Shown: in pieces, positions 1-64,000 of the stretch
Position numbering within the stretch: position 1 is the stretch's first letter
Layout of the letters: every line of letters begins with the position of its first letter
DNA from: Anthoceros angustus
Taxonomy: Eukaryota > Plantae > Anthocerotophyta
Assembly (NCBI GenBank): GCA_010909165.1
Contig: VJWM01000044.1
Location: forward strand, 1,302,001-1,366,000
DNA length: 64,000 nt
Reading direction: 5' to 3'
The notes under the pieces: generated by a model
Databases searched by the model: none
Seen by the model: only the letters and a program-made list of their open reading frames with translations
Told to the model about the DNA's origin: nothing
Translations under genes and position numbers: made by a program

Positions 1-2496
1 GTCACATCCCCTTTCGATGCAACGCTTCTCACCCAGCTCACAAGATCCAGACTGTCTCCGTAGGATTCTTCTCTAAGAATCCTTCCAGTGACAATTTCCA
101 TCAGCACCACTCCAAAGCTGTACACATTGCTCTTCTTGGTCACCTCCATCGTGAATACATATTCTGATCAATCCACTTGCAAGGAGTTAGTATGAACGAA
201 TTCAGGCTAAAAGGTTGAAGGATTTAGAGTGGTGAGACTAGACACTACCTGGAGCAAGATAGCCGACGGAACCTGGAAGGGCTGTCATGCTTCGGGCGTG
301 CCCCTTGGAGGGCTCCATCACGTCAAACAGCTCGCAGTCTCCAATCACGGCTTCAAGCTCTTCACTGACAAAGATGTTGCCTGAGGTGATGTCCAAGTGA
401 ATGATGGAAGAATCGGCTGCCTGGTCGTGAAGGTAAGCGATGCCCTGAGCAGCGCCGAGGGCAATCTGATACCTGGCAGGCCATTTCAGCTTGTTCTGGC
501 TCAGCAGGAGTCGCAGGGTCCCATTTCTGGCCCTCCTGTAGACAATCATGACGGCCTCTTCAGACACCAGGAATCCCACCGGCTGCATCAGATTTTTGTG
601 CTTCAGATAATCCTTGCTCAAAGCGTTTTCCAGTTCTGACATCCGATCTTTGTAGTGCTCCAGCACATCTTTTTCCAGCATGAGCTTCTTCACCACCAGA
701 TCCACCTTTCGGGCTCGGTACATTGTGCTGAACCTGTTGCTGCTTATGGGAGGAGGTTTCCCATTCACTGTGCTATCTACCAGTTCTTCCAGATCCACTC
801 CCGGAAAGCCATCCGTGAGGAAGCGACCTGCAGCTGGTAGCGAAGGATCCATAACGACGGCAGCCCGCCGGCGATACCTGTACCCAGTCCCTCGACAGCG
901 TAACCATGCCAGCAGCAGAACAGCACCGATTCCCAGGGCAGCGCCTGCCCCTAAGATGCCCAGGCCAGGAAGCATCCATTCCTCGGTCCCTGCCTTCTCC
1001 CCGCGCTCGCAAGGAGGCAGCGGGGATCCACACAGCCCGGGGTTACCAGAAAACGAAGTCCGGTTGAGGACGGATGCCGGGAGCGGAGGCAGCGAGCCTG
1101 TGAGCAAGTTGTTGGAGACGTTCAACACCTGCAAGTTCTGCATGCTCTCCATATTCGCAGGAACATGCCCCGACAGCCTGTTGTAGGACAGATCCAGCAC
1201 CCGGAGTTCCTGCAAATCGGTGACCTCGTCCGGAATGCCTCCAGTGAGCGCACTGAAGCTGAGATCAAGCACTTCCAGATTCTCCAAGCTCCCAATCTCC
1301 ACAGGAATGCCCCCGCCGATAGCATTCCTCCCGATCTTGAGCTCCACCAGGTTCCTCAACCCTACAATCGTGCTCGGAATCACGCCAGACATCCGGTTGC
1401 GTTGCAAAACCAAGTGCTTCAAGCTAGTCATGTTCCCCACGTTCTCCGGAATGCCCCCCCCGAGCAGATTGGCACTCAGATCAAGACTGACAAGGCCGGA
1501 CAAGCTGAGCAACGACGGCGGGATGCTGGTGGCCAGATAGTTGAAAGACAAATCCACACTGACCAGCTTCTCCATCTGTCCAATGCCAGCGGGAATCGCT
1601 CCCGCCAGCTGGTTCCTCCGCAGGTTGAGGGACTCCAACTTCCCGCACTTCCCGATCTCAGCCGGGATCGGGCCATACAGCCCGACCCCCTCCAGCTCCA
1701 GAACCGAAAGATTTCCCAACATCCCTATCTCCGCCGGCAGAACGCCTTCCAGAGTGTTTCCGCTCAAACGCAAACCTCTCAGGGCCTGGCACATGCCGAT
1801 CTCGGCCGGAATCGCTCCCACCAGATTGTTCCCAGACAGGTCGATCCATTGCAGCAAACTCCCGTTGCAAATTCCGTGCGGGACAGCCCCGCTCAGAGAA
1901 TTCCCCGACAGGTTCAATGACACCAGCCCCGCGCACCACCCGGGCAAGCTCCCCGTGAGCTGGTTCCCGGACAGATCCAGCTCCTGCAGGCTCAGGGCGG
2001 AGGAGAAGGTGCCGGGCACGCTCTCGTTGAGCCAGTTGTCCGCGAGCCGCAGCACCCTGAGGTCCGGGAGCTGCGCGAGCTGCGGCGGAATGGGACCGGT
2101 GAATGCATTCTGGGAGAGGTCGAGGAAGGCGAGCTTGGTGGCGTTGGCGAGCTCGGGGGGGATCGGGCCGCGCAAATGGTTGTTATCGGCGCTCAGTGTG
2201 AGCAGGTCCGGGAGGGAGCCCAGCGCGGGGGAGAGCGGGCCTTGGAGGCCGAGCGAGGAGAGGGCCAGGCCGGAGACGGAGCCGGTGTCGGAGCAGGTGA
2301 CGCCGAGCCAGGAGCAGGGCTCCGTTCCCGTTTCCCGTTCCTCCCAGCTGCTGAGAGCATAGCTCCCGTTGTCGTCGAGCTCCTGCTTGAATCGCAGCAG
2401 GAGCTGCACATCGGGGGTGAGGCCCAGGCCTGGGCCGAGGAGGAGCAGGAGCAGGAGCAGGAGCAGCAGCAGCAGCAGCGGTTGTGGCCACACCAT
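1..2496 (-). CDS. LRR receptor-like kinase, PXC3/At2g41820-like (RLK1); exon 1 2496-249, intron 248-164, exon 2 163 to beyond window start
   Basis: Poly-Leu signal peptide (MVWPQPLLLL, ATG at 2496), LRRNT (PCSWLGVTC), many plant LRRs (LxxLxLSxNxLxGxIP), TM helix, kinase with IIHLDITSGN. A GT donor at 248 and AG acceptor at 164-165 splice YLAP-E-YVFTMEVTKKSNVYSFG in frame. Confidence 0.92.
2438..2479. repeat. (GCAGGA)n/(GCA)n microsatellite encoding the poly-Leu signal peptide of RLK1
   Basis: gaggaggagcaggagcaggagcaggagcagcagcagcagcagc read directly; translates to a Leu run on the minus strand. Confidence 0.85.
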
Positions 2497-2974
2497 GTCG
2501 TCTGCGAGATTAAGGTGGTTCCCTCTTGGCGCCTTGAATTCCAATTGGTGCCCTGCTGTGAATAGCATCGTCCCGACAAGACATTTTGGTTAGTTGGGCT
2601 CACGTCGCTCACCAGGAGTCCAGGAGTGGTGCAGGTGGCGGGCTGCTTTGGCATCGTTAACTGTTGCAGCCTCTTAGGTACGTTATCTGAGATTCCTGTG
2701 GCATGACCTTGAGGAGCGGGGTTTGCGCAGGGTCGTGCTAGCATCAGGCGCAGCTGGCTGGCCATAAGTTGCTGCAAGGGTCGGGGAACAGGAACTTTCG
2801 AAGCAGTGTGGAACTGTAGGGGTAACCGAAAATTTCATGACTCCAGGAGGGGAAGGTTCTTCTACACTGCATTGGAACACCGAAGAGGTCTTCGGCGGGT
2901 TCACCCATGCAAGGGAGCACCTACGCTACGTACACTACTCTGACTCCCTGTACATATTGCTGAAATATGGTTGC

Positions 2975-5840
2975 TCAGAAACGCTCGTCTTCTGCTCTGC
3001 CGTGGCTCCCTCGGACATCCAGCTCCACGTGTGCCTGTGCCTGCGGCCCTGCTGCTGCTCTCTGCAGCATCTCCACAACAGTTCCCATGTCGGGTCGTTG
3101 CAGTGGAGATGGATCGGTGCAACGCAGGGCCACTTTGAGCACCGTAAGCATTTGCTGTCTCACTGGGAATGACTCTGTGCTTACTGATGGATCCAGGATC
3201 TGCTCCGGTGTCTCTTCCCGCGATGGAGCACCTCTGACCCAGCCCACAAGGTCCACACCACTTCCAAAGGAGTCGTCCGTGGGGTTTTGGCCGGTCAGTA
3301 TCTCGAGAAGGACTACTCCGAAGCTGTAAACATTGCTTTTCTTGGTCACCTGCATGGTATAGGCATACTCTGCAAGGGAAAAGGTACAGGCGACAAGCTA
3401 AGCTGTGTCAGTATTAGCTCCTCAATGACTTGAAGGAAAAAGCAGGGACCATGCTACTCCGCAAAGCAAATCAGTGCCCATCACAAGGGACCGTTGGTTC
3501 AGGACGACGACACCAAGCAAACACTTACTCTCAAGCAGAATCTCATAGAATAGGATATGCAAATTTACCTGGGGCAATGTAGCCTATAGAGCCAGCAACT
3601 GTGGTGATGCTCTTCACATGAGCCTTGGAAGGCTCTATCACTTCCACAAGTTCACAGTCGCCAATAACAGCATCAAACGAAGAATTCAAGAAAATATTGC
3701 CGGAGGTTATGTCAAGATGAATCACTTGGTTCCGGGACCCATCGTGCACATGTGCAAGCCCTTGAGCAACACCCACAGCAATGTTGTACCTCGCAGACCA
3801 AATCATCTTCTCATATTTTGCAGACAACCTGTGCCTCAGAACCCCATTGGGCACATTCGCATGCATGATGTAAAGGGCATCCTCGTGCAAGATGTATCCC
3901 ATAGGACTCATGATGTTCTTATGGGCCAAGAACTCCCTCTGCAAAACTTTCTCCAGCTCTAGATTGCTCCTCCTGTAGTGCTCCACAATTGGCTTGTCCA
4001 CCTTCACTTTCTTCACAGTAAGGTCCGGGAAGGGACCTTCTCGATTTGCAGCCCTGTAAAGAGTAGTGAATCGGTTCACGCTAATCAGCTGTGTTTTGAC
4101 AAGAGAACTCTGAACCAACTCTTCAAAGTTCACGCCATCTCTATCATAGGCATTGGTGAAGAAGCTCCCTACAACTGGCACCACAGAGTCAGCAACTGAA
4201 CTCCGCCAACTTTTGAGCGACGTCCTCCGGCGGTGCAGCCAAACACATAACAGAGCCGTGGCAACAACAAAAACAAATCCTAAAATTCCATAGGCAAGGT
4301 CATGGCCTATGAAACGTCTACCTCCTCTGCTATCGGTCTTGTTAGCATGGTTACAAGAAGCAACCTCTGTAAAATTCAGTGAATCTGGGGTACACAGATT
4401 CAGGTTGTTAGAAAAGTCGCTTGCACTCAGAAGCCTCTGCGAGAACATGGGCAGCGGCCCACTAAGCTGGTTGTTGGAAAGGTCAAGTTCAAGCAGACTG
4501 GACATACTGGTCAAAGCTGAAGGAATTGGACCCGACAGCTCATTATGAGCCATGTTGAGGTTTGTCAACTTGGTTAGCTGTCCCAGAGAGGCTGGAATTC
4601 CTCCAGTCAGGTTGTTGAACTTGAGACTAAGCAGAATCTGGAGATTAAACAATTTCCCAATGCCGTCGGGAATGCTTCCGTTCAGGAAGTTGTAGTCCAG
4701 ATTCGCACCAAGTAGGCTGGAAAGGCTCCCTATAGCTTGTGGTATCTCCCCTGACAGCTGGTTGTTATTCAGGCTCAAGACATTCAACCTGGTCATACCA
4801 CTCACACTCGATGGAATGCTACCAGTCAGTTGATTGTGGCTAAGGTCAAGGATGAGCAGCTGCCCGTAACCACCAAAAATGGACCACGGAATGGGGCCAC
4901 TCAGCTTGTTGCCCGACAGATTCAATCTCCTCAAACTCACAAGTCTCTCCAACTCTTCAGGAATAGTGCTGTTAAACTTGTTGCCACCTAAAACGAGCGT
5001 CGACAGATTGAAGCAGTTACCCAACTCCATCGGAATAGGCCCTTCAAATTCATTCTCCCCGAGGTCCAGAAAGTCCAACGCGCTCAAATTGCCGACAGCA
5101 GTCGGCAGACTTCCATTGAACTGGTTGTAACTCAAGTCCAACCTCTTAAGCTGGTTGCAAAGGCCTATACTGGCAGGGAGCGAGCCGTTTAACTGATTGT
5201 GAGACACATCAATCCACGAGGTGTTGCTTTTGCAGACATTCTCCGGAAAACCGCCTTCGAAAAAGTTGAAGTTGAGCCTGAGCGACTCAAGATCCGGGAT
5301 ATCGGCAATCCACACAGGTATAGGCCCCGTGAGCTGGTTCTCTGACAGATCCACAGCAGTGAGGCTCTGAAGCTTGCCGAGATCCTCTGGAACAGACCCG
5401 TTGAAGCTGTTTTGCGAAAGGAGCAGCGAAGATAAGCGCGTCGCATTGCTGAGACCCGGAGGAATGCTCCCAAAGAAGCCGTTGTTGGACACGTCGAGGG
5501 TGACCAGGTCCTGCAACAGTCCCAAAGAGTCGAGGAGCTTCCCGCTCAGTCCCAGCGAGATCAGTTCAAGCTTTGCCACCCTAGCATTGGAGCAAGTAAC
5601 CCCTTGCCAGGATCCGGAGCATGGGTCTACCGACTCGTCCCAGCTGTTCAGCACCACGGAACCATTGCCATCAGCCACGGAGTCGTTGGGCCTGAGCTGG
5701 TTCTTGAAGTCGATGAGCACCGCTGCTTCCGCACTGAGGTCTGCCGAGACCTCCACTCCATAAAACAGGAAGAGCAGCACGAAGAGCGGGACGACGCAGC
5801 TCCAGAAGCGAGTGCTCCTAACACCCGCGCTCCACACCAT
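2975..5840 (-). CDS. PXC3: LRR receptor-like kinase, PXC3/At2g41820-like (RLK2); exon 1 5840-3569, intron 3568-3370, exon 2 3369-2975
   Basis: Signal peptide, LRRs, TM, kinase VIHLDITSGN. Spliced junction YIAP-E-YAYTMQVT. Exon 2 (NVYSFGVVLLEILT...GVDLVGWVRGAPSREETPEQILD...LKVALRCTDPSPLQRPDM) closely follows my recollection of the At2g41820 C-terminus. The symbol denotes family, not proven orthology. Confidence 0.9.
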
Positions 5841-6450
5841 GGCTACGTTTCTTCCCGCGCGCCACCACCACAATTACGTCAACCGAGCCAGCCCGCCTGA
5901 TGCCACTCCCACTCCCAGTCCCGCTCCCTCAAGCCCCGCCCGGCCCCGCTTTGTCCATCCCGAGCTCCTTCCTCCTTCCTTCTTGCACCTAGCTCGAGAT
6001 AATGCGGCAGAAGCAGCCGGAAGGATCAGGGCAGGGCGCGAGGCCGGCTTGGTCGATCCTCCCTCTCTTCCAAGGGATCACGCAACCACGACCGGAGCTT
6101 TCCCGACGTCAGCGTCCGGGCATCTTGCTCACGCCTCGCACAGCACTGGCGACCGTGCTGTCCGTGGCTCCAAGGGGACAGAATAATGGAGACGGGAGGA
6201 GGAGCATAGTCCTTGGAAGGGGCAGGCGCAGGCCGCCATCGCCATCCCCATCATATCCTTCGCACGAGCGACCAGCACCGGCAGCAGGAAATGCAGGCCA
6301 TGCCAGGCCAGGCCAGGCCCAGCGAGCGCTGCGCCAACGGGCCAGCTACTACTTTTACATGATGTACAGCGCCCTGACGTGCCTGCCCGTCCGGGGCCCA
6401 GGCCCCAGAGGCCCAGACCCAGCCCCAGCCCCAGGCCGGGCCCCGGGCCC

Positions 6451-6664
6451 GGGTCACGGCCCGGGGCCCCCCGGTCCCCCCTGGTTCCCTGGGCCACGGC
6501 CCCTGGGCCCTGGGAGGCCGCGCCAGGCGGTCACACTTTTTCAGGTTCCAACTTCCGACCCGGCAAACGATACGAAATGCACACATCCAACTACCTCGGC
6601 TGCCCCGGTCTCCCACATTCTTGTCCTGCAACGACCTGTGTTGACGGCCCCCGGGCCGTGACCC
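6451..6664. repeat. 214-bp fold-back/MITE-like segment with perfect 19-bp terminal inverted repeats in a very GC-rich tract just downstream of the PPR stop codon
   Basis: 6451-6469 GGGTCACGGCCCGGGGGCC is the exact reverse complement of 6646-6664. No TSD is evident. Confidence 0.6.
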
Positions 6665-6674
6665 ACATCTCTTG

Positions 6675-9428
6675 TCACGACCCTGCGCGACCGACAACGC
6701 TGGCGCTCACCTCCCGCACCATGGCCAGGACCTGCTCGACTTGCGGGTGCCGCTTCTCCCCGGCCGCGAAGGTGTGCACCCCGCTCCCGACCTCGATCCA
6801 GCTCTGTCCCGGCCGCTTCCACGCGCCTGCCTGCTGCCGCATCGCCTCCACCCGCGCGGCCTGCTCCGGCATCTGCCGCTCCGCGTAGATGCCCGCCATG
6901 AGGAGGTACGCGGCCGCGTGCTGCGGCTCTGTCTTCACGGCTGCTCGGAACGCCATCTCCCCGACCCGGACGTCCCCGTGGTTCCGGCAGGCCACCAGCA
7001 CGGAGAGCCAGAGGGCGAGGTCCGGCTGCACGGCGGTGGGGAGCCCGGCCAGGAGTGCCATCGCCGTGTCCAGCCGGCCGGCGCGGCCGAGGAGGTCGAC
7101 CAGGCTGGTGAAGTGCTGCAAGGACGGGGAGATGCCGTGCTCGCTTCTCATGGCCTCCAGGAACCCTAACCCTGCGTCCACCATGCCGGCATGGCTGCAT
7201 GCCGACAGGAGGTGGAGGAAGGTGACGCCGTTCGGCCTCGCCCCGCTGGCTTCCATCTTGCGGAATTGCTCTCTTGCCTTCATCCCGTCTCCCTGCCTCG
7301 CGTAGCCGGCGATGAGGACGTTCCATGCCGCGATGTCGGGGTCCGGGAAGGCGTCGAACACGCGCTGCGCATCCTCCATGCAGCAGCACTTCCCGTAGGC
7401 GTGGATCAGGGACGTTGCCACGCTCGTGTTCCTGTCCGCCCCGCTCTCTGCCATTTCCCGGTGGAGCTGCCTGCACGTGGCTAGGGCTCCCGCGTTGCCG
7501 CACACTTTGAGCAGGGAGATGAAGGTAGCCTCGTTGCCGCGCACTCTCGCCTCTTGCATTTCAGCGTACACTTGCAAAGCGGCCGCGCCGGCTTCGGCGT
7601 CGTCATGCTGAGCGTAGCCTGCGATCATGCTATTCCACGCCACCACATCCGCCTTCTCCAGACTGTCGAACAGCCTCTTGGCGGCTCGCAAGTCTCCGCA
7701 TTTGGCATACATGTCTACCAAGGCGGTGGCCAGATACACATCCAGCTTGTAGCCGCTCTTCTCTACTTCTTCATGGATGCTGTTTCCCCTTCGCAACGAC
7801 TCGACTTTCAGCACCTGCTGCCCATCCTTCTCTGTGAAGCTCAGACTTTCTTCTTCCATGCTTGCAACGAGGCTGCATGCTTTCAGAGCGCTCACATACG
7901 TCCAGTTGTTCGGGCTCATGCCTTGCTCGAGCATTTCCGAGTACAGTTGTAGAGCAGCCTCTCCCTGCTCATCCTGAACATAGCCACCGATCATGGCAGT
8001 CCATGTCACCACATCCCGTTTCGGCAGTGAATCGAACACGCGCCTTGCCTTCACCACATCCCCACATTTGGCATACATGTGAACCAGGGCATTGGCCACA
8101 AGCACATCGGATTCCAAACCAAGTTTGATGAGGTCCGCGTGGATCTCCTCCCCTGCTTGTAACGACTGGCGTTTGATCGATTTCTCATCAACGAGACTGC
8201 CCTCTTCCGAACCTGCCATGGAGCAACATGCTTTGAGCAAGCTGCCAAAGGTCCAACTATCTGGCCGAACACCCTCCTCCTTCATCCGACTGTACAGTTG
8301 CACAGCCATGGCTCCCGCTTCTTGCTTGGCATATCCTGCCACCAGAGCATTCCATGACACGACGTCTCGCTTTCCCAGTCTGTCGAACACCATTCTTGCA
8401 TTCACCATGTCCCCACATTTAGAATAGGCGTCAACCAAACTGTTCCCAACAAATATGTCGGATTCACAGCCCCTTCTTGCAACCTCGGCGTGAATATCCC
8501 GTACTACTTGCAAAGTCTCTGCTTTCATCTGCTGCCCATCCACCAAACTCTCCTTTTCCGCAGCTGCCAGGCTGCCACAGGCTTTGAGCACGCTGGGAAA
8601 TGTGCGGTGGCTTGGCGTGAGACCACTTTGGAGCATCTGGGAATATAATTGCAAAGCCTTCTCACCTGAACCTTGGTGAGCATACCCTCCGATCATCGCA
8701 TTCCATGACACTACATCCCGTTGTGGCAGTCTGCCAAATATGTGCTGAGCATCCACCATACTTCCACACTTTGCATACATGTCCACCAAACTTGTGCCCA
8801 CGAATAAATCCGTCTCCCAGCTCCCTTGGACAACCTTAGCATGTGCCTGCTTGCCTTCTTCCAGATCTGCTGTGCTCCCACAAGCTTTAAGTACGCTGAC
8901 CAAAGTCAACCTATCAGGCTGTTTGCCTTCCTGTTGCATTCGACTGTACACTCTCAGAGCTTCTTGAGCCTGCCCGTTCATCGTGTACCCCGAGATGATC
9001 GCTGTCCATGAGGTTACTGTACGCTCGGAGAGCTGGTTGAACAGCTCCACTGCATTCACAAGACCCCCGCACTTGACATACATATTGACCATGGAGTTCC
9101 CCAAGTAGCTGTTCGATTTGAATGGACTTCTGCGGATGAGGGCATGCACGTGTCTTGCCTCCCTCAGAAGCCTCATCTTAGTGCAAGCCTGCAACAGATA
9201 GCCGAAAGTCTCCACAGACGCAGCAATGCCCTCCTGCTCCATCATGCTAACGACATTCAAAGCCTCCTTAACTCGTCCCCGCTGACACAGAGCTTTCACA
9301 TCATGGGCAGGGTAAGGGCGGTCCACACATGTTTCTGGGGATCTGAACAAAAGCAGAATTGAAGAGTTACTAGAACACCAATGTGCAACAGCAGATACTG
9401 AACCCTCTCTTTTCCAGTTCGAATTCAT
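6675..9428 (-). CDS. PLS-class pentatricopeptide-repeat protein with E1/E2/E+ extension and no DYW domain (putative organellar RNA-editing factor), intronless, 917 aa
   Basis: Repeating P-L-S motifs (VVSWNAMIGGYA; DVFVGNSLVDMYAKCG), LLSACSHAGMV, VDLLGRAG, PG box AWKRPGQSWIEV and VHTFAAGEKRHPQ. Stop occurs before any HSE/CxxC deaminase motifs. Confidence 0.93.
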   Translation of the reverse strand: MNSNWKREGSVSAVAHWCSSNSSILLLFRSPETCVDRPYPAHDVKALCQRGRVKEALNVVSMMEQEGIAASVETFGYLLQACTKMRLLREARHVHALIRRSPFKSNSYLGNSMVNMYVKCGGLVNAVELFNQLSERTVTSWTAIISGYTMNGQAQEALRVYSRMQQEGKQPDRLTLVSVLKACGSTADLEEGKQAHAKVVQGSWETDLFVGTSLVDMYAKCGSMVDAQHIFGRLPQRDVVSWNAMIGGYAHQGSGEKALQLYSQMLQSGLTPSHRTFPSVLKACGSLAAAEKESLVDGQQMKAETLQVVRDIHAEVARRGCESDIFVGNSLVDAYSKCGDMVNARMVFDRLGKRDVVSWNALVAGYAKQEAGAMAVQLYSRMKEEGVRPDSWTFGSLLKACCSMAGSEEGSLVDEKSIKRQSLQAGEEIHADLIKLGLESDVLVANALVHMYAKCGDVVKARRVFDSLPKRDVVTWTAMIGGYVQDEQGEAALQLYSEMLEQGMSPNNWTYVSALKACSLVASMEEESLSFTEKDGQQVLKVESLRRGNSIHEEVEKSGYKLDVYLATALVDMYAKCGDLRAAKRLFDSLEKADVVAWNSMIAGYAQHDDAEAGAAALQVYAEMQEARVRGNEATFISLLKVCGNAGALATCRQLHREMAESGADRNTSVATSLIHAYGKCCCMEDAQRVFDAFPDPDIAAWNVLIAGYARQGDGMKAREQFRKMEASGARPNGVTFLHLLSACSHAGMVDAGLGFLEAMRSEHGISPSLQHFTSLVDLLGRAGRLDTAMALLAGLPTAVQPDLALWLSVLVACRNHGDVRVGEMAFRAAVKTEPQHAAAYLLMAGIYAERQMPEQAARVEAMRQQAGAWKRPGQSWIEVGSGVHTFAAGEKRHPQVEQVLAMVREVSASVVGRAGS

Positions 9429-10179
9429 CAGACCTGCTGCTCCCCATCATTTCCCTTTTATCCTTCCTCGGCAACGGCAGCTCTTGCCCTTGTTTACTCA
9501 CAGCCACTCTGCCTACGGACAAGGCCCCCTCCATAACTTGGTGTTGCATGGAAGACGACGGTGGTTGCCAGATTTTATAGGCAGAAGCTGCCTGCCAGCT
9601 CGGCTTCAGTTTCAACCGAATCTTCTGCAAACACTACCGTAGGTTAACTGACATCACCAGAAATGTGTAAGACAGGAGGAGCACAGGATGCGCATGCACT
9701 TTACCTTCCTTGCCCTGTTCCTCCACCATTCGGAAGGGATTGCAGAACAACCCAGGCAGGCTCTCCCCATTTCCCTTCGCTTGGATTCCAACATCAGACC
9801 TTGGCACAGTTCAGAGTACAGAAGCAAGTGCAAGTAAGCCCTACTCCTTGCTGAGAGCAAACGTGCCAACTCCAAGGGGCGGGCGAGCCAACAACTCCTC
9901 CTCTTCAAATTTGAAAAGTGCGGCCCGCAAACTGCGTACTACGCCCAGAAACTGCCACACAGGTCCGGTCTGATCACTATCCTGTAGCTGCTGCAGCCGG
10001 TGTCACGCCCATGGTTCATACGTGGAAGAGACGTCCACCGTTCCGTTCATGGGGACGCATCATATGCCCACTAATAAATCCCCTGATATTCTAAACGCCA
10101 GGATACGATATCTGTTGTAGAGGCGTCACTCTCTTGACGTGGCGTTGCAACAACCAGACAACAAAGCGTGGAATCTCCC

Positions 10180-11345
10180 ACTGCTCAGGGCGTGTTTGAC
10201 GGACTTTTGTTCAAAAGAATGTAGTAACTCGCCCGTGCTTGCAGCGGGAGATTTTCCAGCAAGGAGTGGCTGAGGAAGCCCTTGATCTGCACAAGAGCTA
10301 TGCAGCATGCAGGCACCGTTGTTGCCGATTGTGTGTCATCTGTCTGCCTCCTGCAGTCATTTATGCTGCTTCCCATGGTAGCGTAAATGAATGGGGAGCA
10401 GTGACCTCAAGCTGGTGTGTCTAACTTGGAGCTAAAACATCTTGTAGTTAGACATGCTCGCAGAGCGTGGTAGACTGGAAGAGGCTCTCAGATTATCAGC
10501 TAGTGTCTTGACGGGCTCCTCACGAAAAGATTGTTCTGACGTGGACTGCTCTGGTCAGGATACTCCCAGCAGCGGCCTCATCATATGTAGGGTGTCCAGG
10601 CAGCCCTTCAGCTTAACATTTCGATTCAAGAAAACTTCACTTTCCTCTGCACCGCTATGGCATGTAGTTTGCCTCATGCAGCCAAGTGGAAATGTGGCAG
10701 CTTTGTTTAATTTGCATGTAGGGTGACAGCTTCATGAGGAACCAAGGGGTGCATGCTCATGTGTTTACAGCCGTTTGATCAGCAGGTGTGCAAGTCCGGG
10801 AGCATGGTTGACGGTTGATGGCTGATGCACAGCAGGCGTTTGAGGATTTGGCGTTCTGGGCTGGAATGCACTGACTGCATTTTACAATTAAGCTTGTTTC
10901 ACAGGATGGGAGGATGGCTTGTAGACCCATTCCCCTTGTGTACTGACGTCGACCGTCATGCGGGTCTGGTGAATGAGGCTGGACAACGTACAGTACGTTG
11001 AACACACTAGGGCTTCATTCCTAAAGCAGGGCTCTGCTCATGCATGGTGGTCTCCTGGGTCGCACCGGCACCGGCACCGGCCAGCTTTTGATGAGGCACT
11101 GGATGTGGTAAGGATAAGTGCTACACCTGTTGCCACAGTTGCGCAGACTCTTTAGCTAGTGCTTGTCGAAAGCGGAGGAACACGGAGATGGGCGCATGCT
11201 TTCGATAAGGCACTAACGGCAGACGAAAGAGTTGGTGCAGCACAGGTGCTGTTGTCTAGGATATACACACCACGAGCCTATATGTGGGAGCGGGTAGAGG
11301 AGATGCAGTCGAGCACGAAAGAAATCGGGGCATGGAAGCCGCCAG
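10180..11345 (+). pseudogene. Highly decayed PLS-type PPR gene remnant, divergent to the intact PPR
   Basis: Broken motifs AQGVFDGL...QQGVAEEALDL (about 10185-10300), FDEALDVV (about 11085-11110) and the E/E+-like VGAAQVLLSRIY...WERVEEMQ...GAWKPP (11230-11345), with stops and frameshifts between them. Confidence 0.55.
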
Positions 11346-11417
11346 AACAGGGCTGGAGAACAGACTTGGTCTGGGTGCCTATGTATGGCATCCGGTTCGG
11401 GCTACAACGGATTGTTG

Positions 11418-12110
11418 TCCTCTAGGACCCCATAGCGCCAAAAAAAACCCATGTCCAGCTGCCAACTCCTTCGGCCTCGGAGGACTCAATAACACTTTCC
11501 AAGTTACGTCCTGGCCAGGAGTTGGTCTACAGGTGGTGAGAAACATGAGGGTTTCAACAAGTGATGTTCGTGACACCACCCGTGCAGCGTACACACTACC
11601 CACAGGCCTTGGACAGGTGTCATGTCGCTTCTCTCCTTCAACAACCCCAGTACAGAGAAGTCAGTGATCGTCAACCTGCCGACTCGAACACTTCTGTACG
11701 ACAAACAAAACGCCTTGCGATTCTACATCCGTGGAATTGTTTACAAGCAAAGGCTTCAAGGAGATGGTGCTCTCATTGCTCTGCGTCCTGAGCGAATCCT
11801 CCGCAAATTTTGTCACAACTTCACCACGCCGAGTTTTCCTAAACGACGAGAAGCATGTGAATCATCCAGCTTGAATAGTACGCAGAGTCTTGAAGATATG
11901 AAAATTCTTTGCCGGTGCAGATGGATGACATCAGTCCAGTTGGCGTCGTCAGCATATTCCGTTGCACATTTGATCAGCCCGAGCTGGTGGATCTGTGGCC
12001 GTTTGCCAACACAGCGAACCTACTCACACCACTCAAAAACAATATGTTCGGTCTTTAAGCGTCTTTGACTAACCATGACCACCTAACTATGGAATACCGA
12101 TCTGGTCACG
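11418..12110. repeat. Repeat X copy 1 (about 0.7 kb; direct homolog at 50940-51665)
   Basis: Long collinear matches such as gttacgtcctggccagga...ctacaggtggtgagaaac...gaagtcagtgatcgtcaacctgccgactcga...ctttgactaac...ctatggaataccg in both copies. No conserved open frame was recognised. Confidence 0.8.
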
Positions 12111-12327
12111 CGTCATCCACATTTGTTTAGGGTTGTGGACAGAAAAAAATAATCCTGCCACATTCGACGGAACTATTTCGGTATGTCACGCATGACCACA
12201 TCGGTCGGGTTTACGACCCCTGGTGTCCCGATGTTGTCAACCTACCCCATGATGCACGAAAAGATTTCACGATACACAAACTTTTTTTCTCTCGGGTTTA
12301 GGGTTGCGTGTAGGTCATTTGCATTGC

Positions 12328-12496
12328 TGTCGTGCTAAACAGTGTCAGCCTGATCAGTTGGCTAGCTATTGGCAGGATTATGTGAAAAAGAAAGATCTGG
12401 GCACTAGCTTTCCAACTAGCTTATTGGTCATGAACGTGACCGTAAGACAATTTGAAAACCAGGCAAACAGAGTGGTGGTCCTTGCAAGTCCTGATT
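12328..12496 (-). repeat. Terminal repeat block B2 (3' end of the element)
   Basis: tgtcgtgctaaa...gtccttgcaagtcctgatt is near-identical to 13681-13840. Confidence 0.9.
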
Positions 12497-13678
12497 AGCA
12501 TCGCACAAAAGCATCACCGTCACCACACAGTCTCAGTCTCACAATTCTCTCAGGTGATGTCCACCAGCCCAACGCCCAGCGCTGCCGTGCGCTGGTGCTA
12601 TTCTAATGCCCGCGACGGGACACCGCAGCACTCATGAGCTCTCCTGGACGAATCCTGAGACTCGTGAGCAAGACCCCCGTCCTGCAATCCCAGCGACTGT
12701 GTTTGCGAGTTGTAGTAAGTCCTCCACCTAGCCCCGGCGTGTCACACTCAGATCGTCAGTTACACACACACCGCGATGTGGCACATCGGTGTTGCACTGA
12801 TTTACGGCGTTGGATTTACAAGCGATTCCTTGGTCACCACCTCGGCGGAAGCCTAGGTTCAACGAGAGAACTTCTAACAAGCGTATCGAGCCTAGAAGCC
12901 GACTTATACGCCACGCTTGCTCGGCCGTTGCCTGCAGCCTCCCTCCTCCGTCTCGCCATGTCGCACGCTCGTAACCTCCCAGCCATTTTGCACAATGATG
13001 CTTCTCGCCCCTGAGCCCTAAACGAGTCGCACGTTCCCTACCTAGCCAATCCTGATCTACCTAATTACAGTCGGCCCCCCCTAATTGGGAATTCTATAAA
13101 TGGGATTCCTCTCTAAATGCGACCTCCCATCCTACTCCCTTTAGTTTACAATGTAATAAATGGGACTTTTCCCTAAATGATAATTGGGACCTTTGAAACA
13201 TACATTCATGTTAGTTTCACCTCCCTAAATGGGATTTCTAATTTTTACTAAAAAATTAAAAAGAAAAAAAAGAATCCATTATTTGAGAGCACAATAGACT
13301 TTTAGGTGTGATTGAAGACTCTTAAGCTAAGCTTTTTCCTTTATGATAGATAGAGGTTTTTTGATGTCGCTTAGAGAGTGCTAGCTTTCAAACAACTATA
13401 TAAAGAACTGGTAAAAGTTATTTTTAGTGAAACCTATCAATCAAAATTTAAATTTTCTTTTTTGGGTATTTTTGATTTTTAAAATTTATAATATTTTTAT
13501 TATTTTTAAATAGGAAAATACAATCGGGACACTTCCCTTAATGGGACCTCTAAAGGCACTCCGAACCAGTCCCAATTAGGGGGGGTGGACTGTATATGAT
13601 TAGCCTAATTACATATAATTAGCCTAATTACATATGTTTGATTAATCAGATATCCTAATTAATCAACATGGCCTGACA
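12497..13678 (-). repeat. Repeat block A2 (LTR-like; contains a MITE)
   Basis: agcatcgcacaaaagc...catggcctgaca matches 23120-23753 once 13068-13594 is removed. Confidence 0.9.
13068..13592. mobile_element. Non-autonomous Tc1/mariner(pogo)-type MITE with TA TSD, inserted in A2
   Basis: TIRs CAGTC(GG/CA)CCCCCCCTAATTGGGA, TA at 13066-67 and 13593-94, AT-rich interior. The empty site cctaatTAtatgattag is present in A1 near 23661-23677. Confidence 0.9.
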
Positions 13679-13680
13679 AC

Positions 13681-13840
13681 TGTCGTGCTAAATAGTGTCA
13701 CCGATCGGGTTGGCTGGCGTGATTATGTGAAAAGAAAGATCTGGGCACTAGCTTTCCAACTAGCTTATTGGTCATGAACGTGACCGTAAGACAATTTGAA
13801 AACCAGGCAAACAGAGTGGTGGTCCTTGCAAGTCCTGATT
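13681..13840 (-). repeat. Internal repeat block B1, preceded in element orientation by a G8 tract (13841-13848, PPT-like)
   Basis: Direct copy of 12328-12496. It is separated from A2 by the 2 nt at 13679-13680 and followed on + by cccccccc. Confidence 0.88.
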
Positions 13841-13924
13841 CCCCCCCCAGTGTGGTGATACCTGGCACCAAAACTGCAGACAGGCCACACAGAGAAATGG
13901 GTCGGACCCATTGAGTTTACCTGA

Positions 13925-14107
13925 TCAGTTATCCCTGTGGTCCCTAGCTCGACAGAGAGGGCAATACCACAGGTTCTCTGGCACCTCGGTCAGCGGTGGC
14001 TGAAGGCAAAATAGATGGAAGCCTCCATGGCAGCCGTCACACAGCAGGATGAGCTCTGGATCGTCAATCCTCCTGCACTCGATAGTGTCGGTAATCAGGG
14101 GGATCAA
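13925..14107 (-). CDS. PHD finger at the integrase C-terminus (frameshifted)
   Basis: ECRRIDDPELILLCDGCHGGFHLFCLQPPLTEVPENLWYCPLC fits the C4HC3 pattern. The first Cys is lost at the frameshift junction with the integrase ORF. Confidence 0.88.
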   Translation of the reverse strand: MIPLITDTIECRRIDDPELILLCDGCHGGFHLFCLQPPLTEVPENLWYCPLCRARDHRDN

Positions 14108-15494
14108 TTTCTTTGTGACTGGGGTCCAAGTTGGGCAGATGGCAAGGGGCGCAGTTCTTCATGTGGTCTGTGGTGACCCTCCCATCTGACCCTTCCAGCA
14201 ACAGCACTCCATTCCTACGCACCTCTCGCAACCGTAACACATGTCTGCTAGTGCTAGGCTCCAAGGTATCCTGCGTTTGCCGCTGTAGGTAGACGTAGTC
14301 CCCTGGCTGGAATTTCCTGACCTTGGGATGGAAGCTCCCACTTCTGGTGTGAGCATACCTGAGCGCATCACGATGCTGGGCTATCCTGAGATTGGCCATG
14401 GCCATTGGCATCACCTGTCTGAATAAGGCTGCACGTTCTCCAATAGCCTTGGCCCATGCCGCTGGATCATCCAGGCTCAGCACCTCCTGCATCTGTCGGG
14501 CAATGGCCACAGGTGGTACTGGCTCTCTTCCAAACAGAAGGAAGTAAGGTGAGAAGTTGGCCAGTGATGCGTGCCTGCTCATCCTGTAGCCCATAGCGAT
14601 GTATGGCAAAGCCAAGTCCCAATCTGTCTTGGGCTTGGTGAGACACAGCTTCCTCAATGCACGTTTGATGGTTTGCACCATTCTCTCGGCCAATCCATCT
14701 GCCTGAGGGTGATCACGACTGGTGCGTCGGTGATCAATGAGCGCAGCATCTAGTAAGTCCTGGAACTCACCTCTGAATTCAGCCCCTTGGCCTGTCAAAC
14801 ACTCGGCGCTGCCCCCAAACCGGCTAAGCACATTGTGTAAGAATGCTTGAGCTGTGCTGCGTGATGCCTTGTCTGGCAGCGCCATCAGCTCCACCCACTT
14901 CGAAAAGTGTTCAATCATGACCATGATATAAACATTTCCACGTGGTGTTCGTGGGAATTCCCCAGCCAAGTCACAGGACCACCTGAAGAATAGTCCCATG
15001 ATGGGCAGTGGCTGCAACTCTGAGTGAGGGTTGCTGAAAGAAGCCTTGACTCTGTCACATTGAGCACACTTGACTACTTCCTCACGCACCTGTGTGAACA
15101 TGCCATGCGAGTGGAAGTGGGGAAGAAGCAAGCTGTAGGTGCGCTTCACACCAAAGTGACCTAAGTCTTCATGTACTCTGTGAATCAGTCCTGCACGGTC
15201 CTGTGGTGGTGGCACCAGTCGTTCAGTCCCGTTGGCCAGTCTTCTCAGCAAATAGCCATCCCTCCACTCATAGCGAGCTGCTCTCTGCTGCACTCTCTCT
15301 TGCTGATGTGCATCCAGGCTGGCATCCATATGTCTAGTCTTCACGTACTCTAGTGTGACTTCATCACTCCACACATCCTTGTGCGGTTGGAAACGACTGT
15401 TAGTGCAACCCTGTGCCATACACAGCATAGTCACCAAAGCCGCAGCATTAGGTGTCTCTTCCATGTCACCGTCTGGCGTCGGTGTTGTCCTCAC
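14064..15494 (-). CDS. Retroviral-type (rve) DDE integrase with HHCC zinc-binding domain
   Basis: HEDLGHFG...CAQCDR, WSCDLAG, EHFSKWVE, CLTGQGAEF (second catalytic Asp appears as Gly), PQADGLAERMVQ, LLFGREP. Confidence 0.92.
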   Translation of the reverse strand: MRTTPTPDGDMEETPNAAALVTMLCMAQGCTNSRFQPHKDVWSDEVTLEYVKTRHMDASLDAHQQERVQQRAARYEWRDGYLLRRLANGTERLVPPPQDRAGLIHRVHEDLGHFGVKRTYSLLLPHFHSHGMFTQVREEVVKCAQCDRVKASFSNPHSELQPLPIMGLFFRWSCDLAGEFPRTPRGNVYIMVMIEHFSKWVELMALPDKASRSTAQAFLHNVLSRFGGSAECLTGQGAEFRGEFQDLLDAALIDHRRTSRDHPQADGLAERMVQTIKRALRKLCLTKPKTDWDLALPYIAMGYRMSRHASLANFSPYFLLFGREPVPPVAIARQMQEVLSLDDPAAWAKAIGERAALFRQVMPMAMANLRIAQHRDALRYAHTRSGSFHPKVRKFQPGDYVYLQRQTQDTLEPSTSRHVLRLREVRRNGVLLLEGSDGRVTTDHMKNCAPCHLPNLDPSHKEIDPPDYRHYRVQED

Positions 15495-15964
15495 TTACGG
15501 TGGCGTGATGTTATGCACATTAGTTGCTTGGTTCCAAGCCTATGAACCACCTCAAACTCATAGTCTTGGAGTATCATGGCCCACCTTGCAAGCTTTCCGC
15601 TAAGCTTGGTGTTGGACATCAGCCACTTTGAGGGCTGATGATCTGTCACCAACGTGAACTTTCGCCCATACAGGTAAGGTCGAAAATGGCAGATTGCCCA
15701 CACAGCTGCAAGCAACTCCCCTTCATAGCTGGAGTAGTTTGCTTCTGCTCTGTTGTTGCTTCTTGAGGCATAGGCAATGACCCTCTCCTGACCTTCAGCG
15801 TCCACTTGTGCTAGCACCGCTCCCAGCCCCAAAGTGCTCCAGTCTGTATGGAGGACAAATGGCTTGGCAAAGTCAGGCCTGGCCATAATTGCATCCGACC
15901 GCTTGTTTTTCAAACTTTCAAATGCAACAATTGCGTCAATCCCAAAATTTGTCTCCTTGCGCAA
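15491..15964 (-). CDS. Ty3/Gypsy RNase H
   Basis: PDFAKPFVLHTDWS..GLGAVLAQ...VIAYASR...NYSSYEGELLAAVWAI.HFRPYLYG..FTLVTDHQP. Confidence 0.93.
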   Translation of the reverse strand: MRKETNFGIDAIVAFESLKNKRSDAIMARPDFAKPFVLHTDWSTLGLGAVLAQVDAEGQERVIAYASRSNNRAEANYSSYEGELLAAVWAICHFRPYLYGRKFTLVTDHQPSKWLMSNTKLSGKLARWAMILQDYEFEVVHRLGTKQLMCITSRHRK

Positions 15965-17115
15965 TTATCATTCAAAGGCTTAGCAATGCTGCTAAAGGCC
16001 TGTACATAGATCCTGTAGTAGTTGCACAGCCCTAGGAACGCCCTAAGAGCAGACACGTTGGTTGGAGCCTGAATCTGCTGGATTGCCTGAACCTTGGCAG
16101 CATGTGGTGTTATACCATCTGGTAAGATCCTGTGACCTAGGTAGGCCACTGTGTCCATGGCGAATTTGCACTTGGCTGGGTGGCACGTTAGCTGAGCCTT
16201 TTGCAGCCTTCGAAACAGGTCCTCCAGGTGGATTAGATGAGTGTCAAAGTCCACGCTGTGGACCAGCTCATCATCTATGTAGCACAAAAGGTGAGGGGCC
16301 CCCACCAATACCTTGTCCATGACCCTTTGGAAAGTTACTGGTGCATTCTTGAACCCAAAAGGCATGACCAGCCACTCCCACAGCTGGTGAGCTCCATGAA
16401 ATGTTGTCTTGGGTATGTCCTCCTCTGCCACTGGCACCTGGTTGAAACCCTGCCGCAGATCCAAAGTGGAAAAGAATTTGGACTGTCCAATGTTGTCGAA
16501 CAACTCCTCTGGCGTAGGCATAGGATACCTATCAAGGGCTGTTGCTGCATTGATAGGACGGTAGTCCCCACACATTCGTTTTTCAGTCAAAAAGCCTTGG
16601 CTGTCCTTCTTGGGTGGAAGGACGGTGGCGGCTGCATAATCAGAACTAGAGGGCCTAATCAACCCAGCCCGATACAACTCTTGGCAGCGTGCTTCCACAA
16701 TCTCCCATTCAGATTGGCTCAATCTGTACCTGCGCCTATAGATCGGCTCAGTGGTGTTGAGGTTGATTCTGAACGTCATGACATTGCACCTTTTCAAATC
16801 CTTCATGCTGAAGGCAAAATAGTCCGAGTACTGCGAAAGCAAGGCTTGGATCCGCTGCTTCTGCCTTGAATCCAGCTGAGGACCCATAATCCAATCAAAA
16901 GCTTCCGCAGTGGGTGGAGATTTGACAGCTGATGACAGTCCTAGTCCTGAATCCGATTCAAGAAAACAAGTTTGGAGACATGCTCCCCTGCGTCGGTGAT
17001 GGGGTAGTAGCGAAATCCCGGGAATGGCAAATGAACGGCATCCGGGTGACAGGATAGAGTCTGTGTGTGAGAGCCTTGATCCCAAGGTCTGGTAAACACC
17101 TGGAAAGCCAAGCAA
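15910..17115 (-). CDS. Ty3/Gypsy reverse transcriptase
   Basis: RMCGDYRPIN, YPMP, FSTLDLRQGFNQV, KTTF, VMPFGFKNAPVTFQRVMD, CYIDD, KCKF..VAYLGH. Confidence 0.95.
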   Translation of the reverse strand: MLGFPGVYQTLGSRLSHTDSILSPGCRSFAIPGISLLPHHRRRGACLQTCFLESDSGLGLSSAVKSPPTAEAFDWIMGPQLDSRQKQRIQALLSQYSDYFAFSMKDLKRCNVMTFRINLNTTEPIYRRRYRLSQSEWEIVEARCQELYRAGLIRPSSSDYAAATVLPPKKDSQGFLTEKRMCGDYRPINAATALDRYPMPTPEELFDNIGQSKFFSTLDLRQGFNQVPVAEEDIPKTTFHGAHQLWEWLVMPFGFKNAPVTFQRVMDKVLVGAPHLLCYIDDELVHSVDFDTHLIHLEDLFRRLQKAQLTCHPAKCKFAMDTVAYLGHRILPDGITPHAAKVQAIQQIQAPTNVSALRAFLGLCNYYRIYVQAFSSIAKPLNDNCARRQILGLTQLLHLKV

Positions 17116-18092
17116 AGACTAAGCAGCCAAGTCAAGGCACTCATATCCATAGCACGGCCAAGTGCTGCAAACCTCTGTGCCCTGGAAGCCTGGGGTGCCG
17201 CTGTACTGTGGGTATGAAAACCCATTATCCGTTCTCTCTCCTCCACTGTAGGTTCCTCCCACACCTTGGTATCCTCATTAAAGAGCATACCAGGGCCGTT
17301 ATTCCTATAAGCATAGGAGCCGGGATAGCTGACCACCGTGGGCAAGGTTTTCCTTGGCTGACCTGGTGTGTTGGTAGGGAACCACGGAGCTCTCTCCTTG
17401 GCTGTGACAGGTTTGGGAGTGTGATTGTCATCCAGCACGTCCTGTAAGAGTCGAGTGGGGTCCCGTTGCTGCTCCTGTAAAGCCAAGTTTAAGACAGGCA
17501 ATGGGACCAGGTTTGTCCAGTAATTCCTAAGTCTGTGAGCGTAGCTGCCCACCTGAGCAGCATCCATGGTAAATGGCGTACCAATGGCCTGCTGAATAAC
17601 ACCCATGTCTTGGCGTAACTGTGGACGAGCATCCAGTTGAGCTGGTGTATTTTCCAGCAAGTAAGCCATTGTGGGGTGCTGATCCTGGAGCCATCGAAGT
17701 ACTTGCACCAGATCCCTAAATAAGCCTGAACGGCTATCGTGCAGCCCTGCTCCTTTCCCAGCTTGGGACAGACCCTGGAACTCCCATCCTGCAATTAGCA
17801 AATCCACATTCCCAATAGCCTGGACGTGTGCTTGCTGGATATACCGAATGTTTTGTGGAAGAGCATTACACATGTTCTTGCTGGCCTGCCGAGGAAATTG
17901 CTGAGGGAACTGCTGCTGTAGCGATTGCACTCGATGGATTGCAATGTGCCTAACAGTTGGGCAAGCATCACAGTAGATGTATCTAGAAACCCGCATCAAA
18001 GACCGCCTCCGGACTGGCACATGTCGAATGCCCACCAAGGTGATCCCTTGTGGTGTAGGTCTGTAATAATGTAATGTTGAATAGGAGAACAA
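16941..18092 (-). CDS. C5 cytosine DNA methyltransferase domain (DNMT3-like) embedded in pol; this copy degenerate
   Basis: Motif IV region DLLIAGWEFQGLSQAG (GxxCQ with C>F), RSGLF, motif VI YLLENT, motif VIII DAAQVGSYAHRLRNYWTN, motif IX/X EERERIMGF...LGRAMD. The motif I region (GITLV..., frame-scrambled) precedes RYIYCD. Confidence 0.88.
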   Translation of the reverse strand: MFSYSTLHYYRPTPQGITLVGIRHVPVRRRSLMRVSRYIYCDACPTVRHIAIHRVQSLQQQFPQQFPRQASKNMCNALPQNIRYIQQAHVQAIGNVDLLIAGWEFQGLSQAGKGAGLHDSRSGLFRDLVQVLRWLQDQHPTMAYLLENTPAQLDARPQLRQDMGVIQQAIGTPFTMDAAQVGSYAHRLRNYWTNLVPLPVLNLALQEQQRDPTRLLQDVLDDNHTPKPVTAKERAPWFPTNTPGQPRKTLPTVVSYPGSYAYRNNGPGMLFNEDTKVWEEPTVEERERIMGFHTHSTAAPQASRAQRFAALGRAMDMSALTWLLSLCLAFQVFTRPWDQGSHTQTLSCHPDAVHLPFPGFRYYPITDAGEHVSKLVFLNRIQD

Positions 18093-18119
18093 TGCGCCTC
18101 CCCTATTAGATCTGAAAGC

Positions 18120-18905
18120 TCATTGCTTGTACGGCATGACACGAGCAATCGTCTCTCGAGTCAGAGACGCCCTTGTCGGGCCGTGAGCCCTGCATTGTCC
18201 GGATACTAGGGCTTGGGAGTGCAGCTGTGCTCCCAGCGCATCTTCCTCAAGATCAGGGAAGAGAACGTCCTCGTCCTCTCCACACTCAGTCAGCCATACT
18301 TGAGCGCGATAGTCTGGTAGTAATCGGGGCATTGTCCCATCCTCCCATGGCTGGATCTGCGTCATGCAGGCTTGTCTTACCACCAGCGTAGCTTTAGCTG
18401 CTTGTGTGGCGCCATGCAAATCTAGGGGCAGGTAAGCAATGCGCGTTCCCCCTTGCTGCCAATCTGGCCTGTAAGAGGCCTGTTCTGTCCAATTGTCAAT
18501 GGAAACTCCTGGAGGGAACAAAAATTCCTGTCCCAACAAGATGTCATAATTGGTGGCCCCTGTGACCAGGCAGCGCACCGTCAAGCTCACCTCATCCGCT
18601 GTGTTGGGCTTCAAAGTGATCTTGACTGGTTGGGTGGTTTCCCCTTTTACAGGTTCAACCGCCCCTGAGGCTGTGCGAATGTTCCAGGGAGACGGCTGCA
18701 GAGCACTCCCTTCCAGTCGCAGCCTAGCAGCCAGAACCTTCCCTATGATGACTGGTTGTGCTCCCGTGTCCAATAACACACCTCTAGGCGCGAATCCATT
18801 CACCAGCACATGGCTGCCGCGATTGTCCACCAGCACATTGCCAATGGTGGCCTTGCGCCGATTTGTGGGCTGTATGATTGGCAAACCCTGGCTCTCACAA
18901 GCCAA
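18120..18905 (-). CDS. Retroviral-type aspartic protease
   Basis: GVLLDTGAQPVIIG catalytic motif and YDILLGQEFL. Confidence 0.88.
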   Translation of the reverse strand: MACESQGLPIIQPTNRRKATIGNVLVDNRGSHVLVNGFAPRGVLLDTGAQPVIIGKVLAARLRLEGSALQPSPWNIRTASGAVEPVKGETTQPVKITLKPNTADEVSLTVRCLVTGATNYDILLGQEFLFPPGVSIDNWTEQASYRPDWQQGGTRIAYLPLDLHGATQAAKATLVVRQACMTQIQPWEDGTMPRLLPDYRAQVWLTECGEDEDVLFPDLEEDALGAQLHSQALVSGQCRAHGPTRASLTRETIARVMPYKQ

Positions 18906-19258
18906 GGTAGCTTTTGCACCTCTTGCACGAAAAAGGATCCAACCACTCGATCATGATCAGCAAAGAACACTCGGCTTGTGAAGGCTGCAACATGATGCCT
19001 ACAGCAGCTTCTTCAATTCCCACATCTTGCAGGCTGAGTAAGGGTGCCTTGTATACCCTCTTCAACAGCTCCTTGTGTGTCAACACCATGGTCAGTAATC
19101 GGATAGCTTGATCAGCCTTCGGTGTTTCTGGCCAGTGACGCTGGCTGGAAACTTGGTCAATCCCTTGTTCCACCCGATCTCCTTCAGGTAGGTGATCGCC
19201 TCATCGTAGGCCGACCACGTGGAAGTCACTGGAACGACTCGTATTGCCCTAGCACTGG

Positions 19259-20801
19259 TCATGTGGTAATAAGAACTATTTCCAAAGCATGGCCCAACCA
19301 TGTTTGTGGTAGCTGCTCACCAGTCCTGGGCCAGTCTATCTGCTCTAGGCCTTTGCCATGAGATGGCCCAAACTCTGACTGCTCCGTGTGTGTTGCATAG
19401 GCTTCCATGATGGGGCCATAATCCTCATCAAGGTCAGTTGATGTTTTGGTAGCCACAAGTTCCACAACACTGGCTGACTTAGCAACATTCAAGCTGGCTG
19501 CCAACGTGCTAACCTGAGTGGTCAGTGCCGCCATGGCTGTCTCTAGGGCAGTCAGTTTGTCGGCTTGAGCAGCAGTCTTCTGCTGAGCCTTGTCACGCTT
19601 GACCTGGCTCTTGGCAGCTGTGGCTCCCTCCTATGGCCGCATTCCTGTGAAGCCTGCCGTCTTTTCCACGGGCCGCCAGTTAGGATACTTGGGAATGAGA
19701 CTACTCACGTGATCGCACGCAAAGGAGTGCAGCGTAAGAGTCAAGACTCACCTTGCATGCATGCAGAAGATGTTCAAGATCGCCACACCAAGCACAAGTG
19801 TGGTAATGTAGTCACTCCAGCCTTGGCTAGCTTAGTCTCCCTGCCCTTGCTGGCAACACCCTGAGTTGTTGCCGAACTACTCTTTCCTGAAAACATCTGC
19901 TGGTAATGGTGAAAGGCTTTGGTATGTTGAGAAGCATACGCTGAAAAAGCCAGTTCCTTCTTCTCCGCTTCCTGATAGACCTGATCCAGTGTGTAGTTGT
20001 CCCCATACTTGTCAACCAAGGTGGTAAACAACTGATAGTGAAACAGTGGGTCAGTCTCTAAGGCAGCCAGAAACTTTTGAGCCGCCTCTTGGTCGGTCAG
20101 CATGCCCGTACCATCTCTTAGCTTCTGTAATCGCCGAAAGACCATCTGGACGGTCTCACCTTTCTTGCGCGCAAAGGCTGCAAGCTCCGCAATCTTCTCC
20201 GGAGTCTTGGTTGGAAAGGCCCTGTCCAGAATCGCGAAGAAGTCCTCCACAGGGTTGTCATGCTTGGGTACGTCCAACTTGTCCGGGATACCAGCTGTGG
20301 CAGTAGCCATCTCCTGTTGAGTCATGTTCACTACCGTAGGTGGTGGGACTGATGTTGCAATGATGCCACCGCATCCACCTTGGTGAGTGGCCACCGCGCA
20401 AAGAACTCGCCTTATGCTACAGTACGCGAAGGTGAGTTAAGGTTCTCTACCACCGCCAACATCTCTGGTGCATGAATCTCGAACAAGTCCAAAGCTTCAT
20501 CAGCTAGATACCCAGGTAGCTGTTCAAACATGTACCTATGGGTGTAAGCAGTTCCATGCTTAAACTTAACGCGGCTGGTTAAGAACCCATAAAACAACTT
20601 GAAATCTCTAAGAGGTTGCGTCCCTGGCCTGCCAGAAAACTTCTCAGACTTGTGACCAGATGCTCCAGACCCCTCCATGGTGTCAGACTCCTCGGACTCC
20701 TTCTCCTCCGAGCTGGTTGCTCCACTTACGCGGCGAGTTTCTCTATCATTGAAGAGGAGCTTTTGGATATGCTTTGAGTGTCTATTAATACAATCGTACA
20801 A
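19259..20801 (-). pseudogene. Gag (fragmented) with CCHC zinc knuckle
   Basis: Capsid-like ORFs 20412-20801 and 19774-20394 (FARKKGETVQMVFRRLQKL...KFLAAL). Manual translation of 19796-19755 gives CAWCGDLEHLLHAC. A coiled-coil segment lies at 19259-19600. Confidence 0.75.
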
Positions 20802-21973
20802 GAGTAGAGGATGATATTACATGTGTGTGAAGATCATGTTACAAATGATGCTGATAGAGATTAAAGAGCAGTTATTACAGAGTAAAGTCCAATTGGTGGA
20901 GATTGGGAAGCAATCAAAAGTTCAACTCTTGGAGCTTGAGAGGCAGCTAGCTAAACTTACTCCAACTAGTCAAAAGTCTAAAATTTAAACAATTAAATTT
21001 TAGACTTTTGACTTCAACAATTAAATTTTACATTGCCTCTCAGAGATAACGAGGAACATATTAAATAAATAAAAATTAAGATCAGAATTAGATTTCAAAT
21101 TATCAAAATAATAATAATGTGGTAATCTTTAAAAGGGGAATATGAAATTAAATACCTCTCTATACATTGGAGAGAACTAGGCCTTGCATTCTAATTTGTT
21201 TGCTGGGCTACCCGGTACGATGCTGGCAATGTGAAATCCAGCCTTGAAAGGAAGAAGAGGGTTTAGGTCCCCTCTTAACCCAACAAACTTAACCTTTGCC
21301 GCAAGAAAGAATCTTGCTTCGCCTGATCAAAAGTTTAGTTGTTAGAGGCAGTCCAAAGTTTAGCTGTTGGAGGCTACGAGGCACTCAAATCTGTTGAAGG
21401 CTGAGAGGTAGTCAAAAGTTGTTGAAGGCTGAGAGGTAGTCAAAAGTTCAACTGCTGAAATTTGCAGAGCAGATGAAAATAATAGAGCTTGGGAAGCAAC
21501 AAATGGAGTATTCTTCACAAAGGAATTAATTTAATCAAACATCAAGTATTTATAATTCTTTTAATTCTTTTAATCATTTATTATTGTTTAAATATTGATT
21601 TTAATACTAATATGTTGTAAGTTTTGCAGTTTAAGGCTAATCTCAAAGCTGGTTTTTGCACTATTTTCAAACAACAAGATTGGTAATTAGAAGAAGGTTA
21701 AGAAAAGTAAGAGTATGAGAGTGCACAACAATCTGTGCCTGCTGACTGACCCTGACTTCCTGCTAGAACACTAGCAGGGCTATGTTATCGACAGCCAAGT
21801 GTCCACCAGCCTGAAGCTCTGCTCACTCAGGATCTAGGCCAAACCAGCACTTACAGCTCAGAAGTAGATGTACCACTCTCCACCAGACGCTCAGCAAGGT
21901 GAGTATCTTGTCCTTCCCTTAGCTCACCAAAACTATAGCACGATGAGCCCACACCCTGATCCTAACAAAGAAG

Positions 21974-22575
21974 GGCGGGTGTCTCTCTGTGCACATAGCC
22001 AGAACCACATAAGCTTATGGACAAAAACCCGCAGCACACCAAACCGATGGCCACAAAGTTCAGGACACAGTTGTTAGAAGTAGCATCGCACAAAAGCATC
22101 ACCGTCACCACACAGTCTCAGTCTCACAATTCTCTCAGGTGATGTCCACTCAGCCTGCCAGGGCCGTGCGCTGGTGCTATTCTAATGCCCGCGACGGGAC
22201 ACCGCGGCACTCGTGAGCTCTCTGGGCGAATCCACGAGACTCGTGAGCAAGACCCCGTCCGCAATCCCGGGTGTTTGCGAGTTGTAGTAAGTCCTCCACC
22301 TAGCCCGGCGTGTCACTCGGATGCGTCGATTACACACACACACGATGTAGCATCGTGTTTGCACTCTGATTTCTGAGCAGTGGATTTACAAGCGATTCCT
22401 TGGTCAGCCACCTCGACGGAAAGCCTAGGTTCAACGAGAGAACTTCTAACAACTGTGTGACTGAGCCTAGAAGCCCGATACTTATTTGCCACGCTTGCTC
22501 CTGGCCGTTGCCCGCAGTCTCCCTCCTCTCCGTCGGCGCCATGCCCACGCTCGTAACCTCCCAGCCATTTTGCAC
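21974..22575 (-). repeat. Partial extra copy of block A plus adjacent leader (duplicate of 23020-23595)
   Basis: ggcgggtgtctctct...tgttagaagtagcatcgc...ccagccattttgcac occurs twice, separated by an AT-rich spacer at 22576-23019. Confidence 0.85.
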
Positions 22576-23119
22576 TACCGGTTTAAAGGGCATAATGGAG
22601 AAAGTCCAACTCAAGAATGTTGACGATCACTTACAAGTTGGGTAAAAATAGCTTTGCAACATCACATCAAGGTATAATGTCTGATAATGTTTTATTATAC
22701 CTGCAGGTGTAGTTAGTTTCTCATTATCTATTATATATAAATGCATGCATGATTGAAATACTTTGAAAAATTAGATGCTAAGTGTAGATCATGATAGAGC
22801 AGCTCAAAAAAAATATTTGATATATAATTAGTTCAAAAACATTTGATATATTATATTATAATATAATTATATATAATATAGCTTTAAAATATTTGATGTA
22901 TAATATTATAAGTGGATTATCAACCACAAGTGGATTATATACTTGTCAATCAAATCTATCTAAACATACATGTAATTGAAGCCGCCGCCATCGCTGAAAG
23001 CGGCTACATGGCCCGAGGAGGCGGGTGTCTCTCTGCACATAGCCCAACCACATAAGCTTATGGACAAAACCCGACACCAAACCGATGGCCACAAAGTTCA
23101 GACCACGGTTGTTAGAAGT

Positions 23120-23753
23120 AGCATCGCACAAAAGCATCACCGTCACCACACGTCTCACAATTCTCTCGGTGATGTCCACCAGTAGCAGCCTTGGCCGTGC
23201 TGTGGTGCTAATTCTAATACGACGGGACACCGCGGCCTCGTGAGCTCTCTGGGCGAATCCGAGACTCGTGAGCAAGACCCCGTCCCCGCAATCCCCGGCC
23301 CATGTTTGCGAGTTGTAGTAAGTCCTCCACCTAGCCCGGCGTGTCACACTCGGTCGTCGATTACACACACACACCGATGTAGCATCGTGTTTGCACTCGA
23401 TTTACAGCGGTGGATTTACAAGCGATTCCTTGGTCGCCCACCTCGGCCCGGAAGCCTAGGTTCAAGCGAGAGAACTTCTAACAACGTGGTGAGCCTAGAA
23501 GCCCACGCTTATTTGCTCTGGCCGTTGCCCGCAGTCTCCCTCCTCTCCGTCGGCGCCATGCCGCCCACGCTCGTAACCTCCCAGCCATTTTGCACAATGA
23601 TGCTTCTCGCCCCTGAGCCCTAAACGAGTCGCACGTTCCCTACCTAGCCAATCCTGATCTACCTAATTATATGATTAGCCTAATTACATATAATTAGCCT
23701 AATTACATATGTTTGATTAATCAGATATCCTAATTAATCAACATGGCCTGACA
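23120..23753 (-). repeat. Terminal repeat block A1 (5' end of the element)
   Basis: Matches A2 and ends ...catggcctgaca, followed by the TSD. Confidence 0.9.
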
Positions 23754-24304
23754 TTGCCGTACCATTACGGTACGCAATATTCCATCTCTAGTCACGCGGC
23801 ATCCACATTTCTTTAGGGTTGTCAGCGGTTGCATTAGCAACCGCTTGTAACGCATCCGCTTGCCTCACATGTTCCGTCTCTTAAGAGACGCAGGGTCACT
23901 CTGAGCGGGCATAGATGTAGCATGAGGAACAGGGTGTTGGATGTCTGGGCCAGCTGCCGTGATAGTAGCCGTGGATGCCAAATTCAAATGACTATCATCG
24001 AACGGTAGCTTCAAATTTATCGACTTTTGATGAAAAAGTCCATCTTGCACATGACAACCAAGGAACACCCTAAGGGTCCAGGTGAAAAGGGGCAATTAAG
24101 CTTTTTCCAAAGCCTGACAGGGTAAACATTCTCGTACTGGCAGCGTAACTGACTGACGGACCTTTCCCAAGGGACCTTCCTTGTTTCCATTTCTCCAATG
24201 AAAATGACAAACTCATGCCATATAGTGTCTGCATTCTCACCATTGTATGAGCTCCACATCTTCTTGTGCATCTAGCGCCACACAATTTGTAGATTGCAAT
24301 GCCC

Positions 24305-24654
24305 CTGGCTTGAATTCGGGAGTTGGTTTTGTTGCCTTGCTCCGACTTCATAGTCAGTGGCCTGATACCTGTAGGACCCACCTGGGTCTACTACATAGTA
24401 GCTTTTGTACAGCTGCTGGTGTGCTAGATCCCCTCCTTCCATTCTCTAAGGCACATCAACCTCCTTGGCTCGGTCCTCACCTTGACCTCTGTTGGAGCTG
24501 CCTTTGGCGGTTGCATTCTGTAGTAGTCATTGGGCAATCTTTGAGCCACTTGATGGAAGCTAGCTTACATTGAGTTAGTTCTATGACCCCTCACTGCCCT
24601 CAGGACACTCTTCTAAAGCACCAGAAAAGAACTACAACATCACCACAGACGGTA
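24305..24654 (+). pseudogene. GAT transporter pseudogene fragment 1 (introns retained, internal deletion)
   Basis: Collinear with 53515-54110, except about 230 bp (53630-53858) is missing. Interrupted by the Copia LTR at 24655. Confidence 0.85.
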
Positions 24655-24840
24655 TGTAATTGTTCATGGAGCGTGAGCGATGGATGCCTATGGGCATTAC
24701 ATTATCGTTAGATTACATCTGTGTCAGGACTTGCACTTATGTGCATGATCAGGTGTTGAGCGAAATGCTGTGGCGTTCAGTAACCGTCTCCTAACCTACT
24801 GAACCGTGCCCTAATGGCCTTAATATTACCATTCTTAATA
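24655..24840 (-). repeat. Copia 3' LTR (186 bp, 5'-TATT...TACA-3'); PPT agtgggag adjacent at 24841-24848
   Basis: Direct repeat of 46753-46951 plus 47303-47313. Confidence 0.9.
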
Positions 24841-24874
24841 CTCCCACTTAGTGTTTAGGCCTTGGGCTTAGATC

Positions 24875-26155
24875 TTAGGTCGTGATATACTTTGTTAACT
24901 CGGATAGTCTCATTAGCCCCATGTTGGCTGAATGTTCTTGATGCTTCACGCTGCTGAGTGCCTTAGTTAGCACATCTGCTGTCATCTGCTCCGTCGGACA
25001 GTATAGGACCATGAATTTGCCGTTGCTGATGACTTGTCTTATAAAATGAAATTGTACCTCCACGTGTTTAGTTCGAGCGTGGAATTTGGAGTTGTAAGTT
25101 AGCGAAATAGCACCCTGATTGTCGCAGTACAAGGGTCTTGGTATTCGCTGGGTTTCCCCTAACTCCGTGAGCTCATAAAGCTGCCAAAGTCCATCCTTAC
25201 ATGCGTGGGTTAAGGAGCAGTACTCGGCCTTTGTTGAGCTGAGTGCAACTGTTTGCTGTCGTTTGTTGCTCCAACTTGTTGCTGTCCCGCCGAGTAGGTA
25301 GACATAGCTCCTTATGCTCTTTCTGTTGTCCACGTTGCCGGCCCAGTCAGCGTCACTGAACCCTTCGAGCTATAGAGGCTGGTCCTGCTGGATTTGAGAA
25401 TGATATAGGAGTCCCATATCCGAGGTTGCTCTCAAATATCTGAAGATCCTCTTCACTACTTTCCAACGAGCTTGAGTAGGAGCAGATAAATACTTAGATA
25501 GAGCTCCCACTGAAATTGAAAGGTTCGGTCTAGTGCAGTCCATTAGATACATTAGACTTCCGAGGGCGGAAGAATAGGCCGTAGCTCGTCGCTGCTATGA
25601 GCATTGGCTTCATGTTGTTGATCATCCTCCTCAGGTAGCTTTAGGTTAGTTTCCATAGGTATAGAAGTAGGCTTATTTATCCTGTATATATTTAGACTGA
25701 TGAATAAATAGACTTCTGGCCTTTCTATCTCTAAGAACTTGAATCCCTAAGCGAAAGGAAAGTTCTCGACATGTGGTCATCGAGAATCGCTCAGCAAGCA
25801 TCATCCGAGTGTTTTCTAGGACATACTTTGAGTTAGACATTAATACGATGTCGTCGACGTAGACTCCTACAACAATAAAGTGACCATTAAGTCTATTGAT
25901 ATAGATATAGTCTGAACTTAGTCTAGTGAAGCCTAGGTCCTGAAGGGTGACATCTAATTTTTCATACCATTCAAGAGCACTTTGTTTAAGTCCGTAAAGT
26001 GCTTTTAGTAATTCACAAGCATTAAACTGGTTGTCCTTAACTTGTATACCTTCGGGTATTTCCATGTAGATCTTGTGTTTGAGGTCGCCGTATAGGAAAG
26101 CTGTTTTGATATCCAGCTTTATCAACTCATAGTCATGGTGAGCAGCTAAAGCCAT
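24875..26155 (-). pseudogene. Copia RT and RNase H (frameshifted)
   Basis: KLDIKTAFLYGDL, LLKALYGLKQS, GVYVDDIV; MYLMDCTRPNL; SWSNKRQQTVALSSTKAEY, LYCDNQGAI, RTKHVEVQFHFIR. Confidence 0.92.
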
Positions 26156-27354
26156 TAGGATCCTTAATGAGGTAATTTTAAGTACCGGGCTAAAAGTCTA
26201 TAGTCCGGCCAAGCTGCTTGTTTGCCCTTAGCTACTAACTGCCTTATACCTCTATATACTCTGCTTAACTTAATCTTTAAAAGTCCACTTAGAACCAACT
26301 AACTTCCTACCCTTAGGTAATGTAGATAATATCCAAGTTTTATTAGCTCTTAGTGAATCTGGTTCTGACCTGATGGCTTTCTTCCAGTTCTCCTTTTCCA
26401 GGCAAGTGATGGCCTCTTGATAGCTAGCTGGAACAAACTGATCTATAGCTGCGGTAAGACAATATGCTAAAGTATTTTTGGGATCTTTCCAGTTAGTAGG
26501 AGAATACCTATTTATTTTGCCGACATTGGTACGTTGAGATCGCCTTCCCCTAGTGTCATTGGTACTATCAGGTTGTTGTGGAGGGTCCTCATAAGTATCC
26601 TCATATCCCTCTTCATGAGTATCCCTGTATCCGGCATTATCTGATGTATTTAAAATATCTGAAATAGAATAATTAGGATATATACTTCTACTTGCCTTTG
26701 GGGTGCCAGGATAATGACGAGATCTGCTTTGAGTGATGTGTGGTTGAAAACTCGGGATGTCATTTGTCAGGAGTGTGGAGGAGAACCCATGGATGCTCGA
26801 GTAGGAAGGCACTGCTTGTTCGTGCCTCACTTCATGCCCATGGTACAGTGCCCCGAGAACTGTGGAAGTGTGCCTCAAGTGAAGGAGATCTCGATCTAGA
26901 TGCGGGCGTGTGGCGATGGTACGTGAGCCCCGAGGGGCTGGTGAAGAGATCACTGCAGCGCTGGCAGGTGAGGCGCGCCACGGGCTCGGCAGCCATGGGC
27001 TTGGCCACGTCTGGGCACGGGCACGATCTCGGCTCGTACTGGGAGGAGATGTTCGCGCTTGGCCGGAGTGGTCCGTCCGACACTGAGGATGAGGCGCACG
27101 CGCGCGCATTATAGCCGCTGCTTAGGTCACCGTGGTGAGCGCCTACAGGGCTGTCCCATTGGAGACCTGAGAGTCCTCCCGCTTGCTGCATTTCGCCTCG
27201 GCGTGAGTAGGTGCGCGGGCCTGCTGCAAGTGATCTGCCATCTGCTGGCAGGGCTGGTTGGAGATGGGCGTCGTCGATGTCGAGCCTGCTCCCCCACTCC
27301 TCCAGGAGGGCCGGCGCGTGAGCTGAGGGCGCAAGTGTGTAAGAAGTCGACCGC

Positions 27355-28140
27355 CTAGGAGTCAAAATTTCCGAAGATGAGGTCCGTGTGGCCCAGTGCC
27401 GAAGTGGATGGGCACCGGATGGGGGGCCGGTGTGGCAGGGGGCATGGGTGGAGGCGGGTGTGGGACCTGCTGGTGAGGGACAAGTGGAGGAGCGCCGTGC
27501 TAAGGTGCTCCGGACATGTTGATGTCGTCCACATCACTGTCCTCTGTTTGTGCAGGTTGGGAGTCTCAGTGAGCTCCCAGCAAGATTGGCCTCGCATATC
27601 TTCTCTGAAGATAACGCTCGAGTGTGTGATCCCAGTAGTCTGTGGATGAATTAATTTGTACCCCTTCACCGCGTCCGTGAATCCTATGAAGATGTACTTT
27701 TGTGCTCGATTGTCGAGCTTTGTCCAGACATCCTCTGGGGTGTGTGCATATACTGTGGATCCAAATACTATGAGTGTGGATAGGTCAGGTTTTGACCCGG
27801 TCCAAGCTTCATAAGGTGTGATTTATGGCAGAGAGGAGGTAAGGCTCCTGTTGAGTATGTATACTGCATGGGACATTGCCTTTGGCCAATAGCTTTTAGG
27901 TAATTGTGCGTGGATCGGCATGGATAGACCACAGTCTTGAATGGTTCTGTTCATCCGCTCCGCTACTCCATTCTGTTGGGATATATGTGGAGTGGTAACC
28001 TGCCTGCTGATCCCGTGGTCTTTGCAAAATTGCAGGAACAAGTGCGAGTTGAATTCACCTTCTCCGTCTGTGCGGATGCAAAGTAAGTTTTCTCCGGTTT
28101 GCTTTTCTGCCCAGTGATCCTTGAGGCAGGTGAAGGACTG
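27355..28140 (-). pseudogene. Copia integrase core/C-terminal part (N-terminal part resumes at 45499)
   Basis: IRTDGEGEF, TPHISQQNGVAERMNRTI, W..A...AVYILNR, KLDNRAQKYIFIGF, KGYKL. Confidence 0.9.
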
Positions 28141-28142
28141 TG

Positions 28143-31100
28143 TGTGGGCTATGCACTTCCCTGGGGAGTTAGGAAATAAGTAGGGTTTCTGTTTTTTTTA
28201 GGATTGAAGGATAAATAAGGCGGAAAAGGAGAAATAAATTGGGGTAGCGCTTGGACGAGGCTCGGAGTATACTCGGACTGGAGTGAACAACGGACCCCGG
28301 TACCACTATGGCAAGCTCGGGACTACGAGTAGCAGGATAAGTCCGGAACCCACTCCAGTCAAAAAAATAGGATACGCCGGTAACCTAGGAGGCGTGAGGA
28401 CAGGCGGCGCCACGTGGGCGGCCCCAGTGGAGGTCGGGCATGCGATAGGCGGGCCGTAACCTTGCGAGGCCGTTATAGCGGTATTCACGCCCCATGCGCG
28501 GCGCGTAAGGCAGTAAGCAGGCGTAGGTCGAGTAAGCCATGCGGACCCAGCGATTCGGACAAGGCGCCTTCCAGCGGATTACTTCCCACGGCCAAGGAGG
28601 GAGGTCATTTGCCTGACCTCGGACAATCCTCACGGTCCCTTGCGCTCCAATCCGGCTCTCTGGCGCTATCTTTTGGGCGCCGGTCGGCAGGCGTGGCGCC
28701 GTCAAGGTTGGAGCAAGAACGCGCGAAGGAGGAACATCGTGCCGGCCGGACTCCGGCGGCCTGACAAGAGGAGGAGAAAGCAATGGCACCCAAAAGCCGG
28801 CGGAGTCTGGAGCCATGGACCCTCGTGGGCGCAACATTGTGACCGGCGCTATCCGGACTTGGCCTGGTGGAGAAGCGGGGGAATTGGTGCGAGTGGCATG
28901 GGGCGTGTTCCAAATGGTGCGGACCTTTGACAACGTCACTCTAGTCCGGGAGTTTGCGGAAGATCTTGGCGGCGATCAACAAGGAGGTCCGATCCAAGAA
29001 CCTCCGGGAGGACCAGGCGATGGACCTTGGAGGTCCCGAGGATGGCCTACAACCGAAGGAGGAAGAAGGGGCGTGGTGCAGGCCCCTTAAGGCGAAGGGA
29101 AGATAGGGCCACACGTGGCGATCTTGAGGGCTGGGCAGCGGACAACCAACGGATGGTTGATATCCGATCCTGGACGGTCGAGTAAGGCGGTAGCCGGATC
29201 ATTGTCCATTGGAACACTGCTCACCAAGGTGGATCACCTTGGTGATAACTGTTAGTATTCACGCATGCGCTCGGTGAAGGAGCGGGGGAAGGATTATCTT
29301 CGCCCGGTTGATCGAGGCACAGCTAAGGAGCGAAGCCCTCATCGGTGACCCATACATTCATGTATGGGGACATTTCGAGCTCTGAAGGAGGAGAGCTTGG
29401 CGCTCGGAAGGGGTGGAGTAGGCGTGCAAGGGCGGTGGGGGTCGTCCTTGAGACCAAGCGGACTCGGGAGGAGGACGACCGAGGATTCCGGACTCCATCG
29501 TGAGCGAACCCCTCACCACCAGGGAAGTTTGGGAGGCGATTCCCCTTCCCTCCTTTTGGTGCCCCCTCCGAGCGGCCCGGGAGGGAGGCGATCGGAGGGC
29601 GTTGGCGGCTCGGCAAGCGGGCGACCAACAACCACGGCGGCTGAGCCCGGCGAACTCGGGAGCCGGCGGGCGGCCGCCTGGCGGCACCTCGGAAGGTGCG
29701 GTACCCACCTTGGCAAGAGGCGAGGCGGTGGAGGCGAAGGGGCGTGGCCCAAGGAGGCAGGAGGTCAGCAGCGGCCCACCAGGCCGTCTGTCCCCGGCGA
29801 AGGGGCAAAAGAGCTTGCTCCGGACCCCCTCACCTCCTCGAGCCCGGAGAAAGAGGGCACAAAGGAGTTAGAGGCCAAGAGGGCCAAGAGGGTGAGACTC
29901 GGACCTCACCACTCGGGACTGAGGGTCCCTGATTAGGTCCGAGAACCCGGTCGGACTTACTCGGGGCTGGGTATGGAGGTCCTTGGCGGACGAAATCGGC
30001 TCCCACTACGGACTTTGTGGGGGCCTCACGGTGGCCGTGGAAGAAACACGGTCCTACCGTCATGGACGGAATGCTTTGGGGTCTCTGCAGTGGAGACCCG
30101 AGTGGAGGCCACCCGAGGAGGATGGTGGAACTCCAAGAGCAAGTGAAGGCGGCCAGGGGCAAAGGAAAAGGCGGAGTCCCTCGCTCGGATCGAGGAAGGG
30201 AACGCCGGGTGAGGCGAGGCGGTTCGAGGCCGGCAAGGTTCTTGTGTCTTGAGCAGTGAAACAAGCCCAAGCCGGGCGGAGGACCTTTGGGGGGAAGGCG
30301 GCGGGGAGGAAGAGGCCGGGCACAAGCAGAGAGCTCGGGACTGGCGGCCCGGCTAGAGCGCCAAGTGGGCGAGGCCGTAAAGCGGCGAAGAGTGAGCGGC
30401 AAGGCAGGATCACTACGGGGCGTGATCGGGCCGGTGGAGAAAGTCGGTAGCAGTGAGGCTAACTCGAAGGCCGCAGTGCTAGGCGAGCAAGGAGGCACTC
30501 GGGAGATAGGGGATCTCCAGCAGTGCAGGAGGTAGAAGGCGGCGGAGATGGAGGCAGGACACACTGGAGCTACAACTCCAAGATGCGTCGGAGGCGGTGA
30601 TTCTCAACGAGAGAATCCACGACCTCGAAAGCAGTGCCTCGGCTCCGTCAAGGCGGAGGAAAATCGGCGACTATCCAAGGAGTTGGGCGTTGCGGGCTGA
30701 AGGAGGAAGTCCGAGTCGGACGGAGGTATCGGCCTGGAGAGGGAGCTGGCTAAAGGCCGAATGAGCGGAGGCGCGAGCACTGGGCGAAAGAAGCTGGTCC
30801 GGTGAGAAAGGCGGAAGGGAGCAGCGCTATGGGTGGTGGCGATGGAAAAGCAGGGAGCTGGAGCGGGCGGGTGGCGGTGGCAGTGCAGGAGGTGGAGGCC
30901 GCCCAGCCTCGCGTGATACTGACCCGGCTCACCGTCTGGGAGAGGTGGCCCAACAAGCGGCGGCCCCTCCGGAACACTTATGGCGGAGGGAGTATCGGGT
31001 GCTCGGGCCGTGGAAGAGGCAATTCAACAAGTCGATTCGGACTTTGCCTATTACCACCCGAGCTCTGAAGGCGTAGAAGCCTCGGCGGCGCTGAGCAGAC

Positions 31101-33434
31101 GGACCTGGAAGGCTCGGAAGGAGATGAAGGCCACGGGGCAGCAGGACCCTAGTGGCCTGTTTGAGATGACGGAGCGGCGGAGAGGAGCAACCGGAGGCGG
31201 AAACGAGGAGCGGCGGATGCGGCGAGGTAAGCACCCGCACCTCACCATGGAAGGAGGGGCCAAGGTTCTTGTGTCTGAGCAGTGAAACAAGCTCGAGAGG
31301 CCCAGCGGAGGAGGACCTTGCGAGGCGAGAGGCGCGAGGCGGAAGAGGCCGGGCACAAGCGAGAGCTCGGGACTGGGGCGGCCGGCTAGGCGCCAAATGG
31401 GCGAGGCCCGGTAAAGCGAAGGCGAGCGGTGAAGAGCGGCCGGATCACTGACGTGATCGGGCCGGTGGAAGAGGCAGTGACGGCCGAGGCTAACTCGAAG
31501 GCCGCCGGGCTATGGGCGAGCAAGGCCTCGGGAGATAGAGATCTCAGGCTGCGAGGTAGAAGGGAGGCGGCGAGATGGAGGGCAGCAAGGACACTGGAGC
31601 TACAACTCCAAGATGCGTCGAGGCGGTGATTCTCGAGAGAATCCACGACCTCGAGCAAGCAGTGCCTCCGGCTCCGTCAGAGGCGGAGGAAAATCGGCGA
31701 CTATCGAGTTGGGCGTTGCCGAGCTCTGAAGGAGCTGGAGGAAGTCGTCGGACGGAGGTATCGACTGGAGAGGGAGGTGGCGGAGCTAAAGGCCGAATGA
31801 GCAGGGGCGAGCAGAAGCGCTGGTCCGGTGAGAAAGGCGGAAGAGCAGCTGCGCTATGGCGGTGGTGGCGATGGAAAGCGCAGGAGTGGGCGGGCGGGCA
31901 GGAGGTGACGAGGCCGCCTTGTAGCCTCTGATACCGGCGTCAAATCTGGCGGGGAGGTGGCCCAAGCGGCGGCAGACTCCGGAACACTTATGGCGGAGGG
32001 AGTATCGGGTGCTCCGGGCACACGTGGAAGAGGCAATTCAACAAGTCGATTCAGACTTTGCCTATTACCACGCTGAGCTCCTGAAGGCAGTAGAAGCCTC
32101 TCGACGGCCGCTGCAGACGGACGGACCCCTGGAAGGCTCAGAAGGAGATGAAGGCCACGGGGACAGCACAGGGACCCTAGTGGCCCTGTTTGGAGATGAC
32201 GGGAGCGGCGGAGAGGAGCAACGGAGGAGGCGAGGGCGAGGCGGATGCGAGGTGGCCGCACCTCACCATGGAAGGAGGGCCAGCAGAAGGAGTCACTGGG
32301 CGATCGAGCAGTGAGGACTTGAGGGAGAGCCACGGAGGAGTCCGTGAGGAGGAAACCGGTGGGCGTGAGTCGGACTTTCCGGACCCAGGCCGGACCACAA
32401 GTCCGGACCTCGGTGACCGGACCAAGTCCGGACCGTGTAAGTCCGGACCACGAGTCCGGACCCGTGTCGTCCGGACCACGAGGTCCGGACCCAGTCGGAC
32501 CTAGCCGGACCTAAGCGGACTCTGAAGTTCGAGTCGAGGCAGACCTCGAGGGCCGGGCAGCGATGGAGGAGCCCCGACTTACGCTAGGGAGCCGATAGCG
32601 GTGGCCCGGCGAAGGACCCGAGGAGGCAGGAGGATGACGTCGTGGTACAGCGGTTGTCGACCGCCGAGCTAACGCGATTCGGAGAGAGGAGGGGCCTCAC
32701 GGATCATCCGATTGGGTGCACCACAATGCCGGACGGGGATTGGACCACCCATTCCGGCGGGGCCAGGACCTTCCACGGTCGTGAAGGAGATAGGGGGATA
32801 TGGTAGGCGGCCGATTAGGGTATACCGGTGGCTCATCGAATAGGGGTGTAATAAAAGGCACCTTGGGCGCAGATAAGAGGGAGGCCTAGTAAAGCATCTT
32901 TCTCTTGGTGTTGATGCGCGTTCTTGCGGACCTTTGTGAGTCTTCTTGCTAACGTGAGTCTGAGTCACGGCGAGCACGGCGACTCGGGAGATTGATCAAG
33001 GTCCCGTGACGGACTTAACGCGTTGTGGTGTGTGCGGGGAAGGGTGGTGGTGATCGTGCTCGTCCGGGCGGTCCGGCAAGACCTGGAGCGCGTGAGGAAC
33101 TCCGGGAGGTGTGTAGAGCCGGACGGAGGCCCGGAGCAGCGGAGGAGGTCATGCGTAACCAGCGTTTTCTAAGGCGAAGAGTGTAGCGTGAGAGGAGAGA
33201 GAAAGGGCGGATGCGTGAGGATGTATGTGAGCAATACGACGCGACGGGTCCTAACGCGTTTGGCCATACCGGCTGTCACGGTGAACGTTGAGTAGTTAGG
33301 AGTATGTGTGTGTGTGAGAGGAGAGGCGCTAAGGGTAGAATCACACGCGGTACAGCCTATCATTCCCTTGGGAACGGACTTCTTCCTACAACGACACGGA
33401 TTGTGCGCCTGGCCATCGCCAAAAGTCCGCCACA
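28143..33434 (+). repeat. Gypsy 5' LTR (about 5.3 kb, with internal duplication near 30260-31300 / 31270-32300)
   Basis: Collinear with 39082-45498. Confidence 0.85.
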
Positions 33435-33437
33435 TTT

Positions 33438-33452
33438 TGGCCGTTGCGGGAA
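33438..33452 (+). promoter_or_regulatory. Primer-binding site, tRNA-Asp/Athila type (degenerate)
   Basis: tggccgttgcgggaa directly after the LTR end resembles the Athila PBS TGGCGCCGTTGCCGGGGA with small deletions. Confidence 0.6.
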
Positions 33453-33704
33453 TGAAATCGGTCCGTGCGCAAAGTGCGTCCTTAGGAAGAGAAGGTAAGT
33501 GAATGCGTGGCGGTCGGCGGCGGAGTGAACCGTCGGGAGGATCGGACGTGGTCACCTCGCGTGCTCTCCGAGCCGGAGAGGAGAGCGTCAAACCCAACGA
33601 GAGCACCGTCGATCGGAGGAGGAGAACGTGGTCGGTGTCGGACCAAGGCGAGTACGGGGTGCGAGGGCGCCAACGGAAGAAGGTAGGGCGCCACGCCTAA
33701 CCCG

Positions 33705-34800
33705 ATGGCGGCCATGGCCCCTACCTCGACCAAACAAGCGTACTCCATATTCGGAGGGAAGAAGGAGCGGGATGCGGAGACCTTTGTGGAGGACTTCGTG
33801 TCCAAAGCCAACTTCAACGGAGAGGGAGGCGAGCGCTCATCCAGCTTTTCCAAGGGGTTCTCAGGGGCAAGCTCAATGGTATCGGAGAAAGTACCGACCA
33901 CCAGAATGCCCCACCCGCCTCGTTTGAAGCTTTGAAAATGCCTTCTTAGAACGGTTTCGAGGATCGACCGGGAGGTATGTATTATCAAAGTTGGAAAATC
34001 TGAAGCGAGGGAAGAAGGAGAAGCTGGGCTCGTACATCGAGCGGTTCTATGCCCTGAGGGATCGGCATCCAACCCATACCACGATGCAAGCGGTACGGTG
34101 GTTCGCGGCCGGTCTAGCCAAACCCATGGCCAGGCACGTCCTGCTGCTGGCCGAGAAGGACGTGGGCAAGGCGGTCAGAGCGGCCGAAAACTACGAGGAA
34201 TCGCTACATCAGAGGATAAAGAAATCCGCTCAAGGAGGCAAGAAGAAGAAGAAGCGGGTTCGACTCAGGAGGAAGAGTCTTGAGAGGAGGAGGAAGACCA
34301 ATCGGAGGTGTCTTGAGGAGGAGCGGTCGTCCAAGAAGAGACGGAGGTCTCTAGCGAGGAAGAGTATCCCAAGAAGAAGAGCAAGAAAGCCCGGCTAAAA
34401 GAAGCGGGGTAAGAAGGAGGTGGTGACACCGGCCGGTCCGAGAAGCTCCGGACCCGACTCCCTCAAAGGAGGTATGGCAGTGCGGGAGGACTGGAAAAGT
34501 GATAAGAGAGTAGAGGACCGCGATAAACCAGTTAAGGGGCCGAGGCGGAAAACACCGACTACGGTGCGACGCATCTCGTGTGCCGTGTGCCAGAACACGG
34601 CCATTCGAAATCAAGCGCCTCAAGGCCGGTGCATCAAGTGGACTACGAATACGAGGAGGCCGAGGAGCAATGGGAAGAGGCCTATCAGTGCAGAAGCCCC
34701 CTCCGGGCGCGATATCCCAAAACCATGTATCCGTCACCGGAGGTCCGTCAATACAACGGGCCCCACCGATGCGACCGCATGGGAGCCCTTCGTATCCTCC
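33705..34800 (+). pseudogene. Gypsy gag (frameshifted)
   Basis: FGGKKERDAETFVEDF, NLKRGKKEKLGSYIERF..., WFAAGL, Lys/Glu-rich tract, CAVCQNT-GH zinc-knuckle remnant near 34577. Confidence 0.75.
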
Positions 34801-35639
34801 GTGCAGTGGTAGTCTGATGGGCTGGGAATCGCCATTACTCCAACGCGTGTCCGTACCCAGGCGGGGTAATGGGGACTTGAGTGTGGCGGCAAGCGGTGGG
34901 CATATGACGATCGCTATGTCCCAACCCCGCAAGGCAGTGCGATATGCCACACCAAGCGGAGAACCCGACCACCAACGCCACCTCCTAAGAGGCTGACCGT
35001 CAAGTCGAAGATGCTCGATTGGCGGAGTGGGAAGAGATTCCCAGTGCGAGATGGAAAAGAACAAGAAGGTACGGTGGGGGTCGAAAGGAAGGGAGTGGAA
35101 ATCTTGGAGGTGTCTACTCGTAGCCAAGGAAGGAGGCGAGAAAGGCGCCGGTGAAGAAGAACAAGGCGGAGAAGCGTCACGGGCCGAGGAAGGCAATCAA
35201 ACGGAAATACCGGCAGAGGATCCGACCGATGAAGGAGGGGCAGGCGGCTCGGAGGGATTACCCGAAGGAAGTTCTCCGTGCAGACGGGGAGAAGGGCAGT
35301 GCCTCCGCGGCGACCGATTTCCACCGGACGTAGTCGGAGGTGACCGAGATGTTGCAGGAGGAAATGCGCAAGCATCCGGAGAATACGAACAAGTGACGGG
35401 AGAGGATGAGGGGCAGCAGGATCCTCGATTGGGGTAGAAGCCTCCCCCTTTAATGTGGCGGACCGATGATGAATCGGCGGCACCTTGTGTCCTTTCGGCG
35501 AGGATAACCCGAAATCTGACAAGAGGTCCGTCGGGCCGTTAGGGAAACCCACTCGGAGCACCAAAGCCGTGAAGGGTAGCAGTGGAAGTGAGGGTGGTGT
35601 CCCATACGGACCAGGCGCCCGATGGTACAAGTGGAGATT

Positions 35640-38600
35640 TGGATGTATCATCAAGGATGTACCGTTGGACACGGGTCCGAGTCAACCTCATCACCGAAGC
35701 CACGGCACGGTGGGCTTCACATCCTTGAACCCTCAACGAAGACTCGAGAATGGCGGACATGTCAAGAAGAGATCCGCGGGAGTTAACCGAGTCTTGGCCA
35801 CCATAGCGCACCCTACAAACCGGATTTTGTTGTGATCAAACCGGCGGACCATTAGGGTATGAGGTGTTGTTGGGCGGCCATGGTGGGTTGGCCCAGACGA
35901 AGCTACACTTTGGAAGGAAGGAGATTCACTTCAAGCCGTGGTGGGACCCTAAGGTGCGAGAAGGAGGTTGCTATCACGGAGCAAGGACACCTATTGTGGG
36001 CTGTGAGCACTACAGGGTATACCTCGTGGAGGACTCCAGCGGAACAAGATAGTTCAGGAGGCGTACCCTTTCGCCAAGATCCCGGGTCCGAGGAGGAGAT
36101 GGACTACCGTGGATGCCTTTGGTGCGGAAGATTGATTGTTTTGAGTAAACGCCACAACGGGCCGGAGGAAGGAAGTGAAGAGGAGGTCGGACCAGACAAG
36201 GGGAGACAAGAGTCGGACCAAGGAAGCGGACATCGAAGGAGTAACACGATTCACCTCACGAGCTCTTGAGAGAATGGGGATGCGAGAGGACGATCCCGAG
36301 AGGAGGACGAGGGGTTTGGGCCGAGGCACGAGAACGGGGAGGCAGTGAACCCGGACGACGTGGAAGAAGTGGAGGTCCGGCCAGCAAATTCAAGTTTAAG
36401 AAAGGCATGCCTCCGGACTGAAGGAAGGACTAAAGCACTGGGGAGTTTTGCGAGGTGTTCGCCTTCAAGGTCACGGACATGAAGGGCATTCCGAAGAAGT
36501 GGGGAGAGCATAAGATCGATTTGAAGCCAGGAGCGGTGCCAGTCCGAATCCGACAATACAAGCTCAACCCCAAGTATTCGATCAAGGTGAAGGAGGTCCT
36601 TGATAAGTACCTGGAGGCAGACATCATTTTCCCCATCGTCAACAGCGAGTGGGTCGCGCCGATTGTGGTGGTTCCCAAGAAACAGCCAGGACAAATTCGG
36701 GTATGCCAAGATTGGAGGAAGCTCAACGCCGCAACGGAGAAGGACCACTTCCCGATGCCATTCGTAGACGACATTTTGGACAAGGTGGCTGGACGGACTA
36801 CTTACTCCTTCCTGGATGGCTACTCCGGATATAACCAATTGCACCTAAGGGAGTCGGACTGGGACAAGACGACCTTCACTACGGAGTGGGGTACGTTTGC
36901 CTACAAGAGAAGTGCCTTTGGGATGACCGGAGCGCCAGGGTCGTTCATGCGTATGGTGACCAACGTCTTCCGTGACTTCCTGAGGGACTTCATGGAGATA
37001 TTCCTGGATGATTTTTGTGTGCATGGGGAGCAGGACAAACACCTTGGGCATCTAAGAAGGTGCTTGGAGCGCTGCCGGGAGACTCAATTGAGCCTACACC
37101 CGGAGAAATGCTACTTTGGAATGACGGAGGGAATCTTGCTGGGACATCGGGTGTCGGCGCGGGGAATCGAGGTGGACCAGGACAAGGTCCGGTCATCCAT
37201 CTCTCCACCCGCGAACCTAAAGGAGCCGAGAGGTTTCACAGGAATGGTGGGATACTACCGGTTTATTAAGGACTTTGCGAAGAGCGGCTAAGTTGGATGT
37301 CTGCGGAAGGAGGAGGTTTGGACAGTCACGGAGGCGAGAGGAGGCCTTCGGATTCTGAACACCTTGGTAAGCGCACGGTTCTAAGAGGACCGGATCGAGC
37401 AGAAATTTCATGTGTATGTAGATGTGTCCGCTTTGCTATCGGAGTAGTCTTGAGCGGAAGGACGACAAGCGGGATTATCCGTATACTACTGACGACGGCT
37501 CACCCACACGCGAAAATACACAACTGGGCCAAGCCGGGTATGGTATATCTTGTCAAGAAATTCCGACACTACCTACTACCCAGTGAGTTTGTGTTCTATG
37601 TAGACCACTTTGCGCTGAAGCATCTGGTGAATAAGGCGGACCTGTCCGGACGGATAGCAAGGTGGATATTGTTGCTGCAGGAGTTCACGTTCGAAGTGGA
37701 AACAAGACAAGGGAGGCAGCACCAAAATGCAGATTTCCTGTCACGATTGAAAACAGGAGGTGTTGAGAGATCAGGAAGATGCGTTCCCGGATGAGACATT
37801 GGTTGCCGCAGTAAAAGTACAACCGGAGGAGCCCAGCCGACCGAACCCCAAGCTACGAGGCGGCCTTAGCGAGCGGAGAAGGGAGGGGCCGCGGTCGTCC
37901 GACCCTCGAAGAAATAGAGCGGTACCTGGGAATGGAGCTTCCGAAAATCGACTCGTGGGAGAGGAGGCATTCGTGCACTATGCTCGACCCTTGAATGTAC
38001 AACGGTGTGTGTTCAAATTAGGGCGGACGGAGTAGAACGAAGGTACTTGCCGGAGCAGGAGGCGGTCGTCGAGGAATGCACGAAGGATTGGGGTGGACAC
38101 TACGCACAGTCACCACCAAAAGATTTGAAGCGGATCTTGGTGGCCAACAATGTATGGGGACACCCACCGGTTTGTGAAGAAGTGTGATGCTTGTCGTGGA
38201 TCGGAAAGCCAACCCGACGACACGGTGGCCGCTAGTACCGATATTGGCACCGCACCTTCGAAAAGTGGGGTATTGACTTTGTTGGACCTATCTGACCTCG
38301 ACAAGACACACACAAAGGAGATACATCCCGGTGGCAGCGGACTCGCACCCGGTGGGTAGAGGCGGTGGCGACAACGGACTCGCAAATCGTGGCCAAATTC
38401 CTGTACGAGAACATCATAACCCGATACGGATGTCCGCTGCAGTTGGTAAGTGATAGGGGAACCCATTTCCTTAATGATGTGGTGGCCGCCATGACGGAGT
38501 ATTTCGGCATCAATCATCGCAAGACGGCACCCTACAATCCTAAGGCCAATGGGCTGACAGAGAAGACAAATGGGCTCATCTGCAGGATCTGAATAAACTC

Positions 38601-39045
38601 ACGATGAACTACGCCCATGGGGATACCAAGCGCCATCCGCATGGGCGTTCGGACAGAGAAGGTGACCACACGGACCCCTTCTTGACCTACGGACACTCTC
38701 CGTAATGCCGGTGAGTTTGAAGTGCCCACTTTTCGAGTAATGATGGAAGGGAGGCGGAGGAGGAAAGCCGGAGCGACTCTTGGGGTTTGTCGACACGGAG
38801 GAGAAGCTCGGTGAAGATGCATTGGTGCAAAACCAAAAGATTTGGCACGATCGCGAATCGAGTATGTAAAGGAAGGGACTGGCCCTCCTTTATGATAGTC
38901 GTCACATGCATTTTCGAGCAAACTTCACGAGATGGATGGGTCCGTACCAAGTGGTGCAAGTATATGACAACGGGTCCGTCCATTCTGACTAGATGGAGAG
39001 CTGCCCACTCGGGTAACGGGTGGCGGGTGAAGAAGTATCATGCTT
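35640..39045 (+). pseudogene. Gypsy pol: protease, RT, RNase H, integrase (frameshifted)
   Basis: VPLDTG; IRVCQDWRKLNAATEKDHFPMPF, FLDGYSGYNQ, IFLDDF; YLLPSEFVFYVDHFAL; LYENIITRYGCP..LVSDRGTHF, YNPKANGLTE; W.GPYQV...GNGWRVKKY-type C-terminus. Confidence 0.9.
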
Positions 39046-39064
39046 AGTGTTGGCGGAGGCATGT

Positions 39065-39079
39065 GAGATGAGAAGGGAG
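39065..39079 (+). promoter_or_regulatory. Polypurine tract of the Gypsy element
   Basis: gagatgagaagggag immediately upstream of the 3' LTR start. Confidence 0.75.
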
Positions 39080-39081
39080 TA

Positions 39082-42000
39082 TGTGGGCTATGCACTTCCC
39101 TGGGGAGTTAGGAAATAAGTAGGGTTTCTGTTTTTTTTTAGGATTGAAGGATAAATAAGGCGGAAAAGGAGGAATAAATTGGGGTAGCGCTCTGGACGAG
39201 GCTCCGGAGTATACTCCGGACTCTGGAGTGAACAACGGACCCCGGTACCACTATGGCAAGCTCCGGACTATGCCGGAGTAACGGGATAAGTCCGGAACCC
39301 ACTCCAGGTCAAAATAGGATAAATGCGAAAGTAACCTAGGAGGTGGGCGTGAGGATGACGAGGCGGCGCCACGTGGGCGGCCCCGAGTGGAGGTCGGGCA
39401 TGCAGAGGCAGGCCGTAACCTTGCGAGGCCGTTATAGCGGTATTCACGCCCCACGGGCTGCGCGTAAGGCGCGAGCGTAGGGTCGAGTAAGCCATGCGGA
39501 CCCCAGCGATTCGGACAGGCGCCTTCCGCCCAGTTACTTCCACAAGCGGCCAAGGAGGAGGTCATTTTCGGCCTCAGACAATCCTCAGTCCCTTGCGCTC
39601 CGCAATCCGGCTCTCTGGCGTCTTTTGGGCGCCAGTCGCAAGCGTGGCGCCGTCAAGGTTGGAGCGGCGAGCGCGAAGGAGGAACATCGTGCCCGGACTC
39701 GCCCGGCCTACAGAGGAGGAGAAAGCAATGGCACCCAAAAGCCGGAGTCTGGGAGCCATGGACCCTCGTGGAGCGCAACATTGTGACCCGCTATCCGGAC
39801 TTGGCCTGGAGGAAGCGAGGGAATTGGTGCGAGTGGCATCGGGCGTGTTCCAAATGGTCGGACCTTTGACAACGTCACTCTAGTCCGGAGTTTGCGGAAG
39901 ATCTTGGCGATCAACAAGGAGGTCCGATCCAAGAACCTCCGGAGGACCAGGCGATGGACCTTGGAGGTCCCGAGGATGGCCGCCAAGGAGGAGGTCATTT
40001 GCTGCGACCTCAGACAATCCTCACGGTCCCTTGCGCTCCGCAATCCGGCTCTCTGGCTATCTTTTGGGCGCCCTCGGCTTAGAGCGTGGCGCACCGTCAA
40101 GGTTGGAGCGAGCGCGAAGGAGGAACATCGTGCCGGCGGACTCGACGGCCAGCTGACAACAAGAGGAGAAGCAATGGCACCCAAAAGCCGGGCGAGCCAT
40201 GGACCCTCGTGGAGCGCAACATTGTGACCGGCGCTATCCGGACTTCGGCCCGGAGGCGGGGGGAATTGGTGCAGGAGTGGCATCGGGCGTGTTCCAAATG
40301 GTCGGACCTTTGACAACGTCACTCTAGTCCGGAGTTTGCCCGGAAGATCTTGGCGATCAACAAGGAGGTCCGATCCAAGAACCTCCGGAGGACCCGAGGC
40401 GATGGACCTTGGAGGTCCCGAGGATGGCCTACAACCGCCCAAGGAGGAAGAAGGGGCGTGGTGCGAGCCCCTTAAGGCGAAGGGAAGATAGGGCCGCCAC
40501 GGCGATGTTGAGGCTGGGCAACGGACAACCAACGGATGGTTGATATCCGATCTGGCCGGGCGGTCGAGTAAGGCGGTAGCCGGATCATTGTCCATTGGAA
40601 CACTGCTCACCAAGGTGGATCACCTTGGTGATAACCTGCTGGTATTCTCGCATGCGCTCGGTGGAAGGCGACGGGAAGGATTATCTTCGCCGGTTCGATC
40701 GAGGCACGCAAGCTAAGGAGCGAAGCCCTCGCCATCGGTGACCCCATACGATTCATGTATGGGGACATTTCGAGCTCTGAAGGAGGGAGAGCTTGAGCGC
40801 TCGGAAGGGGCTGGAGGCCCTGAGTAGGCGTGCAAGGGCGAGGTGGGGGTCGTCCTTCAAGACCAAGCGGACTCGGGAGGAGGGGCGGAGGATTCCGGAC
40901 TCCATACGTGGGCGAACCCCTCACCACCTGTGGAAGTTTGGGAGGCGATTCCCCTTCCCTCCTTTTGGTGCCCCTCCGAGCGGTAGCCGAGAGGAGGCGA
41001 TGGAGGGCGTTGGCGGCTCGGCACCCAGCAATGACCAACAACCACGGCTGCGAGCCCCGACGAACTCAGCGGGAGCCGAGGCGGAAGGCGGTGCCTGGCA
41101 CCTCGGAAGGTGCAGTACCCTTACCCCACCTTGCAGAGGTGAGGCGGTGAGGAGGCGAGAAGGGACGTGGCCCAAGGAGGAGGTCAGCGGCCCACCCGAG
41201 CCAGTCCCTCCCGAGGAAGGGGCAAAAGAGCTTGCTCCGGACCCCTCACCTCCTCCGAGCCCCGACGAACTCGGGAGCCAAGAGGCGGAAGGCGGTGCCG
41301 CCTACCAACGCAAAGACCGGGAGTGCCGATTCTTACCCCCCACGGAGTGGCAAGAGGTCAAGAGGCGAAGGAGGAAGAAGGGGCGTGGCCCAAGGAGTGG
41401 AGGTCACCGGCAGCCCCCCACCTCGAGCCGGCCTCCCCGTGAAGGGGCAAAAGAGCTTGCTCCGGACCCCTCACCTCCTCCGAGCCCCAGAGAAAGAGGG
41501 CACAAAGGAGTTAGAGGCCAAGAGGGCCAAGAGGGTGAGACTCGGACCTCACCACTCGGGACCGAGGGTCCCGATTAGGTCCGAGAACCCCTCGGACTTA
41601 CTCGGGGCTGCGGTATGGAGGTCCTTGGCGGACCGAGAAATGCCGGCTCCCACTACGGACTTTGTGGGGGCCTCACCAGCGGCGGCCGTGGAAGAAACAC
41701 GGCGAGTCCTGGCTACCGTCATGGACGGAATGCTTTGGGGTCTCTGTGGTGTGAGAAGACCCAGGAAGTGGAGGCCACCCGGAGGAGGATGGTGGAACTC
41801 CAAGAGCAAGTGAAGGCGGCCCAGGGGGCAAAGGAAAAGGCGGAGTCCCTCGCTCGGATCGAGGAAGGGAAACGCCGGGTGGCGAGCCGAGGCCGGTTCG
41901 GGCCGGGCCAAGGTTCTTCAACGGCTGAAGCAAGCTCGAGGCCCAAGCGGGCGGAGGACCCGAGGCGATGGACCTTGGAGGTCCCGAGGATGGCCTACAA

Positions 42001-45000
42001 CCGCCCAAGGAGGAAGAAGGGGCGTGGTGCGAGCCCCTTAAGGCGAAGGGAAGATAGGGCCGCCACGGCGATGTTGAGGCTCGAACGCAGCGGACAACCA
42101 ACGGATGGTTGATATCCGATCTGGCGACGGTCGAGTAAGGCGGTAGCCGGATCATTGTCCATTGGAACCTCACCAAGGTGGATCACCTTGGTGATAACCT
42201 ATATTCTGCATGCTCGGAAAGAGCGGGGGGAAGGATTATCTTCGCCGGTTCGATCGAGGCACGCAAGCTAAGGAGCGAAGCCCTCGCCATCGGTGACCCC
42301 ATACGATTCATGTATGGGGACATTTCGAGCTCTGAAGGAGAGCTTGAGCGGGCGCTCGGAGAGGCCCCCAGTAGAGCGTGCAAGGGCGCCCGGTGGGGGT
42401 CGTCCTTCAAGACCAAGCGGACTCGGGAGGAGGACGGCGGAGGATTCCGGACTCCATCGTGCGAACCCCTCACCACCTGTGGAAGTTTGGGAGGCGATTC
42501 CCCTTCCCTCCTTTTGGTGCCCCCCTCGAGGCGGAGGGAGGCGATGGAGGGCGTTGGCGGCTCGGCACCCGGAGACAGCCAACAACCACGGCGGGCTGCC
42601 GAGCCCCGACGAACTCAGCGGGAGCCGAAGGCGGTGCCGCCTACCAACGCGGCACCTCGGAAGGTGCAGTACCCTTACCCCACCTTGCAAGAGAGGCAAG
42701 AGGCGGTGGGAGGCGAGAAGGGGCGTGGCCCAAGGGCAGGAGGTCATCAGCGGCCACCCAGCCGGTCTGTCCCGGCGGAAGGGGCAAAAGAGCTTGCTCC
42801 CGGACCCCCTCACCTCCTCCGAGCCCCAGGAGAAAGAGGGCACAAAAGGAGTTAGAGGCCAAGAGGGCCAAAGAGGGTGAGACTCCGGACCTCACCACTC
42901 AGGACCTGAGGGTCCTGATTAGGTCCGGAGAACCCAGTCCGGACTTACTCCGGACTGCGGTATGGAGGTCCTTGGCGGACCGAGAAATGCCGGCTCCCAC
43001 TACGGACTTTGTGGGGGCCTCACCAGCGGTGGCCGTGGAAGAAACACGGCGAGTCCTGGCTACCGTCATGGACGGAATGCTTTGGGGTCTCGTAGTGCGG
43101 AGAAGACCCGAAGTGGAGGCCACCCGAGGAGGATGGTGGAACTCAAGAGCAAGTGAAGGCGGAGGGGCAAAGGAAAAGGCGGAGTCCCTCGGATCGAGGA
43201 AGGAAGCGCCGGGTGGCGGTGAGCCGGCGGTTCAGAGGCCGGGCCAAGGTTCTTGTGTCTGACAGTGGAAACAAGCTCGAGGAGGCAGCGGGCGGAGGAC
43301 CTTCTGAGCGAGGCGGAAGAGGCCGGGCACAAGCAGAGAGCTCGGGACTGGCGGAGGCGGCTAGCGGCGCCAAGTGGGCGAGGCCGTAAGGCGGCGAAGG
43401 AGCCGCGGCAAGCGGCGGGATCACTGACGTGATCGGGCCGGTGGAAAGAGTCGGAGGCTAACTCGAAGGCCGCACAGGCGGCTATGGAGCAGGCAAGGGC
43501 CAGCACTCGGGAGATAGGGATCTCCGAGTACAGCTGCAGGAGGTAGAAGGGAGGCGGCAGCAGATGGAGGACAGCAAGGACACGCTGGAGCTACAACTCC
43601 AAGATGCGTCGGAGCAGCAGGTGATTCTCAACGAGAGAATCCACGACTTCGAGCACGAAGCAGTGCCTCCGGCTCCGTCTGAAGACGGAGGAAAATCGGC
43701 GACTATCGAGTTGGGCGTTGCCGAGCTCTGAGGAGGCGGAGGAAGTCCGAGTCGGACGGAGGTATCCGACCGCCTGGAGAGGAGGCGGAGCTAAAGGCCG
43801 AATGAGCGGAGGGCGAGCCTGGAAGCGAGAAAGAAGCTGGTCCGGTGAGAAAGGCGGAAGGAGCAGCTGCGCTATGGCGGTAAGTGGCGATGGAAAGGAA
43901 GCAGCGGGGCTGGGCGGGCAACAGCAGTGGCGGGAGGTGACCGAGGCCGCCCTTGTAGCCTCACGTGATACTGACCCGGCTCCACCAATCTGGCGGAGAG
44001 GTGGCCCAACAAGCGGCCGACTCCGGAACACTTATGGCGGAGGGAGTATCGGGTGCTCGGGCACCGTGGAAGAGGCAATTCAACAAGTCGATTCGGACTT
44101 TGCCTATTACCACGAGCTCCTGGCGTAGAAGCCTCTCGGCGGCGCGCAGACGGACCCACGGAAGGCTCGAGGAGATGAAGGCCACGGGGGCGGCCAGGAC
44201 CCTAGTGGCCCTGTTTGGAGATACGGAGCGGCGGAGAGGAGCAACCGGAGGAGGCGAAACGAGGAGGCGGATGCGGCGAGGTAAGCACCCGCACCTCACC
44301 ATGGAAGGAGGGGCCAGCGAGTCACTTGAGGCGATCGAGGAGGAGGACTTGAGGAGAGCCACGGAGGAGTCCGTGAGGAGGAAACCGGGTGGGCGTGAGT
44401 CGGACTTTGTCCGGACCCGGAGGCCGGACCACAAGTCCGGACCTCGGTAATAAGTCCGGACCAAGTCCGGACCCCGTCGTCGGACCACGAGGTCCGGACC
44501 CAGACAAGGTCGGACCTAGCCGGCGGACCCGAAATAAGCCGGACTCACGAGTTCGGGAGTCGAGACAGACCTCGAGGACCGGCCGGCAAGAAGGAGGAGC
44601 CCCCGCCGACTTACGCTAGGGGAGCCGATGGCGGGTGGCCCCGTGAAGGACCCGAGGAGGCCGGGGAGGATGACGTCGTGGTAACGGCGGTTGTCGAGCC
44701 AGAGCTCGAGGATTCGGGAGAGAGGGGCCCGCCTCACGGATCATCCGATTGGGTGCACCACAAGCTGTCGGGGATTGGACCACCCATTCCGAGGGGCCAG
44801 GACCTTCCAGCCCCTGGCGAAGGAGATAGGGGATAGGTGGTAGGCGGCCGATTAGGGTATACCGGCTGTCACTCGAATAGGGGTGTAATAAGACGCCACC
44901 TTGGGCGCGATATAAGAGGGTGAGGCTCTAGTAAAGCATCTTTCTCTTGGTGTTGATGCGCGTTCTTGCGGACCTTTGTGAGTCTTCTTGCTAACGTGAG

Positions 45001-45498
45001 TCTGAGTCACGAGCACGACTCGGGAGATTGATCAAGGTCCCGTGGCGGACTTAGCAGCGTTGTGGTGTGTGCGGGGAAGGGTGGCGGTGATCCGTGCTCG
45101 TCCGGAGCCAGCGGTCCGACAGCAATTTGGGCAACGTGGAGGAGGAACTCGGGAGGTGTTGTGAGCCGGACGGAGGCCCAGCGGAGCAGCGGAGGAGGTC
45201 CGGCTGCGTAACCAGCGTCTTTTCTAAGGCGAAGAGTGTAGCGTGAGAGGAGAGAGGAAAGGGCCGGATGCGTGAAGGATGTATGTGAACGATACGGACG
45301 ACGGGTCCTTAAACGTTTAGCCATCACTGTCTGGTGAAACGTTGTGAGTAGTTAGGAGTATGTGTGTGAGTTGGGGGTGAGCAGGCGCTAAGGACGGTAA
45401 GAATCACGAAAGCCGTGCAGCCTATCATTCCCTTGAGACGGACTTCTTCCTACAACGACACGGGATTAGGGCGCCCGTGGCCACGCAAAGTCCGCCAC
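39082..45498 (+). repeat. Gypsy 3' LTR (about 6.4 kb, with internal duplications near 39590-39990/39990-40440 and 40400-41930/41950-43260)
   Basis: Collinear with the 5' LTR, but different sub-blocks are duplicated. Confidence 0.82.
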
Positions 45499-46740
45499 TC
45501 TGCCTTGTGTTTCACCGTAGATCACCGTGAACGTGAGAAGTCGTCTATGACTGGCATAAAGTAGAGGTGGCCAAAGAGTGATCTCTTAAATGGGCCACAC
45601 AAGTCAGTATGTACTAATTGTAGCCTTCAGGTTTCTCTGGTTGTAGACCCTTTAGGAAAGGGAGAGCGGTGACTTTTGCCTAGGGAGCAAGCCTCACATA
45701 TTCCAAATTCCTCAATTCTGGTAAGTGGAATGCCTTCAGCTGCCTGAGTTGATAACATGTCTTTCATCCTTTGCATGTGCATATGTCCAAGGCGTGCGTG
45801 CCACAAATAAGACGGATTAGTGCTTGTGGCTGCAGAGAGAGAAGAGGGGTTGACAGTTGGAAAGGTTATGACGTTGAGGTGATATAGGTCGTCATCCTTC
45901 AAGTCCCCCGTGGCTATGAGGTCTCCTTGTGGAGTCTCAATAATGCTGTAACCTCCACCAAAGCACACGCAACAGCCGGATTGATCCACCTTCCGAACTG
46001 AGAATAAATTCTTTGTCAAGCCAGGTACCAGTAAAACGTCTGATATTTGTAGAGTAGAGTAGGGCTTGATATTCAGGTCCACTGTCCCGTGGCCTGATAT
46101 AGTGTGTTTAGAGTCGTCCCCAAGGCTGACGAAATGTGGAGGTGCTGCAGGTTGGATGTGGCTGAAATATTCACTGTGGGGTGTCATGTCATGAGGTACC
46201 CAAATCTACGTACTGCGTGTGGCGGAGGGGAGGCTACTAGGGAATGGTTGAGGCGATTAGTTTGTTGATGATCGCCTCGAATTTACATTACCTCACAGCC
46301 GATTGGAAACGATGACGAGATTGTGTTCGCGACATACTAGACAAGTGGGCTGCTATCTTATCTCTTATGTGTGATGTGGACAGGTGTGAAGTGATCTCGA
46401 AGTGTGAGAGGTAATCATGGATCGTCATGATGTGAAGAGGTATGCTACTTGGACGTAGCTCCAGTCATAGTCGGCTGGATCGACAAAGCCTCTGAGATGT
46501 ACTTCTTCTGCAATCAGGAGAAGAATGGAGCAAGTCCGAATCCAAGCGTAATGTAGGAGGTTGCCGTTAACTTCTTTTAGAAACCTCTGCTCTCTGTAGC
46601 TTCTTTGGGTCTCTAGTTGAGCAGCAATTCCGTCAGCCCTTGCTTGAAGGCGACGCCGTCTTTGTAAGCCTGGCATTGCGCCAGTGCTTGATTATTTCAA
46701 GTGAATGTTTGGTACAATGTCAGGCAGGCCCGAGGCGCCT
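45499..46740 (-). pseudogene. Copia protease / GAG-pre-integrase / integrase N-terminus; gag largely deleted
   Basis: DLGTS..HMTP, VLLVPGLTKNLFSV, LWHARLGH, CEACSLGKSHR, DDFSR. Only about 0.5 kb of broken sequence lies between the protease and the PBS. Confidence 0.85.
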
Positions 46741-46752
46741 GCTCTGATACCA
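46741..46752 (-). promoter_or_regulatory. Copia primer-binding site (initiator Met tRNA)
   Basis: TGGTATCAGAGC abutting the 5' LTR end. Confidence 0.9.
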
Positions 46753-47313
46753 TGTAATTGTTCATAAAGCGTGAGCAATGGATGCCTATGGGCATTACAT
46801 TATCGTTAGATTACATCTGTGTCAGGACTTGCATTTATGTGCATGACCAGGTGTTGAGCAACGCTGTGGCGTTCAGTAATCTCCTAGATACGTTTAGGTC
46901 TGTTCACATCTAAACCTACTGAACCGTGCCCTAATGGCCTTAATACTACTACCGTACCCCGAGGGGTGATTTGGAGTTAATTAATTAAATTTAATAAAAG
47001 TTGAAAAATTAGAAATAATTATACTTAAAATGTTGAATATATAAAAATTTATGAGTTTAAGATGCCGAAAACAAGGAAACTAGGGTTTGTGTGGAAAATT
47101 AGGGCCTGTTTAGGGGAGGTCTATACATATCTATTAGTTATATATATTTATAGTTTTATATTTTAATAAATGTAAAAATTTAATAAAATTATTTTTGTAA
47201 ATTTTAAAATTTTGAAAAATATAAATATCTTTGTTGAACCTTAGTTTTTTCAAAAAATAATTATTTCGGCATTATCCTGTTGAATCACCCCTCGGGGTAC
47301 GGTATTCTTAATA
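46753..47313 (-). repeat. Copia 5' LTR (interrupted by a MITE)
   Basis: Matches 24655-24840 with several substitutions and an extra segment of about 30 bp. Confidence 0.9.
46952..47302. mobile_element. Non-autonomous Tc1/mariner-type MITE with TA TSD
   Basis: Perfect 20-bp TIRs CCGTACCCCGAGGGGTGATT, TA at 46950-51 and 47303-04, AT-rich interior. Confidence 0.92.
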
Positions 47314-47318
47314 GGGTA

Positions 47319-47494
47319 TAGACAACACATTCAACATTCTCAATGCCATACCCACTGCACTGCCATTTGGCAGTGCAGTGGTTCCAGAGATTGAGGTACG
47401 GGACACACCTGAAAGCAAAGCGTTGCTGAATCATTCAGTTTGCGGTCAGGTGACTGGTCACTTCCATTCCGCTCTACGCAGGCTACGATTGCTC
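47319..47494 (+). pseudogene. GAT transporter pseudogene fragment 2
   Basis: Continues fragment 1 across the Copia TSD and matches about 54110-54288 (exon 5, intron, start of exon 6). Confidence 0.85.
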
Positions 47495-47783
47495 TCAGAC
47501 GCTTGCACTCAGAAACCTCTGGGAGAACGTTGGCAGCGGCCCACTGAGCTGGGCACGACTTTCACCCGATAGCTCATCATGAGCAGGTTCAATTTCCTCA
47601 ACTTCTTGAGGCTCCCCCGCGATCGTCGACAGATGCCCGTAGCTGCCCAACTCCATGGGCCCGGGATAGATCCTTCCAAACCGTTCTCCCTGAGTTCAAG
47701 ATAGTGCAATGCGCTCAAATCGCTGACAGCATTGGGCAGGCTCTCACTGCGGCTTCCATTGAACAAGTTGCCTCCAGTATTCG
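47495..47783 (-). pseudogene. Deleted/condensed LRR-RLK fragment
   Basis: Pieces match RLK2 near 4420-4455, 4920-4940 and 5010-5150 (e.g. LPNAVSDLSALHYLELRENGLEGSIPG). Confidence 0.75.
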
Positions 47784-49481
47784 CTAAGGAAAGAAAAGGA
47801 AAAAGAGTCCTATGATTCCATAAGGGAGGTGATAATGGCCTATAGAATGTCCACCTCCTCCGTTAGCCTGGTTACAAAAAACAAGACCTGTAACATTCAA
47901 GGGAGCTGGGCTACACAGATCCGGGTTATTGGAAAAGTCGCTTTCTTTCAGAAGCCTCTGCGAGAACGTAGGCAGCTGCCCAGTAAGGTGGTTGCTAGAA
48001 AGGTCAAGCGCAAGCAGACTGGACATACCAAGCAACGCTGAAGGGACTTCCCCCGACAACTCATTATGAGCGATGCTGAGGTTTATCAACTTCGTTAGCT
48101 GTCCCAAAGAGGCTGGAATCTTTCCGGTCAGCTTGTTGAACTTGAGACTAAGTAGAATTTGGAGATCAAACAAGTTCCCAATGCGGTCGGGAATGCTTCC
48201 GTTCAGGTAGTTGTAGTCCAGATTCGCTCCAAGTAGGCTGGAAAGGTTCCCTATCGCTTGTGGTATCTCCCCTGAAAGCTGGTTGTTATTCAGGTTCAAG
48301 AACTTCAACCTGGCCATACTACTCACACTCGATGGGATGCTACCAGTCAGTTGATTATAACTAAGGTCAAGAGCGAGCAGCTGCTCATAACCAAGAAAAA
48401 TGGAAGACGGAATCGGGCCACTCAGATTGTTGCCCGACAGATCCAATTTCCTCAAATGCACGAGGCTCCCCAACTCTTCAGGGATAGTGCTGCTAAACTT
48501 GTTGCCCCCTAAAACGAGCGTCGACAGATTCCCGCAGCTGCCCAACTCCTTGGGAATATGCCCTTCGAAACCGTTCTCCCCAAGAACCAGATGCTCCAAT
48601 GCGCTCAAATTGCCGACAGCAGTGGGCAGGCTTCCATAGAACGAGTTGAAACTCAAATCCAACGTCGTAAGCTGGTTGCAAAGGCCTATACTCATTGGGA
48701 GCGGGCCCTCTAACTGATTGTGAGACAGATCAATCCACGAGATGCTGCTCTTACATACATTTTCCGGAAAAGCGCCTTCGAAACCGTTTAAGCTGAGCTT
48801 GAGCCACTGGAGGTTCGGGATATGAGCAATCCACGCAGGCATAGGGCCCGTAAGCCCGTTCTCGGACAAATCCACAATAGTGAGGCTCTGAAGCTTTCCG
48901 AGATCCTCGGGAACAGGCCCCGTGAAGTTGTTCTGCGCAAGGAGCAGCGAAGACAAGAGCTTGGCATTGCTGAGACCCGCAGGAATGCTCCCGAAGAAAT
49001 CGTTGTTGGACAGGTCGAGGGTGACCAGGCCCTGCAACTCCCCCAACGACTCCACCAGCTGCCCGCTCAGTCCCAGCGAATTAAGCTCAAGCTTTTCCAC
49101 CCGAGTCTTGGAGTGGTCGCAAGTAACCCTCTGCCATGATCCTGAACAAAGGGTTCCCGACTCCTTCCAGCTGCTCAGCACCACGGAGCCGTTCGCACCA
49201 GCCGGAGAGTCATCGGGCGTAAGCTGTTTCTTCAACTCGAGCAGCACCGCTCCGTCGTCACAGCTTGGTGCCCAGATATCCAATCCATAAAACAGCACTA
49301 GCATCACCAAGAGCGGGACGAAGCAGCTCCGGAATCGCGTGCCCCTCCAGCCTGCGCTGGCTACACTCCAGGCCGGTTCCAGACATTCTTTCAGCCGGGT
49401 GAGCAGCCCACCAAAATCCATGAGATCCCACTGGAAAAGCCAAGAGCGGCGCCGCCACCAACACCACTCCGACCGCAGCAT
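47784..49481 (-). CDS. LRR-RLK2 paralog (RLK3) truncated within the TM helix: kinase-less LRR protein or pseudogene
   Basis: Open frame closely paralogous to the RLK2 ectodomain (NGSVVLSSWKES, CSGSWQRVTC, LLSLKFNKLTG). It ends YGIIGLFFLFFP* at the junction with the LRR fragment. Confidence 0.8.
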   Translation of the reverse strand: MLRSEWCWWRRRSWLFQWDLMDFGGLLTRLKECLEPAWSVASAGWRGTRFRSCFVPLLVMLVLFYGLDIWAPSCDDGAVLLELKKQLTPDDSPAGANGSVVLSSWKESGTLCSGSWQRVTCDHSKTRVEKLELNSLGLSGQLVESLGELQGLVTLDLSNNDFFGSIPAGLSNAKLLSSLLLAQNNFTGPVPEDLGKLQSLTIVDLSENGLTGPMPAWIAHIPNLQWLKLSLNGFEGAFPENVCKSSISWIDLSHNQLEGPLPMSIGLCNQLTTLDLSFNSFYGSLPTAVGNLSALEHLVLGENGFEGHIPKELGSCGNLSTLVLGGNKFSSTIPEELGSLVHLRKLDLSGNNLSGPIPSSIFLGYEQLLALDLSYNQLTGSIPSSVSSMARLKFLNLNNNQLSGEIPQAIGNLSSLLGANLDYNYLNGSIPDRIGNLFDLQILLSLKFNKLTGKIPASLGQLTKLINLSIAHNELSGEVPSALLGMSSLLALDLSSNHLTGQLPTFSQRLLKESDFSNNPDLCSPAPLNVTGLVFCNQANGGGGHSIGHYHLPYGIIGLFFLFFP

Positions 49482-49639
49482 CGCCACAAAGCAAAGAACG
49501 CGCGGGTTAGGGCAGGAGCACAGAGGCGTGTACTCCCCAGGCGGCCCCGCCCTGCTGCAGGATCCGTACCCGGTTCAAGGGCATCGCTTCCAAGGACAGC
49601 CCGAAACGGGCCGCCGATAAGCCATTCTTCCCTTAAGAT

Positions 49640-49900
49640 CCACTGCTTGGAATTCTCATGCCCTGGAGCAAGTCCGGAGTCCCCCAGGGAAACGTTTCTC
49701 CTATGCTGTTGCGGAGTGCCTTCTCCGTCAACCAACTTATGCTCACCTAGCATGACGCTGCCAGCATTGTCAGTGTTGAGTTGGAAGACGGAGTGGGAGT
49801 TCAGATCAGAGAAGGGTGTGAGATGGCGGAGTTTACCATCATGCCACACATCCGGAGTGGCGATAGCTTCATGCACCTCCTGGCATCAATGCTCCTGAAC
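49640..49900 (-). pseudogene. Possible CACTA/EnSpm-like transposase remnant
   Basis: TPDVWHDGKL...VFQLNTD...GLAPGHEN loosely resembles the D(I/V)xDG...LxLNxD...GxxPGPxEP motifs. Judged by eye only. Confidence 0.25.
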
Positions 49901-50939
49901 CCGTCCCAGAATGAACTTTTCACATTCTGAAGGGCGAGGACATGCTTCCAGCACCAGTTCGATGGTCCCATACAGTCGGACAGCCGCTGAAGCCTTGGCA
50001 GCCGGATTCCTTACATGAGGCGGACGATGGTGGCAAGCCTTTCCTGCTGCCACACATCAGGATAGAGTACACGCAGTCAAGCAGGAAAGGAAGAAGGGCA
50101 TGGAAGCAGCCAGGCCAGGGCTAGAGGGTAGACATGGACAGGACAGACTGCCCTGGCCAGGCTGCTTCCATGCCCGTACTTTCCTGCTTGACTGCATCTA
50201 CTCTGTCCTAAGACTGGTGCCTGCCTGGGTACACTACATATCTGGCTGGGGGTACAAGGCATCCCAATAATAACTCTCACCTGAAAGTTCAATCCAGCAC
50301 GACCACCCTCAGCGTCATGTTTGCCACAAAATTCGAAGTACTCTCTTCACTCCTGGCCGTGGTTAGATACCATCTCGGATGTGGCTCGTATGACCCTCAA
50401 GTCATCAAAATCAGATGCGCTGGGTTTCAAGGCCCGCAACCATCTTAGTACTTTGAGAAGAGAAAATCCTACGACAAGGATTGTGCGTGCCGTGTGGTGT
50501 GATCTAGTGACATATATACATACACCTCTGCTTCTCAATCATGCAGCTACCTGCTTCAAAACTAACAACCATTCAAGGATCAGATGGCCAGCCAAAATGC
50601 TTGACCCTCACCCTCTTGTCCGAACCCGTTCCTCCTCAACCCCAACACACCCTGCACAAACAAACTCAGCAGCAGCACAGTGACGGAGGCACAATCCTCC
50701 GTCCCTGCATCACACAACCATCCGGCATATGTGAGACAGGCAACCCTGAGAACTGAAACCAGGCGCAGGCTGACGAGGTTTGCAGCAACCCAGTGGTCTC
50801 GACTTCCAGAAACCTCTTGAGCCCATGCCTACTTTCCAATGTCCATCACCTTACAATCAAGGATTCACTACTCCACATGACACCCGAGCCCATTTGCATG
50901 GCCCACCAAAAGGCTCTTTGCAGGAAAGTCTCAGCAAGT

Positions 50940-51665
50940 CCTCTAAGACCCCATAGCACCAAAAAGAGCCCGTGTCCAGCTTCCAATCCCTTCGGGCTCG
51001 GAGGACTGAACAAACCTTGCCTAGTTACGTCCTGGCCAGGACTTGGCCTACAGGTGGTGAGAAACAGGAGGGTTTCAACAAGTGGTGTTCGTGGCACCAC
51101 CTGTGCAGCGTACACACTACCCGCAGGCCTTGGACAGGTGTCCTGTCGCTTCTCTCCTCCAACAACCGCAGAACAGAGAAGTCAGTGATCGTCAACCTGC
51201 CGACTCGAGCACTTCGGTACGACACCAGCCGCCTCACAATTTGCCTTGCGATTCTACATCCGTGGAATTGTTTACATGCCAACGGCTTCAAGGAGGTGGT
51301 GCTCTCACTGTTCTGCGTCCTGAGCGAATCCTCCGCAGATCTTCTCACGACTTCACCATGAGGAGTTTTCCTAAAAGACGAGATGCATGCGAATAATACG
51401 CAGAGTCGAGAAGATGTGGAAATCCTGTGCCGACGCGGATGGATGGCATCAGTGCAGTTGGCGTCGTCGGCACATTCTGTTGTACATTTGACCAGCCCGA
51501 GCAGGTGGACCTGTGGCCGTTTGCAAACACAGCGCACCTACTCACACCACTCAAGAAGAATATGTTCGGGTCTCTAACGCTCTTTGACTAACTTTTACTA
51601 GGTACCTAACCTCTTTTCTCTTCTCGGCTACACTCGGAGCTATGGAATACCGTTCTGGTCACGCG
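50940..51665. repeat. Repeat X copy 2
   Basis: Direct homolog of 11418-12110. Confidence 0.8.
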
Positions 51666-52060
51666 GCTTCGTGTGTGTGACTTTGTTTTTTGGGTGTACT
51701 CTACGAAAATATGCCACGGCATCTTTAAGATTCTTACGTATAAGATACGTATAATATGTGCTATTACGGGACAAAAACTTTGTATGACACAGTTTTCGCC
51801 TGGTGTTCCCATTGTGTCTTGTTGTTTACGGTTTTAGGGTTCCAATCACCACACATACATGTTAACACGCGGCCTTCTTGTGTTGGTCCGTATGGTACAA
51901 GCTTGTTTCAGGGTACTTAGTGCTATGTGAAATTGTACTTGTTTCAGGGTACGTAGTGCTATGTGAAACTGCACCCCATAGGCAGCAGGAAACGTTGCAG
52001 CCTTCTATGTAGCCCGTGCCAAACACACACTGCAGCCTTGCACGCAAGTGCAAATGCACT

Positions 52061-52250
52061 CAGCCGCACAGCAAACACAAATGATGAGTGTAGCGCAAAC
52101 ACAAATGCAAACGGTAAGCGCAATGCAAACACAAATGCAAACGGTAAGCGCAATGCAAACACAAATGCAAACGGTAAGCATAGCGCAAACACAAATGCAA
52201 GCAGCGGTAAACAAATGCAAGCAAGCATAGCATAAGCGCAAACACAACCG
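52061..52250. repeat. 30-bp minisatellite (GCAAACACAAATGCAAACGGTAAGCGCAAT)n
   Basis: Three near-perfect units plus degenerate flanking units. A separate ~37-bp doublet (cttgtttcagggtac.tagtgctatgtgaaa) lies at about 51902-51968. Confidence 0.85.
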
Positions 52251-52961
52251 CACACATACGCCACCTAGCATATGCATGATGCAAAGACATGAGAGGACGC
52301 AAGGAGACCCTAAACCCGAGAGAAAAAAAGTTTGTGTGTATCATGGTGAAAAGTTTGTGTGCATCATCAGTTTGACGAGATCGGTACACCGGGGGATGCA
52401 CATGTGGTCATGCGTGACATAACCCAAATCAAAAAGCTTGGGTCTCTAAACTGGTACAAACAAAAACAAACAAACAAACACATAGCGGTGACATGAAATT
52501 AGTTTTAACTATCAAACAAAATACCCATTGTGCTGTATAACGCGACACATTCCAGAGACCCAATCACGTGGCATACGTTTTCCGGAAATTTCTTGGGATT
52601 CCCCTTTTGGTCGTTCGTTTTGTTAATTCGGCAGTCAGGTGCTTTTAGGAAAGCACCTTGACATTGACTATAGCTGATTAATGGCCAGCTACCGGTGGTC
52701 TGGGGCCTTCAATGCCTCGTTGACGTCGGTCCACAAGTTGCTGTAGCTCGATGAGTTCTCATCTCGGGAAGCTCATTGCCAGCTCAATCGTTGGAGTTCG
52801 GCTCCAGCATGAATTCGGCGTGCTCGGAAGCGCAGCGTTCTTGCGCTCGTGGTCCAAATTCTGGTTTGCTTGTTCGATGGTGAACTTGAAGCCGGATCGG
52901 ACAATGTCCGCATGAGAAAGGAGCTTCACAATCCGTTGCTCAACTCCGGAACTGCTCACAG

Positions 52962-54966
52962 ATGGCCTACAGCGGTCTCGCGCCCGCAGCTCAGGCCAGT
53001 GGCAAACAGGATAGTCCCCGCAGTGTGGATAGTTGGCAGAAGGTGTCCTTCTCGGTCAAGGCAGCGGAGGAGAAGAGTGCGCGCTTAAATGCAGGGACGC
53101 TCATTGTCTTGGAGTCCAAAGGTGTGCAAAGCTCTTCTCTTCCGGCTTGTCGGACATTGAAGTCAAGAGTCCTGCTCATAAACCCTTTCTGCGTGAAATT
53201 GTAGCGTATCTGATTTGATGCTGGCCTGCCTGGCCTGCTGCTGCGGGTTGTTCGTCTGGCAGGAGATTGGTGGCATGCGGGCTATCACTTGTGTTCGGCA
53301 ATTGTAGGGGCACCTTTGCTGAGCATACCGCTAGCGATTTCCTTGCTAGGATGGTATGCAGGTGTTTTTGCTCTCTTATTCTGTGGGGCGGTGTCCATGT
53401 ACGCGTACAGTGTCCTTTCCACGTTGCTTGATCGGGCAGAAGAGGAGGGACATCGGCAGGTTCGGTACCGAGATCTTGCTCGCTACATTCTAGGTGATGA
53501 TCTGGTTTGGCTGGCTGGAGTTCGGGGTTGGTTTTGTTGCCTTGCTCCGACTTTACAGTCAGTGGGATGATACCTGCAGGACGAACTTGGGCCTACTACA
53601 TAGTAGCATTTGTACAGCTGCTGGTGTGCTATGGCAGCGTCGCTGCGTTGATTCTCTTTGGTGGAACATTCACAAAGGTTGGACAGACATTAAAGAACTG
53701 AAGCTGTAGCAACAAAAGAGGTGTCTGACCATTGTCACCGGGAGTAACGCATGTTTGTCTGCGGCTTGCAGAATATCTATCTGCTATACCGTCCTAATGG
53801 AGGCATGAAGCTGTACCAGTTCATTGCCATGTTTGGTGGCCTCACACTGTTCTTCGCTCAGATCCCCTCCTTCCATTCTCTAAGGCACATCAACCTCCTT
53901 GGCACGGTGCTCACCTTGACCTACAGCGGAATTGCCTTTGGCGGTTGCATTTACGCAGGTAGTCATTGGCAAATGCCAAGCCATTTCCGTTGGAAGGCAC
54001 TTGGGATAGCTAGCTTCTGTTCAAGTTAGTTCTGACAGCCCCTCCTGGTGCCCTCAGGACACTCTTCTAAAGCACCAGAAAAGAACTACAGCTCCACCTC
54101 AGAGGGCATCGACAAGACATTCAACATTCTCAATGCCATATCCATTATCACAACGTTTTATGGCACTGCAGTGGTTCCAGAGATTCAGGTACGGGGCACA
54201 CCTAGAAGCAAAGCGTTGCTGAATCATTCAGTTTTCGGTCAGGTGACTAGTCATTTCCATTCCGCTCTACGCAGGCTACGATTGCTCCACCGGCAGCAGG
54301 AAAGATGTTGAAGGGCCTCTTCCTTTGCTACGCTGTTGTTTGGAGTACCTTCCTCTTAGTAGGGGTATCAGGATATTGGGCTTTCGGCAACCAAGTCTCT
54401 GCGAACGTTCTGCAGGATCTGTCCCCAATCCTCCCCAGATGGCTCTCAGTATTGACGAATGTCCTTGCTGTCGCTCAGCTGGTAGCCATCACAATGGTAG
54501 GGTATTGAATATCAGCCAGGCCAGACGTTGCTCCCGCCAATTGACACGCCAGCATTAACTGCTGTGACAATTGTGGCTTTTGCAGGTGTACATGCAGCCA
54601 TGCTTTGACCTGCTTGAGGGAAAGTCTGCAGATCCCACCAGGTCCAGGTTCTCAACGAGAAATCTGCTTCCCCGGTTGGTAATCCGATCACTTGCGGTTG
54701 CGATTGCAACTCTGTTAGCAGCCATGTTTCCTTTCATAGGGGATGCCCTTGCAATTTTTGGAGCCTTTGGCTTCATTCCCCTAGACTTCATCTTCCCTTT
54801 CATCTTCCACCTTGTAGCCTTAAGGCCGTCTCCCAGAACCTACCAGTTCTGGCTGAGCCATATTATTGCGGCCATATTTCTAGTTGTTGCTTTGTTGGGA
54901 GGCGTCAGTTCCACTCGACAGCTGATCATAGATGCCAAACACTACAAGCTGTTTGCGAATGTGTAA
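52962..54966 (+). CDS. GAT1: GAT1-like amino acid/GABA transporter (AAAP family); exons 52962-53121, 53263-53493, 53580-53677, 53772-53958, 54058-54188, 54275-54496, 54586-54966
   Basis: All six introns are GT-AG and splice in frame: [93 protein letters not shown]. The symbol denotes family. Confidence 0.93.
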
Positions 54967-55209
54967 AAAGTGCCATAACCTCCAGCAAGTACCTGCTAGG
55001 AGGGTGTCTGCCAATAGTTCACAGATGAGAACAATGGATGACCTATTAACCAAGAAGCAACTAAGGCCATAGATGCCAAACACTACAAGCTGTTTGCGAA
55101 TGTGTAAAAGAACCACAACCTCCAGCAAGTACCTGCTAGGAGGGTGTCTGCCAATAGTTCACAGATGAGAACAATAGATGCCCTATTAACCAAGAAGCAA
55201 CAAAGGCCA
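54927..55209 (+). repeat. 141-bp tandem duplication of the GAT last codons, stop and proximal 3' UTR
   Basis: catagatgccaaacactacaagctgtttgcgaatgtgtaaaa... starts at 54927 and again at 55068. Confidence 0.9.
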
Positions 55210-57799
55210 CGGCCTTGAGAAAATTCATCTTCTCAGAGAGCCTACAATGACATCAAAGAATCTAACCTGCTCATCGGCAGGCTATTGTACAATGCGCGGT
55301 TCCAAGACAAACAACAGAACCTGCACCGCAGACAGACCACTAGACTGATGTTAGCACACTTAACGCAGTGATAAGTTCATCACACTCTCCCAGCTTTCAT
55401 CCGCCATAATTCTGCACCTCTTAGCTGGCCCAGCCACCTGGTTGAGAGCTTCCACGGGGAGACAGCTTCCTCGGGCGATCCCTCCAGTGGGTATCGGCGA
55501 ACGAACACTTGAGGAACTGTCCACACACAAGCTCCCCTAGCGTGAACGACTAGGGAACCTGACCAAAGTTCCAAGGAATCAACACCTAGCTCGCAACCCA
55601 TCTGCTCACCACTTTATACAGAAGAATAAACTCATCCCCATGCTATATCCTAATGCTTTTTTGAGTCCTTCATGTGCTGGTCAAGTGCATGTTGAGAAGT
55701 GAACCTGACAAGTAGAAAACCCTTGCCGGTCAGAACACGAAAAAGCAACAGAAACCAATGGCACAATTGCGTATCTTCAAACCCTCCTCACTCACCTCTG
55801 TGCACAGGTTTGACAAGACAAGTCGGTGTCCTCCCTCGCACAAGCATGAATGAACTCAATAAAATCAGCCTCCTCTCGGCTTTGCTCCTCCTTAGTCTTC
55901 CTCATTTCCGTCCTAAATTGATGAGCCACGTTCTGTTTGAGCACATCCGCATGGGTATCAGAGAAGCAGCACACGCTCCAGTTCCAGAGGAGGGATGAGT
56001 TAGCTCAACCTACCAGCGCAAAGGACATATCCTCCGTCAGACTCCGAACTCTCTCCTCCAAGTCCCTGAGTCTACCCTTCATGTTTTCGCAATCTTGCAT
56101 GATCGGGCCACAAGTCTGCACAGTCTCCTCCTGCGTGAACCTCTGCTTGATGAATTCCATCTTCTTGCTTGGAGACCTTATGAGTACGACCGCGTTATCC
56201 GGTATGTTCTCTTTGTTCTTCTTCTTCTCATGTGCTGCACTTACAGAACCGCGTTCATACGTATGCAACGAATCAACCCAGCAATCTGCAGCTACAAGAT
56301 TGGCATCCACAGCCTGCTCTGCAAACGATCCTGGATTGAGATGAACTGAAGAGGAGGGGCACGAGACGAAATTAGCCGTAAGACTATGCTACCGGCAGCA
56401 CAGGTTCAGAAAACTCGTGCCTGCAGTGTGAAAGATGTCAGCCGCGCTCGGAGCGTCCCGCAACGCTGGAGAAGAAGCGGCCGATTTGCTGTAGCTTTGT
56501 GTCGCCATATATGCTAGTAGCCCCGATCCAGATCCTTGCCAAGAAATGCAACAGTAGGTGGACCCGTGAACTAGTCAAGTGAAGCCCCTCAACTTCCTTT
56601 CTTCAACGGTGCTAGCTTCCAGACAATCCTTCCATTTTCCCGTTGTGGTAAGAGAAGCCGAACTTCAACGAATATATGTAAAACACGCTGACGATATCCG
56701 TATCTCTTTTTTAGCGGGTTTTTCCCTTTTGTTTTTGGGGTGGATGGTTTTCTCAATCTCTTTTTTATAATAAAGTTTTTTTTCCATTAGATTTTTATTA
56801 GATTAACTTTTGATTGGACTAACTTTTAATGGGCTAACTTTTGATAGGCTAACATGGCTTTTGAGGGCTTATGTATGGCATACCAAAGAGACGAGGGCCA
56901 GGCCATTTTTTCACGCCATAAAACTTTGTTCACACCACATCGTCTTTTCGGTGTCCGGTTTGGTAACCCGAAATGTAGTAGCCAGACGCACCAAAGCGGC
57001 CAGCGCGCAGTGCATAAAAAGTTTTTTCATCCGATCCATGGTTTTCTCGCGATAAGAAAGAACTTTTTCTCTGTATCTTCTACTTTAGGGTTTTGCGAGG
57101 TGGTTTGGGCTTAGCTAACCCACCTGCCCGTTTTAGGGTTCATCTCTTACGAGGTGGAGGCGGTTTAGGGGGCAGGCGGCTTTGCGGGGTTGCTGGGCGG
57201 CAGACGGCCGCGCTCGGGCGACGGCGAGCCACGAAGGCAGCGGGAAGGAGGCGAGTCTGCGGGCGGCGGGCGTCAAGGTGCGAGGCGGCGGTGTCGTCGA
57301 GCGGCGGGCGGTGGCGAGTCCACCCAGCGGGCGTTCTTCCATGCCTTCGCGCATAGGCGCGTGGAGGCGGTCGGGCGCGGCGCGTAGGTGGGCGGGCGGG
57401 GCGCGCCCGACCGGAAGGTGGGCGGGCGGGCGAGCAGGCGAGCGAGCGGGCGTGTTGGGCCCGGTTTACCGTGGAGCGGTAGGCGGGCGGGGCGCGGTCG
57501 GGCGGCGAGCACGGAGGCTGGGCGGCGGGCTGCGGTGGCGAGGCGGGCGGGCGGGCCGTGGCGGGCGAGCGAGCGGGCGGTCCACAGGCGGGTCGGCCAG
57601 CGCATCGGCGGGCGGCAGGCGGGCGGGCTGGCGGGCGGGCGAGGCGGGCGGCAAAACACAATGGCGGCGCTGGGCGCCAGAGGCGGGCGGTGCGTGGAGG
57701 CGTGGAGGCTGTGGGCGGTGGCGTGGCCGAGGCGGTCTGAGGCGGGCGGTGCGAGGCGTGTAAATTGGGCGCAGGTAGCGCGCAGGAGGCAGTATGAGT

Positions 57800-59200
57800 C
57801 CTCCCAGTCATGCACCAAGCACCTACTAACCTTGTCCCCATTTCTTCCACCATGGTGATGCCAAATTGTTTGATGCTCCTTCTCTTCCAAATGTCGACTT
57901 CAGGTGCCACGCCCATGCAGTCTTGTGCGAGCATCTCTGTTGTGGAGGGATGGCGCCGCCCACCTCTCCTCCTCACATGAGCCCGCTACTGACCCACGGC
58001 ATGTTGGCGGCGGTGGAGGAGGTTGCGCTCTCCTCCGACCTCACCCGATCCTAATATGTGGAGTGAGTTGTTTCTGGTCTTATGACCGAAGAAGCCAATG
58101 CATCCTACGTCGTCGAGGGCTTGATGCGCATTTGCGGTCGGAGGACCTAGCGACCTCATCGCCACATAGAACTACCCTTGGACTTGAAGTTCTTTTGGTG
58201 AGGGCGTGGTCGCGGTATTTGGGCGGACTGGACTTCCCTCTGCGAGTGCCTTCAGTGGGCGCACTATTTCATGCATACCCATTTTGATGGGTGGCCATTG
58301 GGTCCTAACGATCACTGTGAGGCCTCGCGGTCCAAGCACCCGAGTCACCGGAGGACTTCAAGCCGTGGATGGCCAAGTTTCACTCACGACGGCTTGACTC
58401 ACAGTGCGCACTCGGCCTCGACGCTATCGCCTCTCCGGATTTCATCTCAACGCCTTCTACGAATTGACACGCCAACCATGTCTTGTGGGAGGAGATGAAC
58501 GACCTCTACATCATCGAGGGCGGTGATCATGGGGGTTAGGATGCTGGTCATGTGCTTTAGGCACCGTGGGCAGGGGTTTTGATAGGACTTGATGTACGAG
58601 GCCTTTACTTAGATTTGTAGGTGTCTTGGATCCGCTTCCCAAGGACTTGACGTTTCGTCATTCGCTTTATTCTCACCACTCGGCGGATATACATGCCTCG
58701 TTTTCAACTTGGCCCTCGGTTCATGCTTGCCCACATCGTGTTCCTCGTGCCCGCATTTTGGCCGCTTTTCCATTCTCCCTTCGCCTTGTGAACCCCGCCC
58801 GGCTTTTGCCCCTTTCCATGTCGTCACACTTGCTTATTAAGTCGAACCCATACAGCTGCCTTGTTTGATGTGTCTTGGGTCCATGGAACTCACTCCCTCG
58901 CCTTTCCTATCCATGTCCACCTCTCTACCCGCTTGCAGACACAACCAAGACCGTGCGCTAACACCGCCTCTGCGACGCACCTCGGATGACAAGTGTTCGA
59001 AGAGGTTAAGGGCTCTCCATGTCCACAGAGTGCATCGGGTCTTCATTCCACTCCCACACCATATCTTTGCGGTGGGATCCCGTCACTCGCAATACAAGCA
59101 CACCGCCAGAGTACATGTCCGGGAGGTAATTTGTACATTGCAAGCCCCGCCTCGTACGCCATGTCCTCGCCACTTGCATGTCCTGACACATCCTTTGTCC
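57800..59200 (-). pseudogene. Possible Plavaka/CACTA-like transposase remnant
   Basis: Scattered motif-like pieces in shifting frames: HS..LWT, KTHQT, PCPRCL, IHGLK..WT, SIKQFG. No continuous ORF. Confidence 0.25.
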
Positions 59201-59719
59201 AACAAGAATCGTTGGTGCTCACATTCACGCGGTCTTGGCTTGACGCTCACTTACCCTCGCAATGCAATTGAGGAAGCGGTGCCACCTCCGGCAACGCTTG
59301 CATCGTGGTCCGGGGACATAGTAGTCGTTGTCGTCCTCGTCTACCCCATAAGCAGCGGCCCTACCAGCCCCGACGCTCCTCCTCTGGAAGGCCTCCGGGG
59401 ACGTGGCTGCTATGTCATCGCCTCCCGACCTCATTTTCCTCACCTGCAAGTTCCACACCAACGAAAGTCGCCACTCTGTCCTCATGGTGGCATGAATCTG
59501 CGTGCAAGGAATGTATGTGCCAAGGGTTCGTGGTATCCAACTCACTACCCCGGAGCTCCAACATGTACCTCTTGTACAGAAGCCCCACTTCTCCTTGCCC
59601 TGGCGTGCTCGATCCGGCCCACACCCACATCCCACCCACCACCCACGCTGCTATGTCATCGCCTCCGCCCGCCTCCGCGTCCAAAATTGCGCAGCCCGCA
59701 ATCGGCAAGCACAATGCAT

Positions 59720-60180
59720 CCAAATCCCTTCACATGACAACCAAGATGCACCTTACGATTGTGCAGATGGCCCCGTGAAGTTCCTACCGTTCTCACTACC
59801 GGTTCAGTCCTCCTCCACTAGGTTGTGCTCCAAATGGGACAATCCGCGGGTGACCAAACTCTGCACCGCCTCACAGACGCCTGTAGATTGTTCCCCGCTT
59901 GTTGTCCTCGAGCACCGCCCACGTTATGTAGTGCGTGGCCCCATCTATGGCCGCGTGCACCCTGAAGTGGAACATGTACATCTTGTCGTACGCTGCAGCA
60001 AAGCACTCGCACCCGTTAGCTCCCTCTGCGTTCTCCTGCGGCATTTGGACTCAGTGACCACCATGGGGACCAAGTTCCCCTGAACACTCACAGTCCATGT
60101 GCCACATGTACATCGGTGTTCTCAGATCACCGAACGCTGCGCGAGCGCATTTCCATAGCCTCGGTGCATGGCTCGCAATG
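59720..60180 (-). pseudogene. IS3/IS481-related eukaryotic integrase-core (DDE transposase) remnant
   Basis: Manual translation gives GANGCECFAAAYDKMYMFHFRVHAAIDGATHYITWAVLEDNKRGTIY...EFGHPR..., then TGPS/HNRK in shifted frames. This matches the GPN..WHxDG(Y/N)(D/H)KL...IHGxIDGxSR...G.P.R...S..NQRIE family. Confidence 0.6.
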
Positions 60181-60379
60181 CCGCCACCGCCTCCGCCCGC
60201 CTCGCACCGCCCGCCTCCGCCTGCACAATCCGCTCCCAATTCACACCGCCGTGCGTGATGGTCACATTTTGTAGGATGAGGTTGCAGACGTCTTCTAGTG
60301 TTCTCAGCGGACCCGCGTAGCATCCTCTCCATCCTGGCACCGCCACCCACCTCCTCAACGTCGCGGTGCACATCCCGGC

Positions 60380-63300
60380 TCGCTGCGAGCCCTTCAATGT
60401 CCGGCCCCGCCCCTCCGCCTCGCGATGTTCCTCAAAGTCTCCACTTGAAAGGCGGCCTCCCGACTGCTCCTTTCCACACCCCTCCGCGCCTGCTTGTGCC
60501 TGAGTGCACTGCTCCTCCACCTCCGACACTTCGCTTTCCTCCCTTCGTCCTCCCCATCCCTCCTGCTGCTCGCGCCCCCCCCATCTCCCCTCCTCCGCCG
60601 CCCTCGCCTCCGCCCGGCCACCTCGCCATCCGCCCCGCCTGCCCCCCCCGTCCCTCCTTGCCGATGCACACCGCCTCGCCCCTCCGCCTCGCCCCCGTCT
60701 CGCGCCTGCCCGGCCCCTCCGCCTCGCCCCGCCCGCGCCGCCCTCGCCCGCGCCCGCCCTCGCCCGGTTCCTGAGACGGCCCCGCCACCCCCTTCCTCCC
60801 ACCGCCGTGGCACGCCCCGCCTCCGCTCGTCCCTCGCACCCGCCCGCCCCTCGGCCCGCCTCCTCCGCCCGCCTCGCCCCGCCCGCCTCCGCCCCGCCCG
60901 CCTCCCACCCGCCCGCCGCCCGCCTCCTCCCCATCCCATCCCTCCAACCCTTCCGCCACCCCTGCTCACGCCCGCCTCCACCCCGCGCCCTCGTCCCTCG
61001 CCCCTCCCTCCTTGCCGATGCACACCGCCGTCTTGGCCTTCATCGCCGCGCCGCCTCCACCCCGCGCCTCGCCCCTCCGCCATCGCCCTCAAGGCAATGG
61101 AACCCCGTTCTGCCGGCCCCCATGCTTCTGCGGGTGTTCGCGTGCTCGGTGCTATCCTCCCACCGTCGCTCTTGCGTGCGGTCCCCGGCGCAGCGATTCA
61201 CTACTTGGAGCGCGGGTTCGACCGAGCGATCCACTTGTTGTGGCTTTTAACACTTCGTGGTTTGCCGAATCGACGTCCGTATGTCACATTATTCCGCCTT
61301 CACGGCACCGACAGCTGTTTGCTGAGATGAATGGCATGTGCCTTATTCACTTGGGCGGTCGATTCAGGATGATAGGCAACAGCCCCCCATGCCTTCGGAC
61401 ATTGATGCCTGCCTTCGTCCTTTCCACAAATCCACGACACAATGTTCTCTCAAATGTCCCCACCCCACCATTTTCCCTACGGCTTTCCACCCCACAACTC
61501 TACGGTGATAGGGAACGATGGTGTGTGCACGTTGAACAGAAACACGAGACTCTTTGTACCAAGCAGCCCCCGAACACTAGGGAATTTCGGGCTCCCATAT
61601 CTTGCTTGATGCTCGAGGATGACGTGAGCTGCAACGCCTCCTCTTGACAAAAGCTCACACCCTTCTCCAGGTACAACACGTATGCCTCCTGGTTGTCAAG
61701 TAGAAAAGGCAACCGACATTGCGGATCGGCGGCACCCGTCCTCGCCTCCGGCGGGCAATTACCATCCGCCTCGCCCGCCTCGCCCCGCCCTCGCCCGGCC
61801 CCGTCCACACATCTATGCGGAACCCGTCGCGGTGCACATCCCCGCTGCGAGCCCTTCAATGTCGTCCGCCCTCCTCCGCCTCTGCGATGTTCCTCAAAGT
61901 CTCCACTTGAAAGGCGGCCTCCCGACCGTTCCCCCACACCCCTCCGCCGCCCCTGTTTGAGCTCGTGCTGTCTCCACCTCCGACGCCGCTTTCCTCCCCT
62001 CCTCCCCATCCCCCCTCCCGTCGTTTCGCCCTCATCTCCCCCCTCCCTTCCGGTAGCCATCTCCCCCTCAGCCACCCCACACCATGCTCGGCGCCTCGCG
62101 ACCCCTCCCTCCTTGCCCTCCTCGCGTTGCCATCTGCCCGGCCCCTCCGCCCCTCCGCCTCGCCCGCCCTCCGCCTCGCCCGGCCCCTCGCCCCTCCGCT
62201 CGTCCCTCGCCCGGCCCGGCCCGCCCTCGCACCCGGTTCGGAGGCGGCCCGGCCACCCTTCCTCCCACCGCGCGTGCACCCCCCCCTCCTCGTCCCTCGG
62301 ACCCGGCCCGCGCCCTCGCCCCGCTCCCTCCGCCCGCCTCGCACCCGCCGGCCTCGTCCCGCCCCTCCTCCCCTCCCTCCCACCCGCCCTCGCCCCGCCC
62401 TCGCCCATCCCATCCCTCCAACCTTAGCCGCCACCCCGTTCACTTTGCCTCCACTCAGCGCTCGTCATGACCATCGTCTCCCCTCCTTGCCGATGCACAC
62501 CGTCTTGGCCTTCATCCTTCGCCCGCCTCCACCGCTCGCTCAGTCCATCGCCCTCAAGGCAATGGAACCCCGTCAGTTCTCTGCGGCGTCCCCATGCTTC
62601 TGCGGGTGTTCGCGTACGGTGCTATCCTCCCCACGGCTGTCGTCGTTCGCGGTCCCCGGCGCAGCGATTCACTACTTGGAGGCGGTCGGGTTCGGCCGGG
62701 CGATCCACTTGTTGTGGCTTTCAACGCCGTGGTTTGCGAATCGACATCCGTATGTCACATTATTCCGCCTTCACGCCCGGTTTCACGAGATGAATGGCAT
62801 GCCTTATTCACTTGGGCGGTCGATTCGGGATGATAGGCAACGACCCCATGCAGAAGGACATTGATGCACCCGTCCTTTCAAATCCACGACACAATGTTCT
62901 CTCAAATGTCCCCACCCCACCATTTTCCCTCGACTTTCCACCCCACAACTCTCGGTGATAGGAGCGATGGTGTGCACGTTGAAACGAAACGAGACTCTTT
63001 GTACCAAGCAGCCCCGAACACTAGGGAATTTGGGCTCCCATATCTTGCTTGATGCTCGAGGATGGCGTGGCGCGGCAACCTCCTCTTGACAAAAGCTCAG
63101 CCTTCTCCGTACAACACATATGCCTCCGGTTGTCAAGTAGAAAAGGCAACCGACATTGCGGATCGGCGGCACCCGTCCTCGCCTCCGGCGGGCAATTACC
63201 ATCCGCCGCGCCGCCGCCCGCCCCGGCCCCTCGCCCCTCCTCAACCAACCGTTCTCTGCCGTCCCCATGCTGCGGGTGTTCGCGTGCTGGTGCTATCCTC

Positions 63301-64000
63301 CCCACGGCTGTCGTCTTGTTCTGCGGTCCCCGGCGCAGCGATTCACTACTTGGGCGGCAGGCGGGTTCGACCGGGCGATCCACTTGTTGTGGCTTTCAAC
63401 GCCGTGGTTTGCGAATCGACATCCGTATGTCACATTATTCCGCCTTCACGGCGCGGCAATTGTTTCACGAGATGAATGGCATGCCTTATTCACTTGGGCG
63501 GTCGATTCGGGATGATAGGCAACGACCCCATGCCGAAGGACATTGATGCACCTTCGTCCTTTCCACAAATCCACGACACAATGTTCTCTCAAATGTCCCC
63601 ACCATTTTCCCTCGCTTTCCACCCCACAACTCTCGGTGATAGGAGCGATGGTGTGTGCACGTTGAAGAAACGAGACTCTTTGTACCAAGCCCCGAACACT
63701 AGGGAATTTGGGCTCCCATATCTGTGATGCTCGAGGATGGCGTGGCGGACTGCAACGCCTCCTCTTGACAAAAGCTCACAGCCTTCTCCGGTACAACACA
63801 TATGCCTCCGGTTGTCAAGAAAAGGCAACCGACATTGCGGCGGCACCCGTCCTCGCCTCCGGCGGGCAATTACCATCCGGCCACCCGATCGGCTGCGAGC
63901 CGCCGCCCAGCAGCCCATCTCGTCCACCCGGTCCACATCTATGCGGAACCCGTCGCGGTCCATACGTATGCACCCGCATCACACATCCCCACTCCACCAG
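60380..64000. repeat. Noisy tandem repeat, units of about 1.4 kb (GC-rich low-complexity part plus a ~600-bp conserved part); two full copies and a partial third
   Basis: The block cggcgcagcgattcactacttg...gggcaattaccatcc recurs at about 61185-61770, 62655-63205 and 63330-63880. The GC-rich block recurs at about 60380-61100 and 61840-62550. Confidence 0.85.

Follow-up and report, generated by a model that had tools for sequence, protein, structure and literature searches.

Within a 64,000-nucleotide window of the Anthoceros angustus genome (the whole stretch of DNA that was analyzed), the minus strand carries a Ty3/Gypsy element whose repeat unit is circularly permuted relative to its insertion ends. 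Read in element orientation, it is composed of A1, the coding region, a G8 tract, B1, two nucleotides, A2, and B2; this A1-coding-B1-NN-A2-B2 arrangement was inserted as one unit by a DDE integrase that acted on the TG.. with which A begins and on the ..CA with which B ends, an event that gave rise to a 4-bp target duplication. The core observation on the layout is already known, and the value of the present analysis lies in the mechanism. New here are the position of the polypurine tract at B, the predicted self-priming site at the end of A, the definition of the permuted repeat, the variable A2/B2 joint, and the missing isomer.

Layout and Boundaries of the Element

The features of the element are given by their positions in the window and, apart from an unstranded MITE-like insertion, lie on the minus strand. 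A1, the 5' terminal A copy (23120-23753), begins with TGTCAGG, the integrase left end. On the other side of the coding region, a polypurine tract of eight G residues (13841-13848) directly adjoins the start of B1 (13681-13840), which forms the first part of the U3 region that reverse transcription defines. B1 terminates in ..ACA and is separated from the start of A2 (TGT..) by the 2-nt spacer gt (13679-13680), and an internal site of abutted ends is thereby present in the element. A2, the internal A copy (12497-13678), begins with TGTCAGG at 13678 and is followed by B2, the terminal B copy (12328-12496), whose end ..CACGACA represents the integrase right end. A blastn self-comparison of the window aligned B2 (12327-12496) with B1 (13680-13840) at 91.8% identity (E = 4e-61), and aligned A2 with A1 in two blocks, 12496-13067 with 23119-23669 (85.5%; E = 8e-163) and 13593-13678 with 23668-23753 (100%). 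Together with our reading of the minus strand, these matches bore out, for the sequence as assembled, the repeats and their coordinates as described in a first-pass annotation of this DNA.

Both outer ends of the element are flanked by GCAA in element orientation, on the 5' side at 23754-23757 and on the 3' side at 12324-12327, which corresponds to TTGC on the plus strand. The TG..CA ends and the TTGC duplication that had been annotated for the whole unit were thus recovered by direct reading (GCAA at 23757-23754 and at 12327-12324). The termini TGTCAGG..CACGACA and the 4-bp duplication are those of Ty3/Gypsy elements (TG..CA ends, duplications of 4-5 bp); two identical long terminal repeats are not present, the 5' end being formed by A only and the 3' end by B-NN-A-B. 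No empty-site paralogue of the insertion was found within the window.

The window copy has also undergone secondary changes. An AT-rich, MITE-like insertion of 525 bp inside A2 (13068-13592), recognized from its sequence and from the A1/A2 alignment, possesses a TA duplication and inverted ends of about 24 bp; it is missing from A1 and is the sole reason why A2 is longer than A1, and A2 was analyzed without it. The 5' region contains an extra partial A together with a second copy of the stretch that follows A (21974-22575; 86.8% identity to 23020-23595 by blastn, and alignment). A3 proper covers A[161-635] and is located at 22081-22575, and the adjoining X3 at 21974-22080. Between X1 and A3 lies an AT-rich spacer, read directly (22576-23019), for which blastn gave no match elsewhere in the window. 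When the repeat copies are aligned, their identity is a mosaic: it is 100% over A[1-193] and B[1-111] and then drops to about 80-85% with many indels.

Coding Domains and Family Identity

The domains of the element are arranged in the order gag, protease, DNMT, reverse transcriptase, RNase H, integrase, and PHD, and Pfam places the Ty3/Gypsy pol order of protease, reverse transcriptase, RNase H, and integrase (H2C2 plus rve) on the minus strand. Two pieces of gag-like ORFs (19774-20801) were recognized through tblastn, in which they matched gag regions of relatives, and an aspartic protease follows at 18120-18905 (gag-asp_proteas, 6.5e-9). Reverse transcriptase and RNase H occupy two overlapping frames (15491-17115; RVT_1, 1.2e-29; RT_RNaseH, 4e-39). 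Next to them lies the integrase, composed of an H2C2 zinc domain and an rve core; a single frame break sets it apart from the PHD finger behind it (13925-15494; rve, 1.6e-11; Integrase_H2C2, 4e-11; PHD, 7e-12). A DNMT3-like cytosine methyltransferase domain (16941-18092) is positioned between protease and reverse transcriptase; it was found with Pfam (DNA_methylase, 3e-5; 24.1 bits at a cut-off of 22) and by tblastn, where it is 35% identical to the domain of a Klebsormidium nitens element (1.7e-49). Its catalytic motif reads EFQ in the window copy and ECQ or PCQ in relatives. Phage_integrase matches, which would mark a tyrosine recombinase, were obtained for none of 20 ORFs from both strands; the first-pass reading of an HHCC-rve integrase without a tyrosine recombinase is therefore correct.

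The best match of the integrase in the protein collection that we searched is 67% identical; the window's own proteins are absent from that collection. The element shares with KnitGypsy-Dnmt3 of K. nitens both the DNMT3-like domain between protease and reverse transcriptase and the A-coding-B-A-B repeats. We conclude that the copy, which is fairly young and has broken reading frames, belongs to a Ty3/Gypsy family with a DNMT3-like methyltransferase and a PHD finger, and that this family is the published KnitGypsy-Dnmt3 or its close kin. A large survey of plant LTR elements mentions neither a PHD finger nor a methyltransferase (PMC6317226). Elsewhere, the window encodes a PLS-class PPR protein with an E motif as well as LRR receptor kinases, which mark the host as a land plant; the PPR protein itself matched proteins from many land plants at no more than 32-45% identity.

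The Layout Recurs in Relatives

The A...B-A-B layout is typical for the family, and it recurs in K. nitens, in Calypogeia fissa, and in moss-type contigs. Three K. nitens loci (L002, L004, L087) possess it, with junctions that read G-run/B, B..CGACA-GC-TGTCA..A, and A/B2. Among three C. fissa loci, one is a full element (L086), which has the duplication AGTG and whose copies are 96.9% identical for A and 100% for B, and two display the B-A-B end (L088, L090). About 35 moss-type metagenome contigs share the layout; eight hold complete A..B-A-B elements that are independent of one another, and in about 27 others the 3' end reads B-A-B. A G-rich run of G4 to G10 adjoins B in nearly all relatives, and the B1-NN-A2 spacer measures 2 nt in all relatives examined. 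The A2/B2 joint, by contrast, differs even among close relatives; it can be precise, lack 2 nt, contain 1 to 3 additional nucleotides, or have suffered deletions. In a tree of the A copies, A1 clusters with the A2 of the same element, and separate clades of A1 and A2 were not seen. A DIRS-like separate inheritance of A1 and A2 is ruled out by this tree.

The layout is recurrent, and perfect 4-bp duplications flank 12 of the 20 elements with both ends readable; A..B copies and a solo A-B occur as well. By type, duplications were present in 6 of 10 A..B-A-B elements, in 5 of 9 A..B elements, and in the one solo A-B; the computed chance of finding at least 11 perfect 4-bp matches in 19 is about 2e-22. 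Neither paired A-B nor paired B-A repeats at both ends were found among the relatives examined, and among about 19 complete 5' ends there was not one with the other opening product, A-B-A...B. The relatives examined here are all old, with 3-25 stops per 1000 aa, and later deletions may have skewed this census of repeat layouts. Stop densities revealed no significant age difference between A..B-A-B and A..B copies (p = 0.11), and deletion and direct integration are not separable in this way. One element (L003), in which blastn found no repeats, was read as A..B with a profile search; no repeats were seen in the Calypogeia locus L089, and the locus L001 from the same liverwort was left out of the layout reading since it is too nested.

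A Predicted Self-Priming Site at the End of A

Immediately behind A1, the sequence ACTTCTAACAAC (23108-23119) is the reverse complement of 23485-23474 within A1, and we predict that it serves as a self-priming primer-binding site. A1 holds a TATA-like box, with a predicted transcript start at 23485, and in A2 a TATA box (TATAAGT) is located about 30 nt before the self-primer stretch. A3/X3 has its own self-complementary primer-binding stretch of 17 nt (22081-22065). Across the family, A is followed directly by 11-17 nt whose complement lies inside A, about 30 nt downstream of a TATA box. This self-complementarity right at the end of A is found in three lineages with unrelated sequences (the window element, Sphagnum-type elements, and Calypogeia elements), and compensatory changes in the self-primer pairs are apparent between L003 and L015 and between A1/X1 and A3/X3 of the window. 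A tRNA-type primer-binding site was not recognizable after A. These pairings suggest that, as in Tf1, the element's RNA acts as the primer for its own reverse transcription.

Proposed Replication Route

Judged from sequence, the family probably replicates through a permuted-repeat scheme in which the termini of a B-A...B-A cDNA are joined and the integrase cuts an internal abutted site. Transcription would start at the self-primer stretch in A1, and the RNA would then prime its own reverse transcription. Since the polypurine tract adjoins B and the primer-binding site adjoins the end of A, the reverse-transcription repeat would be B-NN-A and the integrase ends would fall inside U3; U3 would thus consist of B, NN, and the first part of A, and R-U5 of the rest of A. 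The termini of the resulting linear cDNA, B-A...B-A, would themselves not be integrase sites; the sites ..CA NN TG.. would instead sit abutted within each repeat, inside U3. An A...B-A-B insertion would require that the cDNA termini, the end of A and the start of B, become joined through circle formation, host end-joining, or a template jump, and the integrase would then cut the abutted site of the repeat nearest the primer-binding site. Copies with A...B only would be dead ends, which could stem either from integration out of both internal sites or from a later B1 x B2 deletion. A variable A2/B2 joint is to be expected if the cDNA termini are joined afresh in each cycle, and the grouping of A1 with the A2 of the same element points to repeats that are regenerated each cycle. 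The mosaic A1/A2 identity of the window copy is not predicted by a regeneration of both repeats from one template. The anatomy of the family further predicts that the linear cDNA runs from the start of B to the end of A, that transcripts begin at the self-primer, and that the A/B joint is newly made.

The first-pass annotation had equated the layout with a two-repeat circle opened at an internal B/A site. The polypurine tract at B, the primer-binding site at the end of A, and the variable A2/B2 joint agree with this notion, and an integrase-opened circle is a plausible intermediate. However, a two-repeat circle has two identical abutted sites, and the lack of A-B-A...B at about 19 complete 5' ends renders an unbiased opening unlikely; the absence of the other isomer calls for a bias in cutting or for a different joining route. 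We can only tentatively propose, as a possibility that falls somewhat short of even, that an intermediate with joined termini (the two-repeat circle or an equivalent) is obligate, with a DDE integrase cutting the U3-templated ..CA-NN-TG.. site, in the manner of IS3/IS30 transposases at circle junctions, and host end-joining being essential. If true, LTR-type retroelements would possess a third route of integration, one conserved across charophyte algae and land plants and missed by annotation that is based on repeat pairs.

Alternative Explanations

The MITE in A2, the extra partial A, and the mosaic identity of the window copy would all fit a canonical Gypsy element whose ordinary A-B long terminal repeats had been altered by a one-off rearrangement or a nested insertion, or had been mis-assembled. 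We give this explanation almost no credence, since the same layout, junction logic, and target duplications recur in K. nitens, in C. fissa, and in moss-type contigs by the dozen, paired A-B or B-A repeats at both ends are absent from all relatives examined, and the polypurine tract adjoins B and the primer-binding site adjoins A family-wide. A replication of the DIRS/PAT type, in which A1..B2 is copied without repeat regeneration, the internal B-A joint serves only to complete the termini, and a recombinase acting in trans carries out the insertion, would account for a layout that equals that of PAT/Ngaro, and the agreement of A1 with A2 in the window copy, perfect only in the first 193 nt, looks as if nothing but that part had been recopied. 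It is nevertheless highly improbable: TG..CA ends with 4-bp duplications are the signature of a DDE integrase, the element encodes such an enzyme and lacks a tyrosine recombinase, the A copies group by element and not by position, and B1 and B2 of the window copy are identical in their 5' part, whereas this mode of replication predicts the terminal part.

A third alternative retains the permuted anatomy and dispenses with a free circle. The integrase would act on the abutted site in the left repeat of the linear cDNA and insert both halves, and host end-joining would close the remaining chromosome break where A ends and B begins; alternatively, reverse transcriptase would jump from the end of A to the start of B. 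The variants of the A2/B2 joint (precise, loss of 2-nt microhomology, small additions) resemble products of end-joining or template jumps, and the absence of the other isomer would fit a left repeat that is completed and bound first; on paper, however, such a route is no less symmetric than the circle, save where timing or strandedness sets the two repeats apart, and we regard it as rather unlikely. The permuted-repeat scheme with joined cDNA termini remains our preferred reading.

Comparison with Known Systems

The rule that a DDE integrase goes along with paired long terminal repeats and split repeats with a tyrosine recombinase fails for this family, which spans Klebsormidium, liverworts, moss-type contigs, and the land plant of the window. 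Tools that seek two identical terminal repeats will miss such elements or set their boundaries wrongly. For KnitGypsy-Dnmt3 of the green alga K. nitens, the legend of Fig. 4c in de Mendoza et al. (2018; PMC5890265) describes the repeat structure as that of a DIRS element, and the combination of DIRS-like repeats with Gypsy domains is thus less novel than the first-pass annotation had presented it. Target duplications, primer sites, and a mechanism for KnitGypsy-Dnmt3 are absent from that paper (PMC5890265), and our search of the literature for a mechanism behind the layout or for later work on KnitGypsy yielded nothing beyond it. Window element and KnitGypsy-Dnmt3 have in common the Gypsy domains, the DNMT3-like domain between protease and reverse transcriptase, and the PHD finger after the integrase; they differ in the host, which is a land plant for the window element, in the lengths and sequences of A and B, and in the integrase, whose identity to the K. 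nitens copies reaches only 48-57%.

DIRS elements of the PAT/Ngaro/TOC1 type likewise possess A1-coding-B1-A2-B2 split direct repeats; TOC1 is classed as a non-autonomous DIRS element (PMC9940879). Elements of this type encode a tyrosine recombinase and generate no target duplication, whereas the window family combines a DDE integrase with TG..CA ends and 4-bp duplications, and its repeats behave as regenerated long terminal repeats. The element cannot be placed in the DIRS order: it contains no tyrosine recombinase ORF, and 4-bp duplications flank the window copy and 11 relatives. With Tf1/Sushi and plant Tcn1 elements, the family would share self-priming: its putative primer-binding site directly behind the repeat is the complement of the 11-17 nt with which the transcript is predicted to begin. 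Tf1/Sushi elements are known to prime themselves, and the Tcn1 elements of moss and clubmoss are predicted to do so (PMC6317226). Those elements have ordinary paired long terminal repeats, however.

The abutted ends ..CA-NN-TG.., putatively open to DDE cleavage on both strands, resemble the junctions of retroviral two-LTR circles and of IS3/IS30 circles, and DDE enzymes of the retroviral and IS3/IS30 type cut abutted ends. The retroviral junction is a by-product of the ligation of cDNA ends, whereas the abutted site of the window family is templated in U3; ligation of its cDNA ends would instead form the other joint, A2/B2.

Repeat Anatomy of the A. angustus Element

The repeat map of the Gypsy-type element on the minus strand at 12328-23753 was derived from a self-comparison over positions 11000-26000 and from direct reading of the minus strand. 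In element orientation, the split direct repeats A and B are arranged as A1 (23753-23120; 634 nt, beginning TGTCAGG), the coding region, a G8 tract (13848-13841), B1 (13840-13681, terminating CACGACA), the dinucleotide gt (13680-13679), A2 (13678-12497; 1182 nt), and B2 (12496-12328), all on the minus strand; a GCAA target duplication is present at both outer ends (23757-23754 and 12327-12324). The repeat matches were well above chance (E values of 8e-163 for A and 4e-61 for B), and the arrangement proposed in the first-pass annotation was borne out. A2 exceeds A1 in length only because it carries an AT-rich, MITE-like insertion of 525 bp (13068-13592) with a TA duplication and inverted ends of about 24 bp (CAGTC..CCCCCCCTAATTGGGA). 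A third partial A (A3; 22081-22575) is sited before gag, where the post-A stretch is also repeated, and an AT-rich spacer of 444 bp (22576-23019), without a match in the rest of the window, separates it from the first post-A stretch on the A1 side.

The element encodes gag, an aspartic protease, a DNMT-like domain, reverse transcriptase, RNase H, an H2C2-rve integrase, and a PHD finger; no tyrosine recombinase was found in 20 ORFs taken from the two strands. The DNMT domain (16941-18092, minus strand) reads EFQ at the catalytic-cysteine motif, compared with ECQ in one moss-type relative and PCQ in the K. nitens element, and it retains the ENxP motif. Three LRR receptor-kinase-type ORFs (238-2568, 3543-5873, and 47784-49487) and a long, intronless PLS-class PPR ORF with an E motif (6675-9428) lie in the same window and point to a land-plant host. 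Short similar stretches occur in both flanks of the element (12101-12136 and 23787-23822), a further similar pair is found at 12001-12112 and, 28 kb off, at 51519-51665, and the element seems to reside within older repeated DNA.

Relatives of the Element and Their Repeat Layouts

Protein searches with the integrase identified the best relatives in Calypogeia fissa (67%) and K. nitens (48-57%). We fetched three K. nitens loci (L002, L004, and L087), three Calypogeia loci from GCA_965154635.1 (L086, L088, and L090), and, with an integrase alignment, 80 moss-type metagenome contigs (L006-L085; Ga0116226-31, Ga0209611, and Ga0209208). The split-repeat layout on a Gypsy family, the central point of the first-pass annotation, was published earlier for K. 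nitens by de Mendoza et al. (2018; PMC5890265), whose Fig. 4c legend assigns the repeats the structure of a DIRS element. Target duplications, primer sites, and a mechanism are absent from both the paper and its supplement, and our literature search found no later paper naming the KnitGypsy-Dnmt3 family. The same study treats this DNMT-bearing family as having been acquired within the K. nitens lineage; we found the DNMT- and PHD-bearing family to be abundant beyond Klebsormidium, in the liverwort C. fissa and in the moss-type contigs. The A. angustus copy is a new member of it, in a land plant.

A profile search for A and B across these relatives recovered eight independent complete A..B-A-B elements, about 27 more B-A-B 3' ends whose 5' side is lost at a contig edge, ten complete A..B elements, and one solo A-B; B preceded the 5' A in none. 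The cleanest A..B-A-B case, Calypogeia L086, has A copies of 676 nt (96.9% identical), B copies of 125 nt (100% identical), and an AGTG duplication. Perfect 4-bp duplications flank six of ten A..B-A-B elements (the A. angustus copy counted), five of nine A..B elements, and the solo A-B; in four further elements, three of the four positions match. The layout noted for the A. angustus copy is a real feature and is typical of the family. The A..B copies are dispersed across the integrase tree and, judged by stop density, show no significant excess of decay over A..B-A-B copies. Such copies may have been inserted directly or have arisen by B1 x B2 deletion; on either origin they should be dead ends, since they are without a 3' U3-R.

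At L086:141-2299, 300 bp upstream of the full element, Calypogeia also carries the 3' end of a second element from a different subfamily; this has a B-A-B of its own, in which B measures about 100 nt and A about 346 nt. Variant 3' ends at L054:11491-13229, L044/L048, and L078 comprise a B1 that is interrupted and has B-A-B behind it, an A2 of which the initial 76 nt are left, and 855 bp inserted where B1 meets A2.

Mosaic Identity and Probable Regeneration of the Repeats

In the A. angustus element, A[1-193] and B[1-111] do not differ between their copies (100% identity); the remainder of A and B is about 80-85% identical (34 transitions, 28 transversions, and 42 indel columns). There are three mutually equidistant versions of the variable part of A, two of which have their own matched primer pair. 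The copy is young, as its pol ORFs are free of in-frame stops, with frame breaks at only about five points, compared with 3-25 stops per 1000 aa in all 69 relatives; consequently, age cannot account for the blocks of 15-20% divergence. A chimeric assembly path across a multi-copy family may have produced this mosaic, as may ectopic gene conversion or a recombinant cDNA.

In the moss-type elements, A1 clusters with A2 of its own element and B1 with B2, and their repeat tree contains no A1 clade opposed to an A2 clade. This within-element grouping argues against a DIRS-type scheme with separately inherited repeats. Together with the 21 evenly distributed, mostly C-to-T type A1/A2 differences of L086, it indicates that the repeats resemble long terminal repeats in their behavior, the copies being identical when the element inserts. 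Between B1 and A2, the NN spacer is invariably 2 nt. The A2|B2 joint varies among close relatives, being precise at nine loci, 2 nt short at six, and otherwise marked by one to three extra nucleotides or small deletions, as expected if B2 were not copied from RNA and the cDNA termini were joined afresh in every cycle.

Predicted Priming Sites and Proposed Replication Route

A G-rich run (G4 to G10) adjoins the start of B in nearly all relatives, and at the internal site B invariably ends in ..CGACA or something very similar, after which a dinucleotide leads to the A start TGTCA. The 11-17 nt immediately 3' of A are reverse-complementary to a segment within A, in a lineage-specific sequence. 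The predicted primer-binding pairs are ACTTCTAACAAC with GTTGTTAGAAGT at A[269] in the A. angustus element, TCTAGAAAAACT with AGTTTTTCTAGA at A[164] in the moss-type elements, and CACTTCAGAACT with AGTTCTGAAGTG at A[379] in Calypogeia. Locus L003 carries a compensatory change (TTTAGAAAAACT paired with AGTTTTTCTAAA), and A1 and A3 of A. angustus each have 17 positions paired with their own post-A stretch (X1 and X3), with different flanking letters. In all three lineages, a TATA box precedes the internal complementary stretch by about 30 nt. From the positions of polypurine tract, internal site, primer-binding site, and promoter we infer that the reverse-transcription repeat is B-NN-A. U3 would then extend from B through NN into the first part of A, R-U5 would be what remains of A, and the integrase ends would abut within U3.

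The simplest reading of this anatomy is that reverse transcription would yield a linear B-A...B-A, whose two termini would be joined; the integrase would then cut the abutted site in the repeat adjoining the primer-binding site, and insertion would give A...B-A-B. This is consistent with the two-repeat (BA-BA) circle opened at an internal B/A site that the first-pass annotation had envisaged. However, such a circle has two identical sites, and cutting the second would yield A-B-A...B, an arrangement missing from all of the roughly 19 complete 5' ends in the profile census of relatives. Its absence implies either a site preference, which may arise, e.g., if the left repeat is the first to become double-stranded, or that the termini may be joined only after integration, or that reverse transcriptase may jump, leaving the end of A and resuming at the start of B. 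The anatomy now makes the joined-termini route and these variants of it sharply testable. The arrangement of the predicted primer-binding stretch would be that of self-priming elements such as Tf1, and self-priming has likewise been predicted for the Tcn1 elements of moss and clubmoss (PMC6317226).
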